From NCBI GenBank assembly GCA_038326775.1, contig JBBQKJ010000007.1, positions 16,826-80,825 of the forward strand: 64,000 bases of DNA, in the 5' to 3' direction. This document shows, piece by piece, positions 1 through 64,000 of this stretch. This DNA is from Candidatus Geothermincolia bacterium. Its GTDB lineage: Bacteria > Actinomycetota > Geothermincolia > Fen-727 > Anoxymicrobiaceae. A model generated the notes under the pieces. It did not search any database. It was not told where the DNA came from and saw nothing but the letters and a program-made list of their open reading frames with translations. The translations under genes were made by a program, and so were the position numbers. How positions within the stretch are numbered: position 1 is the stretch's first letter; each line of letters opens with the position of its first letter.

Positions 1-963
1 CCGTCTCGTAAGCCCCAAGTATAAGCTCCCGGCCCCCGAACGCGCACACCAGCATCAGCAGGGTGGAGCGCGGAAAGTGGAAGTTGGTGATAAGCGCGTC
101 CACCACTTTGAAACTGTAGCCGGGGGTTATGAAAAGGGTGGTGCTCCCGGTTCGAGGCTCGAGGGTGCCGTCGGAAAACGCCGCCGACTCAAGCGCCCTC
201 ACCGCGGTCGTCCCCACCGCGACGACCCGGCCGCCACGCGACCTCGTCTCGTTGACGGCGCGCGCGCAGGCCTCCCCCACCGCGAACGACTCCGAGTGGA
301 TGCGGTGGTCCTCGACATCATCCTCCCTCACGGGGACGAACGTGTCCATGCCGACCGCCAGCTCCAGGCCGGTCACTCGGATTCCCGCCTTCTCGAGCTT
401 CGCGAGCAGGCGCCCGGTGAAGTGAAGGCCAGCCGTCGGGGCGGCGGCGGAGCTCTCCCTCTCGGAATAGACGGTCTGGTAGCGCTCGGGGTCGTCTATC
501 TCCCCGGTGATGTAAGGCGGCAGCGGCACGCGGCCTAGCGCGAAGACCGACTCGTCGGGCGACGGCTTGCCCGCGCTCTCGAACCACACCTCCGCCCGGC
601 CTTCGACAGGCCCCTCGATGACCTCGGCGGTGATGCCGCTTCCGGCGAAGGAGAGTTCGACGCCGGGCCGCAGGGAGGCGCCCCTGCTCATAGTGTTCCA
701 GGTCCCCCGGCCGGTCTTCTCCAGCAGCAGCAGCTCCACCGCCCCGCCGGTCGGCTCCTTGCGCGCGTTCAACCTCCCCGGGAAAACCCTGGTTGTGTTG
801 ACCACCAGCAGGTCGCCCTGCCGGAGGAGCCCGGGAAGGTCCCTGAAGGTATGATGAGTCACGCCCCCAGAGCTGCGCTCCACGAGCATCAGGCGGCTCG
901 CGTCTCGCTCGGGGAGGGGCTGCTGGGCGATAAGCTCGCGGGGTAACGGATAGTCAAACAGGT
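1..963 (-). CDS. queA: S-adenosylmethionine:tRNA ribosyltransferase-isomerase QueA (3' end runs off the window edge)
   Basis: The minus-strand translation from the ATG at 961-963 reads MKTDLFDYPLPRELIAQQPLPERDASRLMLV..., the classic QueA N-terminus. The ORF stays open to position 1. The maximal-ORF track missed it because the stop lies outside the window. Confidence 0.85.
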
Positions 964-969
964 CGGTCT

Positions 970-1512
970 TCATCGGCTCGGGGGGTCGTTCTTCTGGTAT
1001 CTTTCAAGCTCGCTGTATACGCAGCCGCAGTACGACTGGCGGTACATGCCCATCTCCTTTGAGATGCGCACGGACTCCTGGTAACCGGCGGTCATGTCCT
1101 CACCGAAGAACAGGACTCCATTCTCGATGGCCGCGGACTCGCCGGCCTCGCGAACAGCCCCCCGGTCCTGGTGAGGGCTCACCAGGAGCGTTGTCGTGAA
1201 CTCGCCGATGCCAAGCCTGCGCGCCTCCGCCGCGGAAGCCGAGAGCCTCAACTGGAAGCAGCGCTCGCAGCGTGTGTCCACCCGCGCACTGACCTCTAAA
1301 AGGAACCGCGACATCTCATAGGGGCCGGTGTGTTGGTCCAGGCCCTGCCGCTCGCAGTAGTCGAGCACTGCGAGGAACCTCTCGCGGTATTCGCGGAACG
1401 GGTGGATGTTCGGGTTGTAGAAGAAAGGCACAACCTCGTAACCGCGCTCGGAATAGATGCGGTGCGGGATGATGAGACAGGGCGCGCAGCACGTGTGCAG
1501 GAGGATCTTCAT
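970..1512 (-). CDS. queH: Epoxyqueuosine reductase QueH (DUF208 family)
   Basis: MKILLHTCCAPC... carries the conserved CCAPC cysteine motif of QueH/DUF208. Its neighbour is queA. The start was placed at the internal ATG, the MKILL N-terminus typical of the family. Confidence 0.8.
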   Translation of the reverse strand: MKILLHTCCAPCLIIPHRIYSERGYEVVPFFYNPNIHPFREYRERFLAVLDYCERQGLDQHTGPYEMSRFLLEVSARVDTRCERCFQLRLSASAAEARRLGIGEFTTTLLVSPHQDRGAVREAGESAAIENGVLFFGEDMTAGYQESVRISKEMGMYRQSYCGCVYSELERYQKNDPPSR

Positions 1513-1584
1513 GACACCGTTTCTCGGGCCGCGGCTCGCCTTCGCGACGCCCGGCGGCACGAGAGGCCTCCATCGGTAGGCGTC

Positions 1585-2613
1585 TTAGAATAGTGTCCCA
1601 CCGCTGCCCTCCACATACTCCCGGCCCAGGTGCTTGAACGCGCGGGGAGTAGCGACCCGGCCGCGCGGGGTACGCTTGAGGAACCCTATCTGCATGAGGT
1701 ACGGCTCGTAGACTTCCTCGAGGGTATCGGTCTCCTCTCCCACCGCCGCCGCCAGGGTCTTGAGGCCCACCGGGCCACCGGAGAACTTATCTATCACCGC
1801 GGTCAGTATCGCCTGGTCGAGCACGTCAAGGCCCATCTCGTCCACCTGGAGCATGGCCATCGCGTCCACGGCGACATCCTCCGTTATGACCTTGTCCGCC
1901 TCGACCTCGGCGAAGTCGCGCACGCGCTTGAGCAGCCTGTTTGCCACCCGCGGTGTGCCGCGGGCCCGCCTTGCTATCTCGTGACAGCCGCCCGCGTCTA
2001 TCTCGACGTCGATGATGCCGGCGGCCCTCATGACCACGGCCTCCATCTCGTCGACCGGGTAGTAATCGAGCCGGAGTGAGACCCCGAACCTGGTCAGCAG
2101 CGGCCCGGTCATGAGGCCGACCCTTGTGGTGGCGCCGATAAGAGTGTAGCCCGGCAGCTCTAGCCTCACCGAGCGCGCGCCCGGCCCCTTGCCGATGATG
2201 ATGTCTATCTTGAAGTCCTCCATCGCGGGGTAGAGTATCTCCTCGACCGTGCGGGGAAGCCGGTGTATCTCGTCGATGAAGAACACTTCGCCGGCCTCGA
2301 GGTTGGTGAGGATGGCGGCGAGGTCGCCCTGGCGCTCCAGCGCGGGCCCGCTGGTGGACCTGGTGTTGACACCGAGCTCCTGGGCGATGATGGAGGCCAG
2401 CGTGGTCTTTCCCAGGCCGGGGGGGCCCGAGAGCAGCACGTGATCCAGGACGTCACCGCGCTTGCGGGCGGCCTCGATGAAGATGCGCAGCTGCTCCTTG
2501 TTTGACGCCTGGCCGATGAACTCGGCGAGCGTGCGCGGCCTCAGTGTAAGGTCGAGGACCTTCTCCTCCGGCAGGAGGATCCCGGATGTTATGCCGGCCA
2601 AGTCGTCAGCCAA
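1585..2613 (-). CDS. ruvB: Holliday junction branch migration helicase RuvB
   Basis: Walker A motif [11 protein letters not shown]. RuvB-specific blocks: [36 protein letters not shown]. Sits in the ruvC-ruvA-ruvB order. Confidence 0.95.
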
Positions 2614-2619
2614 TCGGGC

Positions 2620-3216
2620 TCAACCCCTGTCCATGTTCTTCAGGGCGAACTGCAGGAGGTCTTCGACAGTCGCCTCCCTGCCGCCGAACGGGTACTTCTT
2701 GAGCGCCTCATGGGCCTCCAGGCGAGTGTAGCCGAGCTGCACCAGGGCCTCGGACGCCTCGTCGAAAGGCCGGCGCCCCTCGGGCGGCAGGCCCGCCACC
2801 TCCGCCGCCGAGGGCTCGATCTTGTCCCTCATCTCGAGCAACAGCCGCTCGGCGCCCTTCCTGCCCACGCCTTTGATAATGGTCAGCGCGTTGGCGTCGC
2901 CCCGCTGCACGACCGCGTCAAACCCCTCGGGCGAGAATACAGAGAGCACCGCCAGCGCCTTCTGCGAGCCGAACCCTGAAACCGTCATCAGTTTGTTGAA
3001 GAGGTCGCGAGCCCGCGGAGAGTCAAACCCGTAGAGCTGGAGGGCGTCTTCCCGGACTTGCAGGTAGGTGAAAAGAGCTATATCGCCCCCTGCCTCGGGC
3101 GCCTTGTCTATGGTGCCCGCGGGCGCGCGCACCTCGAGCCCGATGCCCCCCACCAGCACCACCAGGTGGTCGGCCCCTTTCTCTATCAGCTTCCCTTTCA
3201 GGTATGCGATCATCAT
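2620..3216 (-). CDS. ruvA: Holliday junction DNA helicase RuvA
   Basis: MIAYLKGKLIEKGADHLVVLVGGIGLEV matches the RuvA N-terminal OB fold. HhH motifs LMTVSGFGSQKA and GVGRKGAERLLLEM. Lies between ruvC and ruvB. Confidence 0.9.
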   Translation of the reverse strand: MMIAYLKGKLIEKGADHLVVLVGGIGLEVRAPAGTIDKAPEAGGDIALFTYLQVREDALQLYGFDSPRARDLFNKLMTVSGFGSQKALAVLSVFSPEGFDAVVQRGDANALTIIKGVGRKGAERLLLEMRDKIEPSAAEVAGLPPEGRRPFDEASEALVQLGYTRLEAHEALKKYPFGGREATVEDLLQFALKNMDRG

Positions 3217-3238
3217 CCTACCTCGCCTCGGGGCTCCG

Positions 3239-3283
3239 ACTAATGAAATCAGATCTGACCCCGATTATTAGCCCCGATTATTA
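3239..3283. repeat. Half-copy (one arm) of the palindromic intergenic element, with a tandem duplication of its terminal 13-mer (gccccgattatta x2)
   Basis: ctaatgaaatcagatctgaccccgattatta is followed by gccccgattatta. It is identical to the right arm of the full elements at 16768-16860 and 38241-38334. Its final TTA (3281-3283) is the TAA stop codon of ruvC on the minus strand. Confidence 0.6.
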
Positions 3284-3769
3284 GCCGGTCAGCTCCTTGA
3301 GCCGCCTGGACTGCAGGTGGCATATCGCCATCGCCAGGGCGTCCGAGGCGTGCAGGGTGGCCGGCTGCTCCTTGAGGCCCAGAAGAGCGCCCACCATGTA
3401 GGCGACCTGCTCTTTTTTCGCGTTGCCGTTGCCCACGACCGCCATCTTCACCTGGAGGGGGGTGTATTCATCCCAGGGCTTTCGTGCGTGCCTGCAGGCG
3501 AGCAGTATCACACCGCGCGCCTGTCCCACCGTCATGGCGGTCTTCTGGTTTGTGTTGAAGAAAAGCTGCTCCAGCACCACCACGTCGGGGTCAGTCTCCA
3601 CGATAACCTTCGCGATCTCCGTGTAGAGGATATCAAGACGCTCGGACATGTCCGCCGAGCCCTTGGTTTTTATCGCTCCGTGGCTGAGCGCGCGCATCCG
3701 GCCGGACTCCTCGGCGACCAGGCCGTAACCGGTGTTGGTTATCCCCGGGTCTATGCCCAGCACCCTCAT
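3281..3769 (-). CDS. ruvC: Crossover junction endodeoxyribonuclease RuvC
   Basis: MRVLGIDPGITNTGYGLV matches the RuvC N-terminus, including the catalytic Asp. Overlaps yebC by 4 nt. Confidence 0.9.
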   Translation of the reverse strand: MRVLGIDPGITNTGYGLVAEESGRMRALSHGAIKTKGSADMSERLDILYTEIAKVIVETDPDVVVLEQLFFNTNQKTAMTVGQARGVILLACRHARKPWDEYTPLQVKMAVVGNGNAKKEQVAYMVGALLGLKEQPATLHASDALAMAICHLQSRRLKELTG

Positions 3770-4539
3770 GCGGGCGGCCCTCCCAGGGCGGCGGCCTCTT
3801 CCTCCAGCACCTCGTCGGGGATGTCGAAGTTGGCGTAAACGTCACCGACATCGTCGAGCTCCTCCAGCGCGTCGATGAGCCGGAGCACTTTCCTTGCTCC
3901 ATCACGGTTGAGCGTGATGGTGTTCTTAGGCATCATGGTCATCTCGGCGCTCTCCACCTCGAGGCTGTGGGCGGCGAGCCCGTCGCGCACGTTCCTGAAC
4001 TGCTCAACGTCGCAGACTATCTCCCAGTATTCGCCCTCGGCGTTGAGGTCGTCGGCCCCCGCTTCCAGCGCTATCTCGAGCAGTTCCTCCTCGCCGTGCG
4101 CAGGGTCCTGCTTGATCATAAAGACGCCTTTTCTCTCGAAAATCCATGCCACGGAGCCGGTCTCGCCGATGCGCGCGCCGTACTTTGTGAACACGTGACG
4201 CACCTCGCTCGAGGCGCGGTTGCGGTTGTCTGTCAGGACCTCGACTATGACAGCCACGCCGTCCGCCGCGTAGCCCTCGAAGCTCATCTGCTCGAGCTGG
4301 CCTCCCTTGAGCTCGCCGGTGCCCTTGGCTATCGCCCGCTTGATGTTGTCCATCGGAAGGCTGTACTTGCGAGCGGTCTCTACGGCCGTCGCCAGGGCGG
4401 CGTTGGCGTCGGGGTTGCCCCCGCCCTCGCGAGCGGCGACAGTTATCTTGTGGGAAAGCTTGCCGAAGAGCTGGCCGCGCTTGGCGTCCTCCTTGCCCTT
4501 CTTGTGCTTGATGGAATGCCACTTGGAGTGTCCTGACAT
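3766..4539 (-). CDS. yebC: YebC/PmpR family DNA-binding transcriptional regulator
   Basis: MSGHSKWHSIKHKKGKEDAKRG is the signature YebC N-terminus. The gene is commonly found upstream of ruvC. Confidence 0.9.
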   Translation of the reverse strand: MSGHSKWHSIKHKKGKEDAKRGQLFGKLSHKITVAAREGGGNPDANAALATAVETARKYSLPMDNIKRAIAKGTGELKGGQLEQMSFEGYAADGVAVIVEVLTDNRNRASSEVRHVFTKYGARIGETGSVAWIFERKGVFMIKQDPAHGEEELLEIALEAGADDLNAEGEYWEIVCDVEQFRNVRDGLAAHSLEVESAEMTMMPKNTITLNRDGARKVLRLIDALEELDDVGDVYANFDIPDEVLEEEAAALGGPPA

Positions 4540-4562
4540 GTCATACCTCCATGTCGCGCCAG

Positions 4563-5168
4563 CTACCCCGCCTGTTTTACCTGTTCGACCATCTCCAGGA
4601 AGTAGCGGTGTATCCTGTCGTCATTGGTCAGCTCCGGGTGGAAAGCGCCGAGAAGAAATGTGCCTTCGCGCGCCATCACCACCCCCTCCTCTAAGCTCGC
4701 CATGACCTCGACCCCGGGGCCGGCCTCCTCGATTACCGGCGCCCTTATGAACACGGCCCGGAACGGGCGGTCCTCCTCGGCTATCCCCCTGACCAGGATA
4801 TCTCTTTCGAAGGAATCGACCTGGCGCCCGAACGCGTTGCGCTCGACCGTCACATCGGCGAGCCCCAGCACGCTCCCGTGCCTGCCTTTGACCCGCTGCG
4901 ACAAGATGATAAGCCCCGCGCAGGTCCCGTAGACAGGTGTGCCGCTCCTGCCGAGCCTGATGAGCTCGGGCACGAAGCCGTACTCATCAATTAGTTTCCC
5001 AATGGTGGTGCTTTCTCCTCCAGGGATGATGAGTCCGTTTACGCCGTTGAGCCCGGAAGGGCGTTTTATGCCGACCCCCCGGGCCCCGCATCGCTCGATC
5101 ATCTCGAGGTGCTCCCGGACCGCTCCCTGCAGAGCCAGAACCCCGATGGTTGTGTTGTTACCAGCCAC
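4563..5168 (-). CDS. pdxT: Pyridoxal 5'-phosphate synthase glutaminase subunit PdxT
   Basis: [13 protein letters not shown]...IPGGESTT... The catalytic Cys sits in GTCAG and the His/Glu in AFHPE. Paired with pdxS. Confidence 0.9.
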
Positions 5169-6051
5169 GGAACTGTATCAGGTTCTCCTTTGCGATCTCC
5201 CCTATCTCGAGGCCGGGCATCGCCTCGCCCAGGCCGCGGGAGACCTCGGCTATCAACGCTGCATCCTCGAAGTGGGTGGTCGCCTGAACGATGGCCTTCG
5301 CTCTTGTAGCGGGGTCCTCCGACTTGAAGATGCCCGAGCCCACGAACACGCCGTCCGCCCCGAGCTGCATCATGAGCGCCGCGTCGGACGGGGTTGCGAT
5401 GCCGCCCGCCGAGAAGTTGACCACCGGCAGCTTGCCCTCGCGCGCCACCAGGACCACCAGGTCGTACGGGGCGCGAAGCTCCTTGGCGGCGGACATCAGC
5501 TCCTCCTCGGGGAGGGTTGTGAGCCTGCTCAACTCGCCGTTGATGGTACGCATGTGCCGCACGGCCTCGACCACGTTGCCTGTGCCAGCCTCGCCCTTGG
5601 TGCGTATCATGGCGGCGCCCTCGCCGATGCGGCGCAGCGCCTCGCCCAGGTTAATGGCCCCGCACACGAACGGGACCTTGAACTTGCGCTTGTTGACGTG
5701 GTTGGCTTCGTCCGCCGGCGTGAGCACCTCGCTCTCGTCGAGGTAGTCGACGCCCAGCGCCTCGAGCGCCTGGGCCTCCACAAAATGCCCGATACGGCAC
5801 TTGGCCATCACCGGGATGGTGACCGCCTCCATGATGCCGGTGATGACGTCGGGGTCGGCCATGCGCGCCACGCCCCCGGAGGCCCGGATGTCAGCCGGGA
5901 CGCGCTCCAGCGCCATCACGGCGACCGCGCCCGCCTCCTCGGCGATACGAGCGTGCTCGACGCTGACGACGTCCATGATGACCCCGCCCTTGAGCATCCG
6001 GGCGAGACCCCTCTTCACCGTGTCGGTGCCCTTCTCAGCCTGATTTTCCAC
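5158..6051 (-). CDS. pdxS: Pyridoxal 5'-phosphate synthase lyase subunit PdxS
   Basis: [18 protein letters not shown]...[13 protein letters not shown] are the PdxS signature blocks. The start was moved to the in-frame GTG at 6049-6051, which is preceded by AAGGA. The maximal ORF start at 6120 adds 23 non-conserved residues. Confidence 0.88.
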
Positions 6052-6123
6052 GTTTTTTCCTTTATTCAGGGAGATAACCCCATGATAGCGAATAGGGTGG
6101 TTGGCTGCAAATAGACGCACGTT

Positions 6124-7254
6124 TCAGTCGAATGTCGCCTGCTTCGCGGTCGGGACCAACTCGATCCACGTTATGCCGGGCTTGAGCCTGATCGCGTTGC
6201 CTGAGTTGTCGGTAAAGCGGGTATGCTCGCCGCGCGAATTCTTGGCCCAGTTGGCGTCGACGAGGCGGCCGCGGACGAAGACCTGCGCGCGGCCCGAGCC
6301 GACGACCCCCAGCTCTGGTGAGTCAACCCCGTTTACGTCCACTATGCCGGAGGGCACCTCGGTGACGTATTGGACGATGAGGTTGTCGGCGGCGAGCTGC
6401 CCGGTGGTGGTCCGCTCCATGTGGGGTTTGCCCGCGACGAAGCGCATGAACCTGCCGGTCGAGGAGTCGTAAGAGTACTTTACCGCGCATACCGCTGTGT
6501 AGGGGATGTAGACGTTCCTGACGACGGTCAGGGTCGGCTCGTAGCCCGGGTCGGGGCTCGACTGCTGAGCGGCGGCCCTGCTCATCTCTTCTGCGCGGTC
6601 CCTCTCCATCTTCGCCTGCTGCCGGTCGCCGAGGAACTCAAACGGGCTTGCGACCTCTCCGTGGAACGGGAAAGCGGGGTTGCCCGAGGCCCTGAGCTTC
6701 CCGGTGGAGGTATAGAGATTGTAGGGCGCCCGCCGGTCTCCGGCCCTCCAGTAGGCGCCGGGCCAGGCGAACTGGTCGAGGTCGGCTATGCCGGAGGCCT
6801 GTATCATGGCCAGCGTCGGCTCACCGCCGCCGCAGTGGCATAAGAGAGCTTCGTACGGGAGGGCAAGCTCGATGTCAGCCGGACGGGCGCTTCGCACCGG
6901 CCCTATAACCTCCGCATCCCGGCAGAGGTAGACGGCCATGAACCTTGTGATGCCGCCCTCAGTCACCTCCTCGTAGACAATACAGGCATTGCCGAGGCCG
7001 GACTGGGGACGGGCGGAGGGGTCGTTCTCGACCTTGACCGCAAGCGGCCTTCGGTCGATCGCCGGGAGGCTCGACACCTCCATGCCGCAAAGAGGACATG
7101 CAATCGGTTTTGTCTTTGCGACCGCGGCGGGCTTACGAGCCTCCTTCTTTTTTGTCTCGCCGAACCAGGAGCAACCCGGCGCGAGCGAGAGCAGGAGAAG
7201 AAGTGCGACCGCGGCGATTGATATGAGGGTATTTCGAACGCTCTTGTATCCCAT
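6124..7254 (-). CDS. Putative lipoprotein, DUF3048 (YerB-like) family
   Basis: Signal peptide with a lipobox (LLLSLAPGC|S). The RPLAVKVEN... blocks resemble DUF3048 lipoproteins. The family assignment is from memory, not a search. Confidence 0.55.
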   Translation of the reverse strand: MGYKSVRNTLISIAAVALLLLLSLAPGCSWFGETKKKEARKPAAVAKTKPIACPLCGMEVSSLPAIDRRPLAVKVENDPSARPQSGLGNACIVYEEVTEGGITRFMAVYLCRDAEVIGPVRSARPADIELALPYEALLCHCGGGEPTLAMIQASGIADLDQFAWPGAYWRAGDRRAPYNLYTSTGKLRASGNPAFPFHGEVASPFEFLGDRQQAKMERDRAEEMSRAAAQQSSPDPGYEPTLTVVRNVYIPYTAVCAVKYSYDSSTGRFMRFVAGKPHMERTTTGQLAADNLIVQYVTEVPSGIVDVNGVDSPELGVVGSGRAQVFVRGRLVDANWAKNSRGEHTRFTDNSGNAIRLKPGITWIELVPTAKQATFD

Positions 7255-7306
7255 GCTTCAATTGTAGCGCAGTCTTCAAGCGAAACCGCGCATTAAGAAG
7301 CTCGGC

Positions 7307-8290
7307 TTAAACGGGGACCTGGCCGGGCTGGACCTCCTGGAAGCTGCCGGCCATCTCGTTCAGCCTGCGTATGCGGTCCTCGATCGGAGGATGCGTGTCG
7401 AAGAGGCTGTTGAGCCGGCCGCCCTTGTTGCCCTTCTCAGTCTTGAGCGGCTGCGCTATGTACATGTGCGCGGTCGCTTTGTTGGCCCTGCGCAACTGGC
7501 GGTTGTCGCCTCCTATCTTGCCCAGGGCGTTGGCGAGCCCAGGTGGATAACGCGTGAGCAGTGCCCCGTTGGCGTCGGCCAGGTACTCGCGCTTGCGGCC
7601 GATGGCGAGCTTGATGAGCTGGGCTATGATCGGCGCCAGTATTGCGAAAACTATCGCCACCACCAGCATGATGATCCCGAACTCGCCGGAGTCGGAGTCG
7701 GAGTCGCTGTCCCCGCCGAACCAGAACGTCCTCAAGAATATGTCGGACATGAGTATGACCGTGCCCACCAGAACGATTGTCATGGTCATGATGAGGATGT
7801 CGTAGTTTTTCACGTGGGACATCTCGTGGGCTATCACACCCTGCAACTCCTGGTCGTTCATCATGGTGAGAAGCCCGGTGGTCACAGCGATAGCCGAATG
7901 GTCGGGGTTCCTGCCCGTGGCGAACGCGTTCGGCGCCTCGTCGTAGATCACGTAGGGCGCCGGCTTGGGCAGGCCCGCGGCGATGGCGAGGCCTTCCACC
8001 GCGTTATCGAACCTGATGGCGAGCGCCCTCCAGTTGGGGTCGTTCATGTACTGCTCGACCGGCGCGGCCCCCGACACGCGCAGCGCCACCTTGTCGCTGC
8101 GGTAGTAGGAGACAAGGCTCATGGTCAAGGCGATCACAACCGCAATGCCCAGGCCGATGAAGGCGTACTGGGGGTGGGACGTGCCGCCCCAGGCCAGGCC
8201 GATGACGTAGCCGATTCCCACCACGAACGCCACGAAGAAGACCATCATCAGGCCGGATTTCCACTTGTTGGCGCTTATCTGCTCGTACAA
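7307..8290 (-). CDS. htpX: Zinc metalloprotease HtpX (M48 family)
   Basis: Zinc site HEMSHVKNYD (HExxH), four TM segments, N-terminal MYEQISANKWKS. Sits downstream of lemA, the common LemA-HtpX pair. Confidence 0.85.
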   Translation of the reverse strand: MYEQISANKWKSGLMMVFFVAFVVGIGYVIGLAWGGTSHPQYAFIGLGIAVVIALTMSLVSYYRSDKVALRVSGAAPVEQYMNDPNWRALAIRFDNAVEGLAIAAGLPKPAPYVIYDEAPNAFATGRNPDHSAIAVTTGLLTMMNDQELQGVIAHEMSHVKNYDILIMTMTIVLVGTVILMSDIFLRTFWFGGDSDSDSDSGEFGIIMLVVAIVFAILAPIIAQLIKLAIGRKREYLADANGALLTRYPPGLANALGKIGGDNRQLRRANKATAHMYIAQPLKTEKGNKGGRLNSLFDTHPPIEDRIRRLNEMAGSFQEVQPGQVPV

Positions 8291-8359
8291 ATCAAATAAC
8301 CTCCGGTTGATCGCCGGGCCCCTGGGGCCCGGCGATCCACTCTGCTGAAACGGGGAATA

Positions 8360-8971
8360 CTACTGCGCCGGCGGCGCTGTCGGAGCCGGCGGCTCGGGCG
8401 ATGACGGCGCCGTAAACGAGACCTTCGGCAGCTCGCGCGCGGCCGCGGTCTCCGGCTCGAAGTACTCGCGCTGCTCCTTGAAGTTGAACATCCCGGCGAT
8501 CATGTTCGCGGGGAACTTCTGGCGCGCGATGTCGTAGGCCATCACCGAGTCGTTGTAGAACTGGCGCGCGTAGGCTATCTTGTTCTCGGTGCCCGCGAGC
8601 TCCTCCTGCAGGGCCAGGAAGTTCTGGTTGGCCTTGAGGTCGGGGTACGCCTCCGCGACCGCGAAAAGCGACTTCAGCGCCTGCGTCATCATCCCGTCGG
8701 CCTGCGCGCTCTCTCCGACCGACTTGGCATTCATGATGGCGGAGCGAGCCTGCGTGACCGCCTCGAACGTCTCCCGCTCGTGGGATGCGTAGCCCTTGAC
8801 AGTCTCCACAACGTTCGGGATGAGATCGGCCCGGCGGTTCAGCTGGACGTCGATCTGGTGCCAGGCGTTCTCCACCCGGTTGCGGAAACGAACCAGCCGG
8901 TTGAACAGCATCGCGATGAAAGCCGCCAGGAGCACGACCACCGCGACGATGGCCACAATAACCCAGACCAT
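8360..8971 (-). CDS. lemA: LemA family protein
   Basis: An N-terminal TM helix followed by [42 protein letters not shown], the LemA signature. Confidence 0.85.
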
Positions 8972-9081
8972 GTAACCCTCCTTTAGCTCTGGTCAATTCT
9001 CACCTATTATAGCAACTCCTCGCCGTATTCATATGGCGGCCGTCAAAGTAACGTCCGGGGCTTTGAACCGGCTGTTTGAGC

Positions 9082-9723
9082 TCAGGCCTTGAGAAGGGTC
9101 AGTATGCCGTTGAGGGTGAAAAGGACCGAGAACACGAGCACCATCAGCGAGCACGCGTACAGCATCACGTGGTAGACGCGGTCGCTGATGCGCCCCCGCC
9201 CCCGGGAGACGAAAAAGCTCACCAGCGAGTACCAAATGAGGTCGGCCATCACGTGCCCCACGAAGAAGAAGACGAGTCCGAGGATGCCCTGGTCGAGGGA
9301 GAGGAGGATGTAGCGCGCTCCTATGGTGGCCCACCAGAGTATCCATCCCGGATTGGAGACGCTGGTCCAGATGCCGGCGACTGTCGGCCCCCAGCCTATG
9401 TCCGTTTTGGCGCTCAGGTCTATGGAAATCCCCTGCCGGACCTCGAGGAATATCCTGACCGCCAGCCACCCGAGGAAGAGGCCTCCCAGAACGCCGATGA
9501 TGCCAACCACGATGTCGTTCTTAATAAATTGGTTGAGGCCCAGGCTGAAAAGCAACATCAGGATGAATTCGGGGATGGCATGGCCGAGGACGATCAGCGG
9601 GCCCGCCCAGAACCCCTTTTTGTATGACTCGGCGATGGTGACCGAGAGCATCGGCCCGGGCATGAGCGCACCGGAGAACCCGATGCCCATCGAAGAAAAG
9701 AAGATGCCGAAGAGGACTCCCAC
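9082..9723 (-). CDS. LysE/RhtB family amino-acid efflux transporter
   Basis: Polytopic membrane protein with the family motif MPGPM near the N-terminus. Start placed at the in-frame GTG at 9721-9723; the ATG at 9690 is an alternative. The maximal ORF start at 9852 runs into the upstream gene. Confidence 0.65.
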   Translation of the reverse strand: MGVLFGIFFSSMGIGFSGALMPGPMLSVTIAESYKKGFWAGPLIVLGHAIPEFILMLLFSLGLNQFIKNDIVVGIIGVLGGLFLGWLAVRIFLEVRQGISIDLSAKTDIGWGPTVAGIWTSVSNPGWILWWATIGARYILLSLDQGILGLVFFFVGHVMADLIWYSLVSFFVSRGRGRISDRVYHVMLYACSLMVLVFSVLFTLNGILTLLKA

Positions 9724-9736
9724 TTCAAAGCCACCT

Positions 9737-10732
9737 TCAACCGGCGCCGTAGCGCGCGGCGAGCCGCTCCATGCCGCGGTCGAGCTGCTCCAGCACGGCC
9801 TTGTGCAGCGTCGCGTTGGCGCTGACGAGCGAGGACATCTGCCCTCCCCCACCTTGAGGGATCAGCGGGCACGGATCGAGAGACCCGCCGTAGGCGTCGC
9901 TGACTATCGCCCCCGCTTCCGAGGCTATCAACGCCGCGGCGGCGAGGTCGTAAGGGTAGTTGTTGAGGATATGGCCGTGGCCGACCTCAAGGAACATGCG
10001 GCGGACGTCGTCGACTTGCTCGGCCATCCGCTGGCCCGGGTCGACGTAGACGTCCATCTCCCCCTTGACAACGCGGGTGATGCTGAAGGTGGCGCTGCCC
10101 AGGTCGAAGTAGCCGCCGTCGACGGACGAGAGGTCGATGAGCTCACCGAGGACGGTCGTGAGCGGCTCAGCGGGCCTCCCCCGGTATCCCGCGGTCCAGA
10201 ATATGCGGTTCAGCGCGGTCGTGGTCGAGAGGTTGGGTTCGAGCGGCCTGTCTTCGTGCTCGACGCGAGCGCCCGCGCCCTTCAAGGCTATGAAAACGGC
10301 GTCGTTCTTTATCTCCCGCACGACGCCCAGGAAAACGTCACCTATGGTCAGGCTTTCCGCCTTCCCGTGGCTATACGGAGATACGGCGACCGAGACGCAG
10401 CACGACTCCAGGCCGGCGGCGGCGGGGCGGGTGCCGTCAATGGGGTCGATGATGAGAAGGAAGCGGGCGCCTGCCGACGCCACCAGTCCACGGTCTTCCG
10501 TGTAATAGGCGATGTCGCCGCGGGGGTCGAGCAGCTCGGCGATCTTCGCCTCGGCCGATTCGTCGATCGCGAAAGTGGTGTCGCCTGAAGCGCCGTGCCC
10601 CTCCAGGCCTTTCGCGGCGGCGCTCCCCATGCGCGGGCGCACCACTGAACGGACCTCTTCACACAGCCGCACGACCGTGTCGATGATGGGTGCGTTTTCT
10701 TTCCAGAATCGTTGCGCTTCCAGGGCGGACAT
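9737..10732 (-). CDS. Inositol monophosphatase / FBPase superfamily protein (SuhB/ImpA-like)
   Basis: Metal-binding motifs DPIDGT and WTAGYRG. Start placed at the internal ATG (MSALEAQRFW). The 80 upstream residues of the maximal ORF are Arg-rich junk. Confidence 0.78.
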   Translation of the reverse strand: MSALEAQRFWKENAPIIDTVVRLCEEVRSVVRPRMGSAAAKGLEGHGASGDTTFAIDESAEAKIAELLDPRGDIAYYTEDRGLVASAGARFLLIIDPIDGTRPAAAGLESCCVSVAVSPYSHGKAESLTIGDVFLGVVREIKNDAVFIALKGAGARVEHEDRPLEPNLSTTTALNRIFWTAGYRGRPAEPLTTVLGELIDLSSVDGGYFDLGSATFSITRVVKGEMDVYVDPGQRMAEQVDDVRRMFLEVGHGHILNNYPYDLAAAALIASEAGAIVSDAYGGSLDPCPLIPQGGGGQMSSLVSANATLHKAVLEQLDRGMERLAARYGAG

Positions 10733-10977
10733 CCTTTCTCGCGACTTTGCCGGACGCTCAACGCCTGCTGAATTTACCCCCCTGCGTTCTCGCGTGCGGT
10801 CACCCGGCAAGTATAGCAACGGCCGGGTCCGTGTCCAAACACGGTAAGGGTACGCCCGCGGCGCTTGTGCGCAACAGGCCGTGTCAACTAGTATGCATCT
10901 ATCGTATGCGCGCACTGGTGCCCGGGGCACCGTGATGGAAAAGAGACGCGTGGAGCCGTGAACGCTTTGCACGGGGG

Positions 10978-12300
10978 TTGAAGTTGAGGGAGTGTCCCAG
11001 ATGTTCGTTTCTTAACCCGGACAGGGTGGAGAACTGCATCAAGTGCCGGTTCCTGATGAGCCGCGTCTATGGCGAGCAGCCTGTATCGGACCTTCGCGGT
11101 GAATCGCATGCCGGGAGCGCGCCGCCGGCCAGTCAGGGACCGACGCCCGATACCGTGCACGATGAGCGCGAAGAGTACCTCGACACGCCGCCCAGTTGGG
11201 CCAGTGGGAAGGTCGAGGAACCTGTACTGCGGGACATCAACGAGGAGTTCGAGAGCAGGTCTTACTATGAGGTTGGCGGTTACCGCATCGGAGGAGATCC
11301 CGGGAGCAATGTGTTCTCGGGGCCTCCAGCATCTGATGCCCATGCTGCAATGGACGGCGCCGATATCCACAGGCCGGGCAGTAAGGGTGCCGGGGCCAGG
11401 AAGAAAAAGAAGGAGAAGCAGGCCAGGGGGCTTTCCGGGCCGGCGAAGGAACGATCGGGCAAGGTCAGGCAAGCTCCTCCCGTCAAGGTGAAACCTGTGA
11501 AGGTGAAGCCCGTGAACGCGGGGAAGGCGCCCGACGCCGGGACCGTTCCGGGTGGAGTTCCTCGGGACCCCGCGCCGGCGGCAGTGCCGGTTACGCGGAC
11601 GACTGAGGCTCCCTCCGCGCCGTTTGCACCCCCCGCCACACACAGAACCGCACAGCCGGCAGCACAGGTTACCGATTCGTCAGCGGCGCCGATCGAGCGC
11701 GCCGGGCCCGCGGTCGCCCCATCGAAAGATGCCGAGCACGCACCTCCGCCTCAAGAGACACCGCCGCAGCCTGTCCAGCCGAAGCCTGTCACCGGGGCGC
11801 AGGTCGTAAAGGCACCGCAGGCGCCGTTCTCCATACCCGCCCGGCCCAGGACTCAGGGACGAAAGGTGGAGCAGTTCTCCCAGAGGCTTCCAGAGGCGGT
11901 ACAGCCAACCGCGCCCGCACCTGTTGAGAATCAAACACCGGTGCCTCCGCCGGTGTTAAAGACGACGCAGGAGGCAGTGCCCGTGCCCCCGGCCACTGCG
12001 GAGCAGGCGCCTTTGATAGAAGCGCGACCAGTCGTTGAACCGGCACCGGCACCCGTGCCCGCGCCAGCGCCCGCGCCGGTACCACCGCCGGTGACACCGC
12101 CGACCATTGAGCCGGAGGCTCCGAGGGCGCCGGCCGTCGAGACGGTATCCTTCGAGGGACCAGACCCAAAGAAGAAGAGTCGGCAGCGGGGTTCGCGCAG
12201 AGGGGCGGCGCACCCGCGCCCGGAGGATTTTCCACAGGTCGTCCCGGGAACCGGGACGCAGCGGAACACACCGCCCGGCGAGCAGCGTCAGCCGAAGTAG
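10978..12300 (+). CDS. Hypothetical protein: N-terminal zinc ribbon (CPRC...CIKC) followed by a long Pro/Ala-rich low-complexity region with internal repeats
   Basis: Double CxxC in the first 25 residues. The ORF fills a gap between convergent or divergent neighbours. The antisense ORF (10888-11643) is Arg-rich nonsense. Repeats VKVKPVKVKPV and PAPVPAPAPAPVPPPV. The exact start is uncertain (TTG at 10978 or 10984). Confidence 0.45.
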   Translation: MKLRECPRCSFLNPDRVENCIKCRFLMSRVYGEQPVSDLRGESHAGSAPPASQGPTPDTVHDEREEYLDTPPSWASGKVEEPVLRDINEEFESRSYYEVGGYRIGGDPGSNVFSGPPASDAHAAMDGADIHRPGSKGAGARKKKKEKQARGLSGPAKERSGKVRQAPPVKVKPVKVKPVNAGKAPDAGTVPGGVPRDPAPAAVPVTRTTEAPSAPFAPPATHRTAQPAAQVTDSSAAPIERAGPAVAPSKDAEHAPPPQETPPQPVQPKPVTGAQVVKAPQAPFSIPARPRTQGRKVEQFSQRLPEAVQPTAPAPVENQTPVPPPVLKTTQEAVPVPPATAEQAPLIEARPVVEPAPAPVPAPAPAPVPPPVTPPTIEPEAPRAPAVETVSFEGPDPKKKSRQRGSRRGAAHPRPEDFPQVVPGTGTQRNTPPGEQRQPK

Positions 12301-13388
12301 GCCGCCTCCAGGCGCTCGACCAGCCGCTCCCAGGAAAACTCTTTCACGCGTTCCAGCCCCGATGAGGCCAGCACGCTCCTCTTCGCATTGTCGCCAAGCA
12401 GGGCGACCAGCGACACCGCCAGGTTTTCCGCGTCACCGTTCTTGAAGAGGACGCCTCCTCCTGTCTGCTCGATAACCGCGCTGTAGCCGGGTATGTCCGA
12501 TGCTACCACCGCCGTTCCGCAGGCGTTCGCTTCGATGAGCACGACCCCGAAGCTCTCGCCCCCAAGAGCGGGCGCGCAGAAAACGTCGGCCGCCGAATAG
12601 TAGGCTGGCAACTCCTCGTTGCCGACAAACCCCACTACCACGACGCGATCGCGAAGGCCGCCGGGGACCAGGCGTTTGACCTTCGCCTCCTCGAAGCCGG
12701 CGCCCACCACCACCAGCCTGCAGTCCGGGACCGCGCGCGCTACAGCGACGAACGCGTCCAGCAGGACACCGATGCCCTTCCTCGGCTCGTTCCTGCCCAC
12801 GAAAAGCACCACCGGGCCTTCCCCGCCGGGAAAGCAGCGGGGACGCCGGCCACCCGGGGCGAAGCGGGCCAGATCCACGCCGTTGGGGATCACCCGGTAG
12901 TCACCAGGGAAGTAGCGCGAGGCGAGCAAGCGCGCCGGTTCGGATACGGCGATGAGGCAGTCGAGGCGGGCGTGGACCTTTCTGAAGAACGCCCTGGCCA
13001 GGCCGTAGGGGAGCGAGCGCCCCTCCTCCGCCGCGTGGAAAGTGCCGACAACCCGCTTGGGTGCGCCCACAACCGCTGAAGTAGAGACAAACGGGACCAT
13101 CGGCTCGTGCACGTGTACGACGTCGAACGCCCCCTCCCGAAGCGCCTTTTTAAGCCTGGAGCCAGCGCCCGGGAGAAGAGCGAGGTGGGCGATGGAGCCG
13201 TTGGCCGGCACCGGTATGGAGTGGCCCGCGGAAACGAAGCTCGTTCCGCCTTCACTCGCGCCCGCGTCGGGGGCCATGACGGTGACGTCGTGCCCGCGGC
13301 GGGCCAGCTCGCGCGAAAGCCCCTCGACGTGGTTGTTCACGCCGCCTGGATGTGCCCAGGAGTAAGGAGAGACTATGGCTATCTTCAC
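12288..13388 (-). CDS. GT4 family glycosyltransferase (PimA-like mannosyltransferase)
   Basis: MKIAIVSPYSWAHPGGVNNHV... is the GT-B/GT4 N-terminus. The EX7E-like motif is at the C-terminal end. Sits in the same minus-strand region as the acyltransferase and CDP-alcohol phosphatidyltransferase genes. Confidence 0.85.
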   Translation of the reverse strand: MKIAIVSPYSWAHPGGVNNHVEGLSRELARRGHDVTVMAPDAGASEGGTSFVSAGHSIPVPANGSIAHLALLPGAGSRLKKALREGAFDVVHVHEPMVPFVSTSAVVGAPKRVVGTFHAAEEGRSLPYGLARAFFRKVHARLDCLIAVSEPARLLASRYFPGDYRVIPNGVDLARFAPGGRRPRCFPGGEGPVVLFVGRNEPRKGIGVLLDAFVAVARAVPDCRLVVVGAGFEEAKVKRLVPGGLRDRVVVVGFVGNEELPAYYSAADVFCAPALGGESFGVVLIEANACGTAVVASDIPGYSAVIEQTGGGVLFKNGDAENLAVSLVALLGDNAKRSVLASSGLERVKEFSWERLVERLEAAYFG

Positions 13389-13446
13389 AGCGCCACCGCC
13401 ATGCGCGAACCGCGTAAATCGTTTATCATTTCAACCATAAATGCAA

Positions 13447-13469
13447 GAAAGTAACCTGACCCCGATGTT
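13447..13469. repeat. Solo copy of the 15-mer TGACCCCGATGTTGC (arm-like fragment of the palindromic element family)
   Basis: Exact 15-mer shared with 63134-63148 and, as an inverted copy, with 63057-63071. It shares the core CTGACCCCGAT with the 94-bp elements. Confidence 0.45.
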
Positions 13470-13492
13470 GCACGGACGGAGGCGGCAAGCGC

Positions 13493-14140
13493 GTGAGGTC
13501 CCTCGTTCAGTTCCTTATGAGCCTCGACCGGTCGGTGTTCCAAGGCATCAACTCGCTTGCCGGTAAGTTCTTCCTTATTGACTGGCTCGCCCGCGTCGGC
13601 GCCGACGACCATATCGTACCAATCGTTCTGGCCCTGCTGGTGCTGTTCCTCGTTCTCCTGGCGAGGAACCGCCGCCAGAGGGAATCCGCCTACACCTGCG
13701 TGATATGCGCGGTGCTCGCCGTGACCCTGTCGATGGTCATACTCTTCACGTTGAACGCCGCCTTCTTCAGGCCGAGGCCGTTCACCACGCAGCCGGTCAG
13801 GCTGCTCCTCTACCATAACACCGACTCGGCCTTCCCTTCCAACGCTGCGACGCTGGCGTTCGTGCTGGCGTTCGCGGTGTTGCTCTACAACCGCGCGGTC
13901 GGCGCGGTGATGCTGGGGCTGGCGGCCTTCCTGGGGCTTTCGCGAATCATTGTGGGGGTACACTATCCCCTGGACATCATCGGCGGGGCCCTGTTGGGTC
14001 TGGCGTGCGCCCTTCTCGCGGGAGCGGCCGAGCCTCTGTACCGCCCGCTCGCCCGCGGCCTCAACTCGGCCACCGACCGGCTGTTGGCCTCGTGGAGGCG
14101 CCCCGGCGCCTTCGAGGCGCGAGGGGGCGGGGGCGGATGA
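13493..14140 (+). CDS. PAP2 superfamily phosphatase (phosphatidic acid phosphatase type 2 / undecaprenyl-diphosphatase-like)
   Basis: Six TM segments. PAP2 motifs: FPSNAAT corresponds to the PSGH region and SRIIVGVHYPLDIIGG to the SRxxxxxHxxxD motif. Confidence 0.72.
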   Translation: MRSLVQFLMSLDRSVFQGINSLAGKFFLIDWLARVGADDHIVPIVLALLVLFLVLLARNRRQRESAYTCVICAVLAVTLSMVILFTLNAAFFRPRPFTTQPVRLLLYHNTDSAFPSNAATLAFVLAFAVLLYNRAVGAVMLGLAAFLGLSRIIVGVHYPLDIIGGALLGLACALLAGAAEPLYRPLARGLNSATDRLLASWRRPGAFEARGGGGG

Positions 14141-15213
14141 GCAAAGTGATCCACATGCGCGGTGATATAGCGGACATGTTCGTGCTGTTCCTGTTCGTTT
14201 TCCTAGGTGCCTGGCAGGTGCTCGTAGCCTGGTACCGCCTGAGCGGCTTCTCGCTCACCGGGTACCCGGACCGCCGGTGCTGGAGCATGGTAACAGGGGC
14301 CGTACTCGTCGCCGGCTCTTGTTCCTGGTACTTCTCCACACCGGGGCATTTCGCCTCGCCTGACGTGGAGGGCGTCGAGACTATGCTACTCCTGGTGGCG
14401 GGGCTGGTTGCCGCTACCGCAACGCACGTCGCCCTCGTATTGCTGGTGCAGTTGGCGCGCCGTCCGCGAGGCAAGGCCGTGCCCTTCAGGACGCCGGTCG
14501 AGGAGCTCTCGATCGCCGTCGGCGGGGCGTCGGTGCCGTCATGGTTCGAGCCGGCCCGGGGTGCGGGCGCGAAGGCCACGCCCGCGCTGCTTCTGCACGA
14601 CTACGGTGGCGGCCGGAACGACCTTTGCGCGCTCGCCTCGGCCCTGGCTGAGAGCGGGCATTCCGCCCTCGCGGTCGAGCTGGACGGTCACGGTGACAAC
14701 CCGCGCGAGATCGATTCGCCCGTGATGAGCGACCTCCTCGAGGCGGCCGCGCATGCGCTCATGCGAAGGGCTGGCAGCGAAGCGTTCGTCGCTGTCGGGG
14801 TCGGTCTCGGTGGAACGCTTGCGATAGAGCTGTTCAGGAAGGGGCTGGCCGACAGGGCGGTGGCCTTAGACCCACCCGCGAGGGACGGTGACGGCTTCCC
14901 GGCGGTGAACGCGCTCGGCGAGTTGGGGCCGCTCGCGGTCGCGAGAGCGTTTGCCAGGCCACCAGCGCGTGGCGCCGGAGGAACCCGGCTCAGCCTGGCG
15001 AGGCTTCTGGCGGGGCTGCCCGCGGCCGGGGCGCTCGAGCCGGGCCGTGTTATCGTCGTAGGCACGCAAGAGAAGTGGTTCAACGCGCCGGACACTCTCG
15101 AGGATTTCGTTCGCGCGAGCGGCCTGCCGGGGACTCTGCCGGTCCCGTCGAGACACGGCACAATCGCCCGGGACGCGGGGGCTATGGAAGCGGTGGTACG
15201 GGCGCTTGACTGA
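14137..15213 (+). CDS. Membrane-anchored alpha/beta-hydrolase-fold protein (function unknown)
   Basis: Start placed at the internal ATG (MSKVIHMRG), which overlaps the PAP2 stop as ATGA. Two or three N-terminal TM helices, then LLLHDYGGG...HSALAVELDGHGDN (HG-type oxyanion region). The nucleophile elbow reads GVGLGG; it has no Ser, so catalytic competence is uncertain. Confidence 0.5.
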   Translation: MSKVIHMRGDIADMFVLFLFVFLGAWQVLVAWYRLSGFSLTGYPDRRCWSMVTGAVLVAGSCSWYFSTPGHFASPDVEGVETMLLLVAGLVAATATHVALVLLVQLARRPRGKAVPFRTPVEELSIAVGGASVPSWFEPARGAGAKATPALLLHDYGGGRNDLCALASALAESGHSALAVELDGHGDNPREIDSPVMSDLLEAAAHALMRRAGSEAFVAVGVGLGGTLAIELFRKGLADRAVALDPPARDGDGFPAVNALGELGPLAVARAFARPPARGAGGTRLSLARLLAGLPAAGALEPGRVIVVGTQEKWFNAPDTLEDFVRASGLPGTLPVPSRHGTIARDAGAMEAVVRALD

Positions 15214-15215
15214 TG

Positions 15216-16091
15216 CTACTGCCGATCGGACGGCCAGGCCGGCATGAACATATGCCACTGGGCAGGGTCTTCTCGGATAAGCTCTTCGAGGTTTCTTGCA
15301 ACCTGCCGCATCGTCTCCCTGATGGCCTCTTCTCTGTCGCCCGACCCGTCGAGCCATATCGGCTCGGTCAAATGGCCTATCCAGCCGTCGCCTACGTTCC
15401 GTACGGTTACGCAGACTATGGGGGCCCCACTGCGCATGGCAAGTGTGGCCGGCCCAGGCGGCAGCGTGGTGCGCTCCCCGAAAAACTCCACCTCGACGCC
15501 TTTTCCCTTGAGGTCGCGATCGCAGAGGAGCGCGAGCATGGTGCCGTTCTGAAGTGACTCCACCATGGCGTCCCGGGTCTCAGGCAGGTGGTCGTAGGGG
15601 AAGATATCGATGCCGACCCCTTTGCGAAGCCTGCAGAAAAGCTCGAAGAGCTCAGGCGGCTTGAGCACCTCGGCCACGGCGGCGAACGGGCACAGGCTCG
15701 AAAGGAAGACCGCGCCCGCTTCCCACGAACCGAAGTGGGGCAGGACCACCAGCACCCCCTTGCCGGCGTCTATCGCCCTGGTGAGCGCCGGCAGGTTCAC
15801 CTTGCCGAAGCGCTCGAGCACGTACTCCCTCGACTTCGTCGGTAGCCAGAAGATATCGACCCAGTAGTCTGCGTAATACCGGCAGGCGCGGCGGGCGGTT
15901 CGCTTGACCTCCCTGTTGCTTGCCGTGGGGCCAAGGGCCCGCCGCATGTTGCGCTCAACGAGATGGCGCTTGCGGGGAAAGGCGTAATAGTAGAAAAGCG
16001 CGCCGGCGCGCGCGATCGCGCGGGTGATCCGCACCGGCACCCATCCGATGATTTTGTCGGCCAGCAGGAAGAGGTGGTAGACGGGGTTCAT
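15216..16091 (-). CDS. Lysophospholipid/lipid A-type acyltransferase (HtrB/LpxL-PatA family)
   Basis: Similar to LPLAT/PatA acyltransferases (HFGSWE region). Its start ATG overlaps the stop of the upstream CDP-alcohol phosphatidyltransferase by 4 nt, which supports an operon. Confidence 0.72.
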   Translation of the reverse strand: MNPVYHLFLLADKIIGWVPVRITRAIARAGALFYYYAFPRKRHLVERNMRRALGPTASNREVKRTARRACRYYADYWVDIFWLPTKSREYVLERFGKVNLPALTRAIDAGKGVLVVLPHFGSWEAGAVFLSSLCPFAAVAEVLKPPELFELFCRLRKGVGIDIFPYDHLPETRDAMVESLQNGTMLALLCDRDLKGKGVEVEFFGERTTLPPGPATLAMRSGAPIVCVTVRNVGDGWIGHLTEPIWLDGSGDREEAIRETMRQVARNLEELIREDPAQWHMFMPAWPSDRQ

Positions 16092-16756
16092 CTTTCCAGT
16101 GCCCTCCAGACCTCGATCAGCCTCTCGACCAGGGTCTCGACCAGTAGAACGGCAAGCACCCACAGCACCACCCTGAGCACCCAGGGCGAGAGCCCGTTGA
16201 AGAAAAGCCCCACCATGAGCAGGATGATGCGCGGCGCCCTGGCCATCAAGCCGGCCTTGCAGTGCACGTCGAGGGACTCCGCCCTGGCCCTGACATAGCT
16301 GATGAGGAACGAGACCACCAGCACCACTAGCGCCAGTCCGACGTAAATGCCCTCGGTACGCTTCATGTAGTAGACGACCAGGCCAAGGTAGATGGCCGCG
16401 TCGCTCAGGCGATCGGAAAACGAATCGAGGAACGAGCCGAAGACGGTTATCCGGTCAAGTTTCTTCGCGACGTATCCGTCGACGATGTCGAGTATTCCCG
16501 AGAGGGTGAATAGGACCGCGGCGAGGGGAACGCTCCCCACGCTCAAGAAATAGCCGCTGGCGATGGCGAGCGCCAGCCCGAACATGGTGATGATGTTGGG
16601 CGATACGCCCAGTTTCCCGAAGAACCACGTAAACGGGCGGAACACGAAGTCTGAAAACCATCGCAGGCCCTCGTCCATCTTCTGCCCGCGCGTCGGAGCG
16701 GCATGCGCGGTCTCCATCGCCTCTCCTGCTTGATCGACCTTCGCGTCGCCTTCCAT
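16088..16756 (-). CDS. CDP-alcohol phosphatidyltransferase (PgsA/PIP-synthase-like)
   Basis: Motif DIVDGYVAKKLDRITVFGSFLDSFSDRLSD fits D-G-x2-A-R-x8-G-x3-D-x3-D. Six TM segments. ATG at 16754-16756 is preceded by AGGAGGGG. Confidence 0.8.
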   Translation of the reverse strand: MEGDAKVDQAGEAMETAHAAPTRGQKMDEGLRWFSDFVFRPFTWFFGKLGVSPNIITMFGLALAIASGYFLSVGSVPLAAVLFTLSGILDIVDGYVAKKLDRITVFGSFLDSFSDRLSDAAIYLGLVVYYMKRTEGIYVGLALVVLVVSFLISYVRARAESLDVHCKAGLMARAPRIILLMVGLFFNGLSPWVLRVVLWVLAVLLVETLVERLIEVWRALER

Positions 16757-16767
16757 TTACCCCTCCT

Positions 16768-16860
16768 GATAATTGGGGTCAGATCTGATTTCATCAGTCA
16801 AGCTCAGGGTGGATCAGGCGAGATCGACACTGATGAAATCAGATCTGACCCCAATTATTA
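16768..16860. repeat. 93-bp palindromic intergenic element (perfect 28 to 31-bp inverted arms, 30-bp unique core)
   Basis: The left arm gataattggggtcagatctgatttcatcagt and right arm actgatgaaatcagatctgaccccaattatta are exact reverse complements. The terminal TTA (16858-16860) is the stop codon of the upstream minus-strand DUF2007 gene. The SD and ATG of the CDP-alcohol transferase follow 5 nt beyond the left arm. Confidence 0.8.
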
Positions 16861-17073
16861 GTCTATGTCCCAGATCTCGTTCAGTATTGCTCGAGCCTCC
16901 TCCGCGCGCTCCTCGGGCACCAGCACTCCGTGCTGGCCTCCGATGCCGGTGTAAGCGGAAGCTCCGGGCCGCCTTAGCATGACCGGGATGCCCTCCGCCC
17001 TGACGGCGGACTCGAGCATGCCCGCGGCTATCTGGTCCGGCGCCGTGGCGACCTCGGCCCACTCCCGGGGCAC
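16858..17073 (-). CDS. Small DUF2007-like protein (putative signal-transducing PII-like fold)
   Basis: ...LESAVRAEGIPVMLRR...HGVLVPEERAEEARAILNEI fits the DUF2007 pattern. Start chosen at the GTG at 17071-17073, 10 nt past the proS stop. The maximal ORF overlaps proS. Confidence 0.45.
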   Translation of the reverse strand: MPREWAEVATAPDQIAAGMLESAVRAEGIPVMLRRPGASAYTGIGGQHGVLVPEERAEEARAILNEIWDID

Positions 17074-17083
17074 GCCCGTCAAC

Positions 17084-18790
17084 CTACGGCGCTTCGGCGA
17101 GGGCCCTTTCGATCTCTCCGGCGGCGGACTCAAGAGGCGCCTCCCTCCTCTCACCGGTGCAGCGAAGCTTCAGGTCCACCGTGCCATCCGCAAGCTTCTT
17201 GCCCACCACCACCTGGAGGGGCAGGCCCACAAGGTCGGCGTCGTTGAACTTGACCCCCGGGCTCGCCTCGCGGTCGTCGAGCAACGCCTCGAGCCCGCGC
17301 CCGGCGAGCTCGCTCTCGAGCCGCCGTGCCGCCTCAGCCTGCTCGGTCCTCGACGGGGCGACAACAATTATCTCCACCGGCAGCGGGGCGACGGCCCTGG
17401 GCCACCTGATGCCCGCCTCGTCGTGGTGCTGCTCGACAACCGTCTGGAGCATGCGCGAGGTCCCGATGCCGTAGGTGCCCATGATGATAGGGCGGAGCGC
17501 GCCGTCCCTGTCGGTGAACTCGACCTTGAGTGCCTTGGTGTACCTGGTGCCCAGCTTGAATATATGACCGATCTCGATTCCCCGGGCGATGTCGAGCCTG
17601 CCCTCACACCTGGTGCAGAGGTCGCCTTCGACGGCGCCCGCAACATCGGCGGTCGGTTCCGCGGAGAAGTCACGGCCTTCCTCGACCCCCCTCAAGTGAT
17701 AGTCCGGCTTGTTCGCGCCGCAGGCCAGCCCGCGCGCTCCCATGATCTCGCGGTCGAACATCACTCGCGCGCCCGCAAGCCCCACCGGGCCGGTATAGCC
17801 GGGCGTGACCGCGGGATGGGACTCGCGCTCGTCGTCCCGCATCACGTGAAACTCGTCAGTGCCGAGCGCCCGCGCCAGTTTCGCCTCGGAAACCTCCCGG
17901 TATCCGGGAACGAACACGGCCAGCGGCTCTCCCTCGACCACGTACAGGACGCACTTGAGGACGTCGTCTGACGTGGTGCCCAGGAACCCGGCAACCTCGG
18001 CAACCGTCACAAGACCTGGGGTATGGACCTCCTCCAGCGGCGGGGACTCCCCGCCCCCGAACCGGCGGCCGGGACGGTGCGCCTCGAGTTCTGCGTTCGC
18101 ACCGTAATCGCACTCCTCGCAGTAGACCAGCACGTCCTCCCCGACCTCGGAGACTACCATGAACTCATGGGAGACGTCACCACCGATCAGCCCGGTCGAA
18201 GCCTCGACTACCTTTGCCTGGAGGGAACACCTGAGCGCCACCGTGGAGTACGCCTCGCGCATGCGCTCGTAAGTGAGCTGGAGGTCCTCCTCGTCAGCGT
18301 GGAAGCTGTACGCGTCCTTCATCCTGAACTCGCGGCCGCGCAGCAGCCCGAACCGGGGCCTTATCTCGTCGCGGAACTTTGTCTGGATCTGGTAGAGGTT
18401 CACCGGCAGGTCACGGTAGGACGGCGCCGTCCTGCCGACCATCGACGTGATGAGCTCCTCGGCGGTGGGTCCGAGGCAGAAGTCGCGGCCGGCGCGGTCC
18501 TTTATCCTCATCATCTCGGGGCCGTAAGCGTACCAGCGGCCGCTGGTCATCCAGGGGTCAGCGGGATGGAGGGAAGGCAGAACGACCTCGAGAGCCCCGG
18601 CGGCGTTCATCTCGTCGCGGACTATTCCCTCGATCCTGGCAAGCGCCAGGCTGCCGAGCGGCAGCAGCGTATATATGCCGGCGGCCACGGACCTCAGCAT
18701 GCCGGCCCGCAGCAGCAGCTCGTGGCTGATTATCTCGGCCTCGGCCGGCTTCTCCTTCAGCGTCGGCACTATGACCCGCGAGAACTTCAA
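17084..18790 (-). CDS. proS: Proline--tRNA ligase ProS (bacterial type with editing domain)
   Basis: 568 aa. MKFSRVIVPTLKEKPAEAEIISHELLLRAGMLR N-terminus, class II motifs and a C-terminal anticodon-binding domain. Confidence 0.95.
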   Translation of the reverse strand: MKFSRVIVPTLKEKPAEAEIISHELLLRAGMLRSVAAGIYTLLPLGSLALARIEGIVRDEMNAAGALEVVLPSLHPADPWMTSGRWYAYGPEMMRIKDRAGRDFCLGPTAEELITSMVGRTAPSYRDLPVNLYQIQTKFRDEIRPRFGLLRGREFRMKDAYSFHADEEDLQLTYERMREAYSTVALRCSLQAKVVEASTGLIGGDVSHEFMVVSEVGEDVLVYCEECDYGANAELEAHRPGRRFGGGESPPLEEVHTPGLVTVAEVAGFLGTTSDDVLKCVLYVVEGEPLAVFVPGYREVSEAKLARALGTDEFHVMRDDERESHPAVTPGYTGPVGLAGARVMFDREIMGARGLACGANKPDYHLRGVEEGRDFSAEPTADVAGAVEGDLCTRCEGRLDIARGIEIGHIFKLGTRYTKALKVEFTDRDGALRPIIMGTYGIGTSRMLQTVVEQHHDEAGIRWPRAVAPLPVEIIVVAPSRTEQAEAARRLESELAGRGLEALLDDREASPGVKFNDADLVGLPLQVVVGKKLADGTVDLKLRCTGERREAPLESAAGEIERALAEAP

Positions 18791-19869
18791 GCTCCCTCAC
18801 CCTCTCCGCTTGCATCTATCAATTTTCTTGCCTCCATGACCAGTTCTCCAAACGCGCTACCGGGGTCCACACGCCTGACCATCTCTCCCTTCACGAAGAG
18901 CAGGGCCCCTCCGCGCCCGCCCGCTACGCCCACGTCCGCTTCGCGCGCCTCTCCAGGGCCGTTGACCGCGCATCCCATGACCGCGACAGTGATGGGTGCG
19001 CGGCACCCATCGAGCTCGCGTTCGACTCGCAGCGCCAGGTCTATGACGTCAAACTCGGTCCTGGCGCAGGTCGGGCAAGATATCACGTCAGGGCCCGCGT
19101 TTGCCAGGCCGAGGGACGCCAGTATCTTCTTTCCAACCCTTACCTCCTCGACCGGCGAGGCGCTGAGGGAGACGCGTATCGTGTCGCCTATGCCCTCGGC
19201 GAGCAGGGCGCCGATGCCAACCGCGCTCTTGATGGTCCCCGACCAGAGCGTGCCCGCCTCGGTAACCCCGACATGAAGGGGCCAGTCGCACTGCTCGGCC
19301 ACCATGCGGTACGCCTCGATGGTCCGGGGCACGTCCGAGGCCTTGACCGATATCTTCAGGTTCTCCACACCCTGCGCCGCCATGAGCTCGGCGCCGTCCA
19401 GCGCGCTCTCGGCGAGCGCGGAGGCCTCGGCCCTGCCTCCGGGGCCTGCCAGGCGCCTCTCCAGCGAGCCTGAGTTGACCCCGACCCGGACCGCCATGCC
19501 CCGCTCGGCGGCATGCCGCGCTATCTCCTCGACCCTGGCCTTCCCGGCAAGAGTGCCCGGGTTGATCCGGATGCCGGCCACCTCGTGCTCCATTACCAGG
19601 AACACGAGGCGCCAGTCGAACTGAAGGTCCGCCACGACCGGCAGGCGAGTCCCCGCTTTGATGCGCGGCAGCGCGTCCGCCGCGTCGCTGTCGGGGACCG
19701 CGACACGGACTATCTGGCACCCGGCATGCTCGAGCTCGCTTATCTGGGCAAGCGTGGCCTCGACATCTCGGGTGTCGGTGTTCGTCATTGACTGAACGCT
19801 AACCGGCGCCCCTCCGCCAACAGGTACACTGCCAACCGTTATTCCTCTGGTGTTTGTTCTATCCAGCAT
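18787..19869 (-). CDS. ispG: 4-hydroxy-3-methylbut-2-enyl diphosphate synthase IspG (GcpE)
   Basis: ITVGSVPVGGGAPVSVQSMTNTDT... plus C-terminal Fe-S cysteines (CPTCAR...C). Short (360 aa) form. Confidence 0.95.
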   Translation of the reverse strand: MLDRTNTRGITVGSVPVGGGAPVSVQSMTNTDTRDVEATLAQISELEHAGCQIVRVAVPDSDAADALPRIKAGTRLPVVADLQFDWRLVFLVMEHEVAGIRINPGTLAGKARVEEIARHAAERGMAVRVGVNSGSLERRLAGPGGRAEASALAESALDGAELMAAQGVENLKISVKASDVPRTIEAYRMVAEQCDWPLHVGVTEAGTLWSGTIKSAVGIGALLAEGIGDTIRVSLSASPVEEVRVGKKILASLGLANAGPDVISCPTCARTEFDVIDLALRVERELDGCRAPITVAVMGCAVNGPGEAREADVGVAGGRGGALLFVKGEMVRRVDPGSAFGELVMEARKLIDASGEGEGA

Positions 19870-19985
19870 CTTTTGTCACGCCCGGTCGCGGGCCTCGTCC
19901 GCCTGGCACCGACAATCTCAAGTCTAATTATAGTTTAATCTGTTGGAAGGTCCCGCGCGTTGAAGATCAACCCACCGCCAGGTCT

Positions 19986-20645
19986 CTACCTGGTACCGAT
20001 GACTATCTCCACCGGCAGGCCCCACATGGACATCATTCTGCCGCCGGCTGCGGTAAACCCGGCGCTCTCGACCGCCTGCCGGGCAGATATCGGCCTGCAG
20101 TCGACGAAGTCCGGGAACTTCCTGTGAGACCAGGCGTAAAGCTTCACCATCATCCCCCGCCTGCCTTCCTTTGACATGCAGGCGACACACAGGCGGCCTC
20201 CGCTCTTCAGGACCCTCACGCATTCCTCGAGCACAACCGGTATCTCCTCGTCAGTAAACAGCTCCAGGGTGAAGCTCATGAAGATGGCGTCGAAGAACCC
20301 GTCCTCATAAGGCATCCTCGCCGCATCACCCCGGGTCAGCACGGCCCTGCTGGACAACCCCGCTTTTTCGAGCCTTCTTTTCGTCGCCTCCAGCATGCCG
20401 TCCGAGACATCGATGCCGTAGACCCTGCCGGTGTCCCCGACCTTCTCGGCGAGGGCAAGCAGCACCTGGCCCGCTCCGAAACCCGGCTCCAGGACGACCT
20501 CGCCTTCCCCGGGCGCTAGCAACTGCTCTATTGCAACCTCCACGAACCTCCTCTCGCTGCCGTTCGAGAGAAAACCGTAGACCCTGCTCATCCTGTCATA
20601 GCTGGCCCTTACCGCTTCCTTGTCCTGCATGTCTGGGTTGTTCAC
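19986..20645 (-). CDS. Class I SAM-dependent methyltransferase (UbiE/MenG-like)
   Basis: VLEPGFGAGQ (motif I) and a SAM-MTase fold. Substrate unknown. Confidence 0.72.
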   Translation of the reverse strand: MNNPDMQDKEAVRASYDRMSRVYGFLSNGSERRFVEVAIEQLLAPGEGEVVLEPGFGAGQVLLALAEKVGDTGRVYGIDVSDGMLEATKRRLEKAGLSSRAVLTRGDAARMPYEDGFFDAIFMSFTLELFTDEEIPVVLEECVRVLKSGGRLCVACMSKEGRRGMMVKLYAWSHRKFPDFVDCRPISARQAVESAGFTAAGGRMMSMWGLPVEIVIGTR

Positions 20646-20670
20646 GTTCCGCTCCGGGTCAATCTGTGCG

Positions 20671-21789
20671 CTAGGGGGTGAACGGGTTGCGGAGCGGGTT
20701 GAATATGTCGAGCATTGCCAGGCGCATCGCGACCAGTGAAAGCACGATTATGACCACCCAGGCGATGGGCATGAGCTTTCGTACGTCTATCTTCTTGTGA
20801 AAGACCTTTTCGATGACGATGATCAGCAGGTGCCCGCCGTCGAACGGGGGCAGGGGCAGCAGGTTGAATATAGCCAGGAAGAAGAACAGGTAGGCGACCA
20901 CATACAGGAAGACCGATATCCCCTGCCCCGCGGCCTGGAAAGTCATGCGCGTGGCGCCAACGATGCTCTGGGGGCTCTCCTGTGTGCGCGGTGTCACCCC
21001 CACGAGCTCCTTTAGAGTCTTGACGGAGAAAAGCGACCCCAGGCCCTTGAACAGGGCCACCGACACCCTGGCCATCTCCTTGAACGCCTGTCCCACGGCG
21101 ATTACGGGGTTCGACTTCTTGCTGAATGTGGCGTTCTGATCGACCTTGACCCCGAGTATGCCCCGCCCGTCGATGTCCAGAAGCTTCGCGTTCGCGGTGA
21201 AAACCTCACCGCCTCGCTTGACCTTGAGCGTGACCTCCTCGCCGGGCCTGCTCTGCAGGGCGCCGCTGAGCTCGCTCCAGTCGTCCACGGCTTTTCCGTC
21301 GACCGACTGGATCAGGTCGCCCCGCTTCATGCCCGCCTCGTACGCGGGCCCATCGAGCACTTCGCCGGATGAAAGCTTGACCGTCTTCTGCACCTCGCCT
21401 ATCTGGCCCGTGAGCACCTTGTATCCCACCGGCCAGAAGATGAGGTAGAAGATGAACAGGGCTACGCAGATGTGCACGAACGAGCCCGCGACCACCACGA
21501 CCGCCCGCTTCCAGCAGGGCGCCTCGTAGTAGCCGAACTGCTTCAGCTCCTCGGGAACCTCCTCGTCCGGGTTCATTCCAAGGATCTTGACCGACCCGCC
21601 CGCCGGGATCCACTTTATGGAGTAGCGGGTGCCGCCCCGGTCCCATCCCACTATCTCGGGGCCGAAGCCGAGGGAGAAGGTCTCGGGCTTGATGCCGACC
21701 GCTTTGGCGGCCAGGAAATGCCCCGCCTCGTGGGTCATTATCATAAACGCTATGAAAAGCACTACCAGTATCGCCCAGACGACTACCAA
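20671..21789 (-). CDS. rseP: Site-2 protease RseP (M50 zinc metalloprotease with PDZ domain)
   Basis: HEAGHFLAAK is the HExxH in TM1. PDZ region. C-terminal LDGG motif. The dxr-rseP-ispG context is conserved. Confidence 0.85.
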   Translation of the reverse strand: MVVVWAILVVLFIAFMIMTHEAGHFLAAKAVGIKPETFSLGFGPEIVGWDRGGTRYSIKWIPAGGSVKILGMNPDEEVPEELKQFGYYEAPCWKRAVVVVAGSFVHICVALFIFYLIFWPVGYKVLTGQIGEVQKTVKLSSGEVLDGPAYEAGMKRGDLIQSVDGKAVDDWSELSGALQSRPGEEVTLKVKRGGEVFTANAKLLDIDGRGILGVKVDQNATFSKKSNPVIAVGQAFKEMARVSVALFKGLGSLFSVKTLKELVGVTPRTQESPQSIVGATRMTFQAAGQGISVFLYVVAYLFFFLAIFNLLPLPPFDGGHLLIIVIEKVFHKKIDVRKLMPIAWVVIIVLSLVAMRLAMLDIFNPLRNPFTP

Positions 21790-22977
21790 TCAATCCTCCG
21801 TTTCATCTATCATCTCGCGGGCGGCCGCGCGGGCGGCGCCCTCTGCTTCCACTATTTCCTCGAGGCTCACCCCCGGCAGGGGCTCATGCCCGTCCATCAC
21901 CTTCTCGACCACCGCGGCTATCCCCGTGAACTTCAGGCGCCCGGCCAGGAACGCCGCGACCGCCTCCTCGTTGGCCGCGTTCATCGCCGCCGGATAGGTC
22001 CGGGCGCCCCGACCCGCCTCGTAAGCGAGCCGCAGGCAGGGGAACCTGCCGGTGTCGACCTCCGCGAAGCTCAGGCTGGCGACCTGGGCAAGCGACAGGC
22101 GCCCCGCGGGACAATCAGCCCTCTCCGGGTAAGTCAGCGAGTACTGGATAGGTATGCGCATATCCGGCACCCCGAGATGCGCGAGCACCGAGCCGTCCAC
22201 CATCTCGACCATCGAGTGGACGATGCTCTGCGGGTGGACCATCACGTCGACCTCCCCCAGGCCCACCGAGAAGAGGTGGTGCGCCTCGAGGACCTCGAGC
22301 CCCTTGTTCATAAGCGTCGCGGAATCTATCGTGACCTTCCTGCCCATCGACCAGGTGGGATGCGCCAGCGCGTCGGCGACAGCCACCCCCGAGAGGTCGG
22401 CGGGAGCCTCGCGGAAAGGGCCGCCCGACGCGGTGAGGATTATCCTCCTCAGCCCCGCGCCATCCTCGCCTTCGAGGCACTGGAAGACAGCCGAGTGCTC
22501 GCTGTCCACCGGTATTATTCTCACACCGTTTTGACGCGCGGCCCGCATGACAAGGTTCCCGCCCGCCACCAGGCTTTCCTTGTTGGCCAGTGCCAGCGGC
22601 ATGCCCCGCTGGAGGGTCGCCAGCGTCGGGGCCAGCCCCGCAAAGCCAACTATGGAGTTCAGCACCATGTCGTATTGCCCGGCCTCGATAAGCTCCAGCA
22701 CGCCCCCGGGCCCTGCCAGGAGCTCCACTCCCATCTCGTCGAAAAGGCCCGCGAACCTTCGCGCCGCCCGCGTGTCGCTCAACGCCACCCTGCATGCGCC
22801 TGTCGCGAGGGCCTGTCCCGCCAGCAGCTCGCCGTTGGAGTGCGCGCTCAGCGCGGTGATCGAAACCTGCTCGAGCCCGGATACGACCTCGATGGCCTGC
22901 GCGCCTATCGAGCCCGTTGAGCCGAGGATGGCGATTTCCTTCAACGCCTCTCCTGATCTGAGGGAAGGTGGGTTCAT
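21790..22977 (-). CDS. dxr: 1-deoxy-D-xylulose 5-phosphate reductoisomerase Dxr
   Basis: ILGSTGSIGAQAIEVV is the NADPH-binding motif, plus Dxr catalytic blocks. Lies between cdsA and rseP. Confidence 0.95.
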   Translation of the reverse strand: MNPPSLRSGEALKEIAILGSTGSIGAQAIEVVSGLEQVSITALSAHSNGELLAGQALATGACRVALSDTRAARRFAGLFDEMGVELLAGPGGVLELIEAGQYDMVLNSIVGFAGLAPTLATLQRGMPLALANKESLVAGGNLVMRAARQNGVRIIPVDSEHSAVFQCLEGEDGAGLRRIILTASGGPFREAPADLSGVAVADALAHPTWSMGRKVTIDSATLMNKGLEVLEAHHLFSVGLGEVDVMVHPQSIVHSMVEMVDGSVLAHLGVPDMRIPIQYSLTYPERADCPAGRLSLAQVASLSFAEVDTGRFPCLRLAYEAGRGARTYPAAMNAANEEAVAAFLAGRLKFTGIAAVVEKVMDGHEPLPGVSLEEIVEAEGAARAAAREMIDETED

Positions 22978-22985
22978 CTGGCTTT

Positions 22986-23873
22986 TCAGAAAACGAAGTA
23001 GAAGAGGAAAAAGAAAACGGCCGGCACGGTGAAGAAGCTGGAGTCAAACCTGTCCATCACGCCGCCGTGACCGGGGATGAGCCTGCCCATGTCCTTGACG
23101 CCGTAGTCCCTCTTGACAAGCGATTCGGCGAGGTCCCCCAGCGGGCCCAGAATGGCCACTATTACGCCGATAACCAGCGCGACCCATATCGAGAACCAGC
23201 CGAACTTGCTGTCGCCCAGTATCCACTGTATCAACTGCCGGAACAGGACCGCGGCAAGCAGCGCGCCCACGGTGCCCGCCACCGTGCCCTCCCAGCTCTT
23301 GTTGGGGCTGATGGTCGGAGCCAGCTTGTGCCTGCCTATCTTGCGCCCCACCATCCAGGCGAAGATGTCGTAGACCCATATAAGCGCGATGAGAAAGAGG
23401 ACTATCCACCAGCCGTTGTTGTGGTTGGTGTTCGTCTTGCCGGCGAAGTCGCGCAGGAGCACGAAGTATGAAAGGCAGAAGCCTGTCAGCAGCGGGGCGA
23501 AGACCGTAAGCGCCACGGCCTTGGTGGGCTTCACATGCCGCAGGACCACCATGTACCACATGAAGCTCACGAATATCAGGGCCACCGTCACGTATCCGAA
23601 GCTCTCGACAGGCCGGAAATGCGCAAGGAACACGTAGGCGATCGAACCGGCAATGCCGATTATCGCGGCGGTGGGGGTCGCCTGGCCCTTGGTCTCGAAG
23701 AGGCTGAAAAGCTCCACCGAGCCTATGACGGCGGCCAGCGCAACGCCGAAAGTGAACGGGAGCGCTCCCCAAATAAGGGTCCCCAGGAATATGATCCCGA
23801 AGAGGACCGCCCCTATCACCTTCTCGATCACCGCACCCTTCTCGGGCTGCTGTCGCGCGCTTCTTTCCTCCAC
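22986..23873 (-). CDS. cdsA: Phosphatidate cytidylyltransferase CdsA
   Basis: Polytopic membrane protein with the C-terminal CdsA signature SLVKRDYGVKDMGRLIPGHGGVMDRFDS. Confidence 0.85.
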   Translation of the reverse strand: MEERSARQQPEKGAVIEKVIGAVLFGIIFLGTLIWGALPFTFGVALAAVIGSVELFSLFETKGQATPTAAIIGIAGSIAYVFLAHFRPVESFGYVTVALIFVSFMWYMVVLRHVKPTKAVALTVFAPLLTGFCLSYFVLLRDFAGKTNTNHNNGWWIVLFLIALIWVYDIFAWMVGRKIGRHKLAPTISPNKSWEGTVAGTVGALLAAVLFRQLIQWILGDSKFGWFSIWVALVIGVIVAILGPLGDLAESLVKRDYGVKDMGRLIPGHGGVMDRFDSSFFTVPAVFFFLFYFVF

Positions 23874-23889
23874 CTCGGCCTCCCCGCCG

Positions 23890-24444
23890 CTATATCTCCA
23901 TGAGCTCCTTGATCTTCTTGTCCATGAGCTCGTCCATCTCCTTGATGTACCTGTCCGTCAGCTTCTGGATCTCGTCGACGCCGCGGTGGAGGTCATCCTT
24001 GGTCGAATCTCCTTTTTTCTCTTCCTCGCGCAGGTTCTCCACGGCGTCGCGCCTTACGTTGCGCACCGCCACCCTGCCCTCCTCCGCGCGTATCTTGACG
24101 AGCTTCGCCAGCTCGTGGCGTCTCTCCTCGGTCAGCTGCGGGACCGGGAGCCGGACCACCTCGCCGTCGTCGGAGGGCATCAGCCCCAGGTCGGACTGGG
24201 TGATGGCTTTCTCGATATCGGAGATGCAGTTGCGGTCGTACGGCTGTATCACAAGCAACCTCGGCTCAGGAGCGCTGATGGTCGCCAGCTGGTTCAGCGG
24301 TGTGGGCGCACCGTAGTAGCTGACCTGCATCCTCTCGATCAGAGAGGGGGAGGCGCGACCGGTCCGGATTGTGCCGAACTCCTGGGCGGTTACGTCCACC
24401 GCCTTCTTGAACTTCCGCTCGGCTTCAGCCATTATCTCATCCAT
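23890..24444 (-). CDS. frr: Ribosome recycling factor Frr
   Basis: Start placed at MDEIMAEAERKF, giving 184 aa. Typical Frr blocks; lies between pyrH and cdsA. Confidence 0.9.
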   Translation of the reverse strand: MDEIMAEAERKFKKAVDVTAQEFGTIRTGRASPSLIERMQVSYYGAPTPLNQLATISAPEPRLLVIQPYDRNCISDIEKAITQSDLGLMPSDDGEVVRLPVPQLTEERRHELAKLVKIRAEEGRVAVRNVRRDAVENLREEEKKGDSTKDDLHRGVDEIQKLTDRYIKEMDELMDKKIKELMEI

Positions 24445-24482
24445 GTTGAAACCCCTCGGATCGCAGGCAGCCTCGGCCGCCT

Positions 24483-25262
<780 letters not shown>

Positions 25263-25871
25263 CTACTTTTCCTCACCCACCTGGTAGCGAACGAACCTGC
25301 GTATCTCCACCTTCTCTCCCATCTTCACCGATGCCTGCGTAACGAGCTCGGCCACAGTCATGGATGGGTCCTTGACGAACGGCTGCTCCAGCAGGCAGAT
25401 GTCCTGAAAGTACTTGTCGAGCATGCCGCCGATGATACGGTCCCACACCTTCTCCGGCCTGGCTTCCGCCTGGCACCTCGCCCTGAATATCTCTTTTTCG
25501 CCACTCACGAGTTCCTCGGGCACGGACTCCCGGTCGAGGTACTGCGGCTTATGGGCAACGACGTGGAGCGCCACCTGGTGGGCGAGTTCGAGGAACTCGC
25601 TGTTGCGTGCCACGAAGTCTGTCTCGCAGTTTATCTCCACCATGGACCCTATCTGCTGCCCTATGTGGAGGTATGTCTCTATTACGCCCTGCTCGGCGGT
25701 CTTCTCCTGTCGCTTCTTTGCGCTGGCAAGCCCCTTCTCCCTCAGCAGCCGGGTCGCCTTTTCCATATCGCCGCCGCATTCGATCAGGGCCTTCTTGCAG
25801 TCCATCATGCCGACGCCTGTCTTTGTCCTCAACTCTTTGACCTGTTGTGCCGATATCCCGGTTTCTGCCAT
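25263..25871 (-). CDS. tsf: Elongation factor Ts (short 202-aa form)
   Basis: MAETGISAQQVKELRTKTGVGMMDCKKALIECGGDMEKATRLLREKGLA is the canonical EF-Ts N-terminus. The protein has the single-core short architecture. Confidence 0.9.
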   Translation of the reverse strand: MAETGISAQQVKELRTKTGVGMMDCKKALIECGGDMEKATRLLREKGLASAKKRQEKTAEQGVIETYLHIGQQIGSMVEINCETDFVARNSEFLELAHQVALHVVAHKPQYLDRESVPEELVSGEKEIFRARCQAEARPEKVWDRIIGGMLDKYFQDICLLEQPFVKDPSMTVAELVTQASVKMGEKVEIRRFVRYQVGEEK

Positions 25872-25917
25872 GTATTCTCTCCTGGTTGGTATCCGGCTTG
25901 CTCTACCGGTCGCTGTA

Positions 25918-26883
25918 CTATTTGACCTCCGGCACGCCGGCCGCGGGGGCCTCGGGCTCGGGCACCGACTCGACGGGCACGGTCACGCCCACGGTCTCCT
26001 CCACCGCCTCCTTGACGTCCCCGGCCGCACCCTCGACCGTGGGATCCCCGGAGTATACGGGCATCATGTCCGGCCCCGCTATGTCGTCAGGCGAGGCGCT
26101 GAACGCCGGGACCGCCGCCCCCAGCCTGGTGGGGGACTTGTCCAGCTTGACGCGTGCCGCCTCTTCTTTCTCGGCCACCTCATCGGCCAGCCTCGCGTCC
26201 ATCATCCCCTGGCCCTCGATGGCCGCGTCCGCTATGACCCTGCACAGGAGGTTCGCCGCCCTGATGGCGTCGTCGTTTCCGGGTATCACGTAATCCACCT
26301 CGTCCGGGTCGCAGTTGGTGTCAACCAGGCCCACGATAGGTATGTCCAGCCTGTGGCCCTCGGCGACCGCGATGTGCTCCTTCTTCGGGTCCATGACGAA
26401 GACCATCGAAGGAAGCCGGTGCATGGTCCTGATGCCTTCCAGGTTGCGCCTGAGCTTCTCGGCACGCCGGCGCAGTTGGAGCGCTTCCTTCTTGGGAAGC
26501 TGCTCCAGCTCGCCCTCACGATCGCGCCGCTCGAGGTCCTCGAGGTGCATCACCCTTGAATGGATGGTGGTGAAGTTGGTGAGCGTGCCGCCCAGCCAGC
26601 GGCTGTTCACATAGGGCATTCCGCAGCGCTCGGCGTGCTCTTTCACCGCCTCCTGCGACTGCTTCTTGGTGCCCACGAAGAGAACGGTGCCCCCGCCGCC
26701 GACCGCGTTTCTAACCGCGTTATAAGCGGCACCGGTAAGCACGAGCGTCTTCTGCAGGTCGATGATGTAGATGTCGTTCCGCTCGGTGAAGATGTACGGT
26801 TTCATCTTGGGGTTCCACCGGCGGGTCTGGTGGCCGAAGTGAACCCCCGCCTCCAGGAGTTCCTTCATGGTGACTACAGCCAT
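25918..26883 (-). CDS. rpsB: 30S ribosomal protein S2 with acidic/Ala-Pro-rich C-terminal extension
   Basis: [27 protein letters not shown]... matches the S2 core. The C-terminal extension is about 60 aa. Confidence 0.95.
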
Positions 26884-27052
26884 TCGCTACCTCCAAATCT
26901 GGTTGTTCCTCCCCCGGTGTCACCCCTCGCTGCCACCCTTGGGCACCGGCAGCGAAGTCGCCGGGGTGTGTATTTTTGCCGCCACGGGCAGGCAAATCTT
27001 CACAAGTGTAATATAGGGGCTTTTAATCCGCAACAACTCGCCGTCCCGCTCC

Positions 27053-27928
27053 TCAGGAGTAATCGTAGCCGAGGGAGCTGCCGAGGCGGCCCCGCAGTCG
27101 AAGTATGGCCTTGGTGTGCATCTGGCAGATACGGGACTCGGTCACCGTAAGGACTTCGCCGATCTCTCGCATGGTCAAGCCTTCAAAGTAGTAGAGGGTC
27201 ACGACGATTCGCTCCCGCTCGGGCAAGCGGTTGATCGCATCGGCGATCATGTCTTTCATCTCCTCTATCTCGAAAGTCTTGGAAGGGTCCTTGACCTTAA
27301 CATCCTCTACGATGTCGGCAAGGCTTATCTTGTCCGGCCTGTCACCGGAGACCGTCCACAGCTCGTCGAGCGCGACCAGGGAGATGAGCGTCATCTTGCT
27401 CAACAGGTTGAGGTACTCCGCGACGCTGACGCCCATCTTCTCGGCCACTTCCTCATCGGTGGGCACCCGGTGAAGGTCTCCCTCCAGGGCCACGTAGGCC
27501 CGCTCTATCTCGCGGGCTCGGAAGCGCACCGAGCGCGGGACCCAGTCTTCCGCGCGCAGTTCGTCGATTATCGCGCCCTTTATGCGGGCGATGGCGTAGG
27601 TCTCGAACTTGATCCCACGAGCGGGGTCGAACTTCTCGATGGCGTCCAGCAGGCCGAAAACCCCGTAGCTCACCAGGTCGCCGAACTCGACCGACGGAGG
27701 CAGCCCGGTGGACACGCGGCCCGCTACGTACTTGACCAGGGGAGCGTAGTGGAGGATGACCTTCTCCCGCGTCTCCGGAGAGTGGGTCTTCTTGTAGTCG
27801 GCCCAGAGAGCGTCGGAGTCGACATCCGCTTCGAGCCTCCTGGAGGGGGACGGCTTCTTCCGGGCTGTCGCCGGCTTCTTGCCCTGCGCGCTGTTCAGCT
27901 CACCGGGGCCGGTGGTGGTTCGCGTCAT
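27053..27928 (-). CDS. RNA polymerase sigma factor, FliA/WhiG (sigma-28) family
   Basis: Regions 2 (YAPLVKYVAGR..., FETYAIARIKGAIIDELR), 3 and 4 (LTMREIGEVLTVTESRICQMH). The N-terminus resembles FliA/WhiG. The position next to rpsB/xerC matches whiG in Streptomyces. Confidence 0.78.
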   Translation of the reverse strand: MTRTTTGPGELNSAQGKKPATARKKPSPSRRLEADVDSDALWADYKKTHSPETREKVILHYAPLVKYVAGRVSTGLPPSVEFGDLVSYGVFGLLDAIEKFDPARGIKFETYAIARIKGAIIDELRAEDWVPRSVRFRAREIERAYVALEGDLHRVPTDEEVAEKMGVSVAEYLNLLSKMTLISLVALDELWTVSGDRPDKISLADIVEDVKVKDPSKTFEIEEMKDMIADAINRLPERERIVVTLYYFEGLTMREIGEVLTVTESRICQMHTKAILRLRGRLGSSLGYDYS

Positions 27929-27943
27929 CTCCAGGCGCGCCTT

Positions 27944-28873
27944 TCAAGCTCGCGGGTGGCTGTTGTCATATGCTTCCCTGACCTCGGCTCGGGTCAAATG
28001 CGTGTATATCTGTGTCGTGGCCACGTTCTTGTGCCCCAGGAGCTCCTGTACCGTCCTCAAATCGGCGCCGTTGGCGAGCATGTGTGTGGCGAAGCTATGC
28101 CTGAGCGCATGAGGGCTCAGGCCTTCACCTCCCACGTTCGCTTTCGCTTCGCGGTCGACTATCCTGCGTACCTGCCGCGGGTCGATCGGTGAGCCTCGCT
28201 TCCCCAGGAAGACGGCTTCCCCATTATATGGACTTTCCCGCACGAGTAGTGGCCTGGCGCTTCGCAGGTATTCCAGGAGTGCTTGAACGGCCGGCTCCCC
28301 CGCGAGCACCACCCGCTCGCGGTCGCCCTTCCCGACCACCCTGAAGACACCCGCGTCGAGGTCCACGTCGGCAAGACGCATGCCACACAGCTCACCGACG
28401 CGCATTCCCGTCGCGTAGAGCACCTCTATTATAGCGTGGTCCCGGATGCCCAGCTCGGAAGCCTCCACCGGAGCCTCCGTGAGCGCCTCGGCCTCACGCT
28501 CGGTTAGAAAGCGCGGCAGCCTTCTTCCCTTCACGGGGAAGGTCAGGGTCGTTGAGGGGTCGTTTGCAAGGATGCCGTTATCCGTCAGAAAGTGGAAGAA
28601 AGCCCGCAGGCACGCGCTTCTGCGTGCTACCGACGTCCGCGCGTAACCGCGTGTCTGCTGGTTGGCCAGGAAGCTTCGCATAGTCCTGTGGTCCACCATC
28701 GAGAGGTCGTCGATGCCCGCCCTCTGGAGGAAATCGGCGAAGTGGGCCAGGTCGCGGCGATAAGCCGCCACAGTGTTTGGTGACAGGTTCCTGACACCCG
28801 CCAGGTTGTCCAGGAACGCCTGCACCACCCGGTTAATAAAGAGATCTGCGTCGGTCACACCTGTACCTGCCAT
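27944..28873 (-). CDS. xerC: Tyrosine site-specific recombinase XerC/XerD family
   Basis: The C-terminal catalytic region HALRHSFATHMLANGADLRTVQELLGHKNVATTQIYTHL carries the R...HxxR...Y tetrad. A core-binding domain sits at the N-terminus. Confidence 0.85.
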   Translation of the reverse strand: MAGTGVTDADLFINRVVQAFLDNLAGVRNLSPNTVAAYRRDLAHFADFLQRAGIDDLSMVDHRTMRSFLANQQTRGYARTSVARRSACLRAFFHFLTDNGILANDPSTTLTFPVKGRRLPRFLTEREAEALTEAPVEASELGIRDHAIIEVLYATGMRVGELCGMRLADVDLDAGVFRVVGKGDRERVVLAGEPAVQALLEYLRSARPLLVRESPYNGEAVFLGKRGSPIDPRQVRRIVDREAKANVGGEGLSPHALRHSFATHMLANGADLRTVQELLGHKNVATTQIYTHLTRAEVREAYDNSHPRA

Positions 28874-28999
28874 CCGCCACCCGCGCTGTCATACCTGGAA
28901 TAATACTGTGCCGGCTGCCCACTTCCTTGAAAACGACACGCTTTCCGTCATATCTGTGTCACCGGCTCGAACGCATAAGGCGGCTCGAGCACCCACACC

Positions 29000-29062
29000 G
29001 TGTGTTACATTATAGCACTATATAGTAATATATTATAATATTGTCAACTAATGTGACTTTTG
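29000..29062. promoter_or_regulatory. Sharp AT-rich island (ttatagcactatatagtaatatattataatattgtcaactaatgtgac) in the xerC upstream region
   Basis: About 80% AT over 55 bp inside a 66% GC genome. It lies 130-190 bp upstream of the xerC start and contains TATAAT-like and TTGTCA-like hexamers on the minus strand. Its function was not established. Confidence 0.3.
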
Positions 29063-29247
29063 AATGGGCTGGCGGGTTTGCCGCCCACGCCCGGAGCGCC
29101 CTCGTCTCGATGGCGCCGGCCTGGAGTGCGTAAGGGTAGTGGTCCCCATGTATCGCTGTAGGAGGGTGCCGCTGTTGTTCGAGGGCCGGCGGGTCAACCT
29201 GTTGCGCCTGTGCCAGGAGGTCCCGTGCTTCGCGGTGCGGTTTTAGC

Positions 29248-30351
29248 TCAGGTTGCCGCGTTGTAGTAGTTGCCGCCAGGGCCACGGACCACCGCGCCAC
29301 TTACCTCCATCCGCGAAAGGACGGCGAGCACCTCGGCGGTTGTGAGGCCGGCCTCCTTTGAAAGCCCTTCGACCTGGGAGATTCCGCCGGCCATGGCAAG
29401 CGCGAGCTTCTCCTCGGAGGGATGTGCCGGCGTTGTGAGCGCCGGCCGGAGTGGCAAACCGGTCGCGGGCGCGTCAAGCCCGAGTTCGGCCAGGATGTCA
29501 GCCGGTCCGGTTACCAGCGAGGCGCCGCTCTTTATGAGCGCGTTTGCGCCCCTGCTGCTCGGGGAGAAGAGCTGGCCCGGCACGGCAAATATCTCGCGTC
29601 CCTGCGCCAGCGCGAAGTCAACCGTGATAAACGCGCCGCTTTTCTCTGACGCCTCGACGACCACTACCGCCAGGGACATCCCTGCGATTATCCGGTTCCT
29701 CTCCGGGAAGCGGGGCCTTGCCGGAGGAGTCCCGGGGGTGTACTCGGAGATGATGCAGCCGTCTCTGGCGATGCGACGGAACAGGGAGGAGTTTGACCTG
29801 GGGTATGCGACATCGACCCCGCAGCCGAGAACGGCGGTGGTGAACCCGCCGCCCTCAAGAGCGCCCGAATGGGCGGCGGAGTCGATACCGTACGCCGCTC
29901 CGCTGACCACGTTGACCCCTCGGAGGGCAATCTCCCTGGAAAGCCAGCGCGCGACCTCCAGGCCGTAGGGGGTCGCCTTGCGCGAGCCCACCACCGCCAC
30001 GCTCGCTGCCTGGCCCGCCAGGCGCCCCCTGTAGAAGAGCACCCACGGCGCATCGCTCAACTCGTCGAGCATCGTGGGATAGCCGGGCTCTCCCCGCACC
30101 ACCGCGGATATGCCGCCCTCCTCCATTGACTCGAACTCGGTTTCGGGGTCACGCTCGAGGGCCATCTCTCGCCAGCGAGAGAGCGGCTCTGCGGAAGCGC
30201 GGCCGCCGGCCTTTCCCGCGCGGACCGCGTCCCACGCGCCGGCCGGCGACCCGAAGAGCGTAAGCAGGTCGCGAACCCGCTTGTGGGTGGCGCCCGGAAG
30301 CGAGCACAGGGCTACGAGCTCGGCCTTCTCCCGTGGCAGGGCGGGGTCCAT
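29248..30351 (-). CDS. dprA: DNA processing protein DprA (Smf)
   Basis: Rossmann-like DprA domain (VVGSRKATPYG...GVNVVSGAAYGIDSAAH...). The start ATG (30349-30351) overlaps the comM stop as ATGA. The upstream 70 residues of the maximal ORF are Arg/Gly-rich junk. Confidence 0.85.
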   Translation of the reverse strand: MDPALPREKAELVALCSLPGATHKRVRDLLTLFGSPAGAWDAVRAGKAGGRASAEPLSRWREMALERDPETEFESMEEGGISAVVRGEPGYPTMLDELSDAPWVLFYRGRLAGQAASVAVVGSRKATPYGLEVARWLSREIALRGVNVVSGAAYGIDSAAHSGALEGGGFTTAVLGCGVDVAYPRSNSSLFRRIARDGCIISEYTPGTPPARPRFPERNRIIAGMSLAVVVVEASEKSGAFITVDFALAQGREIFAVPGQLFSPSSRGANALIKSGASLVTGPADILAELGLDAPATGLPLRPALTTPAHPSEEKLALAMAGGISQVEGLSKEAGLTTAEVLAVLSRMEVSGAVVRGPGGNYYNAAT

Positions 30352-31901
30352 CAGCCCCTGGCCCCGCAGGTGAACATCGACCTCTCGAGACAGCGATACT
30401 GCACCGCCTCGGCGATGTGCTCGACCTCCATGGTTTCGCTGGCCGCCAGGTCGGCGATGGTGCGCGCGACCTTGAGGACCCGGTGATATGAGCGGGCGGA
30501 CAGACCCAGCCGCTCGACCGCGAGCCCGAGAAAGCGCTCGCCCTCGACCGAAGCCCGGCACAGCTTCTCCACGAGAGCGTGGGTCATGGACGCGTTGCAG
30601 TAGGCGCCGGTGCCCTCGAGGCGTGCCTCCTGGAGCCTTCGGGCGGCGATCACCCTCCGGCTAACCGAGCTGGAGTTCTCGCCGTGTGACCTCTCCTGCA
30701 GGTGGCGGCGGGTCAGGCGGGGTACCTCGACCTGGATGTCTATGCGGTCGAGAAGGGGCCCCGAGATGCGCGAGCGGTATCTCTGGATGTCACCCACCGC
30801 GCAAACACACTCGTGGCGCGTGTCGCCGAGGTAGCCGCAAGGGCAGGGGTTCATGGAGGCGACCATGCTGAAGCGGGCCGGGTAGGTGACGGTGACCATC
30901 GAGCGGACTAGTGTCACCTGGTTGTCCTCCAGCGGCCCCCGCAACGACTCGAGGGCGTTGCGGGGATAGAGCGTGAGCTCGTCGAGATAGAGAACGCCGC
31001 CGTGCGCCAGTGAGACCTCCCCGGGCTTGGGAAGCGGTACGCCTCCGCCGATGAGACCTACGGCGCTGATCGAGTTGTGCGGCGTGCGGAACGGCCTTGA
31101 GTCGATGAGCGAGCCGCCCGGCGGGACCAGCCCGGCCACGCTGTGTATGCGGGTCACCTCGAGCGCCTCCTCGAGGGAGAGCGGCGGCAGTATGCCCGGC
31201 AGGCGCCGGGCGAGCATCGTCTTCCCCGAGCCCGGCGGCCCCACCATGAGCAGGTTGTGCCCTCCCGCCGCTGCCACCTCTAAAGCCCGCCTGGCCGCCT
31301 CCTGACCACGGACCTCAGCGAGGTCAGGGCCCATCGCGCCACGCACGGTAAGCCTGTCGCCGGGCTCGCTGACAGCCTGCTCAAGACAGAGAGTGCCCTC
31401 CAGGAAACCGACCGCTTCGCGAAGGCTGCCCACCCCGTAGATCGGGATGCCGGAAACCAGGGCGGCCTCACCGGTGTTGCCGGCGGGCACCAGCAGGAAC
31501 GAAGCCCCGCGCTCCCGTGCGCCGATGGCGATGGAGAGCGCGCCAGGTATCTCGCGGACCCTGCCATCCAGCGAAAGCTCGCCCGCCGCCTGAAAATCGG
31601 TTGCCTGCTCCAGTCGAAACTGGCCGGTCGCCTCGAGAATGGCGAGCGCTAGAGGAAGGTCGAAAGAAGGCCCCTCTTTCTTGATGTCCGCCGGGGCCAG
31701 GTTCACATGGATGCGGCGGTTTGGAAACTCGAAGCACGAGTTGCGAACCGCTGACTTGACCCGGATGCGTGACTCGCGCAGGGCGGCATCGGGCAGCCCC
31801 ACTATCTCGAACGCCGGCAGGCCGTTGGTTATGTCGACCTCCACCTCGATGGCGTGCGCTTCCATGCCCACCAGCGTCGCGCCGAGTACCTTCGCTAACA
31901 A
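30351..31901 (-). CDS. comM: YifB/ComM family Mg-chelatase-like AAA+ ATPase
   Basis: MLAKVLGATLVGMEAHAIEVEVDITNGLPAFEIVGLPDAA... Walker A GPPGSGKT. C-terminal ComM signature. Confidence 0.9.
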   Translation of the reverse strand: MLAKVLGATLVGMEAHAIEVEVDITNGLPAFEIVGLPDAALRESRIRVKSAVRNSCFEFPNRRIHVNLAPADIKKEGPSFDLPLALAILEATGQFRLEQATDFQAAGELSLDGRVREIPGALSIAIGARERGASFLLVPAGNTGEAALVSGIPIYGVGSLREAVGFLEGTLCLEQAVSEPGDRLTVRGAMGPDLAEVRGQEAARRALEVAAAGGHNLLMVGPPGSGKTMLARRLPGILPPLSLEEALEVTRIHSVAGLVPPGGSLIDSRPFRTPHNSISAVGLIGGGVPLPKPGEVSLAHGGVLYLDELTLYPRNALESLRGPLEDNQVTLVRSMVTVTYPARFSMVASMNPCPCGYLGDTRHECVCAVGDIQRYRSRISGPLLDRIDIQVEVPRLTRRHLQERSHGENSSSVSRRVIAARRLQEARLEGTGAYCNASMTHALVEKLCRASVEGERFLGLAVERLGLSARSYHRVLKVARTIADLAASETMEVEHIAEAVQYRCLERSMFTCGARG

Positions 31902-32042
31902 TTCCGCCTCCGCGGTTGAGCATTACAAGCATATTATAAGCTAAGCAAGCACATCGGACAAGCCTGCGCCGTTGATGAAGTGCGGTGTAAGTCGAAAGCA
32001 CCCCGTAAGAGGGGTGGCTCTGGTGGCCTGGCTCGTGTTGTT

Positions 32043-32857
32043 TCAGCCGGCACGGAGCTTTGGTTTGACGCTCGCGGGTGCGTTGAAACCCGAGTACGCG
32101 CCCCTGGTTGTAACGGTGACCTCCGGCGTTTCGGCGATCGACGGAATTGTGACCTTCATCAACACCCGCTTCATCCGCATGGTCGCCTTATCGACGGTTA
32201 TCGTCATGTCGGTCTTGCCGTTAGGGTTCGAGTAGACGTCCAGGCCGTAGGTGGAAGGCTGCAAGTGCCCTGTTCGGGCCCCACGATGGCGGACGCGCCC
32301 AGCCGGTACTTCTCACCCATAGAAAAGGATATCGTGTAGTCATGAGCGGTCTGGCTTTCGAGCGCGCAGTTGTCCACCAGGTCGGCGAACCTTGCTATTA
32401 CGCGGCGCGCATTTGCGGAGACCATACCGGGATCGCCTTCGACTCTGTACCAGTCACTTCCCTCGACCCGCGTGTACCTCACGCCGTCACGGGTGTATGT
32501 CTCGTAAGAACCGCCGGGGGAATCGACCACCATGTGCCCGTCGAGGGCGCCACCTCCGTTGGAAGCAAGCTCGGTGGTGAAGGCGGCCTTATTGTCCAGC
32601 TCCGGCCTGCCCGCTATATCGAGGCTGGTGGTGCCGCTATAGCGATAGCTCTTCAACGAGAGTAACTCCTCGACTGAACGCGCCAGCACCAGCGCGGGCG
32701 TCAGCTTCAGGCCCTCATCTACCGCGCAGCCGGCCGCGAATAGGAGCGAGAAGGCCGCCAGGGCCGCGGCCACCGCGACCGCTGCTCGTTCGAAAGCGGC
32801 CGGGGTACTCTCGGCGCGGCGGTTGCGTCTAACACGAGTCATCCTGCCCTCAGCCAT
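32043..32857 (-). CDS. Putative lipoprotein split by a frameshift (two frames: 32204-32857 and 32043-32264)
   Basis: Signal peptide plus lipobox (LLFAAGC|A) after MAEGRMTRVRRNRR. The beta-rich mature domain continues convincingly in a second frame (LQPSTYGLDVYSNPNGKTDMTITVDKATMRMK...) after a G4C3 homopolymer run near 32265-32285. The frame-1 tail (CSLPPTAWTSTRTLTARPT) looks non-protein. Confidence 0.4.
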
Positions 32858-33057
32858 GGCCAGTATCCACCTCCAGCCGGAGTTCTCGCGGCATGTCTCG
32901 GCAGGTTGCCCGGCCTTCTCCAAGGCAACTGTTGAGAGTTCAAAGATGTTCCGGTCCGACTTGCAGAGATTACTGTCCCCGGACAACAGAGAACCAGGTG
33001 GCCTGTAGGCGACATGACAAGGCCGGGTGACGAGAAAACTATGGAATCTGCTCAACC

Positions 33058-33843
33058 GTGTCGAAAGGTACTACAAGTGGTTTGATGCTGGCATCGCAAG
33101 GGTTAATTGATGGATGTCGGCCTACCAGTTGCCTCATTCAGCGAGAGCTTGGCCTTGGCAACTCCGGGATATCATGCATGACAATTAATACCACGTGGCT
33201 CAGCTTCCTGTCGGGTCTGGATGTTTGCTCCAACCTGCTTGCGACAGGACGCCACAAGAAGATCCTTATAGTCTCCTCTGATATCTCATCGAACAATCTT
33301 AACTTCAAACACCGGGAAAGCAGCACCCTTTTCGGTGACCTGGCGGCGGCGGCCGTTCTGATCCGAACGCCGGAAGGTGAATCGAGTTGTGTCCACGCGG
33401 CCCACTTCGAGACCTACGGATATGCGGCCGGGTTCACGCAGATCCCCGGCGGCGGAACACGCCTGAATCCCATTTTTCCCGAGACCAGGAAAGAGGATTA
33501 TTACTTCCAGATGGATGGTCCGTCGGTGCTGAAATCCACGTTGAAACACGCTCTGGATTTCCTGGAAAGACTGCGGCCGGGCCTGTCAAAAGGGCTTGGT
33601 GACATCAAGCTGGTCGTACCCCACCAGGCCAGCAAAGTGGCGCTTGAAGCCCACAGCATTTTTGGAATGGACCAGGATCGTGTAGTGAAAACGATCGAGA
33701 CGGTCGGCAACTGTATCGCGGCCTCGCTTCCAAACGCGCTCTACGAGGCGATAAAACAGGGCCGGCTCGCCCGTGGGGACAAAGCACTGCTTCTGGGCAC
33801 GGGTGCGGGGCTGACCCTGGGGGGAATGATACTCACATATTGA
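33058..33843 (+). pseudogene. FabH (KAS III)-like ORF, N-terminally truncated (about 80 residues missing) and lacking the canonical active-site Cys motif; possible gene remnant
   Basis: Aligns with E. coli FabH residues about 80-317. His (VPHQAS) and Asn (VGNCIAAS) of the triad and the C-terminal GTGAGLTLGG are present. The region corresponding to AACAGF reads NTTWLSF. An in-frame stop at 33028-33030 precludes a longer N-terminus; the first start-like codon is the GTG at 33058. Confidence 0.55.
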
Positions 33844-33968
33844 AATCCAACGGGGATAGCCAGGCTCGGTTTACCTGGCGCTCCACGGAAAGAGCCGCGG
33901 CTTCAGCAAGCCGCCGGGTGTCGACCGTCCCACTGAAACTGTAGTTGTACGCCTGCTTCACCATTCAG

Positions 33969-35762
33969 TCACCCGTCTTTGCGTGCCGCTCGAGCAATCC
34001 GGAAAAGGTAGTCCGTGCCGAACCTCCGCAGGAGGTTGAAGTCGTCGTGATCGGCGGCCCAACCGAGCACACTTTGGAGCCGCGCGGGCTCCAGGAGCTT
34101 TCCGTGCACTATCACAAACTCGACCCCCTCCTTCTTGAAGAAGTCAACCGCTCCCTGCGACGGGAAGTCGCTGGTCGCCTTCACCCCTTTATAGTAGGAG
34201 TCGGGTATGAACCCGCTGTAGCCGTTGAATATCCTCTTCCAGTGAAGGGTCGAGAAGTAGGTGTACCAGGCCTCGCGCGGGGCCCAGGTTTCCTCGTACT
34301 GCAGCCCGGCGGCGTAGGTCCGCTGGTTGTAATCGGCAAGCGGGAGCTCGACGGTCGGTGTGGGGCCGGGCTGGTTCTTTAGCCAGGTGTAGACCGCCGG
34401 GAACTCCTCTTTGGGCGGCACCTCGAACATCGGAAGCCCCGCCGACATCAGGTCGGTAAGGAGAAGCGCGAGTATCAGGACCGTGGCGAGCGCGGAGAGG
34501 ACCGCCTTGCCTTTTCGCTTCGAGAGCCAGGAGAGAATGCCCCTGACCGCAAAGCCGGAGAGCACCGCCAGGGACAGCGCAATGAGAACGACGAAGCGTG
34601 GCGGGACGCGCATGACCTTGAACCCGGGGAAAAGGTGGTAGAAAAGCTCGTATGGCATTGGCAGGTCAAGCCTGTGTCCGAAGATGAAAAGGGAGCTGCC
34701 CAGGCACATCACGAACGAAGCCGCGATAAGCGTGACGTAATAACGGACGTCAAAACGGGCGGCGCCCTTTCCCTTTGCGAACAGGTACGCGGCACCCGCC
34801 GCCCCGAGGATGAGGGGGACCAGGCCCGGGAAAAGGGAGCGCTCTGTCTGCCCGCCTCTCTTGTTCGTCCCTTCACGCAGGCCGGCGGCAGTCTTCCCCC
34901 AGAGCTTGTTCTCCGCCGGGGCCACCGCGAAGTCCGTCACGTCCGCGCTGAAAAGGTCGACCTCCCCCATCTTGCGCTCAAAGCGCTTCTGCCCGCCCTG
35001 CACCCGCAGGTAAGGCATGGCGAACGGGAGGATTATCGCGCCCGCGAACGCCAGCACGACCACCAGGCTCAAGGTCCACCTCAAGGTGAACGCCCGCGGC
35101 TTCATGACCAGCCGTACCACCAGGAAGACCAGGATCGCGAACGCCAGGATCATGGCGTAGTACCAGGTCGAGAGCGCCTCCAGCACGAAGAAAAGCCCGC
35201 AGAGGACAGCGTCGACCGGCTTGCCCTCCTCCGAGTACCGGTGCAGGAAAAGCAGGCATAGCGGGATGAACGCCGCGGCCGATAGCTGGAGGTGCCCCAT
35301 GTGGGCGAGCCTCGCCGGCGCGAAAGCGAAGGCGATGCCGGCTACCACCCCCGCGGTCCTGCTTCGCGTCAGGTGCACCACGAGGAGGTAAGCGCCCACC
35401 TCGCAGAGGAAGAAGTTGAAGATAAGCATGTAGTTGGCCGTCTGCATCGGGTTACCTGTGATGCCCAGCAGGGGCAAAGCCATCACCGCGGTCACAAACT
35501 GGTGGTCGGAGTACGCCAGGGTGTCGGGGTTCGGGAAGAAGATGTTGGCGTTAAAAAGGTTGAAAGGGTTCTGCGTTATGGACCTGGCGTCCCAGGCCAG
35601 CGTCCAAGCCTGGAAAGTCGGGTCGTAGGGGTTCTTGTAGGCATGGTCTCGCCCCTGGGTCAACAGCGGCCGGGTGAACACCATCGCAAGCAGGATGAAC
35701 GCCAGTATGATGACGAGCCCGGGCCCTCTTTTCCTGATGAATCCCGCGAACTTCTTACCCAT
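33969..35762 (-). CDS. Large polytopic membrane protein, GT-C-fold glycosyltransferase-like (YfhO/ArnT/PMT-like) with C-terminal extracytoplasmic domain
   Basis: Roughly 12 predicted TM helices. N-terminal loop PYDPTFQAWTLAWDA...NIFFPNPDTLAYSDHQF. C-terminal soluble domain of about 200 aa. Start placed at MGKKFAGFIRKRG. The family call is tentative. Confidence 0.45.
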   Translation of the reverse strand: MGKKFAGFIRKRGPGLVIILAFILLAMVFTRPLLTQGRDHAYKNPYDPTFQAWTLAWDARSITQNPFNLFNANIFFPNPDTLAYSDHQFVTAVMALPLLGITGNPMQTANYMLIFNFFLCEVGAYLLVVHLTRSRTAGVVAGIAFAFAPARLAHMGHLQLSAAAFIPLCLLFLHRYSEEGKPVDAVLCGLFFVLEALSTWYYAMILAFAILVFLVVRLVMKPRAFTLRWTLSLVVVLAFAGAIILPFAMPYLRVQGGQKRFERKMGEVDLFSADVTDFAVAPAENKLWGKTAAGLREGTNKRGGQTERSLFPGLVPLILGAAGAAYLFAKGKGAARFDVRYYVTLIAASFVMCLGSSLFIFGHRLDLPMPYELFYHLFPGFKVMRVPPRFVVLIALSLAVLSGFAVRGILSWLSKRKGKAVLSALATVLILALLLTDLMSAGLPMFEVPPKEEFPAVYTWLKNQPGPTPTVELPLADYNQRTYAAGLQYEETWAPREAWYTYFSTLHWKRIFNGYSGFIPDSYYKGVKATSDFPSQGAVDFFKKEGVEFVIVHGKLLEPARLQSVLGWAADHDDFNLLRRFGTDYLFRIARAARKDG

Positions 35763-35864
35763 GCCCGTGATTATAATAAATCTGGCCTCAATCCTGTCTC
35801 GTGAAGCTTCGCTGAAAGACGCGGGGACGGTTTGCGGATGCATGTACGCCGGCCCGGACCCCCG

Positions 35865-36227
35865 CTAAAACGCGTCCGGGATGTGGCGGAGCTCGAGCAG
35901 TTCGCCGTCCGGGTCGAACAGCACGCTTATGACGTCGAAACGAACCTCGGGCGAGCGTCCCTCGGACGCCAGGTACTCCATGGCGAGGCCCCTTATCCTT
36001 CGCGTCTTGGCCGGCGTCACCGCTTCTTCCGGCTCGCCGAAGGTCCGGCTGCGCCTGGCCTTGACCTCCACGAACACGGTGAGCCCTCCCGCGCGGGCGA
36101 TCATGTCGAGCTCGCCCGTCCGCGTCCGCCAGTTACGCTCGGTGATGCTGAAGCCGTGGTCCTCGAGGTAGCGGCACGCGATGTCCTCCCCCAGGATGCC
36201 CAGGGCCCTGCGGTCACTCTTCGGCAC
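35865..36227 (-). CDS. yraN: YraN family (UPF0102) endonuclease
   Basis: GILGEDIACRYLEDHGFSITERNWR...ELDMIA...VFVEVKARR is the YraN signature. Conserved neighbour of comM and rnhB. Confidence 0.8.
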   Translation of the reverse strand: MPKSDRRALGILGEDIACRYLEDHGFSITERNWRTRTGELDMIARAGGLTVFVEVKARRSRTFGEPEEAVTPAKTRRIRGLAMEYLASEGRSPEVRFDVISVLFDPDGELLELRHIPDAF

Positions 36228-37077
36228 CGGCGCTCTCCCAGAGGCTCATCTCGTCGTCGGGAAGCACACCGGAAAAGGAAAGCCGGTGGAACGGAGACGG
36301 CCCGTGCGCGGCGAGCGCGCGGAGGTGCTCACCGCTAGCGTAACCCTTGTTCTGAGCGAAATTATACCGGGGGAAACGCCGGTGGAGCGCCCTCATCACC
36401 CTGTCGCGTTCGACCTTGGCCACTATGCTGGCCGCCGCCACCGACTGGAACGTCTCATCTGCCTTGGGGACGCCGAACGTCGGCACGGGGCAGCCCGCCG
36501 GCGAGAAGTGGTCGCAGATGGCGCGCTGGCACCGGTCGTCTATCCCGGCAAGGGCCCCCCCGAGCGCCTGCAGGTTCATCGGCTGGATGCCCCACCGGTC
36601 TATGAGCCCCGTGTCGATGAACACCACGGACACGCTCTGCGCCCTGGCGATGATCTCATCGTAAAGCTCCTCCCGGCGTTTCGGGGTGAGCTTCTTCGAG
36701 TCGTTGGCGCCCTCAACCACCTCGCCAGGGTCGAACATCACCGCAGCGGCGACCAGCGGGCCGGCCAGCGCGCCGCGTCCCGCCTCGTCAGCGCCCGCGA
36801 GGAACCGTATGCCGCCGTCCCGAAATATGTCCTCGTTGGCGGCGAGGCTCCGACCCTTGCAAAGAGCGCTGTAGCCGAGCTGGCGGGCGGTCGCCCTGGG
36901 GTCCCTGGCGAGCCTCGCGTACAGCGCAGGGTCTGGCTTCCCGAGAGAGGCGAGGAGCGCGCGTATCTCGCGGATGGAGAGGTTGGCAGTATCGACCGCG
37001 GCTTCGCGCGCGAGCGCTCGTTCCGGCGGTGGGCCGCCTAGCTCCTGGGCAAACCGAAATGGCTGGGAGGCCACCAT
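36214..37077 (-). CDS. rnhB: Ribonuclease HII RnhB with N-terminal extension
   Basis: AGADEAGRGALAGPLVAAAV (catalytic DEAGRG motif), ...NDSKKL... The N-terminal extension is about 70 aa, and the exact start is uncertain (it overlaps the lepB 3' end). Confidence 0.85.
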   Translation of the reverse strand: MVASQPFRFAQELGGPPPERALAREAAVDTANLSIREIRALLASLGKPDPALYARLARDPRATARQLGYSALCKGRSLAANEDIFRDGGIRFLAGADEAGRGALAGPLVAAAVMFDPGEVVEGANDSKKLTPKRREELYDEIIARAQSVSVVFIDTGLIDRWGIQPMNLQALGGALAGIDDRCQRAICDHFSPAGCPVPTFGVPKADETFQSVAAASIVAKVERDRVMRALHRRFPRYNFAQNKGYASGEHLRALAAHGPSPFHRLSFSGVLPDDEMSLWESAGAEE

Positions 37078-37775
37078 ATCAAGAACACCTTCCCGATAAC
37101 GCTCCTCATCGGTACGTATCCCCAGAACCGGCTGTCACGGGAGTTCGGCCGGTTATCGCCCATCGCGAACAGCTGCCCCTTCGGTATCTTCGTCGGAGGC
37201 ATGTCGTACGAGTCCGGGACCTTGTAATCTTCTTTGATCTCCTTGCCGTCTATGTAGACCTGTCCCTTGCGCATCTCGAGAGTCTCGCCCTCCGTGGCGA
37301 TCACCCGCTTCACGTAAGGCGACGAGCCGGTGCGGTGGGTGAGCCGCACTGTCTCACCTATCTGCTCGAACGGCCAGTAGAGCAAGTTGGTGGTGTTCGT
37401 GGCCTGCGGCGCGGTCGGGGGAAATCTGAAAACTATGATATCGCCCCTGCGCGGTTTCCTGAAGTAGTAGGTAAGCTTCTCTACCATCACCCTGTCCCCG
37501 ATCTGGAGGGTAGGGCTCATCGAAGATGACGGGATGACAAACGCCTTCAGGAAGAACGACTGGATGAATATCGCCACGACGGCGGCGATGAGGAGTATTA
37601 CCAGGACCTCTCTCAGCGCTTCCCAGAACGTCGCCTTCCGTCGATGCGGCTCATCCTTGTGCTGGATGAGGTGAGGCTCAGAATACTCTGGGACCTCCAG
37701 CGGCGCTGGTGTGGTCTGTCCGGCTTTGCTGTCAAAGCCCTGCTCGGCATCCCGCCGGTTGTTATCTTCAGCCAT
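37038..37775 (-). CDS. lepB: Signal peptidase I LepB
   Basis: TM anchor, then SSMSPTLQIGDRVMVEKL (catalytic Ser box), GDIIVFRFP, GDNRPNSRDSRFWG (box E). Confidence 0.85.
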   Translation of the reverse strand: MAEDNNRRDAEQGFDSKAGQTTPAPLEVPEYSEPHLIQHKDEPHRRKATFWEALREVLVILLIAAVVAIFIQSFFLKAFVIPSSSMSPTLQIGDRVMVEKLTYYFRKPRRGDIIVFRFPPTAPQATNTTNLLYWPFEQIGETVRLTHRTGSSPYVKRVIATEGETLEMRKGQVYIDGKEIKEDYKVPDSYDMPPTKIPKGQLFAMGDNRPNSRDSRFWGYVPMRSVIGKVFLIWWPPSHFGLPRS

Positions 37776-37793
37776 TTAGAGGCCCAGTATGAG

Positions 37794-38168
37794 TCAGCTC
37801 GTGAATTTTTTCTTCTTAACGCGAGCGGCCTTGCCCACCTTGTCGCGGATGTAATAGAGCTTGGCCCTCCTGACATCGCCTTCCTGGACCATCTCGATGT
37901 CCTTTATCAGGGGCGAGTGAACGGGGAAGGTTCGCTCCACGCCCACCCCGAACGATATCTTCCGTACCGTGAACGTCTCGCGTGCCCCCGAGCCCTGCCG
38001 CTTTATCACAAGGCCTTGAAAGGCCTGGGTGCGCGTACGTACGGTCCTCTTCTCGCCGGTCCCGCTGGCTTCCTTTATCTCGACGGTGACCTTTATGGTA
38101 TCGCCAGGCTGGAAAGGCATTATGCCTTCCCGCATCTGGCTCCGCTCTATGGTCTCTATCTCTTTCAT
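37794..38168 (-). CDS. rplS: 50S ribosomal protein L19
   Basis: Start placed at [27 protein letters not shown], giving 124 aa. The maximal ORF adds 24 spurious residues. SD gggagaggga lies upstream. Confidence 0.95.
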
Positions 38169-38208
38169 CTTCCCTCTCCCGGCCGTTGGCGCCCCGTAAG
38201 ACTCGTAA

Positions 38209-38237
38209 ACTATAGCAGAAGAGCCCCACCTGTGGAA
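38209..38237 (-). promoter_or_regulatory. Candidate sigma-70-type promoter for rplS (TTCCAC-N17-TATAGT on the minus strand)
   Basis: Read on the minus strand: TTCCAC aggtggggctcttctgc TATAGT. It lies about 40 nt upstream of the rplS ATG, immediately downstream of the palindromic element. Confidence 0.35.
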
Positions 38238-38240
38238 CAT

Positions 38241-38334
38241 TAATACCTGGGGTCAGATCTGATTTCATTAGTTGCATCCCCCTGGCTGTGCCACCGCCAA
38301 GAACTAATGAAATCAGATCTGACCCCGATTATTA
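38241..38334. repeat. 94-bp palindromic intergenic element (perfect 27-bp inverted arms, unique 33-bp core)
   Basis: The left arm taatacctggggtcagatctgatttcattagtt and right arm aactaatgaaatcagatctgaccccgattatta are inverted repeats. The terminal TTA (38332-38334) is the trmD stop codon. It lies between trmD and rplS. Confidence 0.8.
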
Positions 38335-39018
38335 CAGCAGGTCGGGGCGGCGCCTGCGGGTGCGCTCCAGCGCCTGGGCCTCTCGCCACTGCTTTATGCG
38401 CCCGTGGTCTCCGGAGATAAGCACCTCCGGGACATCCCAGCCACGGTAGCTCGCCGGCCTGGTGTAGTGCGGGTACTCCAGCAGTGGACGGGCGAACGAC
38501 TCCTCGGCCAGCGACTCGCTGTTGCCCAGCGCGCCCGGCAGCAGGCGAGCCACCGCTTCGAGCACGACCGCGGCCGCGATCTCTCCCCCCGACAGGACGA
38601 AGTCACCCACCGATATCTCCCGGCCGGCCAGGTGCTCGCGCACGCGCTCGTCCACTCCCTCGTAGCGCCCGCACACGAAAACCAGAGTCTCCTCGGAGGC
38701 CAGGGCACGCGCCGTCTCCTGGTTGAATCGCTCCCCCTGCGGTGTGAGCAGTATGACCGGGAGCCGGTCCCGCAGCTCCGAGAAGTCGCCGCCGAAGACG
38801 CTCTCGACTGCATGCGCCACCACGTCCACCCTCAGCACCATTCCCGGACCGCCACCGTAAGGAGCGTCATCGACCTTGTGGTGCGGGTCCGGCGACAGCT
38901 CGTGCAGGTCGTGAAGGAGGACCTCCAGCGCCCCGGCCTCACCGGCGCGCCTGAGAACGCCTGCCCCCAGCGGCGAGGCGAGAACCTCGGGAAGCGCACA
39001 GAAGACGTGGACCTTCAA
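38332..39018 (-). CDS. trmD: tRNA (guanine37-N1)-methyltransferase TrmD
   Basis: MKVHVFCALPEVLASPLGAGVL... plus the SPOUT knot region. Lies between rimM and rplS. Confidence 0.95.
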   Translation of the reverse strand: MKVHVFCALPEVLASPLGAGVLRRAGEAGALEVLLHDLHELSPDPHHKVDDAPYGGGPGMVLRVDVVAHAVESVFGGDFSELRDRLPVILLTPQGERFNQETARALASEETLVFVCGRYEGVDERVREHLAGREISVGDFVLSGGEIAAAVVLEAVARLLPGALGNSESLAEESFARPLLEYPHYTRPASYRGWDVPEVLISGDHGRIKQWREAQALERTRRRRPDLL

Positions 39019-39555
39019 TCAAGGCACCATCCCTTCTATCACCTTCACGACTATTACCCGCTCGCCGGTATCCACGCTCTTCACGAACTCCCCCACTAAC
39101 GGCACCTGGAACTCTTTGTCCACCCCGCGAACCGCCAGCAGGTCCTGCGCGTGGCCGAAGATCACCTCGCCCACCTCCCCCAAAACCCGGCCGTCCTCCT
39201 CCACCACGCTCATCCCGACCAGGTCGTGGGCCCAGTACTCGTTCTCACCCAGGGGAGCGGCGTCGCGGGCGCGCACCAGAAGATAGCGCCCATTGAGCTT
39301 TTCCGCGGTGTCCCTGTCGCCCACCCCGGCGAGGCAGACCAGCAATTTTCCCTTGTGAGGGGTGGCGGATTCCACCGTTACGTGCTCGCGCCTGCCCCCG
39401 GGCGCTTCCATCAGAAGGGAGGCGCCTTCGTCGAAGCGCTCGGGCCAGTCGCTTTCCGGCGCTACGATTACGGCCCCACGAATGCCGTGGGGCCGGATCA
39501 CTCTGCCCACCACCAGGAGATCGTCGCCTCCCGGTTCATCGCTGGATTCACTCAA
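39019..39555 (-). CDS. rimM: 16S rRNA processing protein RimM
   Basis: LLVVGRVIRPHGIRGAVIV marks the N-terminal domain; a PRC barrel is C-terminal. Confidence 0.9.
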   Translation of the reverse strand: MSESSDEPGGDDLLVVGRVIRPHGIRGAVIVAPESDWPERFDEGASLLMEAPGGRREHVTVESATPHKGKLLVCLAGVGDRDTAEKLNGRYLLVRARDAAPLGENEYWAHDLVGMSVVEEDGRVLGEVGEVIFGHAQDLLAVRGVDKEFQVPLVGEFVKSVDTGERVIVVKVIEGMVP

Positions 39556-39782
39556 TCAAGTATCTCGACTATCGCGTTCTTGCCCTGCTTGGTGGCCGCC
39601 GCCTTGACCAGGGTGCGGAGCGCATTGGCGATGCGGCCCTGCTTGCCTATGACCTTTCCTACATCGTCCGGATGTACCCTGAGCTGCAGGATGACCGAGC
39701 GCTCGCCTTCTATCATCTCGATCTGCACGTCGTCGGGGTTGTCGACCAGCGCTTTTGCCAGGTACTCGAGTAGTTCCTTCAT
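39552..39782 (-). CDS. KH domain RNA-binding protein (UPF0109/YlqC-like)
   Basis: Start placed at MKELLEYLAKALVDNPDDV..., giving 76 aa. The GKQG loop VIGKQGRIANALR is present. Conserved between rpsP and rimM. Confidence 0.75.
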   Translation of the reverse strand: MKELLEYLAKALVDNPDDVQIEMIEGERSVILQLRVHPDDVGKVIGKQGRIANALRTLVKAAATKQGKNAIVEILD

Positions 39783-39826
39783 GTTCCGAGCCTCCAGTTG
39801 TCGGTACCAGGTGTGAGTGTGTGCCG

Positions 39827-40093
39827 CTACTTCTTCTTGGAACTCTGGAACTGCTCCCATACACCCTTGATCTTCATGAGGTTCTGAACCTGGTTGCTGG
39901 GTTGGGCACCCTGTCCGAGCCAGTACAACGCCCTCTCGCCGTTGAGCTCGATGGTCGACGGCTCGGTCAGCGGGTTGTAATGACCCAGCGACTCGATGTA
40001 CCGACCGTCGCGGGGCATTCGCGAGTCTGCCACCACTATGCGGTAGGCCGGTTGCTTCTTCTTCCCCATTCGCCGTAATCTGATCTTAACCAA
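39827..40093 (-). CDS. rpsP: 30S ribosomal protein S16
   Basis: [42 protein letters not shown]. Confidence 0.95.
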
Positions 40094-40139
40094 GAATATC
40101 CTCCTTATGTTCCATTCTATTGTAGCAAAAAAGGCTCCA

Positions 40140-41471
40140 TCAGAAAGGAAAGAGCTTTTTCATCATCCCCATCTGGGAGCCCTTGCCGGAAAAAGCTTTC
40201 AGCATCTTCTGCATCTGGCCGAACTGTTTGACCAGCTGATTCACGTCCTGGGTGCTGGTACCGCTGCCCGCGGCGATGCGCCTCCTGCGGCCGGCGTTGA
40301 GCACCTGCGGGTTCTTTCTCTCCTCGGCGGTCATGGACCGGATTATGGCCTCTATCTTCTTGATGCGGCGGTCATCGACCTCGAGCCCGGACTGCCGCGC
40401 CATTCCGCCCATGCCCGGCACCATCTCCAGGACCTTGGACAGGCCGCCCATCTGGCGCAGCTGCTGCATCTGCTCCAGGAAGTCCTCGAAGTCGAACTTG
40501 TGTTTGCGCAGCTTCTCCTCGAGCTTGCGGGCGCGCTCCTCGGTCATGGACTCCTCGGCCTTCTCCACCAGGGTCACGACGTCGCCCATGCCCAGGATGC
40601 GAGAGGCCACCCGGTCGGGGTGGAACGGCTCGAGGTCGTCCACCTTCTCACCTGTGGAGGCGAGCTTTATCGGCCTGCCGGTTACGGACTTCATGGACAG
40701 CGCCGCGCCTCCGCGGGCGTCGCCGTCCATCTTGGTGATGATGACACCGTCGAAGTCGAGCTGCTCCAGAAACGACTGAGCCACGTTGACCGCATCCTGA
40801 CCGGTCATGGCATCCACCACCAGGAGTGTCTCGCTGGGGTGCACCGAGCCCTTGATGTCGACCAGCTCCTGCATCATCTCCTTGTCGATGTGCAGGCGGC
40901 CGGCGGTGTCCAGGATGACCAGGTCGTTTCCCTTGCGGGTCGCCTCCCTGACCGCCTCCTCGGCTATCTCCAGCGCGCTCTTGTGCTTGAAGTGGACGAC
41001 GGGGACGTCTATCTGGGAGCCCAGCGTCTGGAGCTGCTCGACGGCCGCCGGGCGGTAGACGTCGGCCGCGACAAGAATGGGGTCTCGCCCCTGGTGCCTG
41101 AGCATGACCGCGAGCTTGGCGGCGGCGGTGGTCTTACCGCTGCCCTGCAAGCCCACCAGCATGATGATAGAGGGCGGATGGCTAGCGAACTTGAGCGGGT
41201 CGGTCTTTCCGCCAAGGACGTCGGTCATCTCGTCGTAGACTATCTTCACCACCTGCTGGGCGGGGGTGACGCTCTTGACGACTTCCTCGCCGATGGCGCG
41301 CTCCCTGACGCGCGCGACAAACTCCTTGACGACCTTGAAGTTGACGTCGGACTCCAGCAGGACCAGTCGTATCTCCCGCATGGCCTCGTCGACGTCTTTC
41401 TCGTTCAGCTTGCCGCGTCCACGCAGCTTCGCGAACACGTCCTGGAGCCGGTCACCCAGGCTATCGAACAT
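40140..41471 (-). CDS. ffh: Signal recognition particle protein Ffh
   Basis: N domain, G domain ([14 protein letters not shown]) and a C-terminal Met-rich M domain. Confidence 0.95.
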
Positions 41472-41574
41472 CGCAACTCCTGTTTACTCGCCGACAGGTA
41501 AGGGATTGTACCATGCCGGATTACACATAAAGAATGGTAGGCCTCGGCCGGTTGGTGTCAAGCGCGTGATCCGT

Positions 41575-42171
41575 CTATCTCGTGCCGCGGGCGAAGGCGA
41601 ACCAGCTGTTCGGGGAGGGGCCGCTCTCGACTCCCGAGAATCCGGCCTCGCGCATGGGTGCCAGCGAGTCGGTGATGTCACTGCCTGCCATGTGGTCGCC
41701 CAGGAAGAGGCGGGCGAGGAGATTCGCGACCGGCGCGTCCGGTGGCTGCAGGTCGACCGCCACGAATCGGCCGCCCGGCTTGAGTACCCGGTAGACTTCC
41801 GCCAGGCCGGCGCGTTTCACATCGGACGGAAGGTGGTGCATGACCAGCGTGTTCATCACCAGGTCGAAGCCGCCGTCCGCGAAAGGCAGATCTTCGATGA
41901 GGCCGACCTGGAAATGAGCGTTCGAGCGTGCGCGCACCGCTTTGCGTCGCGCGACCTCTATCATCTCCGGGGCCGCGTCCACTCCTTGCGCCCGGCCGTT
42001 GGGGCCTACGTGGGCGCCGGCGGCCAGTGTCAACCTGCCAGTCCCGCAGCCGACGTCCAGCACGCTCTCCCCGGGTTTCGCTTCGGCTATTTCGAGCGCC
42101 ATCCGCCAGAGCCGCATGTCGAGCCCGAAAAGCATCGCGCAACCGAGGTCGTACATACGCGCCTTGCGCAT
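41575..42171 (-). CDS. Class I SAM-dependent methyltransferase (type 11 domain)
   Basis: VLDVGCGTGRL (motif I), ...LKPGGRFV... Start placed at MRKARMYDL. Substrate unknown. Confidence 0.68.
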   Translation of the reverse strand: MRKARMYDLGCAMLFGLDMRLWRMALEIAEAKPGESVLDVGCGTGRLTLAAGAHVGPNGRAQGVDAAPEMIEVARRKAVRARSNAHFQVGLIEDLPFADGGFDLVMNTLVMHHLPSDVKRAGLAEVYRVLKPGGRFVAVDLQPPDAPVANLLARLFLGDHMAGSDITDSLAPMREAGFSGVESGPSPNSWFAFARGTR

Positions 42172-42337
42172 GGGGCGCCCGTCGGTCGAGGGATCGCCTT
42201 CGGAGGAGATGTGCCGGTGATGTGACCTCATGACACGCGCACGTCCCCCTGAGGCCACGCGCGGTACCCGCGCCCGAACACGGAGACCCGGCCGCTTGGG
42301 GCCGGGTCTCTTAGAGATAAGCGCAAAGCGGGATACC

Positions 42338-42484
42338 TTATGCTTTCCCCGTGATCTTGAATATCTTGGTCCCGCACTTGGGGCAGGTGCCCTTCATGGC
42401 CTTCATCTTGTTCTTCATGATGACTTCCTCGGGCTCTTTCATCTCGCGCTTCTCCTTGCACTTCACGCAATAACCTTCCGTCAT
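42338..42484 (-). CDS. Small zinc-ribbon protein (DUF5679-like), 48 aa
   Basis: MTEGYCVKCKEKREMKEPEEVIMKNKMKAMKGTCPKCGTKIFKITGKA carries a CxxC...CxxC pair. The 44 upstream codons of the maximal ORF are Arg/Gly-rich junk. Confidence 0.5.
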   Translation of the reverse strand: MTEGYCVKCKEKREMKEPEEVIMKNKMKAMKGTCPKCGTKIFKITGKA

Positions 42485-42693
42485 GCCTCTCCTCCTTTTC
42501 CCTGGCCCCGCTGGACCAAATGCTGAATTCCTCGCTTTTACTCTCAGATTTGACCGTTCCGGCTGATTTACCTTAACAGGTTTCGCCGGAGCCCGCCCTC
42601 TGACCTCCCTGCCCAACTCGGAGGAAATGCTTCTTTCGTCTCGAAGGGGGACGCGGTATATACTTCACACAGCGCTATCCGGGAGGAGCAGAC

Positions 42694-43344
42694 ATGCCTG
42701 AGGATTTTGATGACGTGCGACACGGCTACTACGAATCCCGCTGCGAGGCGGCGGTCAAAGCGCTGGGGAAGCGCTGGTTCGAAGCCAGGTGGTTCGATAA
42801 CCAGGAGAGGGCGGCCGAGGCGGTCCTCGAGCTCATCCCACGAGGCTCGAAGGTCGGAGCGGGGGGGTCTGTGACCCTGCGGGAGACCGGAGTGCTGGAG
42901 CTTCTGGAGGAGCGCGGCGACGAGGTCGTGTACCACAGGCCGGAGATGGGATTTGAGGAGAGCCTCGAAGTTCGCAAGGAGGCCATCACGTGCCCGTACT
43001 TCCTCTGCTCGAGCAACTCCATAACCATGGAGGGAGAGCTTATCAATACAGACGGCATGGGAAACAGGGTCGCGGGAATGATTTTCGGGCCTCAGACGGT
43101 GATAGTGCTCGCCGGCGCCAACAAGCTGGTCGAAAACCGCCAGGAGGCGTTCTCTCGCATAAGGAACGTCGCCGCGCCCGCCAATGCCCGCAGGCTGGGC
43201 ATGGACCTGCCCTGCGTGACGAAGGGGCGCTGCGTGGACTGCGGCGAGCCCATGAACATATGCAGGGTGACCACTATCATCAGCCGCAAGCCGATACTGA
43301 CCGACCTCAAGGTCTACCTGGTCGCCGAGCCCCTCGGCCTGTGA
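42694..43344 (+). CDS. LUD-domain (LutC/YkgG-like, DUF162) protein
   Basis: Length and blocks (...VGAGGSVTL...GANKLVEN...) resemble LutC-family proteins. A CxxC pair lies near the C-terminus. The family was assigned from memory. Confidence 0.5.
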   Translation: MPEDFDDVRHGYYESRCEAAVKALGKRWFEARWFDNQERAAEAVLELIPRGSKVGAGGSVTLRETGVLELLEERGDEVVYHRPEMGFEESLEVRKEAITCPYFLCSSNSITMEGELINTDGMGNRVAGMIFGPQTVIVLAGANKLVENRQEAFSRIRNVAAPANARRLGMDLPCVTKGRCVDCGEPMNICRVTTIISRKPILTDLKVYLVAEPLGL

Positions 43345-43370
43345 CATGACACGGGGAGCAGGCCGGCCCC

Positions 43371-44162
43371 TCAGTCTTCGGCTGCAGCCTGGTGGAGGTA
43401 AGCCTTGATGACGCAGTGCTCCTCGAAGCCAAGCCTGCGGTACACCGGAAGGCCCATTTCCGTCGCGTGGAGGATACCCAGACGGCAGCCGCCCGCCCTC
43501 GCGTCCAGCTGTGGGGCCAGGCTCACGAGCGCACCCATCCCGGCGCCGCGGCACTCGGGCAACGTCGCGACGTTGTAGAGGCCGACCACCTCGCCGTCCG
43601 AGAAGGTTGAAGAGCAAGCGGTGGGCGTATCGTCCTGGTAGCCGACAAAGTGCCTGAAAGGGCAGGTCGCCCCGAGCCCCGCGAGCCGAATGGCGCCGGT
43701 GAAAAATTCGGTGACGAAGTCGGGTATCTCGTAACCCCGTTGAAACACCCCGGCCCAGTCCGCGAGGCCATCTTCGCTGTCGACCGAGGCGATTCGCGCC
43801 CCTGGCGGCGCCTCCGCATCCCCCAGCGCCGAAAGCTCTACTGCCATCCCGGGGGCCTCCTGGGCCAGCACCAGCCCGTGCTTCTCGAGAGCGCCCCCCA
43901 GGCCGGCAGGGAGCGTGGAAGGGCCGACCCACCAGAGCATCGGAAGGCTTCTGGACCTGAAGTGCTCGAGAGCGCCCTCTATCCTGTCGTGGATGCCGCC
44001 CTCGCCGAACCTCGCGTTGAAAACGCCGTTGCAAAGCGCGTAATCCACGCCGCTCGAGAAGCGCATCATGTCCCGTCCGTCGTAGAGATCCACGCCCGGA
44101 ATGCTGACAAGATGCCTCCACGCCTCTACCAGGTTCTTTTCTATCGCCTCAACATAGTCCAT
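43371..44162 (-). CDS. GNAT family N-acetyltransferase (tandem/extended GNAT)
   Basis: The C-terminal half has the acetyl-CoA-binding motif LYNVATLPECRGAGMGAL and the ...YRRLGFEE tail typical of GNAT. Confidence 0.62.
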   Translation of the reverse strand: MDYVEAIEKNLVEAWRHLVSIPGVDLYDGRDMMRFSSGVDYALCNGVFNARFGEGGIHDRIEGALEHFRSRSLPMLWWVGPSTLPAGLGGALEKHGLVLAQEAPGMAVELSALGDAEAPPGARIASVDSEDGLADWAGVFQRGYEIPDFVTEFFTGAIRLAGLGATCPFRHFVGYQDDTPTACSSTFSDGEVVGLYNVATLPECRGAGMGALVSLAPQLDARAGGCRLGILHATEMGLPVYRRLGFEEHCVIKAYLHQAAAED

Positions 44163-44217
44163 CGTGGGCCTTCATCACTCCTGCTCCCGGTCCGGGGCCT
44201 GCGCGGCGTTCTGTTGA

Positions 44218-45234
44218 TCAGGGGGGACGGCGGTACCAGTCCACCAGCTTCGCGACGGGTGGATAGATATATCGAGCGGCGCCGAGGCTCCTGGCGACCT
44301 TCTCGGACTTCTCAGGGACCTTCGACTTCGCCGAGCGCAGCGCGATGAACCACGCGCGCGGGTTCCTGCGTGAAAGCAGCCCTTCCAGGCTGTAGACGCT
44401 GACGTCGCGCACGCCGGCGGCCAGCGCCGCCTGCACCCCCACCAGCAGCTCCTCCGGCCTCCTGAACGTCGGTTCGTCCTCGAGCACACCAGCGCCTGTC
44501 AGCCCCAGCGACACACCCGCCCCGCCGGCATATTTCTCCGTCAGCTTCAGGCAGGAATCGTAGACAAGCCAGTTGGCGTCGCGTGAGTTCATAGCACCCC
44601 CGGCCATTCCCTCGATCATGGTGACGTAGAGCATGGGGCTGATGACATCCCAGGCGATCCCGGCCACCGGCGTCTCGCTCATGTCCTGTATCAGCTCGTG
44701 CTCCCCCTCCAGTTCGAGCCCCACCCACGGCATGACCGCGGCGACGGTCCTTATCCCCCGGTCCTGTATCCAGTGGTTGAGCTCGTCCAGGCCCGCCTTG
44801 GCCTTGAAGTAGCGCTCTCGGTCGAGGTTGTCACGCATGGCGTCGTAGACTCCCTTGAGTTTCGAGAGCCTGGTGGAGGCGCCGCTGACCTCGTGCATCT
44901 GCTGTACGGGAGGCTCGAGGTCGAGGGCCAGCATGTCCGGCACTACCTCGTTCTTCAGGGACCACTCGACCATGTGCCTGACCATAGCCGAGTACTCCGT
45001 GATGTTGCCCTCCCCGGGAAAGTACCCCTGTTCCTGCTCCATCAGGGGCCAGAAGGTCAGCTCGATGCCCGCCTGTCTCAGCTTGCGAAAAGCGTTGGCG
45101 TTCTTCTTTGTCAGCGAGACCGGGTACATCGCCGCCGCGACACCCGCCTCGAACTCGCTCAAGAGCTCTATGGCGTTCTTAGCGATGTCCGGCGGAGTGA
45201 TGAATTCCGCCCAGAACCTCAGGTGATATTTCAT
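44218..45234 (-). CDS. Hypothetical protein (possible TIM-barrel glycosidase-like fold)
   Basis: Long ORF with protein-like composition and no recognised motifs. Start placed at MKYHLRFWAEF. Confidence 0.4.
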   Translation of the reverse strand: MKYHLRFWAEFITPPDIAKNAIELLSEFEAGVAAAMYPVSLTKKNANAFRKLRQAGIELTFWPLMEQEQGYFPGEGNITEYSAMVRHMVEWSLKNEVVPDMLALDLEPPVQQMHEVSGASTRLSKLKGVYDAMRDNLDRERYFKAKAGLDELNHWIQDRGIRTVAAVMPWVGLELEGEHELIQDMSETPVAGIAWDVISPMLYVTMIEGMAGGAMNSRDANWLVYDSCLKLTEKYAGGAGVSLGLTGAGVLEDEPTFRRPEELLVGVQAALAAGVRDVSVYSLEGLLSRRNPRAWFIALRSAKSKVPEKSEKVARSLGAARYIYPPVAKLVDWYRRPP

Positions 45235-45342
45235 AAGAGCATTATCGAGCCAATCGGTCTCAGCAGGCAACATCCGCGCACGCGGCCGTCCGTAGACCAG
45301 GTCAGACGGAAGATTGCTGAAAAAGCCAGCGCGGGTTCAAGT

Positions 45343-46509
45343 TCAGAAGAGCGCGCGGGCGTACTCAGCCGGGTCGAAGGGGCGAAGGTCGGCCATCCCT
45401 TCACCGACCCCGATGTGAGAGACCGGGATACCGATCTCCCTTCCAATAGCCATTACCACGCCGCCCCTGGCGCTCCCGTCCATCTTGGTCAGAGCGATGG
45501 AGCCTATATCAAGAGCCTCTCCGAAGATCCGGGCCTGGGCCACCCCGTTCTGCCCGGTCGTCGCATCGATGACCAGGATGGCCTGCGGGGCGCTCTCGAG
45601 CTGGCGCTCTGCGACCCTCCACATCTTGCCCAGCTCCTCCATGAGGTTTTTCTTGGTGTGAAGCCGGCCGGCCGTGTCCACCACCACCACGTCGATGCCC
45701 CTGGCCTGCGCGGACTCGATAGCGTCGAACACCACCGCCGCCGGGTCTCCACCCGGCTTGTGGCGCACCACGGGCGCGCCGACCCTGTTCGCCCACATCT
45801 CCATCTGCTCTATGCCTGCGGCCCTGAAGGTGTCGGCCGCGGCGAAAAGGACCTTACTTCCCTCCTGCTTGAGCTGGAAGCCTATCTTGGCGCAGGTGGT
45901 GGTCTTGCCCACCCCGTTTACCCCTACCACGAACAGCACCCGGGGCTTCTCCTCCGGCGGCGAGGGAGAGCTGCCGAACGATTCCAGCATCTCCACGACC
46001 TGGCTTCGGAACGCCTGCTTGAGGCCTTCCATGTCACGTATGCCCTCTTTGAGGATACTTTTGCGGGCGCGCTCCACAAGCTCGGTGGCGCAGGTAACGC
46101 CCGTGTCGGCGGCTATGAGCGCCTCCTCGGCTTCGCTCCAGAATTCCGGGTCGATAGCCCTGCGAGTCGCCGCACGGGTGAACGGCCGGGAGAGCACCCT
46201 TCGGGAGCGGAAGAGGCCGCGCCTGTAGCGCTTGCCCTCGTCCTCCTCTCCCTCGTCTTCGGCCTCCTCCTCCTCCTCGGCGGCGGCGGCCTCCAACTCG
46301 ATGACCTCGTCCCCCGGCGCCAGGGGCTCTGCCTCAAGCGCCGCCTGTCCGGGGCGGCCCGGCTCAAGCGGGGGCTCATCGTGAGGCTCGAGCTCCTCGA
46401 TTTGCGGGCCCGAGATACCCGGCTCAAGCAGGGGTTTCTTCGTGGATTCGCCGCGCGCCTTTTTCTTTCGCTCCTTGCGGGGGCGTTTCTTTCCCGGGTT
46501 GGCCGCCAT
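45343..46509 (-). CDS. ftsY: Signal recognition particle receptor FtsY
   Basis: Acidic/basic N-terminal region, then NG domain (VGVNGVGKTTT, DTAGR). Confidence 0.95.
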   Translation of the reverse strand: MAANPGKKRPRKERKKKARGESTKKPLLEPGISGPQIEELEPHDEPPLEPGRPGQAALEAEPLAPGDEVIELEAAAAEEEEEAEDEGEEDEGKRYRRGLFRSRRVLSRPFTRAATRRAIDPEFWSEAEEALIAADTGVTCATELVERARKSILKEGIRDMEGLKQAFRSQVVEMLESFGSSPSPPEEKPRVLFVVGVNGVGKTTTCAKIGFQLKQEGSKVLFAAADTFRAAGIEQMEMWANRVGAPVVRHKPGGDPAAVVFDAIESAQARGIDVVVVDTAGRLHTKKNLMEELGKMWRVAERQLESAPQAILVIDATTGQNGVAQARIFGEALDIGSIALTKMDGSARGGVVMAIGREIGIPVSHIGVGEGMADLRPFDPAEYARALF

Positions 46510-49500
46510 CAGCTCGCGACCTTCTGAGAAACCACCCTGGAAACTCCGTCCTCCTGCATGGTCACCCCGTACAGGATGTCGGCGATCTCCATCGACCTCT
46601 TCTGGTGGGTGATAAGGATCAGTTGAGACTCGTCCTTGAACTGTTTGACCAGGTCCAGGAAGCGGTGGAGGTTGACGTCGTCGAGCGCGGCCTCGACCTC
46701 GTCCAGGAAATAGAACGGGCTCGGCCGCACCTTGAACAGGGCAAAGAAGAAAGCAAGCGCGGTGAGGGAGGTTTCGCCGCCGGAGAGCAGGGAGATGCGG
46801 CGAAGCTTTTTCCCCTCGGGCTGTGCCAGTATCTCGACCCCGGATGCCAGCGGGTCGTCGGGGTCGGTCAGCCGAAGCTCCGCGTTCCCGTTTGGGAACA
46901 GCGTGCGAAAGATGTCCTGGAAGTGAGCGTTGATGGTGTCGAGGGTCTCCTTGAAAGTGACCTCGATCTCCTGGTCGACCTGTCGCACGACCCGGCGCAG
47001 TTGTGTTTTCGACTTCTCGATGTCATCTGTCTGCGTCTTCAGGAACTCGAAGCGCTGCTCGAGGGCCTCCCTCTCGGTGATGGCCTCGGGGTTGACAGGC
47101 CCGATGTGCTCGAGCTCGGCGGCGAGATTGCGAACCTTCTCTTCGAGCCCTGGCCCGGGCTCCTCTTCCGGGTACTGCTTGAGCGCGAAATCCAGCGGGA
47201 CCTTATGCCCATCCACTATGCGCTCCACCAGCTGTTCGACCCTTATCTTGAGTTCCGCTCGAGAGAGATCTTCCCCGTGGACCAGGTCGCGAACCTCCTC
47301 GTGGCCGTCCTGCAGCTTGCCCACCTCTTCACGCATCGCGCGAAGCGTCCTGGCTTCCTCCTCGGCCTTCAGCGCTCCTTCCTCGATATCGACGCGCACC
47401 CTCTCCCGCGTGCGGCTCACCTGTTCGACCAGCCGGCTGTGGAAACCCGCCAGCCGCTCGGTGATCTGCACCCGGAGCTCGGCGGGAAGCTCGAGCAGCA
47501 TGTCTTCCGCCCGCTCGAGCGCGCCGCGGAGCCGGCCCGCCTTCGCGACGCCGGCCTCGAGCTCCCTCTCCAGCGAGGCCAGCCCGGCCCCGGCTGAAGC
47601 CACCGCGCCCGAGGCGTCCGCGCGAGCCAGCTCGGTTTTACGCAAAAGCTCTACGATGTCGGCCTCACGCTGTCGAAGGTCCCGGAGCCTTTCCTCAAGC
47701 CCGTCGGGGTCCATCTCCGGATCCGGAACACCCTCTTGCCTGTCCGCCAGGTTCGCTATCTCTTGCCTGACCTCCTCGATCCGCGCCAGGCACCAGGCAA
47801 GCGACCCCGAGCGGCGAGCGGCCTCCGCGGTCGCCTCACCGAGCTTACCCCTGGCATCCCGGAGCTCCCGGGCCGTGTCGGCTGCTTCCTTCCCGACGGC
47901 TTTCAGCCCCAGCTCCAGCTCCTGGGAGCGCGCGTTGCAATCCGAAAGCGCCTCCTCCATCTTTTCCCTGCGGCTGAGGGTCAGCTCGAGGTGCACGCGG
48001 TTGACCGCCGGGCTGCCGCCCTTCACCAGCGCACCTCCCGAGATGACATCGCCCTCGGGAGTCAGGAAGACCAGGTGCCGGTGAAGCTCCGCCAGCCTGA
48101 ACGCCTCGTCGAGGTCGGGCGCGATAAAAACCCCGTCCAGCAGTGCGTCAAGCGCGTTGTCGAACCACTCCTGCGCCTCGACGACGTCTCTGGCCCTCAA
48201 GCAGCCCCCGGGCACCGGCGCGCTTTCGCCGACGCCTGGTAGCGCGTCCGCGGCCGAATGGCGGAAGAACAGCGACTGGCCGAGGCCGTGCCGCTTCAGG
48301 TGCCTGATGGCCTGCTTGATTGTTTCGCCGTCCCGGGCGATAAGCCCGAAAGCCCAGGGCCCGAGGAAGCTCATGACCGCGCTCTCGTACTCGGGCCGTA
48401 TTTTCATGCTCTCAGCCAGCGTGCCACCCAGGCCGCCGCCGGTCGGGTCGCCCGCCTTGAGGGAGGCCGCAGTGTTGAGTACGCTCCAGGACCCGGTCTC
48501 GAGCCGACAGAGCAGGTCCAGCGTCGCGAGCAATCCGGCCTGCTCCCCCTCGAGACCCCGGAGGGCTTCTCGCGTCCCGGCTCGCTTCTCCTCGGCCAGG
48601 ACAAGCGTTTCCTCGAGCACTCCGACTTCCTCGAGCCGCGCCCGCGCTGACTCCTCGAGACCCGCCGTCTCACCCTCCAAACCTATTCTCTGTCTCTGAA
48701 GCGCTTCAAACTCTTCTTTCTTGTCGGCGAGCATCCGGGGTCCGACAGCGCCGAACTCGCCTTCCGCCGACCTCAGTACCTCGAGGCGCGCCTCCAGTGC
48801 GGCCCCCTGGCGGGAGCTGTCGTTGAGCTGGTGGTTGAGCTCCCGGATGCGCTCGGAAAGCCGGGCCTCCTGGCTTCGAAGCCTGTCCGAATCCGCCTGG
48901 AGCTCCACCTTTCGCCCCTCCATCTCCCTGTTGGCGGCTTCCAGGAGCTTCAGCTCCGCTGGGTCAGGCGCTGGTCGCACGCCTTCCTGGCGCCTGCTCC
49001 GCTCATCCCATAAGCCCAGCAGCGCCTTGAGCCTTTCGTGAAGCGATACCAAACGGTAAAGACTCTCCCGCAGGCCCGCTTCCCTGGTCCTCCAACCCGC
49101 CTGCCGGTCTTCCAGCTCCGAGGCGGCCTTCGCCTTTCCGACCAGCTCGCGCTCGAGCTCCTCGAGGCGCCTGCCGCGCGCGTCCTGGACATCCTGGTGC
49201 AGCTGCCACTCCTTCTGCATTGCCCGCAGGTGCGCCACGTCGAGCCTCAGCCGCGCGTCGGCCATCTCTCGCGTGAGGGACTGGTACTGCTCAAGCCTCC
49301 CTGCCTGCCGTTGGAGAGGGCGCAGCTGCCTGCGGACCTCGCGTATAACGTCGTTTGTCCGCACCAGCTCGTCCTCCATGCGGGACAGCCTGCGCACGGC
49401 CTTCTCCCGGCGGCGGCGGTACTTGAGCAGACCGCCCGCCTCCTCGATATAGTCCCGGCGCTCCTCAGGCCTGCAGGAAAGGACCTCGTCGAGCTGGCCC

Positions 49501-49961
49501 TGGCTGATGACCGAGTTGAGGGTGCGGCCCACCCCCGCGTCGGACAGGAGCTCCTGTATGTCAAGCAGGCGGCAGGAGCTGTTGTTCAGCCGGTACTCGC
49601 TGTCACCGCCCCTGACCACGTTGCGCGAGACCGTTATCTCCGCGTAATCGAGGGGGAAGATGTTGTTGGAGTTGTCCAGCGTCAGCACGACCTCAGCCAG
49701 GTTGACGGGCTTCAGGCTGGCGCTCCCGGCGAAGATGATGTCCTCCATGCGATTGCCGCGAAGCGATGTGGGGCTCTGCTCGCCCAGCACCCACATGACG
49801 GCGTCGGCGATGTTGCTCTTGCCCGACCCGTTCGGCCCGACGATTATGGTTACGCCCGGCTCGAACTCGAGCATGGTCTTGCGCGCGAACGACTTGAAAC
49901 CCTTGATTGTAAGCGACCTGAGATGCAACGCGCCCCCCTGGTGGCGGATACCGGTCAACAC
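46509..49961 (-). CDS. smc: Chromosome partition protein SMC
   Basis: 1150 aa. N-terminal Walker A GPNGSGKSN. Long coiled coils. Hinge. C-terminal signature LSGGE and Walker B. Confidence 0.95.
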   Translation of the reverse strand: MLTGIRHQGGALHLRSLTIKGFKSFARKTMLEFEPGVTIIVGPNGSGKSNIADAVMWVLGEQSPTSLRGNRMEDIIFAGSASLKPVNLAEVVLTLDNSNNIFPLDYAEITVSRNVVRGGDSEYRLNNSSCRLLDIQELLSDAGVGRTLNSVISQGQLDEVLSCRPEERRDYIEEAGGLLKYRRRREKAVRRLSRMEDELVRTNDVIREVRRQLRPLQRQAGRLEQYQSLTREMADARLRLDVAHLRAMQKEWQLHQDVQDARGRRLEELERELVGKAKAASELEDRQAGWRTREAGLRESLYRLVSLHERLKALLGLWDERSRRQEGVRPAPDPAELKLLEAANREMEGRKVELQADSDRLRSQEARLSERIRELNHQLNDSSRQGAALEARLEVLRSAEGEFGAVGPRMLADKKEEFEALQRQRIGLEGETAGLEESARARLEEVGVLEETLVLAEEKRAGTREALRGLEGEQAGLLATLDLLCRLETGSWSVLNTAASLKAGDPTGGGLGGTLAESMKIRPEYESAVMSFLGPWAFGLIARDGETIKQAIRHLKRHGLGQSLFFRHSAADALPGVGESAPVPGGCLRARDVVEAQEWFDNALDALLDGVFIAPDLDEAFRLAELHRHLVFLTPEGDVISGGALVKGGSPAVNRVHLELTLSRREKMEEALSDCNARSQELELGLKAVGKEAADTARELRDARGKLGEATAEAARRSGSLAWCLARIEEVRQEIANLADRQEGVPDPEMDPDGLEERLRDLRQREADIVELLRKTELARADASGAVASAGAGLASLERELEAGVAKAGRLRGALERAEDMLLELPAELRVQITERLAGFHSRLVEQVSRTRERVRVDIEEGALKAEEEARTLRAMREEVGKLQDGHEEVRDLVHGEDLSRAELKIRVEQLVERIVDGHKVPLDFALKQYPEEEPGPGLEEKVRNLAAELEHIGPVNPEAITEREALEQRFEFLKTQTDDIEKSKTQLRRVVRQVDQEIEVTFKETLDTINAHFQDIFRTLFPNGNAELRLTDPDDPLASGVEILAQPEGKKLRRISLLSGGETSLTALAFFFALFKVRPSPFYFLDEVEAALDDVNLHRFLDLVKQFKDESQLILITHQKRSMEIADILYGVTMQEDGVSRVVSQKVAS

Positions 49962-49970
49962 ACTTCGATA

Positions 49971-50963
49971 TTAATTCGATGGAGAGCCGCCCATGCCCTC
50001 CCAGGCCATAGCGGCGGCGCCTATCACCCCGGCGTCGCCCCCCAGGGCGGAAAGCGCGATGGATACGTCACTGACCAGCGCCGGCACTCCGCGTTCCGCC
50101 ACGACGCGCCTCACATCCTCCGGGCGGAGGTAAGGCGAGCGGGCCACACCGCCCCCGAGGACGACCATCTCGGGGTCCAGCAGGTGGACCAGGTTCACTA
50201 TTCCAAGGCCCAGGTGATAGGTGATGTTCTCGAAAGCCCCCTTCGCGGCGGCGTCACCCCTCTGTGCGGCCGCGGAAATCATCTCCCCGGTGATGCGCCC
50301 CGGCTCGGACACGCTCATCTCGTGCAGAAGGGAGCGTGAGTCACCTGCGGCGAGGCGGACCGCCTCGCGTTCGAGCGCCGTTCCCGAAGCAACGGCCTCC
50401 AGGCAGCCGCGCCGGCCGCAGCCGCACTCCGGGCCGGCCGGGTCCACGGTCATGTGGCCGATCTCGCCCGCTGTCCCCCGGTGGCCTCTATAGATGAGCC
50501 CGCCCGCGAAGATGCCGCCCCCGATACCGGTCCCCAGCGTCAGGTAAACAAAGTCGTCGACGCCTCCAGCCACCCCCGCGAAGCGCTCCCCCACCGCGGC
50601 GGCGTTAGCGTCATTGTCGAGGAAAGTGAGCAGCCCGGTGCGCTCGGCCACCAGCTGACGCAGCGGCACCATGGACCAGGCGATGTTGGGCGAGCTTACC
50701 AGCAAGCCCTCCCGGTGAAGGATGAACCCGGCCGCACCTATGCCGACCGCCTTAACCTCGAGGCCGTCCTCGCGAGAAGAAGCGACGCCGGCGGCGACTA
50801 GCTCCAGCAGGGACTCCACCATCCTGGTCCCGTCCTCCGACGGCGAGGGGGCCACGCCGCGACGCAGTATCCTCCCGAGGGGGTCCACCGACGCCAGCGC
50901 CATTTTTGTCGCCCCCAGGTCTATCCCCAGCACGCACTCGCCGTTCGTAGTAGCTTCCGTCAC
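49971..50963 (-). CDS. ROK family sugar kinase (glucokinase-like)
   Basis: GIDLGATK... is the ATPase N-terminus. The ROK zinc motif is CGCGRRGCLE. The GTG start at 50961-50963 is preceded by GGAGGAAGG. Confidence 0.8.
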   Translation of the reverse strand: MTEATTNGECVLGIDLGATKMALASVDPLGRILRRGVAPSPSEDGTRMVESLLELVAAGVASSREDGLEVKAVGIGAAGFILHREGLLVSSPNIAWSMVPLRQLVAERTGLLTFLDNDANAAAVGERFAGVAGGVDDFVYLTLGTGIGGGIFAGGLIYRGHRGTAGEIGHMTVDPAGPECGCGRRGCLEAVASGTALEREAVRLAAGDSRSLLHEMSVSEPGRITGEMISAAAQRGDAAAKGAFENITYHLGLGIVNLVHLLDPEMVVLGGGVARSPYLRPEDVRRVVAERGVPALVSDVSIALSALGGDAGVIGAAAMAWEGMGGSPSN

Positions 50964-51666
50964 TGCCCTTCCTCCAGCCGAGCTTCTTAAGCGCTATTCC
51001 GGCAACGCCCTGTTCGGCCTCTTTCTTGCTCGTTCCCGCCACCGGGCCGAAAGTCTTTGTGCCTACCACCACGCTCGCGTGGAAAGTCTTGAAGTGGTCG
51101 GGGCCCTCGGCCTTTATCCTGTAGCGTGGAACGGAGCCTACCCTCTTTGTCGACAGCTCCTGCAGCTCGCTCTTGAAGTCACCTGGCCCCCACTTCACTA
51201 TCTCGTGAATAAGCCTCTCGAGCGACGAGATTACAAAACCCCGCGCCACGTCGAAGCCGCCGTCCATGTACAGGGCGCCCACCACCGCCTCGAAGGTGTC
51301 GGCCATGATCGACTGCTTCTGCCCGCCGCCGCTCGCTTCCTCACCCTTTCCGAGCAGAACGTGGTGCTCGAACCCGAGACTCAGGGCCACGTCAGCCAGG
51401 GCCTTTCCCCTGACGAGCGGCGAGCGAAGCTTGGTCAGCTCGCCCTCGGGCAGGTCGGGGAAGTCCTCGTAGAGCAGGTGGGTCACCGCGAGTTCGACCA
51501 CCGAGTCGCCCAGGAACTCCAGTCTCTCGTTCGAGTCTATGTAAGGCAGGCCCTTCTCGTTGACATAGGACCTGTGACAGAGCGCCTGGAAAAGCAGCGA
51601 GGGGTCATTGAACTTGTATCCGAGCAGGTCTTCAACTTCTCCGAGAACCGGATCTGGTTCTGTCAC
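50752..51666 (-). CDS. rnc: Ribonuclease III (Rnc); annotated C-terminus is a long low-complexity tail overlapping the ROK gene
   Basis: Catalytic signature ERLEFLGDSV. dsRBD with ...KKEAEQGVAGIALKKLG. The conserved part ends near residue 235. The remaining 70 residues are Arg/Gly-rich and overlap ROK by 211 bp; this is a possible frameshift artefact or a genuine extension. Confidence 0.82.
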   Translation of the reverse strand: MTEPDPVLGEVEDLLGYKFNDPSLLFQALCHRSYVNEKGLPYIDSNERLEFLGDSVVELAVTHLLYEDFPDLPEGELTKLRSPLVRGKALADVALSLGFEHHVLLGKGEEASGGGQKQSIMADTFEAVVGALYMDGGFDVARGFVISSLERLIHEIVKWGPGDFKSELQELSTKRVGSVPRYRIKAEGPDHFKTFHASVVVGTKTFGPVAGTSKKEAEQGVAGIALKKLGWRKGSDGSYYERRVRAGDRPGGDKNGAGVGGPPREDTASRRGPLAVGGRDQDGGVPAGASRRRRRFFSRGRPRG

Positions 51667-51765
51667 CGGGTGTGCTCGCCTTTCGATTCGAATCCGGCCG
51701 GATAATGGCGCCTCCCTCGCGGACGCGGTGGCCGGCCCGCCCGCGCCCGGCGCCGGACCGCGGGC

Positions 51766-52839
51766 CTATTTGCGCGCGCCTTCGCCAATCTGCTCGAGCA
51801 TCAGGTCGAGGTCGACACCCTCCCTGATGAAACCCCTTATCTTCTCTATCTTAGCGGGGCTGTGGACTTTCTGGTGCCCGATGGCGGCCTCCACCATCTC
51901 AACGGCGGTGGCGGTGTCGTAATCGACCAGGATCACAGGCACTCCTATCTCCTCCGCCTGTCCCAGCACCAGAGGGCTCGGCTGGTGCCCGCCCGTCAGC
52001 ACGAGCGCCCTGGTGGGCGTCTCGAGCGCCGCGAGCTGTATGTCGGCTCGGTCGCCGCCTGTGATTACCACCTTGTTTGCCTGCTTGCGGAACAGCCGCA
52101 GCGCCTGCTCCTGGCCCATCGCCCCCACCATCATGGACTCGATGAGCTCCTCGCCCCTGTCTCTCGCGCAGATCATCCGCCCGTTCAGGCCGCGCGCCAG
52201 TTCATCTACGGTTATAGACCTGAGCACGTGGTCGGTCGGTATCGAGCCAAAGAGCCTGACCCCCTGGGACGTCATGAACCTCGCAAGAAGGCCGCGGGTG
52301 AACTCGAGCCGCCGCTCCGGCACCCAGTTGAGCACCACGCCAAGGAAGCCCTTGCCGAAGAAGTCCCTCCCGGAGAGCAACCTGTCCACCGTAAGCTCTT
52401 CGTTGAACGTGTCGAGAAGCAGCACTCCCGCGTCGAGCAGTTCGGCCACCTCGAACGACGACAGCCCCAGGAGCCGCCCGTGCACGAAGTTCTGTGCGCC
52501 CTCGATGAGCATGATGTCTTTCCCCTCGACGAGCCTCTCGTATGCCGCCTTGACCTTTGCCCGGGGGTTGCCAGGCTTCTTGCGCATGTAGCGAGTCATG
52601 TTGTCCCAGGTCAGGAAGTAAGGCGAAATGTCCTTGAGGTTATCCTCGAGGCCCAGGGCCTCGCTGAGGAAGTAGGCGTCCTCGTCCACCCTGTCGGCGC
52701 CGACTTTTATGGGGTAGGCACCCACGGGCTTCATGTAGCCGACCTTATAGCCACGGTCGCGCAGCTCGAGCGCAAGTCCCACCACGAGGCTGCTCTTTCC
52801 GGAGTACCTTTCGGACGAGATCACAAGTATGGCCGGCAA
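51766..52839 (-). CDS. CobQ/CobB/MinD-like P-loop + DRTGG domain protein (phosphotransacetylase N-terminal-like)
   Basis: N-terminal P-loop SSERYSGKSS. C-terminal DRTGG-type motif VVITGGDRADIQL. Adjacent to, and probably co-transcribed with, the ADP-forming acyl-CoA synthetase. Confidence 0.62.
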   Translation of the reverse strand: MPAILVISSERYSGKSSLVVGLALELRDRGYKVGYMKPVGAYPIKVGADRVDEDAYFLSEALGLEDNLKDISPYFLTWDNMTRYMRKKPGNPRAKVKAAYERLVEGKDIMLIEGAQNFVHGRLLGLSSFEVAELLDAGVLLLDTFNEELTVDRLLSGRDFFGKGFLGVVLNWVPERRLEFTRGLLARFMTSQGVRLFGSIPTDHVLRSITVDELARGLNGRMICARDRGEELIESMMVGAMGQEQALRLFRKQANKVVITGGDRADIQLAALETPTRALVLTGGHQPSPLVLGQAEEIGVPVILVDYDTATAVEMVEAAIGHQKVHSPAKIEKIRGFIREGVDLDLMLEQIGEGARK

Positions 52840-52840
52840 G

Positions 52841-54979
52841 CTATACTACACCCCCAAGTGTCATTCTGACATCCACGCAGGCGCAGCCACCGCCCGCATT
52901 GTAGACCATGAGTGGATTGATGTCCATTTCGCTCAAATCATGGTTATCCTGGGCCAAACGCGAGATCCTCAGCAGAACGTTCTCGACCGCGTCAATGTCC
53001 ACCGGTTCTTCGCCGCGAACACCTTCGAGCAGCTGGTAGGCCTTGAGTTCGCGAAGCATCCGGGCCGCGTCCCAGTCGCTGATCGGCGCCAGCCGGAACG
53101 CCACGTCCTTGAACGCCTCCACGTAGATACCTCCGAGACCGACCATGATGAGCGGACCAAACTGCGGGTCCCTGGCCATCCCCAGGATAAGCTCCTTGCC
53201 CTGCGGCACCATCTTCTGGACGCTGACTCCATCTATATGTGCCCCCGGCACCTGCCTGTGCGCCCGGTCCATCATGTCCTCACAGGCGTCCTCCAGCTCG
53301 TCCGGCCCCTTGATGTCCAGGACGACCCCGCCGACGTCCGTCTTGTGAAGGATCTGCGGCGAGACTATCTTGAGGACCACCGGGTATCCCATCTCGCCCG
53401 CAAGCGCGCGGGCCTCCTCCGCGTCGACGGCCACCCGCAGCGCCGCGTATGGGACGCCGTAAGCGTCGAGCACTTCGCGGCACTCCTCCGGGTCTAGCTG
53501 GGTCTCTCCCCTCTTCCTGACCCCGCTGAAGATATCCGCCACCCGGGTGAGGTCCACCTCTAAGTCGGGGGCCTTCGAGAAAACCCTCTTTGTCTGGAGG
53601 TGCCGCTCGTGCATCCTGCCAAGAACCAGCATCGCCTGGTCGGGGTACGGGATGTTCGGTATGCCGGCCTTCTGGAGCCTGCTTACCGGCGCGTCAACGG
53701 AGCCCGCCCCCATGAACGAGCACATGATGGTCTTGTCGCAGCTACGGGCAAGGCGGATTATCTCGTCGGCTGTCCGATAGATCTCGGTCATCGCCTGGGG
53801 GGTCAGTATTACCAGGACCGCGTCGACCTCGTGGTCATCCAGCAAGGTCTCAACCGCAATGGCGTATAACATGGAGTCGGCGTCGCCCAGCAGGTCCACG
53901 GGGTTGTGGAGGCTGCCGGCGGTCGGCATGTACTTTCGCAGGTTCTCGAGGCTCCGGCCTGTTATCTCGGCCAGGGTCATCCCGGCCTTCTCGCAGGCGT
54001 CAGAGGCGATAATGCCCGGCCCTCCGGCGTTCGTCACTATGGCCACCCGCCGGCCCCGCGGGACCTTCTGGGTCGCCAGGGAGCGTGAAAGCTGAACAAG
54101 CTCCTCGACCGAGCGCGCGCGCAGCGCCGGGGCCTGCCCGCAGACGGCCTCGTATGCGGCTTCGCTGCCGGCCAGGGCGCCGGTGTGCGACGAGGCGGCC
54201 TGGGCGCCCGCCTGCGTCGTGCCGGCCTTGAACAGCACCACCGGCTTCTTCCCGCTTGCGGCCCGCAGTGAATCGAAGAAGCGCTCGCCGTCGGAGACAC
54301 CTTCGACATACATCGATATGACCGTTGTCTCGTCGTCGCAGGCCAGCGCATCCAAAAAATCGCTTTCCACGAGGTCGGCGCTGTTGCCCAGGCTCACCAT
54401 CTTCGAGAAGCCTACGCTCTCGGAGCGCGCCCAGTCGATAAGAGAGGTGCAGATGGCCCCGGACTGGCTGATCACCCCGATCGAGCCTTTCGGCGGCATC
54501 TTGCGAGCGAAAGAGGCGTTCATGGGAAGAGATGTGTTCATGATGCCCAGGCAGTTCGGGCCGAGCAGCCTCATGCCGCCCCCGCTGGCTATCTCGACCA
54601 CCTCGCGCTCCATCTCCCTGCCCTTGATGCCCACCTCCCTGAAACCCGCCGATATCACCACCGCTGCCCTGGTGCCCTTCTCGACCAGTGCCGATATGGC
54701 GCCCGGCACCACGTGGGCGGGAACGACCACCAGGGCAAGGTCCGGGGTGCCGGTTATGGAGGCGATGTCCGGGAAGCACGGGATGTCCTGTACGATATCA
54801 GCATGCGGGTTCACCGGGAATATCCTGCCTTCATAGCCGGACTTGATGAGGTTCGCGAGGATCGAGTAGCCTACTTTATCCGGATGTGCTGACGCCCCAA
54901 TCACGGCGAGCGACCGGGGCTCAAAGAAACCACTCGTTATTACTGATTTGTCAACCGACCTCGAAGATCTGGCGGCCAT
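52841..54979 (-). CDS. Acetate/acyl--CoA ligase (ADP-forming), fused alpha-beta (CoA-binding + ATP-grasp)
   Basis: N-terminal CoA-binding SLAVIGAS...; succinyl-CoA-synthetase-like domains; C-terminal ATP-grasp. About 713 aa. The start (ATG at 54977-54979 or GTG at 54989-54991) overlaps the 3' end of rpmF. Confidence 0.78.
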
Positions 54980-55127
54980 TATAGTAGCCACACTCTCTGC
55001 AGACGCGGTGAGGGAGTTTCGGCTGGTGGCACTGCGGGCACTCGCTCACCGTAGGAACGGCAAGCTTGTCGTGCGACCTGCGCGAGTCTCTGTTCGATTT
55101 TGAAGTTCTCCGCTTGGGAACGGCCAT
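54951..55127 (-). CDS. rpmF: 50S ribosomal protein L32
   Basis: Not in the ORF track, which lists ORFs of 60 aa or more. The minus-strand translation reads [58 protein letters not shown], a canonical L32 with a zinc ribbon. yceD lies upstream. Confidence 0.85.
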
Positions 55128-55229
55128 ATCAGCCTCTTCTTTTCATGTCACATGCCTAACAAAGGTTAACGGACACCGTTTACCCCGTCAAGTGACCCGG
55201 ACCCTGATTCGCTGGACCCTGATGCTTCG

Positions 55230-55769
55230 TTACTGGCCGCGCGCCTCGAGGCGGTTCTTCAGCTCCTCGAGCGGTTTGAGCCTGGTGTCCACGCGCCTGG
55301 TGTCGCAGCCGCAAGGCTCAAGGTTGAGGTTGGCCCCGCAGAGAGCGCAAAGGCCTCGGCAATCATCGCCGCAAACGCGCCTGGCCGGGAACGCCAGGCA
55401 AACGGCATCCCTCAAAATGGACTCCAGGTCGAGCATGCCGTCGCTTACCATGTATTCGGTGGCGGGCTCGTTGTCTTCCTCGAGATCGGCCTCGCTCAAC
55501 CAGAGGGCGTGTTCGCGGACTTTCAGAGAGAGCGGGAACTCGAAGCCCTCCAGGCAGCGGTAGCAGAGGAGTGTGGTCACGCCAGTTATCAAGCCGTTCA
55601 CCTCGACACCGCCCGCTATGCGCCTGATGTCGAAGCTCCATGCGACCTCGTCGCCTGGAACGAATATCACGTCGTAGCCATCCTCAAGCACAAGCCGGGC
55701 ATAGCCTGTTTCCGTCCTGCGGTCACCGACGGACGGCAGGGCGGCCGCAACGTCTATCTTCAATCCCAT
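55230..55769 (-). CDS. yceD: YceD/DUF177 family protein (large-subunit rRNA accumulation protein)
   Basis: C-terminal CRGLCALCGANLNLEPCGC motif. Conserved position upstream of rpmF. The start is uncertain: MGLKIDV chosen, maximal ORF to 55889. Confidence 0.72.
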   Translation of the reverse strand: MGLKIDVAAALPSVGDRRTETGYARLVLEDGYDVIFVPGDEVAWSFDIRRIAGGVEVNGLITGVTTLLCYRCLEGFEFPLSLKVREHALWLSEADLEEDNEPATEYMVSDGMLDLESILRDAVCLAFPARRVCGDDCRGLCALCGANLNLEPCGCDTRRVDTRLKPLEELKNRLEARGQ

Positions 55770-55916
55770 CGCCCTGGATTCATCTCTCATCGTTAACACC
55801 CCAGGACAGGTTCTCTCTCGGGGAGTGCGTTCCTGCGTCAACATAACCCCGGGGACGACCGGGGCCACGCGGACGGCGGCTCGACTCAAGAAAACAGGTC
55901 AGACCCCTTGTAAAAG

Positions 55917-56432
55917 CTACTCTTCGGTCTCGCGGTCGTACTCGTCGTCCTCCTCGAGAGGAGCCTCGTCGTAGCCGCGCAACTTTTCGCGCCATGAGCT
56001 TATGCGGTTCAGGATCTCGTCGGTGGAATCCTTCACCTCGATGAGGGACGCCTCGAGCTCACCGAAGATACGGTCGGCAACATCCTCGGCGTCGTATACT
56101 ATCTTGCGCGCCTCGTCCTGGGCTTCGTCAATCATGTGGTCGCGCTCGAGTTCCGCCTGCTTTATTATCTCGGTCTGCTTGACCATGTCGTCAGCTTGCT
56201 TCTCCGCGCGTTCGAGGAGCTCCTCCTCCTTGCGCTGGGCCTCTGACATGATGCGGTCGCGGTCTTTGGATACGATCCGGGCCTGCTTGAGCTCGTTGGG
56301 CAGGGTGGCGCGGATGTCGTCGAGAAGGTCGTAGAAATCCGCCTCTTTCAACATGACCGATGAGGAAAGCGGCACCCGCTTGGAGTTCGCGATGAAGTCC
56401 TCAAGCTTGTCTAGACGAGCGAATATGTCCAT
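55917..56432 (-). CDS. Coiled-coil acidic protein (ATP synthase b/DivIVA-like helical protein), function unknown
   Basis: Entirely helical and charged (EEELLERAEKQADDMVKQTEIIKQAELERD...) with an acidic C-terminus. A similar small coiled-coil gene precedes yceD in Actinobacteria. Confidence 0.42.
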   Translation of the reverse strand: MDIFARLDKLEDFIANSKRVPLSSSVMLKEADFYDLLDDIRATLPNELKQARIVSKDRDRIMSEAQRKEEELLERAEKQADDMVKQTEIIKQAELERDHMIDEAQDEARKIVYDAEDVADRIFGELEASLIEVKDSTDEILNRISSWREKLRGYDEAPLEEDDEYDRETEE

Positions 56433-56438
56433 CTGTGG

Positions 56439-57527
56439 CTACTCCTTTCCGGATGCCCCGGCAGCTTTCCCCTTGCCAAACTTCTCCTCCAGCCGCCTTT
56501 CCACCGCCTTGGGGACCAGTCCCTTGATGTTGCCGCCGTAGGATACCACCTCTTTTATCCCGCTCGAACTGAGGTATGTGTACTCCGGGCTCGCCATCAC
56601 GAAGAACGTCTCGATGCTCTCGTCCATCTGCCGGTTGAACTGCGCCATCTGGAACTCGAACTCGAAGTCCGACATCGCCCGCAGTCCTTTGACGATACAG
56701 CAGCAGTTGTGCTGCTGCGCGACATCGATAAGCAGGCAATCGAAGGTGATCACCTCTATGTTGCCCTTGCCCGCCAGGCACTCCCTCAGCATGCCCAGCC
56801 TGTCTTCGATGCCGAACATAGGCGACTTTTCGGGGTTTACCGCCACGGCCACGATGAGCTTCTCGAAGTGCCGCGCGGTCCTGAGTATGACGTCAAGGTG
56901 GCCGTTCGTCACCGGGTCGAAAGTCCCCGGGCACAAAGCTATCTTCAAGCGGTTGACCTCCTGGTGCCGTCTGCTTCTTATACTCGAGCTGTAGATGGAG
57001 ACTATCGAATCGCCGTAATCGCGCCGCTCCTCAAGTGACCACGCCTCTTTCGGGGGCTCGTAACGGTCGTGCGTCGAGTGCCGATATACGAGGACGCCGC
57101 TTTCTTCAAGAAGCCCCCTCTCGCTGATAAGCCCAAACAACCCCTCCAGCAAGCGTTTATCAATTCTAAAGGGGGGATCGACAAAAATCAAACCGTAGGG
57201 GCCTCTCGCGGCGGAGAGGCCGCGGGGCAGTTTCAAAGCGCGAACGCTTCCTGTTTCTGAGAGGTGAGCACGCTCGAGGTTGGCCTTGATAGCGTCGGCG
57301 GTGGCGCGGTGCTGCTCGAAAAAATCTGCGTGCGACGCTCCGCGGCTCAGCGCCTCGATGCCAAGGTTGCCAACCCCGGCGAACAGGTCGAGCACGCGGG
57401 TTCCCTCAACACCGTCACCCAGCGCCGCGAAGAGCGACTCCTTGATCCGGTCAAGGACAGGCCTGACGCGGCGGTCCTTCGCTCCGTAGAGACGTGTGCC
57501 TTTTGCCGTGCCCGCGATAACTCTCAC
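56439..57527 (-). CDS. rsmD-coaD: In-frame fusion ORF: 16S rRNA (guanine966-N2)-methyltransferase RsmD (N-terminal) + phosphopantetheine adenylyltransferase CoaD (C-terminal)
   Basis: Residues 1-190 carry the RsmD motifs (VLDLFAGVGNLGIEALSRGA, DPPF). Residues about 200-362 form CoaD (KIALCPGTFDPVTNGHLDVI..., ...SSSGIKEV...). No stop separates them in this frame. An internal GGAGG sits 8 nt upstream of a TTG that gives MKIALCPGTFDP. Confidence 0.78.
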   Translation of the reverse strand: MRVIAGTAKGTRLYGAKDRRVRPVLDRIKESLFAALGDGVEGTRVLDLFAGVGNLGIEALSRGASHADFFEQHRATADAIKANLERAHLSETGSVRALKLPRGLSAARGPYGLIFVDPPFRIDKRLLEGLFGLISERGLLEESGVLVYRHSTHDRYEPPKEAWSLEERRDYGDSIVSIYSSSIRSRRHQEVNRLKIALCPGTFDPVTNGHLDVILRTARHFEKLIVAVAVNPEKSPMFGIEDRLGMLRECLAGKGNIEVITFDCLLIDVAQQHNCCCIVKGLRAMSDFEFEFQMAQFNRQMDESIETFFVMASPEYTYLSSSGIKEVVSYGGNIKGLVPKAVERRLEEKFGKGKAAGASGKE

Positions 57528-57537
57528 GTACCCCCCG

Positions 57538-59685
57538 TCATCCTTTGAAAAGCCAGTCGAGCGAGCCGCCGAAGCGGCGGTTTGCCTCCCACCGCAGCAG
57601 GAGGTTGTCGACTTTCGAAAGCGTCGGGTCGTCGTCCACGATTCGAAACGCCTCGGCGCGGGCCTTGCGGACCAGCTCGAGGTTGCGCGACAGGCGGGCG
57701 ACCTTGAGGTCGGGCAGGCCTGACTGGCGCGTGCCGAAAAGCGAGCCCTCGCCCCTGATGTTCAGGTCGGCCTCGGCCAGCTCGAAGCCGTCTTCGTAAC
57801 GGCGTATCGCATCCATGCGGGCCTTCGCCTCGTCTGTCTTCGGGTCGGAGAAGAGCACGCACACCGCGCGTTCGGTGCCCCGCCCTATGCGCCCGCGAAG
57901 CTGGTGGAGCTGCGCCAGCCCGAAGCGGTCGGCGTTCTCGACTATCATGACCGTGGCGTTGGGGACGTCGACACCGACCTCCACGACAACCGTCGAAATA
58001 AGCATGTCTATCTCACCGGCAGTGAAGCGCTCCATGACCTCTCGCTTCTCATGGCTCTTCATCTGCCCGTGCAGGAGCGCCACACTGTGGCCCGGGAACT
58101 CGGCCTCAAGCCGCTTCGCCTCGTCGACCGCGGCGCGCACCTCAAGCTTGTCGGACTCCTCGATGAGCGGGCACACGACGAACACCTGTCTGCCCATGGC
58201 CATCTCCTTGCCGACCATGGCGAACGCGCCCTCGCGCTGGGACTCATCGGCGACGACCGTGACCACACCCTTGCGCCCCGCCGGTATCTCGTCGATGACC
58301 GAGATGTCGAGGTCGCCGAAGAGCGTCATGGAGAGCGTGCGCGGTATGGGGGTCGCGGACATGTGCAGGATGTCGGGGTCGGTGCCCTTCTCCGTGAGTG
58401 TGACCCGCTGGTCCAGGCCGAAGCGGTGCTGCTCATCTATGACCACCAGGCTGAGCCGGTTGAAGCCCATGCCTTCCTGGATGAGGGCGTGGGTGCCGAT
58501 GACAACCTGCAACTCGCCGCCGGCGACCGCCTCGCGCACGTCCACACCCGTCACCGCAGTGACCAGCTCGACTCGGACCGGAAGCCCATCGAGCATCTCC
58601 GAGATACGCCGATAATGCTGGTGGGCGAGCACCTCGGTCGGGGCCATGATAGCGCCCTGGCACCCATTCTCCACCGCCTTGAGAAGTGCGAGCACGGCGA
58701 CCACCGTCTTGCCGGAGCCGACCTCGCCCTGGAGGAGCCGGTTCATCTGCAGGCCTGAGGCCATGTCACCGGATATCTCGGCCCAGGCGTTGCGCTGAGC
58801 GGCGGTGAGTTCGAACGGGAGTGACTCGATGAACCTGGCGGTGAGGTCGGCCGCGGAATCGTGCGCAATGCCTCGCGCCTCTGCCTCGCGGCGCTTCTTG
58901 CGCAGAGCGAGCCCTACCTGCATCATGAATATCTCGTCAAACGCCGCGCGGTGACGAGCTTTCGCCAGCAACTCGGGGCCGGTCGGGAAGTGCGTCTCGC
59001 GCAGCGCCTGCTCGACGGGCATGAGCTCGAAACGCTCGCGGGTCTTCCCGGGCACGGGGTCGGCCATTCCTGAAACCGACTCGAGCGCTCGGCTCACCAG
59101 GCGCCGCAGCGCCGCCGAGGTGACCCCGGCGGTGGCCGGGTAGAGCGGGATTATGCGGCCGGTGTGTATCGCCTCGGCCCGGTCGTCACCCGCCTCTCCC
59201 CCAAGCACGTCGTAAGAAGGGTTGGTCATTTGCAGCACTTTATACTGGTAGGCGATCTTGCCGCTGAAGGCGACCTCCGCCCCATTGCTAAGGCGCTCCT
59301 TGTGGTACTCCTGGTTGAACCACACGCCGGAGAGGTAGCCGGTGCCGTCAAAGATGGTGACGGTCAGGATGTTCTTGCGGTTGCGAGTGCGGCGGCTTTC
59401 GACCTTGCAGACCCGCCCGATGACAGTGGTCTCCTCGCCGGTCTTGACGCTGCCGATGGTTGTCACGGTAGAGCGGTCGAGGTAGCGGCGCGGGAAGTGG
59501 TAGAGAAGGCCCGCCACCGTGGTTATGCCCAGCGGGGCGAGCCTGCGGGTCATCGCCGGCCCCACCCCGGTGAGGGTGGTGACAGGGGACGCCAGCCGGC
59601 TGAGCGCCTCGACCCGGGGCGGCACGTCGCGCCTTGCGGCCGGTTCGTTCTTTCGCTCCTCCTGTCTCGGCTTGTCCCCTGGCAT
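57538..59685 (-). CDS. recG: ATP-dependent DNA helicase RecG
   Basis: Wedge domain. SF2 helicase motifs (GEVGSGKT, DEQHRFG, ...). Typical RecG length of 715 aa. Confidence 0.95.
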   Translation of the reverse strand: MPGDKPRQEERKNEPAARRDVPPRVEALSRLASPVTTLTGVGPAMTRRLAPLGITTVAGLLYHFPRRYLDRSTVTTIGSVKTGEETTVIGRVCKVESRRTRNRKNILTVTIFDGTGYLSGVWFNQEYHKERLSNGAEVAFSGKIAYQYKVLQMTNPSYDVLGGEAGDDRAEAIHTGRIIPLYPATAGVTSAALRRLVSRALESVSGMADPVPGKTRERFELMPVEQALRETHFPTGPELLAKARHRAAFDEIFMMQVGLALRKKRREAEARGIAHDSAADLTARFIESLPFELTAAQRNAWAEISGDMASGLQMNRLLQGEVGSGKTVVAVLALLKAVENGCQGAIMAPTEVLAHQHYRRISEMLDGLPVRVELVTAVTGVDVREAVAGGELQVVIGTHALIQEGMGFNRLSLVVIDEQHRFGLDQRVTLTEKGTDPDILHMSATPIPRTLSMTLFGDLDISVIDEIPAGRKGVVTVVADESQREGAFAMVGKEMAMGRQVFVVCPLIEESDKLEVRAAVDEAKRLEAEFPGHSVALLHGQMKSHEKREVMERFTAGEIDMLISTVVVEVGVDVPNATVMIVENADRFGLAQLHQLRGRIGRGTERAVCVLFSDPKTDEAKARMDAIRRYEDGFELAEADLNIRGEGSLFGTRQSGLPDLKVARLSRNLELVRKARAEAFRIVDDDPTLSKVDNLLLRWEANRRFGGSLDWLFKG

Positions 59686-59787
59686 GTGTTAGATGGACCC
59701 TCCATGTTGTGCTGCCTATATAATACATGGAGAGTATGACGCGGAACCGACACTCTCTTCAGAGCCCGCCTGCGACCAGGAGGAGAC

Positions 59788-62214
59788 ATGACATCAGTTT
59801 CCAGACCCCGGGCCCTCACGGGATGGTTCAAGTCGAAGATAACCGGCGCGGTCGTGAGCAAGCTGGTCAGGAAGTTCGGCATCCCCAAAAGCGCGGTGCG
59901 CAACCTGCGTTCGTGGGGCAAACTCTCCCAGGAGGGCGGGGGCGGCTTTCCCACCGAGCTGTTGCCTCTTGGGGCCAACATGTGGTCCGGGTTCGTCCTG
60001 ACCACCTTCGCCAGGCAGCTCATGGGTGGGTGGGTGCTTCCATACTGGCTGCGGCGGCAGGGCTCACCGGCGTCACCCGCGTTCGTGCCCCACGGTCACG
60101 CCTGGCTGACCCAGAACCTTACCGGGCGCAACTGGACAGGCATAGGCATCTGCGGCTTCCCTAACGAGGCTATCGTGGACCCAAGGGGCCTCGTCACGCC
60201 GTGGCCGTTCGCGCCCTCGATCGACGTCTGGATGAAGGTCGGCGATGAGCTCCATTGCCCTTCAGAGCGAGACGAAGTCGAGCAGGCGCTCCTCGAAGGC
60301 TTTCCCATCGTGCGGACCTCCTTCGAGGCCGGCGGACTGGAGTGCGCCCTCATCACCTTCGTCGCGCCGTTGGATGGGATGCCGGTGGTGCTCGGCACCG
60401 CCGAGGTGACAGGCGCGCCCCGAGGGGCGCTGCCCGTTTCGCTGGTCGTATCCGTGCGCCCGTACAACCCGGAGACGATCTGCGCCGTGAACGAGCTGGC
60501 TTACGACCCTGTCTCGCATACTTTCACCGCCGATGGAGGCACACTGCTCTATCTCCCCGCGAAGCCGGACGAGGTCATATTCTCCGACCTGGCCCACGGC
60601 GACGTGGCGATGCTCCTGAGCGACCCCGGGCGCAAGAGGCTGCCGGGGGGCTCACTTGAAGTGCAAGAGCCGACCGGGCTCGCCAGCGCGGCCGCCGTCT
60701 ACACCGTGGACCTCTCCGGAGGTGGGAGCGAATCCGTCTGCTTCGCATGCCCGCTATCGGCGGGCGTGCATCCCGACTTTCTGAGTATGCTTCCTGAGCG
60801 CGGGTCCCTCGCGATAGCAGAGAAAAAGCTTGCCGGGCAGCTTGAGAGCTGGTCGGAGGTCGCCTCCCTCGGGATGCGCGTGAGCGTGCCCGATGAAGCG
60901 CTCCAGCAGGCGTTCGACGCCAACAAGGCGTTCCTGCTGCTCCTCTTCGACGGGCAAGCCATAACGCCGGGGCCGTCCACCTATCACATGATGTGGTTCC
61001 GCGATGCGGCATACCTCGTGCCCGCTCTCACCCGCATAGGTCACGCCCAGAAGGCGCGCGACGTTCTTTCCACCTATCCGGACCGCCAGGCCGAGGATGG
61101 GTTCTTCCGCTCGCACGACGCGGAGTGGGACTCCAACGGTCAGGCGATATGGACGCTCGTTGACCATTATCTTATGACCGGAGACGAAGAGTTCCTGCGC
61201 GGGGTATATCCATCCATCATCAAGGGAGCGCGCTGGATAGATGATAAGAGGCAGGCAGGCCTGCCGGCGGGCGACCCGCGGCGAGGCCTCCTTCCGGCCG
61301 GCGTAAGCGCGGAGCACTTCGGCGCAAACGACGTCTACTACTGGGACGACCTATGGGCGGTGGCGGGCCTGAGGGCGGCCGCGGGCGCCGCGCGCGACCT
61401 CGGCCTCGAATCGGATGCGCGGTTCATGGACAGGGTGGCGCGTGAGTTATGGGCCAGCCTCGAGGCGTCGTGGCGCTGGGTCGAGGGCAGGCTGGGGCGC
61501 CGCGTGATACCGAGCGCGCCGGGGCGCGACATCGACGCTGGGAGCATCGGCTCGGTCGCCGCGGTGCACCCTCTCGGCCTGATCGGGGCGGGCGAGGAGA
61601 TCATGCTCAATACCGTGGACACGATCGTCGAGAGGTGCTTCTACCGCGATATGCATTTCCACGCCATCATGCACCAGGGGCTGAACGCCTACATGTCGCT
61701 CGAGGTCGCGCAGTGCTACCTGCGCCGGCGAGACCCCTACGCGCTCAAGATATTCGACTCGCTCTGGTCGATGGCAAGCCCGACGTTCACTTATCCTGAA
61801 GCAATAAACCCGGTCAGCGGCGGAGGCGCGTACGGCGACGGGCACCACGGCTGGGCGGTGGCGGAGTTCATCAACTTCACGCGCAACCTGCTGCTGTTCG
61901 AGGAGGGCGACAGGCTTGTGCTGCTGCCGGTCGCACGATTGGAATGGCTCGAGCCCGGCAAGCGCATCGAGGTCGAGGGGGCGCCGACGTTGTTCGGGGA
62001 GTTCTCCTACACGGTCGATTGCGAAGCTGATGCGATAACCTTCGACCTGCGGGGCGACCTGGCGCGGCCGCCCTCCGCCATCGAGCTGAACGTCCCCTTC
62101 GCCATCACATCGTGCGAGGTCGACGGCGAGACGGTCGAGGTCGGGGAAGGAGCCATGTCCGTTGACATCCGGCCCTCGGCGGGGAAAGTGCGCCTCTTTA
62201 TCATGCGCGGGTGA
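59788..62214 (+). CDS. Large glycoside-hydrolase-like protein, six-hairpin (alpha/alpha)6 barrel type (glucoamylase/trehalase GH15-like), N-terminal beta-sandwich
   Basis: 808 aa. The central and C-terminal region has (alpha/alpha)6-barrel-like blocks (MMWFRDAAY, YYWDDLWAV, GGAYGDGHHGWAVAEF). The family assignment is tentative. Confidence 0.55.
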   Translation: MTSVSRPRALTGWFKSKITGAVVSKLVRKFGIPKSAVRNLRSWGKLSQEGGGGFPTELLPLGANMWSGFVLTTFARQLMGGWVLPYWLRRQGSPASPAFVPHGHAWLTQNLTGRNWTGIGICGFPNEAIVDPRGLVTPWPFAPSIDVWMKVGDELHCPSERDEVEQALLEGFPIVRTSFEAGGLECALITFVAPLDGMPVVLGTAEVTGAPRGALPVSLVVSVRPYNPETICAVNELAYDPVSHTFTADGGTLLYLPAKPDEVIFSDLAHGDVAMLLSDPGRKRLPGGSLEVQEPTGLASAAAVYTVDLSGGGSESVCFACPLSAGVHPDFLSMLPERGSLAIAEKKLAGQLESWSEVASLGMRVSVPDEALQQAFDANKAFLLLLFDGQAITPGPSTYHMMWFRDAAYLVPALTRIGHAQKARDVLSTYPDRQAEDGFFRSHDAEWDSNGQAIWTLVDHYLMTGDEEFLRGVYPSIIKGARWIDDKRQAGLPAGDPRRGLLPAGVSAEHFGANDVYYWDDLWAVAGLRAAAGAARDLGLESDARFMDRVARELWASLEASWRWVEGRLGRRVIPSAPGRDIDAGSIGSVAAVHPLGLIGAGEEIMLNTVDTIVERCFYRDMHFHAIMHQGLNAYMSLEVAQCYLRRRDPYALKIFDSLWSMASPTFTYPEAINPVSGGGAYGDGHHGWAVAEFINFTRNLLLFEEGDRLVLLPVARLEWLEPGKRIEVEGAPTLFGEFSYTVDCEADAITFDLRGDLARPPSAIELNVPFAITSCEVDGETVEVGEGAMSVDIRPSAGKVRLFIMRG

Positions 62215-63054
62215 GCCCCCCTCACACCTCTCACGCGCGGGTGAGCCACCCTGTCCCCGCGAATTCCCGCGCCTCGTTCAACATGAAGGATGACATCGGA
62301 CAGAAGGACGCTTCCATCAAAGTGTTCAGCGACGTGCCGGTCATCCCTGAGCGCGCCATGTACAAGGACTCTCGCCGCGAGGGGCACGACTCCATCGGCA
62401 CCACCAGCCCGGCCTCGGACTTCTACCTGGCGGAAGGGACCACCACCTGGGGCTTTACGACCTACGTGCTGGTTCAGAATCCCGGCAACGAGACCAACGA
62501 CGTCACGATGACGTACATGACCGGTTCCGGAGCGAAAGCGCAGGCGCCGTTCACTATGGGACCGAACTCGCGCAAGACCATAAGGGTGAACGACGTGTCC
62601 GGCATGGGCAACACGGACTTCTCGACCAGGGTACACGGCTCCAAACCTGTCATTGCCGAGAGAGCCATGTACTGGGGATCGGGCACAACGCTCGGTGAAG
62701 CGTGCCACGACTCCATCGGAATGGCATCGCCGCACATGACCTTCTATCTTCCCGACGGCCAGGCCGACGCCGATACCGAGACCTGGACGCTCGTCCAGAA
62801 CCCCAACAGCAGCCCCGTTACGGTGGACATCACGTACCATGACCCCGTCGGGGACAGGGAACATCACCAGGACTGAGACCATCGGAGCCAACTCGCGGGT
62901 CACCTTCGGGATGCAGCAGCACTCCAACCTTGAGGGGCGCGCATCGATCCTGGTGAAGAGCAGGACCGCCGGCAAGAAGATAATGGTAGAACGCTCCATG
63001 TACTGGAGCGGCAAGGGCGCGGGTACCGACACGATCGGCGGGTATTCGGACTAG
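62211..63054 (+). CDS. Tandem-repeat protein (about 2.3 copies of a 110-aa unit) interrupted by a +1 frameshift near 62845-62850
   Basis: ORF 62211-62876 and ORF 62839-63054 carry the same repeat unit (PVI[AP]ERAMY...HDSIG...FYL.[ED]G...TW.LVQNP...T..TY-M-T.SG...). Removing one C in taccatgacc restores ...ITYMTPSGTG..., parallel to ...MTYMTGSGAK in repeat 1. The start (GTG at 62211) overlaps the upstream hydrolase stop. Confidence 0.45.
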
Positions 63055-63055
63055 C

Positions 63056-63150
63056 GTAACATCGGGGTCCGGTCAAGAAGCTGCGTTTTCCGGCTGGGGT
63101 CATGTCGAACGTCTGCAATGCGGTTTTTTGACCTGACCCCGATGTTGCGT
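63056..63150. repeat. Variant copy of the palindromic element family (arms gtaacatcggggtccggtcaag / cttgacctgaccccgatgttgc, 49-nt core)
   Basis: The inverted arms match at about 20 of 22 positions around the conserved ATCGGGGTC/GACCCCGAT core. It begins 2 nt after the TAG stop of the repeat-protein gene. Its right arm forms the -35 and spacer of the rpmB promoter. Confidence 0.6.
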
Positions 63151-63156
63151 TATTAT
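63128..63156 (+). promoter_or_regulatory. Near-consensus sigma-70 promoter for rpmB: TTGACC-N17-TATTAT
   Basis: TTGACC (63128-63133), 17-nt spacer (tgaccccgatgttgcgt), TATTAT (63151-63156). AGGAA SD and the TTG start of rpmB lie about 35 nt downstream. Confidence 0.5.
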
Positions 63157-63189
63157 TCTTGACCGTTGAGCAGTTGGAAAGGAAACAAG

Positions 63190-63378
63190 TTGTCAAATAT
63201 CTGTGACATATGCGGGAAGAAGCCGCAGTTCGGCAATAACGTAAGCCATTCGCACAAGAAGACCAAGCGTCGCTGGACACCTAACGTCCACAAGATGCGC
63301 ATCGTGGTCGAAGGCAGCCAGCGCACCGCGCGCGTCTGCTCGAAGTGCATGAAGGCGGGCAAGGTCCAGAAGGCCTGA
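63190..63378 (+). CDS. rpmB: 50S ribosomal protein L28 (Cys-containing, zinc-binding form)
   Basis: Read from the TTG start, the translation is (M)SNICDICGKKPQFGNNVSHSHKKTKRRWTPNVHKMRIVVEGSQRTARVCSKCMKAGKVQKA, which matches L28. AGGAA SD. The four Cys point to the C+ form. Confidence 0.85.
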   Translation: MSNICDICGKKPQFGNNVSHSHKKTKRRWTPNVHKMRIVVEGSQRTARVCSKCMKAGKVQKA

Positions 63379-63379
63379 C

Positions 63380-63937
63380 TCAGCCGGGAAGCACACCCTC
63401 CGAGTACTTCTCGCCGGTCTCGATATCGAGCACCATGAGCTTTCCATCCTCGTAGAGCCCAACGGTGGGCGCCTCACCCTCCTGCTTGGGCAGGGCGCAG
63501 CTCCCGGCGTTGAAGAGGACCACGCCGTCGACCACCTCGATCTTCGGGATGTGGACGTGCCCCTGGTGGAGGATGTCGGCCCTGGCCTTTCGCGCCATGT
63601 TGAGGAGCTCGTCCTGTGGATACTTGTGTCCGTGCGTAACCAGTATGCGTATGCCCTCAACGCTCGCGAACGCGAAGTCGGAGAGGATATGCGCGTCAAG
63701 CGCGAGCTGGTCCACCTCCGAGTCGCAGTTGCCCCGCGCGTGCATCCTGGGTATGTCGGACTGGTTCATGAGACCGGCCAGGCGCCTCGGGTCGTATGTC
63801 CCGGTGATAGGGTTGAAGATGCCGTGATAGAGGACGTCGCCCGCATGGCAGATGAGGTCGAGGTCGCCCAGGACCGCGATGGCCTTCTGCCAGGCGGAGG
63901 GATCACCGTGAGTGTCGCTTATGAAGCCTATCCTCAT
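63380..63937 (-). CDS. YfcE/MJ0936-family metallophosphoesterase
   Basis: MRIGFISDTHGD..., GDVLYHG, GNCD, VTHGHK and QGHVH are the calcineurin-like phosphoesterase motifs. SD gggaggaaag precedes the ATG. Confidence 0.8.
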   Translation of the reverse strand: MRIGFISDTHGDPSAWQKAIAVLGDLDLICHAGDVLYHGIFNPITGTYDPRRLAGLMNQSDIPRMHARGNCDSEVDQLALDAHILSDFAFASVEGIRILVTHGHKYPQDELLNMARKARADILHQGHVHIPKIEVVDGVVLFNAGSCALPKQEGEAPTVGLYEDGKLMVLDIETGEKYSEGVLPG

Positions 63938-64000
63938 GCTTTCCTCCCTTCGTCCTGCCGAAGGCGCGCAGTTTGATGGTCGCGAACGGGTTGGCGACCG

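Follow-up and report, generated by a model that had tools for sequence, protein, structure and literature searches.

The window analysed here, a 64,000-nucleotide stretch of DNA from Candidatus Geothermincolia bacterium (GCA_038326775.1, JBBQKJ010000007.1:16826-80825), carries a trio of lipid genes on the minus strand that is interrupted by two genes of the opposite strand, encoding a PAP2-fold membrane protein and a hydrolase-like partner (Table 1). These five genes lie where the first-pass annotation had placed them, and the ATGA overlap that joins the PAP2 and partner genes on the plus strand was confirmed. No convincing sigma-70-type promoter was found in the divergent intergenic region.

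Table 1. Features of the locus, with positions counted from the first letter of the window.
Feature	Position	Strand	Basis or remark
PIP-synthase (PgsA1/PIPS) type CDP-alcohol phosphatidyltransferase, putative	16088..16756	-	NCBIfam, PDB, motif
PatA-type PIM acyltransferase	15216..16091	-	4-nt overlap with PIPS gene; NCBIfam, PDB
Partner protein: three N-terminal TM helices and cytoplasmic alpha/beta-hydrolase fold, Gly at nucleophile position	14137..15213	+	
PAP2-fold membrane protein: PSNA without C2 His, C3 R-x5-H-x3-D intact, C1 Lys replaced by Asn	13493..14140	+	
Divergent intergenic region, 104 bp, between PimA-like and PAP2 genes	13389..13492	.	
PimA-type GT4 mannosyltransferase	12288..13388	-	PDB match
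Zn-ribbon/Pro-rich ORF between pimA and IMPase-like gene	10978..12300	+	
IMPase/FBPase-family phosphatase	9737..10732	-	Pfam Inositol_P 3.5e-19
LemA-family gene	8360..8971	-	Pfam LemA 5.7e-61

Judged from their sequence matches, the three minus-strand genes make up a true PIP-synthase/PatA/PimA set, a phosphatidylinositol-mannoside (PIM) lipid operon. The earlier reading of a pgsA1-patA-pimA-type operon is borne out by PDB matches to PimA (1.5e-65), PatA (2e-37) and PIP synthases (2e-24). The GT4 protein aligns with the PimA structures 4n9w/2gej at 224.7 bits over residues 1-357, any other GT4 reaching at most 94 bits, and no NCBIfam family scored above its cut-off for this protein. The PatA-type protein exceeds the cut-off of NCBIfam NF005919, ‘phosphatidylinositol mannoside acyltransferase’ (215.2 bits against 209), and matches PatA 5oce at 2.2e-37 over residues 18-289, with LpxL at merely 2e-7. 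The transferase scores 153.5 bits with the NCBIfam model PIPSynth NF045883, and since this lies below the equivalog cut-off of 170, it is a divergent member of that family, named by best match only. The archaetidylinositol-P (AIP) synthase model gives 148 bits, in contrast to 34 bits for pgsA, 31 for ClsA and 29 for PssA. Its PDB matches are Renibacterium PIPS 5d92 (2e-24), Mycobacterium tuberculosis PgsA1 6h53 (5e-21) and a PGP synthase (6e-5), and the translated CDP-alcohol motif DIVDGYVAK-x8-GSFLDSFSD follows DX2DGX2A(K)X8GX3DX3D, with Lys for the Arg of DX2DGX2AR. The protein thus falls with the PIP/AIP synthases, away from those of PGP, cardiolipin and PS (at most 34 bits), so that the PGP- or cardiolipin-type grouping which the first-pass annotation had named as evidence against its own proposal was not seen. 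It is a putative PIP synthase, with inositol-1-phosphate as the acceptor presumed from its class. Positions 16756-15216 and 13388-12288 would then encode the early steps of phosphatidylinositol-mannoside synthesis in a lineage of Actinomycetota (Ca. Geothermincolia/Anoxymicrobiaceae-like).

The product of the first interrupting gene has the PAP2 fold, and LpxE and PgpB are its nearest enzymes. Its best curated NCBIfam family is undecaprenyl-diphosphatase NF008813 (80.9 bits, cut-off 229), and the SepP model gives 52 bits (cut-off 250). Membership of the YbjG/BcrC-type undecaprenyl-diphosphate phosphatases was rejected at scores far under the cut-offs, although this is the best-matching named family. 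Neither the PAP2 protein nor its partner matched the PgpA-family models of Pfam and NCBIfam. In PAP2 enzymes, the C2 histidine is the usual general acid required for an alcohol leaving group. Here the C2 motif reads PSN(A/P)A, and the histidine is absent from all 45 clade sequences of the family alignment. All partnered PAP2 proteins, including the distant ones, have PSN[AP]A or PSSAA in place of PSGH/PSDH, and the relatives verified as unpartnered (n = 2, L005 and L106) both carry PSDH. In the C1 motif (KX6RP) the RP is invariant, and 44 of 45 sequences have Asn where the Lys would be; in the C3 motif (SRX5HX3D), R151, H157 and D161 are invariant in 45/45, with a variable Ser position. Some members of the pair family may be non-phosphatases, because in the distant pair of locus L103 the PAP2 protein carries a Cys where C3 has its nucleophile. 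Positive-inside counts over family alignments predict the active-site loops on the outer face. LpxE of Aquifex aeolicus is likewise without the C2 histidine, and C55-PP and lipid A have been reported as substrates that it dephosphorylates (PMC6581854).

The partner protein begins with three TM helices, followed by an alpha/beta-hydrolase fold that the same kind of counts predict to be cytoplasmic. The first-pass annotation had pointed to the missing nucleophile of this protein, and the loss extends through the family: the elbow is G-x-G-x-G, G223 being present in 46/46 relatives, and members of the wider family have G, D, N or R at the ‘nucleophile’ position. H340 is invariant; D245, which follows strand 6, never changes in the core clade and is Ala in the wider family. 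At locus L020, the PAP2 gene is preceded by that of a 154-aa protein which is essentially the 3-TM domain alone, matching positions 8-111 of the partner profile and a further 22-residue stretch (E 6e-24), with the hydrolase domain missing. The membrane domain is thus the constant part of the partner.

The distribution of the pair was surveyed by a PatA-seeded metagenome scan with HMM annotation, which yielded 49 informative close loci and 38 distant loci. In 44 of the 49 close loci the pair separates patA from pimA, within a clade so deep that PatA identity falls to about 49%. The five remaining close loci (L045, L046, L055, L056 and L060) have the GT4 gene directly after patA with the rest of the block intact, and on the PatA tree they fall within the pair-bearing clade, at three separate positions. 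All distant loci have a contiguous PIPS-PatA-GT4 set and no pair (38/38), including L088 and L081 with the same macro-synteny. Homologous pairs also turn up in neighbourhoods that have no relation to PI: a CODH/ACS operon (L004), L021/L022 and L104, and a site beside lycopene cyclase and ABC transporter genes in L011, where the two proteins are 54% and 50% identical to those of the window. No PIM genes were detected in the 15.3-kb L011 locus, which covers about 3.5 kb on the PAP2 side and 10 kb past the partner gene. In L023 and L103 the cluster reads PAP2, partner, an unknown gene and a GT-C of the MptA/B family. The pair is thus an old, self-contained two-gene module inserted in the PIM operon of one bacterial clade. 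The Zn-ribbon/Pro-rich ORF, which matches no Pfam or NCBIfam family, is the second insertion of variable occurrence on the opposite strand: L001 and L003 have a called gene at the same site, and of 32 related loci, 22 have a spacer of more than 1 kb between the GT4 and IMPase-like genes and 9 lack it.

The first-pass annotation had put the PAP2 protein forward as the PIP phosphatase, and it is very unlikely that this protein, with or without its partner, turns the PIP synthase product into PI for PimA. Its gene is placed suggestively, between patA and pimA in most close loci and transcribed divergently from pimA over 104 bp, but this adjacency carries little independent weight because a whole 12-gene block is syntenic in the lineage. 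The proposal is weakened by the 43 loci (5/49 close, 38/38 distant) that keep PIPS-PatA-PimA and lack the pair, an absence which it had itself named as telling against it, and a self-contained module inserted in one clade makes a weak candidate. Besides, the pair is kept together in PI-unrelated contexts, the C2 histidine is missing throughout the family, the closest curated models are undecaprenyl-diphosphatases well under cut-off, and the predicted place of the catalytic loops is outside the membrane, on the other side from the cytoplasmic face at which PIPS and PimA work. Nevertheless, outward topology alone is compatible with a PIP substrate, because the outward-facing PgpB of Escherichia coli dephosphorylates PGP of the cytoplasmic side. 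Analogous dephosphorylation by PAP2 enzymes is also generally known from Rv3807c, which acts on decaprenyl-P-ribose-5-P. PgpB itself removes phosphate from a head group, that of PGP (PMC6581854). The lack of any PgpA-type PIP phosphatase gene in the window also counts for PAP2, as does the lack of an assigned enzyme in actinobacteria, where the PIP phosphatase was still called unidentified in July 2026 (bioRxiv 10.64898/2026.07.15.738315). The IMPase-family gene is the better positional candidate, although it is still rather unlikely that its product, and neither member of the pair, is the PIP phosphatase of the lineage. It lies directly 3' of pimA on the same strand with a gap below 100 nt in 9/32 related loci, overlaps the GT4 gene by 4 nt in the outgroup L088, and is split from pimA in the window solely by the variable insertion. 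The protein is presumably soluble and cytoplasmic, and enzymes of its family cleave the same inositol-1-phosphate ester as is present in PIP; since bacteria use inositol phosphate directly on the route to PI (PMC9246714), the classical IMPase role is not needed for PI synthesis. However, in the remaining distant loci of actinobacteria a single-sequence profile did not detect it beside the trio, and the ORFs that recur downstream there resemble PdxS, PdxT and YebC instead. It may just supply free inositol, or its substrate may be a different sugar phosphate. The protein is divergent, every NCBIfam match being under cut-off.

It is decidedly unlikely that the His-less PAP2 and the 3-TM pseudo-alpha/beta-hydrolase form an undescribed two-component membrane enzyme of inositol-glycolipid/lipomannan biogenesis that supplies the PIP-to-PI step. 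Such an enzyme, wedged into the PIM operon in Geothermincolia and clustered with MptA/B-type GT-C genes elsewhere, would mean that the partner gives the missing catalytic group or has an EphE-like role at the cytoplasmic face. EphE, proposed in 2026 as a candidate for the PIP-to-PI step in mycobacteria, is reported to have lost its nucleophile (Ala122) while keeping His/Asp; PimA and a LemA-like protein are its predicted binding partners, and AcPIM2 is reported to fall when EphE is deleted (bioRxiv 10.64898/2026.07.15.738315). That the partner is its functional analogue, working with PimA at the cytoplasmic face as PIP phosphatase or scaffold with PAP2 secondary, is highly improbable. The invariant Gly at the nucleophile position, the invariant H340 and D245 of the core clade, the predicted cytoplasmic domain encoded inside a PIM operon and the downstream LemA gene would all suit such a role, but the partner always accompanies PAP2 and occurs outside PI clusters, L020 does without the hydrolase domain altogether, and in the wider family the nucleophile residue is G/D/N/R and D245 is not conserved. 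EphE would also have no room for a comparable 3-TM domain, because its elbow is at residue 122 as against 223 in the partner. Equally scant credence is given to a non-catalytic pair, in which a degenerate PAP2 and a pseudo-hydrolase would serve the envelope as a unit for lipid binding, sensing or scaffolding. No partnered PAP2 protein retains the C2 His or the C1 Lys, the C3 His of L103 has become Cys and the hydrolase nucleophile is gone throughout the family; yet the invariance of C3 Arg/His/Asp and C1 Arg-Pro in 45/45 window-clade sequences suggests selection for phosphate chemistry, and activity despite the missing C2 His has been reported for the A. aeolicus LpxE (PMC6581854).

On a somewhat better than even balance, we favour the reading that the pair, inserted in the PIM operon, is a heteromeric phosphatase for lipid (pyro)phosphates at the outer face. 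A pre-existing two-gene module would have entered the patA-pimA junction of one clade on the opposite strand. PAP2, with its catalytic loops predicted outside the membrane and its C2 His lost, would act jointly with the partner on the outer leaflet as a lipid phosphate/pyrophosphate phosphatase; the conserved three-helix membrane domain of the partner probably packs against PAP2, and its hydrolase-like domain may be an accessory or regulatory pseudoenzyme. Likely substrates would be compounds whose leaving group is good, for example polyprenyl diphosphate or a lipid-linked intermediate of the envelope, and the module would serve envelope glycolipid assembly generally, not the cytoplasmic PIP-to-PI step. 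The physical contact of the two proteins, their topology and the substrate are parts of this reading that we infer, whereas the identities of the genes, the pattern of insertion, the conserved pairing, the lost motifs and the folds are shown by the data. MptA/B-family GT-C neighbours elsewhere hint at PIM/lipomannan-type glycolipids rather than generic carrier-lipid recycling, and co-regulation with PIM synthesis is possible because PAP2 and pimA have the 104-bp divergent region in common. Retention of the pair at this site in 44/49 loci of a deep clade counts against the outer-face phosphatase, as do these two points and the C3 Cys of L103.

The mycobacterial pgsA1 (Rv2612c)-patA (Rv2611c)-pimA (Rv2610c)-Rv2609c operon has the same three enzymes in the same order, and its wider order to pdxS-pdxT-yebC-ruvB is kept in the window. 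A LemA-family gene distal to pimA recalls Rv2609c/ML0451c (bioRxiv 10.64898/2026.07.15.738315). In the window, however, the opposite-strand PAP2 and partner genes part patA from pimA, and a further inserted ORF stands between pimA and the genes downstream of it. The window also has IMPase-like, LysE, M48 and DUF3048 genes, and no NUDIX domain was seen. In comparison with PgpB (E. coli, Bacillus subtilis) and LpxE (A. aeolicus), the window PAP2 has PSNA at C2, with neither His nor Asp, and Asn for the C1 Lys, carries an extra conserved GADDH/NDY motif, and is always encoded with a dedicated 3-TM partner, which is undescribed for PgpB/LpxE. The sole bacterial PIP-to-PI phosphatase with genetic evidence, BT_1525 of Bacteroides, is encoded in an inositol-lipid cluster adjoining the PIP synthase gene (PMC9246714), but it belongs to the PgpA family, not PAP2, and a PgpA-like gene is absent from the window. 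EphE (Rv3670/ML2297), compared by description at the superfamily level, resembles the partner in its alpha/beta-hydrolase fold, missing nucleophile, retained His and functional tie to early PIM synthesis (bioRxiv 10.64898/2026.07.15.738315), whereas it is encoded away from the operon, has no PAP2 partner and, by its numbering, no comparable 3-TM domain. As a structural analogy only, the inositol phosphorylceramide synthase Aur1-Kei1 likewise combines a PAP2-like catalytic subunit with an obligate membrane partner, although Aur1 is a transferase that keeps its His-His-Asp triad and Kei1 is unrelated to the partner described here.

The gene content and positions described in the first-pass annotation were all borne out by the six-frame ORF list and the sequence, and family profile searches placed the matches of the six described genes far above chance level. 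The gene order of the window is frr, cdsA, dxr, rseP, ispG, proS, the PIPS-PatA-GT4 trio, LemA, M48, DUF3048, pdxS, pdxT, yebC and ruvB; from frr to ruvB we take it to be the classical actinobacterial order. Homologues bear source names that assign the window to Actinomycetota, close to Ca. Geothermincolia/Anoxymicrobiaceae. The small DUF2007 gene, flanked by proS and the gene for the PIP synthase, overlaps the end of the proS ORF and keeps the same place throughout the lineage, and the LemA-family and M48 peptidase genes lie between pimA and pdxS. The partner gene and patA converge, with stop codons (TGA at 15211-15213; TAG at 15216-15218, minus strand) only 2 nt apart and without a terminator, so that overlapping transcripts are expected from both strands. 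When 12000-17300 was scanned for promoters and terminators, no signal exceeding shuffle expectation accounted for the operon structure. Four large ORFs (351-808 aa) without a Pfam family at E<=1e-6 are interspersed with the housekeeping genes ffh, ftsY, smc and recG. A search for MIPS and PgpA genes, covering the large ORFs of all 64 kb, found none.

Features of the PIM locus and other genes of the window (window coordinates)
Feature	Position	Strand	Detail
M48 peptidase gene	7307-8290	minus	
LemA-family gene	8360-8971	minus	
Inositol-monophosphatase-family (IMPase-like) gene	9737-10732	minus	ORF list and family match
Zn-ribbon/Pro-rich ORF	10978-12300	plus	440 aa; N-terminal CxxC...CxxC zinc-ribbon, long Pro-rich tail; no family match
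GT4 gene (pimA type)	12288-13388	minus	six-frame ORF list and sequence
PAP2 gene	13493-14140	plus	GTG start; GGAGG ~10 nt upstream
Partner (hydrolase-like) gene	14137-15213	plus	ATG within ATGA overlap (14137-14140) with PAP2
HtrB/PatA-type acyltransferase gene	15216-16091	minus	six-frame ORF list and sequence
CDP-alcohol phosphatidyltransferase gene	16088-16756	minus	4-nt overlap with acyltransferase gene
DUF2007 small protein	16858-17154	minus	
Large ORF, no Pfam family	33969-35843	minus	
Large ORF, no Pfam family	42568-44121	minus	
Large ORF, no Pfam family	44218-45273	minus	
Large ORF, no Pfam family	59788-62214	plus	

Phosphatidylinositol (PI) and its mannosides (PIMs) are essential envelope lipids in mycobacteria and their relatives. 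The earlier reading of the minus-strand trio as a PIM operon is supported by matches to solved structures and curated models. For the GT4 protein, the match to M. smegmatis PimA of solved structure is full-length (1.5e-65, 224.7 bits; next GT4 94 bits), and the acyltransferase passes the NCBIfam cut-off for PIM acyltransferase (215.2 against 209 bits) and matches the solved PatA at 2e-37. The closest solved structures to the CDP-alcohol transferase are Renibacterium PIPS and M. tuberculosis PgsA1; the models for PIP synthase and archaetidylinositol-phosphate synthase give 153.5 and 148 bits, against 34 bits for pgsA and ~30 bits for cardiolipin and PS synthases, and a grouping with PGP or cardiolipin synthases is thus clearly not seen. 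Since its 153.5 bits fall below the equivalog cut-off of 170 of the PIP-synthase model, it is a divergent PIP-synthase-type enzyme. Judged by these matches, the trio is a true early-PIM operon.

Comparison of loci from other genomes and metagenomes (L numbers) indicates that the PAP2-partner pair is an insertion into this operon and no conserved component of it. Scanning metagenomes from a PatA seed alignment yielded 79 loci, which were annotated together with earlier loci using profiles of all cluster proteins. The pair lies between PatA and GT4 in 44 of 49 informative loci from close relatives, whereas in the other five (L045, L046, L055, L056, L060) GT4 directly follows PatA (gaps -49 to +24 nt) within a retained IspG-ProS-DUF2007-PIPS-PatA-GT4-IMPase-LysE-LemA-M48 order. 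In a neighbour-joining PatA tree the five are spread over three positions within the clade that carries the pair, a pattern suggesting that the pair was gained once and then repeatedly lost or relocated. PIPS-PatA-GT4 is contiguous in each of the 38 distant loci that were informative (PatA identity 34-40%), including L088 and L081, which share the macro-synteny of the window, and PdxS-like and PdxT-like ORFs, identified by eye, recur downstream in many distant loci. The expectation that PAP2 is kept wherever the cluster is kept therefore failed, with PAP2 absent from 5/49 close and 38/38 distant trio-keeping loci; these counts concern the trio loci only, and the genomes concerned may carry the pair at another site, as seen in L011. 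Synteny extends over all 12 genes of the block throughout the lineage, so adjacency within the clade is little independent evidence of shared function. A spacer of >1 kb is all that separates pimA from the IMPase-like gene in 22 of 32 related loci, occupied in the window by the variable opposite-strand Zn-ribbon/Pro-rich ORF, and this second insertion indicates that the region tolerates foreign genes.

Every partner-family gene whose context could be read directly adjoins a PAP2 gene, and comparison across these contexts indicates that the pair is an independent, ancient module. It is located within a CODH/ACS operon in L004 (partner 29% identical to that of the window, E 3e-13; PAP2 43%), and adjoining genes also occur in L021/L022 and L104. 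In L011 it lies beside a lycopene cyclase and an ABC transporter, and PIM genes were not detected in this 15.3-kb locus, which extends ~3.5 kb beyond the PAP2 and ~10 kb in the opposite direction; its proteins, 54% and 50% identical to those of the window, are closer to them than some in-operon orthologues, so the pair there appears to be a relocated copy. L023 (5381-9948) and L103 (5379-9864), from two distant organisms, share four genes in a conserved set: PAP2, partner, a ~390-aa uncharacterised protein and an MptA/B-family GT-C (47% identical between the two loci). In the L103 PAP2, Cys replaces the C3 nucleophile His. In L020 (7384-8438), a 154-aa protein precedes a histidine-less PAP2 and is made up of a stretch matching the 3-TM domain (E 6e-24; profile positions 8-111) together with a 22-residue segment, the hydrolase fold being otherwise absent, which points to the membrane domain as the constant partner and the hydrolase fold as dispensable. 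The C2 histidine is missing from every partnered PAP2, whereas PSDH is encoded by both related PAP2 genes that were verified to stand without a partner neighbour (L005, L106); the correlation is complete in a small sample of eight partnered and two verified unpartnered lineages. A canonical Ser-hydrolase (GVSLGG) of weak relatedness lacks a PAP2 neighbour. A contig scan using two very specific peptide patterns from the partner alignment returned 14 loci, all of the same lineage, and is not a presence/absence survey. Two diverged PAP2-partner-PatA regions (L017, L018) occur on separate contigs of one MAG (JAQURN01, isolate STD1_74), which may reflect strain mixing in the bin or duplication.

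The partner's lack of a GxSxG nucleophile was confirmed: its elbow reads G-x-G-x-G, with Gly223 in 46/46 aligned sequences, and H340 and D245 are invariant. Its best-conserved stretches are HMRGD, LTGYPDRR and WYFSxPGHFASPDVEGxE of the membrane domain. From charge counts, the hydrolase-fold domain is predicted to be cytoplasmic and the acidic loop 68-81 to be outside. Searching 1.84 billion representatives with a profile brought up 28 close relatives as well as a second tier, at 20-25% identity, that shares the 3-TM plus hydrolase-fold architecture. Members of this tier have G, D, N or R at the 'nucleophile' position and do not keep D245. The invariant His71 of the partner's outer loop was considered as a stand-in for the lost C2 histidine and set aside as a general explanation because it is not conserved in the wider family.

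In the PAP2 family alignment (45 sequences), the C3 residues R151, H157 and D161 and the Arg-Pro of C1 are invariant, Asn replaces the C1 lysine in 44 sequences, and C2 reads P-S-N-(A/P)-A with histidine in none. Lys+Arg counts over the alignment assign loops 57-64 and 131-135 and the C-terminal tail to the cytoplasmic side and the C1/C2 and C3 loops, with an extra conserved GADDH motif, to the outer side; the active-site loops are thus predicted to face outward. To our knowledge, the active-site loops of characterised bacterial PAP2 lipid phosphatases lie on the outer side. Loss of the C2 histidine takes away the usual general acid for expelling an alcohol, of which the inositol hydroxyl of PIP is one. 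Transferases of the PAP2 type (Aur1- or SMS-like) require this histidine, and such an activity was dropped as an explanation for that reason. A. aeolicus LpxE also lacks it, having Asp there, and is reported to be active on lipid A 1-phosphate and C55-PP (PMC6581854); histidine loss is therefore no proof of inactivity, and we regard a non-catalytic pair as very unlikely.

On balance, we lean towards a self-contained heteromeric PAP2 module that acts on the outer leaflet and entered the operon in one clade by insertion. The substrate would most plausibly be a lipid pyrophosphate or another with a good leaving group, and the module may serve GT-C-dependent glycolipid assembly. The proposal of the first-pass annotation that PAP2 dephosphorylates PIP to PI is weakened by the absence of the pair from trio-keeping loci, its occurrence independent of the PIM operon, the lost general-acid histidine and the predicted outward topology, and now appears improbable; literature searches found no paper tying PAP2 to bacterial PIP dephosphorylation and nothing relevant on inositol lipids in Geothermincolia. 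What is new is that PAP2 proteins without the histidine are strictly paired, in lineages far apart, with a 3-TM partner dedicated to them; together they define an uncharacterised membrane module.

The locus does not decide the PIP-phosphatase question for PAP2 but narrows it, the pair being an insertion and an IMPase-family gene behind pimA in relatives offering an alternative candidate. As the earlier reading held, the actinobacterial enzyme lacks an assignment, described as 'as-yet unidentified' in July 2026 (10.64898/2026.07.15.738315); in Bacteroides it is the PgpA-family BT_1525 (PMC9246714). Bacterial PI synthesis takes inositol phosphate directly (PMC9246714), so a classical IMPase is not required. 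An IMPase-family gene directly follows GT4 (gap <100 nt) in 9 of 32 related loci, including L040, L042, L043, L034, L045 and L060, and in the outgroup L088 (10859-12951) the two genes share a 4-nt overlap. This position makes the IMPase-like gene a candidate for involvement in PI/PIM synthesis, possibly in dephosphorylating PIP; a cytoplasmic enzyme of this family could plausibly cleave the same ester on PIP. It is a better positional candidate than PAP2, and its being the real PIP phosphatase, which is compatible with the inserted module, is a tentative and still unlikely possibility. Against it, when ORFs flanking 42 distant-relative loci were clustered, no phosphatase recurred beside the trio; those recurring were PdxS-, PdxT-, YebC- and RuvA-like (by eye), an EF-G-like GTPase, a citrate-synthase-like protein and spurious antisense ORFs.

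The partner also adds a second nucleophile-less alpha/beta-hydrolase linked to PIM genes, parallel to the proposal of EphE (Rv3670), which lacks a nucleophile (Ala122), as the actinobacterial enzyme for PIP dephosphorylation (10.64898/2026.07.15.738315). The predicted binding partners of EphE are PimA and the LemA-like Rv2609c, and deleting EphE lowers AcPIM2 (10.64898/2026.07.15.738315). The likeness is striking: both hydrolase folds lack the nucleophile, and the partner gene is embedded in the PIM operon with a LemA gene downstream. In mycobacteria the place of that LemA gene is taken by Rv2609c, which is reported to bind PimA and EphE. Nevertheless, an EphE-like role for the partner seems very doubtful. 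The EphE elbow at residue 122 would leave no space for a 3-TM domain comparable to that of the partner.

Follow-up and report, generated by a model that had tools for sequence, protein, structure and literature searches.

The palindrome at 16766-16861 of the window, by which we mean the whole 64,000-nucleotide stretch of DNA analysed here, belongs to a repeat family, F1, that is previously undescribed within Rfam and the literature searched and is of a familiar kind. We consider F1 likely to be a non-autonomous, mobile, hairpin-forming intergenic repeat of the REPIN/MITE class, carried by Ca. Geothermincolia-like Actinomycetota; on the best reading, its closest counterparts are REPINs and Correia-type MITEs. 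Dispersal, turnover, copying of whole units, compensated pairing and an invariant octamer together make up the signature of non-autonomous mobile hairpin repeats, and all five are found here.

An F1 element consists of two inverted arms of 33 nt around a spacer of 27-32 nt (six doublets). Alignment of 37 arm occurrences from within and outside the window gives the consensus CTAATAA-NN-GGGGTCAG-ATCTGATTTCAT[T/C]AGT, with sharp outer and inner boundaries of similarity; because members outside the window were collected by an exact 20-mer match, the conservation of the arm is over-stated by design. The outer module, C-TAA-TAA-NN, holds two in-frame TAA triplets followed by two variable bases, the middle is the invariant octamer GGGGTCAG, and the inner module, ATCTGATTTCATTAGT, is specific to the family. 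Each arm also contains a perfect 10-bp palindrome, TCAGATCTGA. The arms extend to the ends of the element (CTAATAA/TTATTAG) as terminal inverted repeats and have a G+C content of 33%, against about 64% for the window. The spacers are host-like in composition and mostly unrelated between copies. The 20-mer used for collection, GGGGTCAGATCTGATTTCAT, occurs exactly five times in the window, at 3243 (minus strand), 16775 (plus), 16833 (minus), 38249 (plus) and 38307 (minus); it was not found in any of 100 dinucleotide-preserving shuffles of the window (zero expected, five observed). The elements of the window and their parts are the following.

16766-16861: F1 copy 1, 96 bp (repeat finder), 33-nt arms 97% complementary, 30-nt spacer
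16766..16798: copy 1 arm on the side of the downstream gene, sequence CTGATAATTGGGGTCAGATCTGATTTCATCAGT
16799..16828: copy 1 spacer (hairpin loop region), 30 nt, unconserved and unlike the spacers of other copies
16829..16861: copy 1 arm on the side of the upstream gene
38241-38334: F1 copy 2, 94 bp (repeat finder), 33-nt arms 91% complementary, 28-nt spacer
38241..38273: copy 2 arm on the rplS side, with the aberrant outer module TTAATACCT
38274..38301: copy 2 spacer, 28 nt, orthologous to the spacer of relative L037 (TrmD 93% identical)
38302..38334: copy 2 arm on the trmD side
3239..3271, minus strand: F1 solo arm in the ruvC-ruvA gap, reading CTAATAATCGGGGTCAGATCTGATTTCATTAGT on the minus strand
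3272..3284, minus strand: tandem extra copy of the outer 13-mer CTAATAATCGGGG, in which ruvC terminates (stop codon 3281-3283)
63052..63152: doublet of F2, a sister family, with arms of about GCAACATCGGGGTC[A/C]GGTCAA..., flanked by rpmB and a plus-strand gene (stop TAG 63052-63054)
13439..13472, minus strand: F2 solo arm, 34 nt, TGCAACATCGGGGTCAGGTTACTTTCTTGCATTT on the minus strand
55884..55915: possible decayed remnant with the core GGGGTCTGACC, 69% identical to the F1 arm, between DivIVA-like and YceD genes

The earlier note on this DNA had counted three canonical copies, a variant and a solo arm in one family of perfect-stem palindromes. F1 in fact comprises two full copies and one solo arm in the window; the inverted arms are real, with stems that are near-perfect rather than perfect, copy 2 having three outer mismatches. 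The variant (63056-63150) and the supposed solo 15-mer (13447-13469) both belong to F2, the latter being a complete 34-nt F2 arm. The third locus is as had been described, one arm (3239-3271) and a tandem terminal 13-mer (3272-3284), and chance recurrence is indeed negligible, as the shuffles show. The assignment of all copies to the minus strand between co-directional genes does not hold for F2: 63052-63152 lies between plus-strand genes and 13439-13472 in a divergent spacer. Whether the segment at 55884-55915 is a decayed F1-like remnant is uncertain.

On the minus strand, with genes identified by Pfam, the order at the three F1 loci is ruvC, arm, ruvA; proS-DUF2007, palindrome, CDP-alcohol phosphatidyltransferase; and trmD, palindrome, rplS. 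At all three, the TAA stop of the upstream gene is the first TAA of the outer module, as with the DUF2007 stop in the CTAATAA of copy 1 (16858-16860, minus strand) and the trmD stop in the outer module of copy 2 (38332-38334, minus strand). Copies begin inside the upstream stop codon or directly behind it, and their far end can reach the next ribosome-binding site or start codon: the outermost base of copy 1, in the arm at 16766..16798, is the first G of the GGAGGGG that serves the CDP-alcohol phosphatidyltransferase gene (ATG at 16756, minus strand). Copy 2 is followed by a promoter-like site, TCCACA-16-TATAGT, whose -10 region is conserved in all relatives, and the flank past the octamer of its rplS-side arm resembles the remnant at the same site in relative L027. 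The start of ruvA is only 22 nt from the solo arm, leaving no room for a partner arm. The remainder of the window is syntenic housekeeping DNA and includes a gene for RNase III (50752-51666).

Outside the window, the exact 20-mer was found in one species-representative genome (a Ca. Anoxymicrobiaceae MAG, class Ca. Geothermincolia) and in 21 metagenome contigs. Of these 22 matches, one (L012) arose by chance where a coding sequence begins. The others place the F1 arm at about 15 further distinct, unlinked loci, and thus about 18 in total, across several related genomes. All are intergenic, and their neighbours are unrelated ordinary genes (CbiM, enoyl-CoA hydratase, B12-binding proteins, a methyltransferase and others), with flanking genes whose best protein matches are to uncultured Actinomycetota/Geothermincolia MAGs. 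Complete doublets are present on four of the contigs and a fifth is broken off within the second arm, while several carry solo arms or an arm with a decayed partner (L001 is an example of the latter). As to the arm search proposed in the earlier note, the repeat recurs and is intergenic save for the chance match, and it is not always paired into a hairpin, since solo arms exist.

Many metagenome contigs terminate inside an F1 arm. So do Logan contigs from the strain of the window and from a relative with a 96%-identical CDP-alcohol phosphatidyltransferase (at least eight assemblies). Breakage of assemblies inside the arm indicates a multi-copy repeat and excludes an assembly artefact in the window, a concern also answered by independent assemblies (Logan, ENA, JGI and NCBI), which place the same elements at matching junctions.

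Both full F1 copies fold far better than shuffled sequence. The predicted RNA folds have energies of -55.9 kcal/mol (copy 1) and -54.1 kcal/mol (copy 2) with z about -8, which answers the folding check that had been suggested, and as DNA the copies fold with equal significance (z about -8). The F2 doublet at 63052-63152 reaches -61.6 kcal/mol (RNA, z -8.1). Solo arms fold no better than shuffles as RNA or DNA (z -0.7 to -2.2), and the arm does not convince as a self-contained palindrome of the REP type. Among 22 unique arms, the outer CTAAT/ATTAG pairing showed no consistent covariation by inspection, and on these two grounds the arm as a self-folding REP unit is not supported.

Pairing between the arms is another matter. 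In the six F1 doublets, 96.5% of alignment cells are paired and three pairs are altered on both sides, namely the two NN positions and the T/C position; this covariation score was reached by 1 of 500 column shuffles. With only six sequences, the evidence that the F1 stem is kept by compensatory change is suggestive and weak. It is strong for F2, where 11 of 31 pairs are altered on both sides across six doublets (including 63052-63152), none of 500 shuffles reaches the score on any measure and no slid register comes near it. GGGGTC.GGTC is invariant across the F2 doublets. These two-sided changes next to an invariant motif indicate that pairing is maintained in F2 while a short motif is fixed in sequence.

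The octamer GGGGTCAG is common to at least four sister families besides F1, and in all of them it lies at the outer end of the arm or 9 nt from it. The sequence that follows it differs by family: ATCTGATTTCATTAGT in F1, GTCAyTTTTGTGCA in F2, [G/A]CACCnTGACATGAA in F3, GTCTTGAATCGTGAATTT in F4 and ACCCCTTTCATTGCA in F5. F2, with the arm TGCAACAYY-GGGGTCAG-GTCAyTTT..TGCA, is well represented in relatives; its two window loci (63052-63152 and 13439-13472) have only the octamer and its neighbours in common with F1. The F2 solo arm occupies the divergent spacer between PAP2 and glycosyltransferase genes and is kept in the 79%-identity relative L044, and at 63128-63156 F2 sequence forms a promoter-like site ahead of rpmB. 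The window contains 12 octamers against 3.8 expected, 7 of them in intergenic elements. For relative L029, which carries five doublets in 20 kb, the figures are 11 against 1.15, with 10 of the 11 in intergenic elements. Coding DNA of the window is not enriched, with five copies where about four are expected.

Sequences of different families can adjoin one another. In the right arm of window copy 2 and in relative L030 at both trmD|rplS and hyp338|LUD, the switch from one family's sequence to another's falls at the octamer, and at three different loci an F1 arm abuts an F2 arm at the same junction. The three switches hint that one family may replace another within bounds set by the common octamer.

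Comparison of orthologous junctions revealed that a given site in relatives can be empty, or can hold the same family, another family bearing GGGGTCAG, or a single arm. At trmD|rplS, F1 is present in the window and in L037 (TrmD 93% identical), an F2 doublet in L029 (80%), and in L030 (81%) an F4 doublet followed by the remnant of an F2 right arm. There, the last codons of trmD are replaced by the first F4 bases and the reading frame ends inside the element. L027 (80%) and L032 (76%) retain remnants only, and L033 and L035 (74-75%) have no such element, so that a GGGGTCAG hairpin or its remnant is present in 6 of 8 relatives examined. This occupancy could reflect a selected function at the junction rather than an insertion hot spot.

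Other junctions were compared as well. The copy 1 junction carries F1 in 96%-identity relatives, an unrelated 100-nt spacer in L044 and a spacer of a single nucleotide in L048 and L049 (GAC TGA G ATG). Between ruvC and ruvA, the 90.6%-identical relative L015 has kept the solo arm; it matches the window's arm at 30 of 33 positions, the same rate of divergence as that of the flanks (90.6%), and gives no sign of special constraint on resident arms in this comparison. At UPF0102|DUF6311, the gap in L029 is filled by an F4 doublet, which begins just past the stop codon and runs up to the start codon; in L030 only the left arm and spacer remain, and the window has nothing. A further doublet lies in the rpsP 5'UTR of L029 and L030, which the window lacks. 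In L029, ftsY|hyp338 and hyp338|LUD are occupied by two F2 doublets with common arms and a common spacer; agreement that extends even to the spacer indicates that the whole doublet was copied. Read from sequence comparison, the elements are not structurally fixed at these junctions, where they have been gained, lost, halved and replaced.

We searched for an enzyme or parent element that might mobilise F1. A crude motif scan for HUH/Y1 transposases across 226 kb returned nothing, and phmmer with three query sequences not taken from a database (IS608 TnpA, ISDra2 TnpA and E. coli RAYT) returned no Y1 transposase below E=2 in 348 kb, which covers only part of each of several genomes. Among about 40 ORFs adjoining copies and across the window, Pfam scans yielded no transposase, and the only tyrosine recombinase near F1 is a syntenic XerC-like gene. 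No ORF lies between the arms at any locus examined. Nothing similar was found among 72,556 plasmids, and IMG/VR viral contigs gave no match to F1, F2 or F4 arms.

Outside the arms, the sequences flanking the six F1 doublets have no direct repeat in common. Their form, C|TA|ATAA...TTAT|TA|G, fits a TA duplication; TA is itself palindromic and is here part of the inverted repeat, from which it is inseparable, and so the TA target-site duplication raised in the earlier note has no unambiguous instance. An IS630-style CTAG/TA target would fit most F1 ends, again with a palindromic TA. The TA flanks of F2 are inconsistent, and the empty copy 1 sites of L048 and L044 are strongly diverged at the junction. 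A MITE/REP-like intergenic family had been proposed; it is borne out by about 18 loci, by turnover and by co-varying stems, while a strict MITE diagnosis for F1 is unproven.

Known sequence classes were also considered. Rfam 15 gave no match at gathering score in the window or in L027, L029 and L030, and relaxing the threshold to E<=1 brought up only sub-threshold models of plant and animal miRNA precursors, which are generic long hairpins. The tRNA and rRNA models have no match in the window, ruling out a fragment of either, a match that the earlier note had named as refuting the family. An intrinsic terminator was ruled out by a terminator scan that was negative at both F1 palindromes, whose tails, AAUUAUCAGG and AGGUAUUAAUG, have no U-tract, and an uptake sequence by the lack of octamer enrichment in coding DNA. 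Searches of the literature with the core sequence returned unrelated primer matches only, in keeping with the view that F1 is not a known repeat family.

By analogy with characterised repeats, an enzyme acting in trans and recognising the octamer might copy the whole hairpin, either as single-stranded DNA or as a cruciform; this enzyme could be a Y1 transposase of the RAYT type or a DDE transposase. Insertions that survive would be those in the stop-to-start gap of a compact genome of 64% G+C, presumably because the element brings its own TAA stop. Solo arms would then be products of deletion or decay. Since copies lie inside operons, they are probably transcribed as stems of about 33 bp and about -55 kcal/mol, which would be expected to stop 3' exonucleases or to be substrates of the window's own RNase III; such processing is feasible. 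The stems could thereby uncouple or terminate neighbouring cistrons, either as a side effect or in a co-opted role. A counterpoint to copying from a single master is that F1 spacers are unrelated though the arms are identical, which is unusual.

REPINs are REP doublets of Pseudomonas and Enterobacteria that are moved by RAYT Y1 transposases (PMC3116915, PMC3337134), and they are described as inverted conserved units around a less conserved spacer, with compensatory changes and with singlets that are decayed doublets (PMC3116915). F1 resembles them as an extragenic hairpin of about 100 nt in which two inverted conserved units enclose a less conserved spacer, as well as in its compensatory changes, its singlets as decayed or deleted doublets, the several related families per lineage, the lack of an unambiguous target-site duplication and long vertical persistence. 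It differs in that its arm is not a convincing imperfect palindrome and lacks a 5' tetranucleotide of the GTAG type (GTAG being that of E. coli), in that no RAYT was found in the 348 kb searched, and in having AT-rich arms with stop codons in a GC-rich genome. The host differs too: REPIN/RAYT systems have been described mostly in Proteobacteria, whereas F1 resides in an uncultured actinobacterial class.

With Correia elements (CREE), ERIC and RUP, F1 shares an intergenic location, a length in the range of about 100-150 bp, terminal inverted repeats and flanking TA (PMC2649163, PMC2229807, PMC10969869). The Correia elements of Neisseria, to which F1 comes nearest in its probable function, are transcribed together with adjacent genes, give rise to promoters and serve as RNA targets that RNase III binds or cleaves (PMC2649163); the F2 copy at 63128-63156 likewise makes a promoter-like site. 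In Correia elements the core is conserved and the TA duplication clear, whereas the interiors of F1 are unrelated and its TA merges with the repeat. We know of no parent transposon for Correia elements. F1 is like MITEs in its terminal inverted repeats, with no demonstrable target duplication or parent element in the sequences searched; a 2024 review of prokaryotic MITEs makes no mention of Actinobacteria, Actinomycetota or Mycobacterium.

Three other systems invite comparison. SPRITE of Streptococcus pneumoniae (PMC3049150, listed in PMC10969869) and other terminator-like repeats are reportedly small, dispersed hairpins at gene ends, as F1 is. F1 stems are much longer (33 bp) and are followed by no U-tract. 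MIRUs of Mycobacterium, the subject of work by Supply et al. in 1997, are reportedly intergenic, lie inside operons and overlap flanking stop and start signals. They are thus actinobacterial repeats placed as F1 is; they differ in being direct tandem repeats rather than palindromes and have no sequence similarity to F1. Integron attC sites act as folded single strands and, like F1, are imperfect palindromes located just after a stop codon, in which the ends are conserved and the centre varies. F1 lacks the RYYYAAC/GTTRRRY core sites, integrase and cassette array of integrons, and has housekeeping neighbours in conserved synteny.

An alternative that we regard as unlikely is that the copies are RNA elements selected by the host, serving as intercistronic terminators, stabilisers of mRNA 3' ends or RNase III sites, and that they arose by recruitment or convergence and not by selfish spread. 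Their position directly after stop codons, their extreme stability, the G+C-rich octamer at the base of the stem with symmetric A/T-rich flanks as in bidirectional terminators, and the RNase III gene in the window would all suit such a role. So would trmD|rplS, where each close relative has a hairpin or remnant just upstream of the conserved rplS promoter TCTGCTATAGT, and where the more distant L033 has, by eye, an ordinary-looking hairpin with a T-rich tail. A terminator function sits poorly with the absence of a U-run after the stems and the negative scan at the F1 copies, and it would be harmful between ruvC and ruvA, where the 22-nt gap makes co-transcription likely. Sister copies also lie behind the promoter of rpsP, within its 5'UTR, and in a region with divergent promoters. 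Relatives have empty junctions, with a single nucleotide sufficing as spacer at that of copy 1, and solo arms persist that are incapable of forming a hairpin. Finally, identical 33-nt arms at unrelated junctions would not be expected under convergence.

It is also doubtful, if conceivable, that the families constitute a modular system specific to this lineage, in which a dedicated enzyme would cut or recombine at the octamer on folded DNA, insertion would proceed by cassette exchange or be targeted to stop codons, and the host would later have come to rely on the hairpins. At least five GGGGTCAG families appear to replace one another, with exchange boundaries at the octamer. Were this the case, the process would differ from classical transposition, with cassettes exchanged at the core or insertions aimed at stop codons, and the lineage might rely on the hairpins as intercistronic terminators or processing sites.

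Some REP/BIME elements have been reported as binding sites for nucleoid proteins, gyrase or IHF-like proteins. For the present elements, a role in duplex DNA, with the octamer or TCAGATCTGA as the operator of a dimeric protein, as an architectural site (nucleoid, gyrase or IHF-like) or as a motif resembling an uptake signal, seems improbable to us. The octamer is invariant over five arm families while its surroundings vary, each F1 arm contains the perfect palindrome TCAGATCTGA, and dprA lies in the syntenic block, all of which this reading would accommodate. Uptake sequences are usually enriched in coding DNA, however, and the octamer has five coding copies against about four expected. A duplex site has no need of compensatory changes that keep intrastrand pairing, and the presence of the site varies between close relatives.

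Chance similarity or an assembly or chimera artefact can for practical purposes be set aside: L012 is indeed a chance match, but only 1 of the 22 outside the window, 100 shuffles produced none, independent assemblies from different projects hold identical elements at the same junctions, and orthologous copies diverge in step with their flanks.

As a mobile repeat of the REPIN/MITE class, F1 opens no new category of biology. Small hairpin repeats such as REP/REPIN, Correia and ERIC influence how operons are expressed, how genomes rearrange and how well they assemble; to our knowledge, nearly all that have been characterised come from cultured Proteobacteria and Firmicutes. F1 and its sister families show such repeats to be both dense and diverse in a deep-branching, uncultured class of actinobacteria (Ca. 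Geothermincolia-like), where they occupy precisely the gaps from stop to start codon in core operons, among them ruvCAB, rpsP-trmD/rplS and proS. The interest is a specialist one and lies in the lineage, the density in relatives, the octamer across families and the placement at stop codons. In practice, the elements fragment short-read MAG assemblies of this lineage and can shift the called ends of genes, as in trmD of L030. The common octamer provides a handle for tracing the mobilising enzyme and for testing co-option of the hairpins as terminators or RNase III sites.

We note a further feature of the F1 outer module, which seems prone to tandem duplication. The 13-mer CTAATAATCGGGG at the end of ruvC is present in two copies in the window and in three in Logan contigs of the same strain, and this difference in copy number within one strain points to slippage as its probable source.

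The 13-mer CTAATAATCGGGG consists of the outer module, which is the outer end of the hairpin arm, followed by GGGG, and it forms a small VNTR. Two copies are present in the window (3259-3284), and three were found in each of two independent Logan assemblies of the same strain (L025, 3486-3524; L026, 1226-1264), whose RuvC is identical to that of the window. The stop codon of ruvC is carried within this array. Comparable tandem duplications of the outer module were observed at other loci, with two copies each of TGCAACATTG (L029), TGCAACACCG (L017) and CTGATA (L015). A repeat also reaches into a gene at trmD of L030, a relative with a syntenic region: the reading frame continues into an element of the sister family F4 (10681-10702; …PDLGSGLES*), so that the repeat provides both the C terminus of TrmD and its stop codon.

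Elements were also found ahead of ribosomal protein genes. The RNase III gene of the window is relevant because the repeats, if transcribed, would be long perfect double-stranded RNA.

Window 63052-63152: doublet (both arms) of the sister family F2, between a plus-strand gene and rpmB
L029 8763-8926 and L030 8746-8887: fifth doublet bearing the octamer, the invariant motif common to the arms of these families, with arms GGGGTC[A/T]GACCCCTTTnnTTGCnTTC
Window 50752-51666, minus strand: RNase III gene, with Ribonuclease_3 and dsrm domains

The right arm of the F2 doublet and its flank together build a promoter-like site (TTGACC-17-TATTAT, 10/12; window 63128-63156) that is directed toward rpmB, and on the strength of this predicted site the element may supply the promoter of rpmB, which encodes ribosomal protein L28. 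The fifth doublet lies within the rpsP 5′ UTR of two relatives, L029 and L030, 3′ of a conserved TACAAT −10 box, with a possible 4-nt TGGA duplication at both of its flanks; in the window, the corresponding rpsP spacer (40094-40139) does not contain it.

A second repeat family, ACCCATCGTGGAT...CCAGCCGTnACGATGGGTGCCCACCACnGGCAG (L030, 4282-4379; L029, 18585-18760), is not related to the octamer hairpin families and had no match in Rfam. Its single copy in L030 lies between ftsY and the next gene, a place occupied by an F2 doublet in L029, and two tandem copies lie in the dprA-xerC gap of L029. The same gap in the window contains an AT-rich block, CACATTAGTTGACAAT...TATAAT...GTAACAC (about 28990-29060, minus strand), that is kept in all relatives examined and resembles a strong promoter with a conserved transcription start just after it.

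We also noted that a 48-amino-acid DUF5679 gene is preceded on the minus strand by some 110 nt of non-coding leader (about 42485-42600 in the window), very strongly conserved across the window, L027, L029 and L030. It reads GGCGAAACCTGTAAAGGT...GGAACGGTCAAA...AAGAGTAAAAGCGAGGA; a hairpin that co-varies, GGYCC...GGRCC, comes next, ahead of the ribosome-binding site. Its consensus fold is weak (−13 kcal/mol) and it had no Rfam match at E<=1; it is a candidate for an undescribed cis-regulatory RNA.

The sole exact match to the 20-mer core of the main-family (F1) arm that is no element (L012, 7215-7234) falls across the beginning of a reading frame on an unrelated contig, where ATGAAATCAGATCTGACCCC encodes MKSDLTP...; in a collection of such great size, this is consistent with chance.

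Window positions 32200-33950 have a G+C content of 0.56 versus about 0.64. This segment, flanked by the homologues of DUF6311 and DUF6612, carries on the opposite strand a gene of KAS-III-like (FabH) type. The syntenic regions of L029 and L030 lack the segment, which probably represents an insertion.

Follow-up and report, generated by a model that had tools for sequence, protein, structure and literature searches.

A GT-C-fold membrane protein gene between comM and yraN in a Geothermincolia bacterium, with a lipoprotein pseudogene and a dead FabH-like fragment: probably an old arrangement in decay

The interval between comM and yraN

The window, meaning the whole stretch of DNA that was analysed (64,000 nt from Candidatus Geothermincolia bacterium, contig JBBQKJ010000007.1), carries three elements between comM and yraN: a lipoprotein gene, a FabH-like piece and a gene for a polytopic membrane protein. 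All three had been listed in a preliminary description of this DNA, and all three were found. The locus is laid out as follows.

30351-31901, minus strand: comM/yifB (Mg-chelatase-like AAA ATPase), the left flank; TIGR00368 at 588.8 bits, with PF01078, PF13541 and PF13335
31933-31961, minus strand: promoter-like TTGTCC-17-TATAAT directly ahead of comM, from a consensus scan; putative function
32043-32842, minus strand: pseudogene of a LolA/LprG-superfamily lipoprotein (divergent branch of DUF6612); ATG at 32842 or 32857, lipobox LFAAG/C
32858-33128, no strand: spacer between the lipoprotein start and the fabH piece
33129-33862, plus strand: dead stand-alone FabH-like fragment (KAS III, PRK07204-type); codons 94-331 and a further 19 nt beyond the stop
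33969-35762, minus strand: intact gene for a 597-aa polytopic GT-C-fold membrane protein (DUF6311/PTPS_related), the conserved core of the interval
35865-36227, minus strand: yraN (UPF0102), the right flank; PF02021 at 106.8 bits, NF009154 at 141.1 bits

The promoter-like stretch upstream of comM is kept in relatives with or without the lipoprotein gene, and its motif GCTTGCTT..GCTTATA.T recurs in L005, L007, L015, L016 and L017. Within the spacer, the approximately 65 nt adjoining the lipoprotein start are conserved with L094, whose blastn match ends at 32922; judged by this alignment, the part up to 32922 is probably the native 5' region of the lipoprotein gene, while 32923-33128 stays unassigned. 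Sequence before 33129 resembles fabH neither in nucleotides nor in protein. The fabH piece also stands out by its orientation, as had been remarked, being the sole coding-like element on the plus strand from about 14.1 to 42.6 kb.

The membrane protein

What kind of protein is the conserved core? Its open reading frame spans 33969-35843 (ATG at 35843), and homologs and gene calls favour the start at 35762. The GT-C-like, polytopic character given to it in the preliminary description holds; the size, put there at 598 aa, comes to about 597 aa with this start. The polytopic core can be superimposed on solved GT-C enzymes, which places the protein in the GT-C superfamily at the level of the fold, and the uncharacterised DUF6311/PTPS_related family can be placed in the GT-C fold with high confidence. 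The match to PF10131 (PTPS_related) passes the cutoff marginally (27.5 bits against 26.4) and is limited to positions 15-167 of a 621-position profile. PF19830 (DUF6311) is among the precomputed domains of P0001, a protein identical to the window ORF, but a scan with the local copy of Pfam did not give it. A sequence-level search of the PDB with the family profile found no relative. The GT-C(A) enzymes with solved structures (STT3/PglB/AglB, Pmt1/2/4, AftD, AftA and ArnT) share only 10-16% identity with the window protein, and AftD is far larger than it. Oligosaccharyltransferases have a WWDxG motif, whereas the translated protein contains no WWD anywhere, so the fold similarity to STT3/PglB/AglB holds at superfamily level only. 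The family has a conserved C-terminal motif of its own, HWK[KR][IL]xNGYSG.

Is it an enzyme at all? PIG-U/GAB1 are inactive scaffold or substrate-binding subunits in the GPI transamidase, and the GT-C-fold protein could in principle be a subunit of that sort, or transporter-like; we regard this as unlikely. A literature search on DUF6311 found no enzymatic, donor or acceptor evidence for any member. A second DUF6311 paralog in L018 was considered as a functional clue and set aside, its neighbours (an aminotransferase, a methyltransferase and a sulphur-transport protein) being uninformative. As a glycosyltransferase, the protein would, as the solved GT-C enzymes suggest, use a polyprenyl-phosphate-linked sugar donor on the external side of the membrane and would transfer the sugar to an envelope acceptor, be it a glycolipid, a glycopolymer or a protein. 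Its C-terminal outer domain (about 150 aa) may help to hold the acceptor. Conservation offers a candidate catalytic Asp, D47: an alignment of 36 homologs shows it without variation, and one of 58 still has it at 90% or more. This residue opens the helix 46-64, after TM1 (residues 2-29), and its loop should face outward according to the positive-inside rule, as the N-terminus is rich in Lys/Arg. Asp47 would thus sit in the first outer loop and could act as the catalytic or metal-binding acid.

Among characterised systems, YfhO/GtlB-type GT-C enzymes offer one parallel; they are part of three-component teichoic-acid glycosylation systems in Firmicutes (PMC5836110, PMC8035078). The window protein is likewise a bacterial GT-C protein of similar size from a Gram-positive lineage, and its pathway would be expected to follow the same order, with a polyprenyl-phosphate sugar made inside, flipped and then used outside. 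YfhO (PF09586) is a precomputed match in the homologs P0036, P0044 and P0056. However, these are only 3 of 120 homologs, the window protein itself gives no PF09586 match at E<=0.1, and neither a CsbB-like GT2 gene nor one for a GtcA/GtrA-like flippase is seen nearby. In the relatives, no gene for a GT2 polyprenyl-phosphate sugar synthase or a flippase was seen within ~8 kb.

The lipoprotein gene and the FabH-like piece

The lipoprotein gene had been described as frameshifted, and so it is. Its N-terminal part (32204-32842) carries the lipobox LFAAGC, which has equivalents in the orthologs, and its C-terminal part, which extends to 32043, is read in a different frame. Each part has homology to intact orthologs of 244-278 aa (47-55% identity in two frames by tblastn against the syntenic orthologs). 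Alignment with the intact L094 ortholog shows that a single nucleotide has been lost near 32264, and frame 1 stops at 32204. Intact orthologs occupy the syntenic position in four relatives (L001, L002/L014, L020 and L022), and the gene is missing from ten others. The closest relative, L007, retains a relic of the 3' end, the only one found; the spacers between DUF6311 and comM in L005 and L015-L017 show no trace of the gene. The gene would appear dispensable, having been lost in most relatives and turned into a pseudogene here by the deletion.

What did the intact protein look like? The AF2 model, made for the intact ortholog P0242 and not for the broken copy of the window, is a LolA-type half-barrel with a core pLDDT >90. 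Its best PDB match is LprG of M. tuberculosis (E 1e-7, TM 0.57-0.59), followed by RseB, LolA and LolB. LprG, of the LppX_LprAFG family, carries glycolipids; its PDB entries 3MH8/3MHA have PIM bound. Both LprG and the ortholog are lipobox lipoproteins of Actinomycetota with a LolA-like half-barrel, but the ortholog is only 14-15% identical to LprG and by sequence belongs to a divergent branch of DUF6612. In Pfam, the window fragments match no family, and the ten relatives scanned all pass PF20316 (DUF6612) with 28-59 bits against a threshold of 23.7. The LppX_LprAFG family itself (PF07161) reaches 17.3 bits against 24, in one relative only. The lipoprotein family is very small, with 84 representatives among 1.84 billion.

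The FabH-like ORF is truncated, as had been noted. The open frame over it runs from 33058 to 33843 on the plus strand (261 aa), and it aligns only to residues 93-331 of an intact 331-aa relative of KAS III type PRK07204. Homology to that intact gene (P0122, from L010; 84.5% identity in nucleotides, 86% in amino acids) has sharp edges at 33129 and 33862. The NF005541 profile is matched only at positions 90-329 with 246.6 bits, below the 402-bit cutoff. P0122 itself scores 362.6 against 402, which makes it a FabH-like relative and not the equivalog. A working KAS III needs the complete thiolase fold and a Cys-His-Asn triad. Here no frame encodes residues 1-92, and the codon of the catalytic Cys117 has changed from TGC to TGG (Trp) at 33196-33198, although the His and Asn motifs are kept. 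Sensitive nucleotide alignment found no 5' remains of fabH either, and a resemblance upstream of 33129 (LMLASQG) was rejected as a 5' remnant, having no nucleotide support.

Where did the fragment come from? It is absent from the yraN-comM interval of every relative, and no repeats, IS or tRNA were found beside it. The intact homolog lies in variable contexts, next to esterase/LytR_cpsA_psr genes in fen_727 and to CN_hydrolase in GCA_041890195.1, so a conserved home locus was rejected. A recurring pairing of fabH with DUF6311 was also considered. The two are convergent in the Anaerolineae L075 and L079, but FabH is there part of a housekeeping fabH-fabF-plsX cluster and the adjacency is thus chance. 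The 734-nt fragment, truncated at its 5' end and dead in its active site, probably landed between the lipoprotein and GT-C genes by illegitimate recombination and would have no function.

Could both genes be functional after all, the frameshift being a sequencing error or programmed, and the Trp-containing FabH-like protein a non-condensing subunit? Gene callers predict products for both, the 261-aa frame is still open and its dN/dS against the intact homolog is 0.15. Nevertheless, this is very improbable. A JGI contig that was assembled separately (L095/P0241; 98.9% identity) shows the same frameshift, shares the Cys-to-Trp change and has a further 15-nt deletion. The frameshift site has no slippery heptamer. 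The FabH-like piece lacks 92-93 N-terminal residues of the thiolase fold as well as the nucleophile, and the low dN/dS reflects the history before inactivation, the window branch being slightly faster in a relative-rate comparison. Both genes are best taken as dead.

Age of the interval and a possible envelope pathway

Was the interval acquired as one block? The preliminary description read it as a lineage-specific 4-kb insertion between genes that are contiguous in related genomes, allowing that close relatives with the same genes in place would mean an old conserved arrangement. The latter is largely what synteny reveals. Of the Anoxymicrobiaceae-type loci, 14 show both flanks, and every one of them has the membrane-protein gene between comM and yraN; four relatives have the lipoprotein gene there too. 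The DUF6311 gene holds this position in L001, L002/L003/L014, L005/L006, L007, L015, L016, L017, L020, L021 and L023-L026, its protein being 54-90% identical to that of the window. In the relatives that matter here comM and yraN are thus not contiguous, and the comparison gives no support to an insertion of the whole block. Relative to the nearest relative, L007 (92% nucleotide identity), the extra DNA is 31969-33966, that is 2.0 kb and not 4 kb. Moreover, the 96-nt spacer of L007 aligns with the last ~25 nt of the window lipoprotein gene, the region downstream of it and the comM promoter region, which points to a deletion in L007; judged from this alignment, the 2.0-kb difference is best read as such a deletion.

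Base composition had been proposed as a check. The block is slightly low in GC (0.603 against 0.639 for the window), whereas the GC3 of the GT-C gene (0.84) is native, falling within the range of its neighbours (0.74-0.89). The GC3 of the lipoprotein gene (0.72) and of the fabH fragment (0.66) lies below that range. Flanking IS, integrase and direct repeats are absent, as had been stated: the only repeats are short, imperfect and at most 21 nt long, and no tRNA or Rfam RNA was found. With genes that are present in relatives and a GT-C gene of native GC3, the interval does not have the features of a genomic island or mobile element.

Might 31969-33966 instead be a lipoprotein-plus-fabH cassette inserted into the window lineage, perhaps through recombination with some less closely related genome, the sister lineage having deleted nothing? 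Among the relatives sampled, the nearest two, L007 (90%) and L005 (75%), both lack the lipoprotein gene, and both elements have a lower GC3 than their neighbours. Yet the relic in the L007 spacer argues for loss, relatives at 57-70% identity have lipoprotein orthologs at exactly this position, and low GC3 is compatible with relaxed selection on dead genes, the intact fabH homolog having a low GC3 as well (0.59). Insertion of a cassette is accordingly improbable. That the whole 4-kb block, GT-C gene included, is a recently acquired lineage-specific island is barely credible: its lower GC and the common adjacency of comM and yraN in Actinomycetota outside Anoxymicrobiaceae speak for it, but the placement of the GT-C and lipoprotein genes in relatives, the native GC3 of the former and the absence of repeats, integrase, IS and tRNA (xerC is syntenic housekeeping) speak against it.

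It is therefore probable that the yraN-comM interval is an old, family-level arrangement in decay and no acquired island, with the GT-C gene as its core, a pseudogene lipoprotein and a dead fabH fragment. The lineage-specific portion is only the ~0.73 kb fabH fragment with ~0.3 kb of unassigned DNA beside it.

What could the arrangement have done? A cell-envelope glycoconjugate function, already suggested in the preliminary description, remains reasonable for the GT-C protein and the lipoprotein, and the resemblance of the intact lipoprotein ortholog to LprG in fold adds to it. The ancestral locus of the family would have had an LprG/LolA-like lipoprotein gene directly downstream of the GT-C gene, and the lipoprotein likely carried an acylated glycolipid. 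The two genes are adjacent in four or five genomes, most relatives lacking the lipoprotein; this adjacency and the fold analogy suggest that they may be functionally linked. More speculatively, and with considerable doubt, the DUF6311 GT-C protein and the LprG-like DUF6612 lipoprotein might form an ancestral two-gene module of an undescribed Geothermincolia envelope glycolipid or lipoglycan pathway, in which the former would glycosylate a lipid-anchored acceptor and the latter carry it outward. The genes of such a module would lie within the rplS-lepB-rnhB-yraN-comM housekeeping cluster and might share its transcript. In sister lineages, the yraN-comM interval also collects other envelope genes, coding for large DUF5719 secreted proteins.

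What appeared to be a horizontally acquired envelope island is thus probably the product of vertical inheritance and gene decay, and should be left out of any count of acquisitions. In this uncultured actinobacterial class, DUF6311 keeps a constant place among housekeeping genes, at times with an LprG-like partner beside it, which gives a starting point for work on the Geothermincolia envelope.

Gene order between yraN and comM

Three elements lie between comM and yraN according to the ORF listing and family scans: a lipoprotein pseudogene, a piece of fabH and the gene of a membrane protein. Beyond yraN follow rnhB, lepB, rplS, trmD, rimM, a KH-domain gene and rpsP, which the same sources place on the minus strand.

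Features between and around the three elements
30351-31901, minus strand: comM/yifB (TIGR00368, 588.8 bits)
32923-33128: stretch beside the fabH fragment (about 205 nt)
33863-33968: stretch beside the fabH fragment (106 nt)
33969-35762: GT-C-fold membrane protein, 597 aa (PTPS_related and DUF6311)
35865-36227, minus strand: yraN (PF02021 and NF009154 matches)

Is this interval a lineage-specific 4-kb block, inserted between genes that are contiguous in relatives, as the preliminary description proposed? Inspection of gene contexts, together with a scan across species-representative genomes, yielded 14 separate related loci that show both yraN and comM (L001, L002, L005, L006, L007, L015, L016, L017, L020, L021 and L023-L026; L003 and L014 duplicate L002). 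A DUF6311 gene separates the two flanks in all 14, with 54-90% protein identity to the window, which refutes both the insertion and the supposed contiguity. Outside the Anoxymicrobiaceae-type family, DUF6311 homologs (at most 44% identity; Chloroflexota, Acidobacteriota and others) have other, unrelated surroundings and are often tandemly repeated; the gene is thus a family-level fixture of the rplS-comM housekeeping cluster. Its GC3 of 0.84 lies within the 0.74-0.89 of its neighbours, a native value that speaks against a foreign block. The lipoprotein gene is present in only some relatives and missing from 10 loci, and the fabH piece, confined to the window lineage, is the only lineage-specific element of the interval. 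The observation of three genes with their lesions therefore largely stood; its reading as an inserted block did not.

The membrane protein has its homologs in Actinomycetota MAGs that bear the labels Candidatus Anoxymicrobium japonicum, Ca. Anoxymicrobiaceae and Ca. Geothermincolia, the Anoxymicrobiaceae being placed within the class Ca. Geothermincolia. The window's own population recurs in the assemblies L013 (100% identical over 6.4 kb) and L004 (99.94%) and in the JGI contig L095 (98.9%). The MAG of L014 (DYIU01000002.1) is titled 'Acidimicrobium ferrooxidans'; its entire rplS-xerC cluster is collinear with the window at 62-82% protein identity, and the label looks doubtful.

What lies between yraN and comM varies within the family. 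Three relatives carry a secreted DUF5719 protein of 1355-1462 aa between yraN and DUF6311 (L023 3411-7322, L024 3816-7883, L025 3472-7860), another has a 119-aa DUF5719 fragment (L020 7519-7878), and two have an FAD oxidoreductase and PIN (VapC-like) toxin pair between DUF6311 and comM (L021 7562-9990, L026 10008-12427). Beside comM, the longest dprA ORF (29248-30561, minus strand) overlaps it by 211 nt; dprA of relatives starts 4 nt inside the comM end, so the true start in the window is probably near 30354. Between dprA and xerC, a non-coding 56-nt stretch (29001-29056) has a counterpart of 78.6% identity at the equivalent intergenic place in L002 (13424-13479). It matches no Rfam family and may be a conserved regulatory element.

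The GT-C-fold membrane protein

The window protein passes the Pfam PTPS_related cutoff narrowly (27.5 bits against 26.4), and the DUF6311 match is precomputed for an identical database protein. An AlphaFold2 model built with 58 homologs is very confident (pLDDT 95, pTM 0.93), and all 24 Foldseek matches in the PDB at E<=1e-3 are GT-C glycosyltransferases (STT3, AftD, DPY19, PglB, ArnT, AftA, ALG12). The protein is thus a GT-C-fold protein, and it is native to the genome; no sequence-level relative was found in the PDB, and a literature search for DUF6311 found no paper. Asp47, directly after TM1 at the beginning of the first outer-loop helix, is invariant in 36 homologs; across 58, reaching down to 23% identity, its conservation is at least 90%. 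Unlike oligosaccharyltransferases, the protein lacks the WWDxG motif, and it is therefore assigned to GT-C at the superfamily level only.

A promoter-like site, GAGACA-16-TATTAT (35773-35800, minus strand; a consensus match only), has its end some 10 nt before the favoured start codon at 35762, and would yield a leaderless or very-short-leader DUF6311 mRNA separate from yraN. Family genomes also contain a second paralog of DUF6311 with about 60-64% identity (L018 7947-9755, L019 2535-4217), in an unrelated setting of aminotransferase, methyltransferase and sulphur-transport genes; the paralogs P0026 and P0007 share one 679-kb contig. Tandem arrays of two to three distant homologs (L062 3638-8279, L065 8001-12912, L093 80-3038, L027 8001-10876) come from MAGs labelled Bifidobacteriaceae, Vicinamibacterales and Actinomycetota.

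Decay of the neighbouring genes

The lipoprotein copy starts at 32842 with the lipobox LFAAG/C (cleavage at the slash). Its first ~190 and last ~70 codons are in different frames, both homologous to intact genes of 244-278 aa that L001, L002/L014, L020 and L022 have in this position. The lesion is a 1-nt deletion near 32264 relative to the intact, 72%-identical ortholog P0242 of L094. This frameshift, already noted earlier, is real, since the separately assembled L095 copy (P0241) has it too, with a further 15-nt deletion. How did the nearest relative, L007 (92% nucleotide identity), come to have 96 nt in place of window 31969-33966? The spacer can still be aligned to the final ~25 nt of the lipoprotein gene and to the region downstream of it, which points to a deletion in L007 and not an insertion in the window. 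The gene is ancestral and decaying, dispensable and broken in the window genome. By sequence its family is a small divergent DUF6612 branch (84 representatives among 1.84 billion proteins). The AF2 model of P0242 (core pLDDT >90) best matches M. tuberculosis LprG (E 1e-7, TM 0.59), followed by RseB, LolA and LolB.

Downstream of the L094 ortholog lies a nucleotidyltransferase gene (NTP_transf_2, toxin-antitoxin-like, 1493-1979), and the window comM start region (31785-31933) is matched there just weakly, over 150 nt; L094 is another rearranged variant of the interval. A plus-strand 87-aa ORF (31972-32235) that runs antisense to the pseudogene's 3' part is called as a gene in L013; it has no family match and is probably spurious.

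The fabH piece is 84.5% (nucleotide) and 86% (protein) identical to the intact 331-aa P0122 from MAG fen_727 (GCA_003154635.1). It is truncated as described: homology extends from an abrupt edge at 33129, in codon 94, to 33862, 19 nt beyond the stop, and nothing of the first 92-93 codons is left in any frame. The catalytic Cys (HTTCLSF) is Trp (NTTWLSF; TGC to TGG at 33196-33198), also in L095. The nearest other plus-strand genes in the coding-composition survey lie at 13460-14140 and 42604-43344, so in a span of about 28 kb the piece is the sole coding-like element on the plus strand, in line with the more than 20 kb first claimed. In fen_727 the interval (L016) reads yraN-DUF6311-comM with nothing extra, and the intact gene lies elsewhere, between esterase and LytR_cpsA_psr genes; another FabH-like homolog adjoins a CN_hydrolase gene. 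Against the intact gene, a dN/dS of 0.15 (dS 0.57) and an only slightly accelerated window branch fit a recent inactivation. A search of 5.8 billion proteins returned none more than 86% identical besides the fragment itself. In agreement with the first reading, it is flanked by no IS, integrase or repeats beyond short imperfect ones of 21 nt or less; a tRNA or RNA family is likewise absent. Illegitimate recombination would be the likeliest route of arrival.

Possible role in the cell envelope

By analogy with solved GT-C enzymes and with three-component glycosylation systems known from Gram-positive bacteria (PMC5836110, PMC8035078), the DUF6311 protein would use a polyprenyl-phosphate sugar at the outer face to modify a glycolipid, polymer or protein of the envelope. 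In genomes that have it, the lipoprotein would transport an acylated glycolipid in the manner of LprG. Genes for donor synthesis or a flippase are missing from the surroundings of DUF6311 (about 8 kb in the relatives), so the pathway is otherwise unlinked. Directly demonstrated are a GT-C-fold protein that is intact and conserved, its outer-loop Asp included, a dispensable, broken LprG-like partner gene and a dead fabH fragment. The locus is an ordinary one, a conserved family-specific gene whose neighbours are decaying.

Follow-up and report, generated by a model that had tools for sequence, protein, structure and literature searches.

Palindromic repeat elements at gene stop codons in Candidatus Geothermincolia

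Insertion of Correia/NEMIS and ERIC elements is TA-flanked. These elements are co-transcribed with adjacent genes, and their RNA hairpins have been proposed as RNase III substrates that affect the neighbouring mRNA (PMC2229807). IS630 favours the TA of CTAG and duplicates these 2 bp on insertion (PMC2577343, table 1), and REP sequences occur as dimers with variable spacers, can lie less than 20 bp from ORF ends and have termini that provide stop codons (PMC3733652). Here, we describe short palindromic elements from a 64-kb stretch of DNA (the whole of which we call the window) and from related loci, with likenesses to several of these systems. Where such an element abuts a gene, the stop codon repeatedly lies at one fixed position in the element's tip. 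The best explanation, judged from comparison of the sequences, is a superfamily specific to Candidatus Geothermincolia/Anoxymicrobiaceae-like Actinomycetota and marked by the subterminal core GGGGTCAG. Its members are probably non-autonomous palindromic MITEs that target TA/CTAG, reuse the TA of a stop codon and rebuild TAA.

Structure of the elements and their junctions in the window

The 20-mer GGGGTCAGATCTGATTTCAT, which marks the arm of what we denote family 1, occurs five times in the 64-kb window and 0 times in shuffles. Two inverted pairs (16775/16833 and 38249/38307) belong to the only complete family-1 elements of the window, each of 94 bp; the fifth occurrence, at 3243, is unpaired (Table 1). 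On the upstream gene's coding strand, the layout is TA-ATA-nnn-GGGGTCAGATCTGATTTCATTAGT, a centre of 28-30 nt, the inverted arm and TA, with arms of 33 bp that are 91-97% complementary to each other. The ORF calls contain no credible ORF inside the 94-bp elements of the window.

Table 1 Features of the window discussed in the text
Feature	Position	Strand	Basis or remark
Solo family-1 arm between ruvC and ruvA	3239..3270	-	32-nt identity to arm 38303-38334
13-nt tandem duplicate of arm tip, CTAATAATCGGGG (coding strand)	3271..3283	-	Carries ruvC stop
Solo sister-family unit TGCAAGAAAGTAACCTGACCCCGATGTTGCA	13446..13476	+	Divergent intergenic region, not at a stop
Shine-Dalgarno GGAGGGG and ATG start of pgsA-like gene	16754..16766	-	Adjoins element tip
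Complete family-1 element between DUF2007 gene and pgsA-like gene	16767..16860	-	Repeat search, fold
rplS promoter-like site	38209..38236	-	TCCACA, 16 nt, TGnTATAGT
Complete family-1 element between trmD and rplS	38241..38334	-	Repeat search, fold
Distal arm of that element	38241..38273	-	Ends 4 nt before rplS -35 hexamer
Proximal arm of that element	38302..38334	-	trmD stop TAA 38332-38334, second in-frame TAA 38329-38331
Solo GGGGTCTGACC-type arm	55884..55919	-	9 nt after TAG 55917-55919 of ORF 55917..56432
Paired sister-family element, arms ..CGYAACATCGGGGTC..	63052..63152	+	Starts at upstream ORF's TAG (63052-63054), before rpmB

Full family-1 copies fold as RNA into an almost perfect stem of 33 bp, with a minimum free energy (MFE) of -54 to -63 kcal/mol (-53.6 kcal/mol for the trmD-rplS element and -55.9 kcal/mol for the DUF2007-pgsA element). 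An alignment of six full copies retains the same 33 consensus pairs, three of them with compensatory changes; a preliminary description of this DNA had counted a 27-bp hairpin, which is too short. A lone 32-nt arm folds weakly (-2.1 or -7.2 kcal/mol, depending on the strand), and the palindrome inside it, TCAGATCTGA, is only 10 bp long. We rejected a reading of the single arm as a stem-loop closed by CTAAT/ATTAG, except as a part of the REP-like alternative below, given this weak fold and tips that proved compensatory in three cases, mismatched in three and wobble-paired in three. A search for intrinsic terminators found none at either full element of the window (the tails are AGGTATTAATG and AATTATCAGG), and Rfam returned 0 matches at the gathering score across the whole window, so both a terminator and a known RNA family were discarded as identities.

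Family-1 tips are CTAAT/ATTAG and family-2 tips TGCAACAT or CGYAACAT, and GTAG or CGTC tags are absent from both. The ends read TA-ATAnnnGGGGTCAG in family 1 and TA-(A)TGCAACATYGGGGTCAGG in family 2. Four of the six full family-1 copies have TA at both tips and two have CA on one side; this variant, TATCAG, is found in at least five independent arms, and the distal tip of the DUF2007-pgsA element is TATCA, not TATTA. Centres are similar in length (27-32 nt) and mostly unrelated between copies, with weak similarity at unrelated loci (L003 and L025; L016 and L020).

Three zero-distance abutments of element and stop codon had been claimed, and the ORF calls agree on the stops themselves (trmD 38332-38334, DUF2007 16858-16860 and ruvC 3281-3283, all TAA). 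The first two abutments stand. Both trmD (ORF 38332..39018, minus strand) and the DUF2007 gene (ORF 16858..17154, minus strand; the Pfam match was seen on its orthologues) end at the element's outermost TAA, at bases 6-8 outward from CCCC and inside the conserved tip TATTA. On the coding strand, the gene ends are CTG CTG TAA TAA TCGGGGTCAGATC and GAC TAA TAA TTGGGGTCAGATC, respectively, and the candidate target TA at the trmD end is 38333-38334. On the far side of the trmD element the rplS promoter follows as described; its TATAGT box and context are conserved in all orthologous loci. The pgsA Shine-Dalgarno sequence, in contrast, does not lie 5 nt past its element, as had been stated: GGAGGGG starts at the element's last bases.

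The third abutment is of another kind. At the end of ruvC (3281..3769, minus strand) stands a single arm with no inverted partner; its canonical TTA is at 3268-3270, and the ruvC stop lies 13 nt beyond this, within the second copy of CTAATAATCGGGG. An orthologous solo arm is present at the ruvC end in L015, where the tip duplicate is a 6-nt version (CTGATA twice). Two copies of CTAATAATCGGGG occupy 3258-3283 of the window, and three copies are found in L044 and L045, from two Logan assemblies, both at contig ends and with RuvC 100% identical. Because this copy number varies, we regard the ruvC junction as a slippage-prone repeat and not as a third canonical abutment. RuvC ends ELTG with the arm and ELTGT/S elsewhere, and is thus one residue shorter; the empty ruvC end of L046 reads ACG TAA followed by 111 nt.

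Stop codons and the insertion site

A metagenome scan with the arm 20-mer yielded 21 loci, in which arms were oriented outward and only ORFs with coding-like GC3 were accepted as facing genes. In nine of the 16 gene-facing arms, the stop of the inbound gene falls exactly at bases 6-8 outward from CCCC. Eight of these stops are TAA and one is TGA (L003, with the tip variant TATCA). Among other gene-facing arms, one has its stop in a duplicated tip, one is 2 nt off (L006), one is a read-in and five lie 5-40 nt from the stop; the other arms look onto a downstream start or onto non-coding DNA. Of the seven independent paired elements, none lacks an arm on a stop, and in L016 the two arms are on the stops of convergent genes. 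A seemingly two-sided case in L003 was rejected: the GC3 of the ORF at its second arm is 0.44, and 39 nt separate the arm from the end of the real gene. We also set aside an exact 20-mer match in a soil metagenome (L012, 7215-7234), where the 20-mer opens an ORF, MKSDLTPRMLNHAAYVTHD.. (MKSDLTP..), and is probably due to chance or coding because no element flanks it.

This register is far from random. Stops at an in-frame TAA outnumber read-ins by about 10 to 1, compared with about 1 to 2 for random insertion into gene ends, and the chance that a random position and strand meets one of the roughly 63 stops of the window is about 5e-4. Independent loci in other samples repeat this register. Some departures from it use stops further inside the element. 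The first TAA is mutated to CAA in L022, where the element's second TAA is the stop; a 292-codon gene in L013 continues for seven codons within the arm (..INKWGQI*), as far as the TGA inside TCAGATCTGA; and a gene in L048 reads into the element and stops at its internal TGA.

The sole clean empty/occupied pair comes from family 2. The empty junction is that of L023, where a gene of 338 aa meets a convergent LUD-domain gene and their stops overlap at CTAG (CCC GTC TAG AGG CCG); the occupied junction, in L029, reads CCA TA[A TGCAACATTG...CAATGTTGCAT T]TA GAG GCC. Between the two states TA has been duplicated, both genes have come to end in TAA and both C-termini are unchanged. Similarly, FtsY ends ..ALF TGA where the site is empty and ..ALF TAA where it is occupied, and UPF0102 ends ..AF TGA or ..AF TAG when empty and ..AF TAA when occupied. 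Orthologues with and without elements mostly have the same C-terminus (FtsY, UPF0102 and TrmD).

TAA is the rarest stop codon of this genome (about 57% TGA, 30% TAG and 13% TAA). It accounts for eight of the 63 stops in the window, three of these eight being at elements, and for five of the five element-adjacent stops in 20 kb of L029. Because TAA is rare overall yet concentrated beside elements, we infer that it is made by the insertion. Only 27 of the 318 TA sites that are non-coding or within a stop (8.5%) lie in stops, and thus the availability of TA alone cannot account for the stop bias. The 64 kb contain 16 CTAG tetranucleotides. Of the CTAGs that are non-disruptive, about half (counted across seven loci) coincide with stops, and the availability of CTAG largely accounts for the bias. 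When the sequences on either side of each of the six full family-1 copies are joined, the result is CTAG in four cases, ATAG in one and CTAA in one. Two of these joins, GAC TAG GAGGGGTAA ATG (DUF2007/pgsA) and GGC TAG GAGGG..ATG (L005), have the form of a normal operon junction whose TAG stop overlaps the Shine-Dalgarno sequence. Codon bias and Shine-Dalgarno sequences, however, also favour C in front of a stop and G behind it.

For family 1, searches with tblastx and blastn over all loci collected returned no empty orthologues of the metagenome loci, and the target TA is inseparable from the element, because TA and the adjacent C/G are also in the repeat (CTAAT...ATTAG). Family 1 itself would duplicate TA as its sister does; one family-2 pair, at position 20597 of L023, has no flanking TA. 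Three window junctions are not simple insertions, the native spacer or last codon being missing relative to the nearest empty orthologues. The spacer of 18-22 nt between the trmD stop and the rplS -35 in empty orthologues is missing from the window. L025, with a TrmD 92% identical to that of the window (global alignment), has the same family-1 element and one codon more (CTG CTG GAC TAA TAT TCGGGG); its protein ends ..LLD, and relatives end ..LLE or ..LLD. The nearest empty trmD sites are those of L030 (..GAA TGA) and L031 (..GAG TAA). Compared with its counterparts in L039 and L042, the window DUF2007 protein lacks 2-5 residues. Remodelling of junctions by slippage, small deletions and conversion clearly happens, and the element's own stops then matter.

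The preliminary description had offered two options, insertion specificity for TA/TAA or element-borne stops that replaced the original gene ends. The first is better supported, by the TA duplication in the sister family, although the clean pair is not one of family 1; the second holds for a minority, namely the shortened RuvC, the backup TAA of L022 and the read-ins of L013 and L048. The orthologue alignment that it proposed gives mostly unchanged C-termini, with RuvC and DUF2007 shorter, and a TA at the empty site in the sister family only.

Sister families and turnover at orthologous junctions

The sister families have the core in common with family 1, differ in outer and inner sequence and start 0-4 nt from stops. 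At window position 63052, TAG is followed directly by CGTAACATCGGGG, and junctions in relatives include TAA/TGCAACATC, TAA/A/TGCAACATT and TGA/A/CGCAACATC. Short stems covary among family-2 units (GCAACA/TGTTGC and GCAAAAA/TTTTTGC) around the same loop, and two family-2 copies in one genome have the whole centre in common.

Occupancy of a given junction changes between relatives. The trmD end carries family 1 in the window and L025, family 2 in L029, a family-3 element nested into a family-2 remnant in L048 (where the protein tail ..GSGLES* and the TGA are element-encoded) and a collapsed relic, GGGACAGGCCTGACCCCAG, in L023; it is empty in L030 and L031. The convergent junction is empty in L023 and holds family 2 in L029 and family 3 in L048. 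Nested insertions and hot spots thus occur among element sites. Although the flanks of the orthologous copies in L016 and L022 are 93% identical, none of their three variable tip bases agrees, which argues for replacement or conversion and not for slow drift.

Several of these sites carry observations of their own. In L029 (GCA_936417815.1, 10691-10795), the family-2 element stands in place of the native spacer and the rplS -35; because 17-18 nt separate its distal arm, GTGACCTGACC, from the conserved TATAGT box and the native -35 is replaced, TGAC of the repeat core may act as the rplS -35. In L048 (10670-10702), the inserted repeat encodes the TrmD tail as GGG TCA GGT CTT GAA TCG TGA, and another TrmD tail, ..GSDPGSKT*, is also repeat-encoded (GGGTCAGACCCC); the tails are found in proteins P0004 and P0005. 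In L023 (10688-10710), the TGA of trmD is followed by cagGGACAGGCCTGACCCCAG, and the distal junction, CCCCAG/ATGTTTC, is in common with the window element; the relic resembles what a deletion between the TCAGATCTGA palindromes of the two arms would leave of an element. Two further sites lie in the window. At 5130-5160 (minus strand), the TAA stop of gene 5158..6123 is followed by CAACACAACCATCGGGGTTCTGG, which resembles a decayed family-2 tip (..AACATCGGGGTCAGG). The adjacent plus-strand ORFs of 221 aa and 71 aa at 62211-63054 both contain ERAMYW/ERSMYW..G..D.IG and resemble the two parts of a single repeat-domain gene interrupted by a frameshift or stop.

Among species-representative genomes, the arm 20-mer matched only a Candidatus Anoxymicrobiaceae MAG (Actinomycetota, class Candidatus Geothermincolia), and protein searches returned many relatives at 75-96% identity, several of them named Anoxymicrobiaceae, Geothermincolia or Actinomycetota. 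Viral contigs gave 0 matches for family 1 or family 2, and a phage or viral origin was accordingly dropped; an attC-like or CRISPR-like nature was dropped in view of the housekeeping operon junctions, inverted repeats and dispersed copies. The loci examined contain no core pairs 0.8-3 kb apart that enclose a candidate gene, and neither they nor the window contain a transposase with matching ends. A literature search for the core sequence found nothing relevant.

Public short-read assemblies break inside the arms (L033-L038, L044/L045 and many of L002-L022), and copy numbers in MAGs will therefore be too low; some solo arms could be assembly products. All six contigs with a 96%-identical PgsA break inside the distal arm of the DUF2007-pgsA element, and the L033-L038 contigs all begin 25-52 nt before pgsA.

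Origin of the elements and comparison with known systems

Insertion of a TA-targeting MITE would proceed as follows. The element would integrate at TA and duplicate it, mostly within C-TA-G, in the manner of IS630/Tc1-mariner transposases; a transposase of this kind would be the likely mobilizing enzyme. In a genome of 64% G+C, CTAG is almost absent and TA rare, and for this reason many of the harmless TA/CTAG sites would be TAG or TAA stops, including convergent CTAG overlaps. The left copy of TA together with the repeat's first base, A, would rebuild TAA at the old position, two-thirds of the new stop coming from the target and one-third from the element; because the stop is rebuilt in place, the upstream protein would be unchanged and the insertion tolerated. 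The next TAA and the TGA inside TCAGATCTGA would be wholly element-borne, and would take over after slippage or mutation, or when the junction lies a few bases inside the gene. If transcribed, the element would form the 33-bp hairpin. Such elements would be an example of a transposon insertion that is silent as far as the upstream protein is concerned, achieved by target choice (TA in CTAG) and one repeat base, and would explain why housekeeping genes of Candidatus Geothermincolia end in an otherwise rare TAA followed by a long palindrome and why public assemblies break at such gene ends. They also carry a warning for annotation: C-terminal tails such as the ..GSGLES* of TrmD are element-encoded.

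The strongest competitor, which we hold to be possible but improbable, takes the 32-nt arm (CTAAT-GAAATCAGATCTGACCCC-nnnT-ATTAG) as the unit, occurring in REP/REPIN fashion as singletons and as inverted dimers with variable spacers. It would spread by a REP-associated tyrosine transposase (RAYT) or by recombination, without target duplication, and the stop would be wholly element-borne, the TAA within the CTAAT at the tip; REPs offer a parallel, their GTAG tips supplying TAG. Much of the architecture fits. Arms bounded at both ends, CTAAT...ATTAG, are found alone about as often as in pairs; spacers are of similar length and mostly unrelated sequence; in L017 and L018 a family-2 unit and a family-1 unit form a hybrid tandem; family-2 units have covarying stems around one loop; and elements are located downstream of unidirectional ORFs and between convergent ones. 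As element sequence the tip variant CTGAT/ATCAG is easier to understand than as duplicated target, and REP dimers with variable spacers and stop-supplying termini are on record (Di Nocera et al. 2013, PMC3733652). The TA duplication in the clean sister-family pair, however, speaks against it, as do the missing GTAG or CGTC tag and the two family-2 copies with a common interior, as in MITEs. Single arms fold weakly (-2 to -7 kcal/mol), unlike REP units, each of which is a good palindrome by itself. The very little sequence that could be searched for a RAYT gene contained none.

A related reading, in which the centre is native intergenic DNA between two independent arms, was prompted by short matches to empty trmD spacers. 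We excluded it, since there is no significant similarity to empty spacers, centres show weak similarity across loci and family-2 copies share theirs.

Insertion of MITEs at TA could also be cast in a stronger form, which we consider doubtful. A transposase would prefer the C-TA-G or TA-A of stop codons, CTAG overlaps between convergent genes among them; the tips, with A first, then TAA and then a TGA in another frame, would be shaped to leave a working stop at every insertion; and the unusually conserved arms would have been co-opted as 33-bp hairpins that punctuate operons (trmD-rplS and DUF2007-pgsA). If this were true, gene ends would be a safe harbour for the element.

It is still less likely that the hairpins, whatever their origin, are RNA features selected by the host, serving as an RNase III site or a block to 3' exonucleases that separates the expression of operon neighbours, with selection keeping the stop inside the base of the 33-bp stem. 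Between the window and L025, the arm is identical at 25 of 25 positions, compared with 21 of 30 in the centre and 85% at third codon positions, and the stem is very stable, with three compensatory pairs among six copies. Arm conservation fits transposase binding, conversion between copies or re-insertion equally well, however, and arm conservation and the compensatory changes can together come from transposition needs or conversion. In L042, an empty orthologue, the DUF2007 stop lies 1 nt from the pgsA ATG (TGA g ATG), which indicates coupling of the two genes; in the window the same distance is 96 nt, with a strong pgsA Shine-Dalgarno sequence and the hairpin between. Uncoupling of neighbouring genes by the element is thus plausible, because rplS keeps its own promoter and the pgsA Shine-Dalgarno sequence adjoins the tip across this hairpin-bearing gap. 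But close relatives (L030, L031, L046 and L027) have no element at these housekeeping junctions, and since different families fill them elsewhere, no particular element is required. The changed tips of L016 and L022 within 93%-identical flanks, the lack of a terminator-like tail and the lack of an Rfam match also weigh against selection for an RNA. Coincidence or an annotation artefact, with random intergenic landing and AT-rich tips that happen to meet short spacers, can point to the arms away from stops (L001 group, L007-L010, L018 and window 13446) but is scarcely credible given that nine of the 16 arms facing a gene are in exact register, as are one or both sides of every pair (seven of seven, from different samples), when only 8.5% of tolerable TA sites are in stops.

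Compared with described systems, the elements resemble Correia/NEMIS of Neisseria and ERIC of enterobacteria as palindromic repeats, but those are 100-150 bp long, whereas the present element has 94 bp and an unrelated sequence. Likenesses to REP/REPIN sequences (PMC3733652) are more extensive. Both are found downstream of ORFs, either singly or as inverted dimers with a larger hairpin; the dimer spacers, 20-100 bp in REPs, may differ in sequence and not in length, as they do here; and both include sites within 20 bp of ORF 3' ends, convergent and unidirectional genes, supplied stops and hybrid dimers. The present elements differ in lacking the GTAG/CGTC tag, in a unit that is a poor palindrome, in the TA duplication of the sister family and in their host phylum, Actinomycetota, the word 'Actinobacteria' being absent from the text of PMC3733652.

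RUP of Streptococcus pneumoniae, which is linked to IS630-Spn1, is likewise a short, non-coding hairpin with long terminal inverted repeats that inserts at TA with a 2-bp duplication (PMC2229807). The TA duplication of the sister family in CTAG, and the CTAG reconstructed for four of six family-1 copies, would place the present elements close to IS630 and RUP in their mode of insertion; they are not known to resemble either in sequence. The stop-codon bias and the first A that rebuilds TAA are absent from the description of RUP, and a hypervariable centre, common solo arms and loci that, as far as examined, hold no cognate transposase set the present elements apart from IS630-type MITEs. TA-targeting MITEs and repeat tips that supply stops are both already described, and current views of them are unchanged by these elements; the element family itself and its host lineage appear to be new among such systems.
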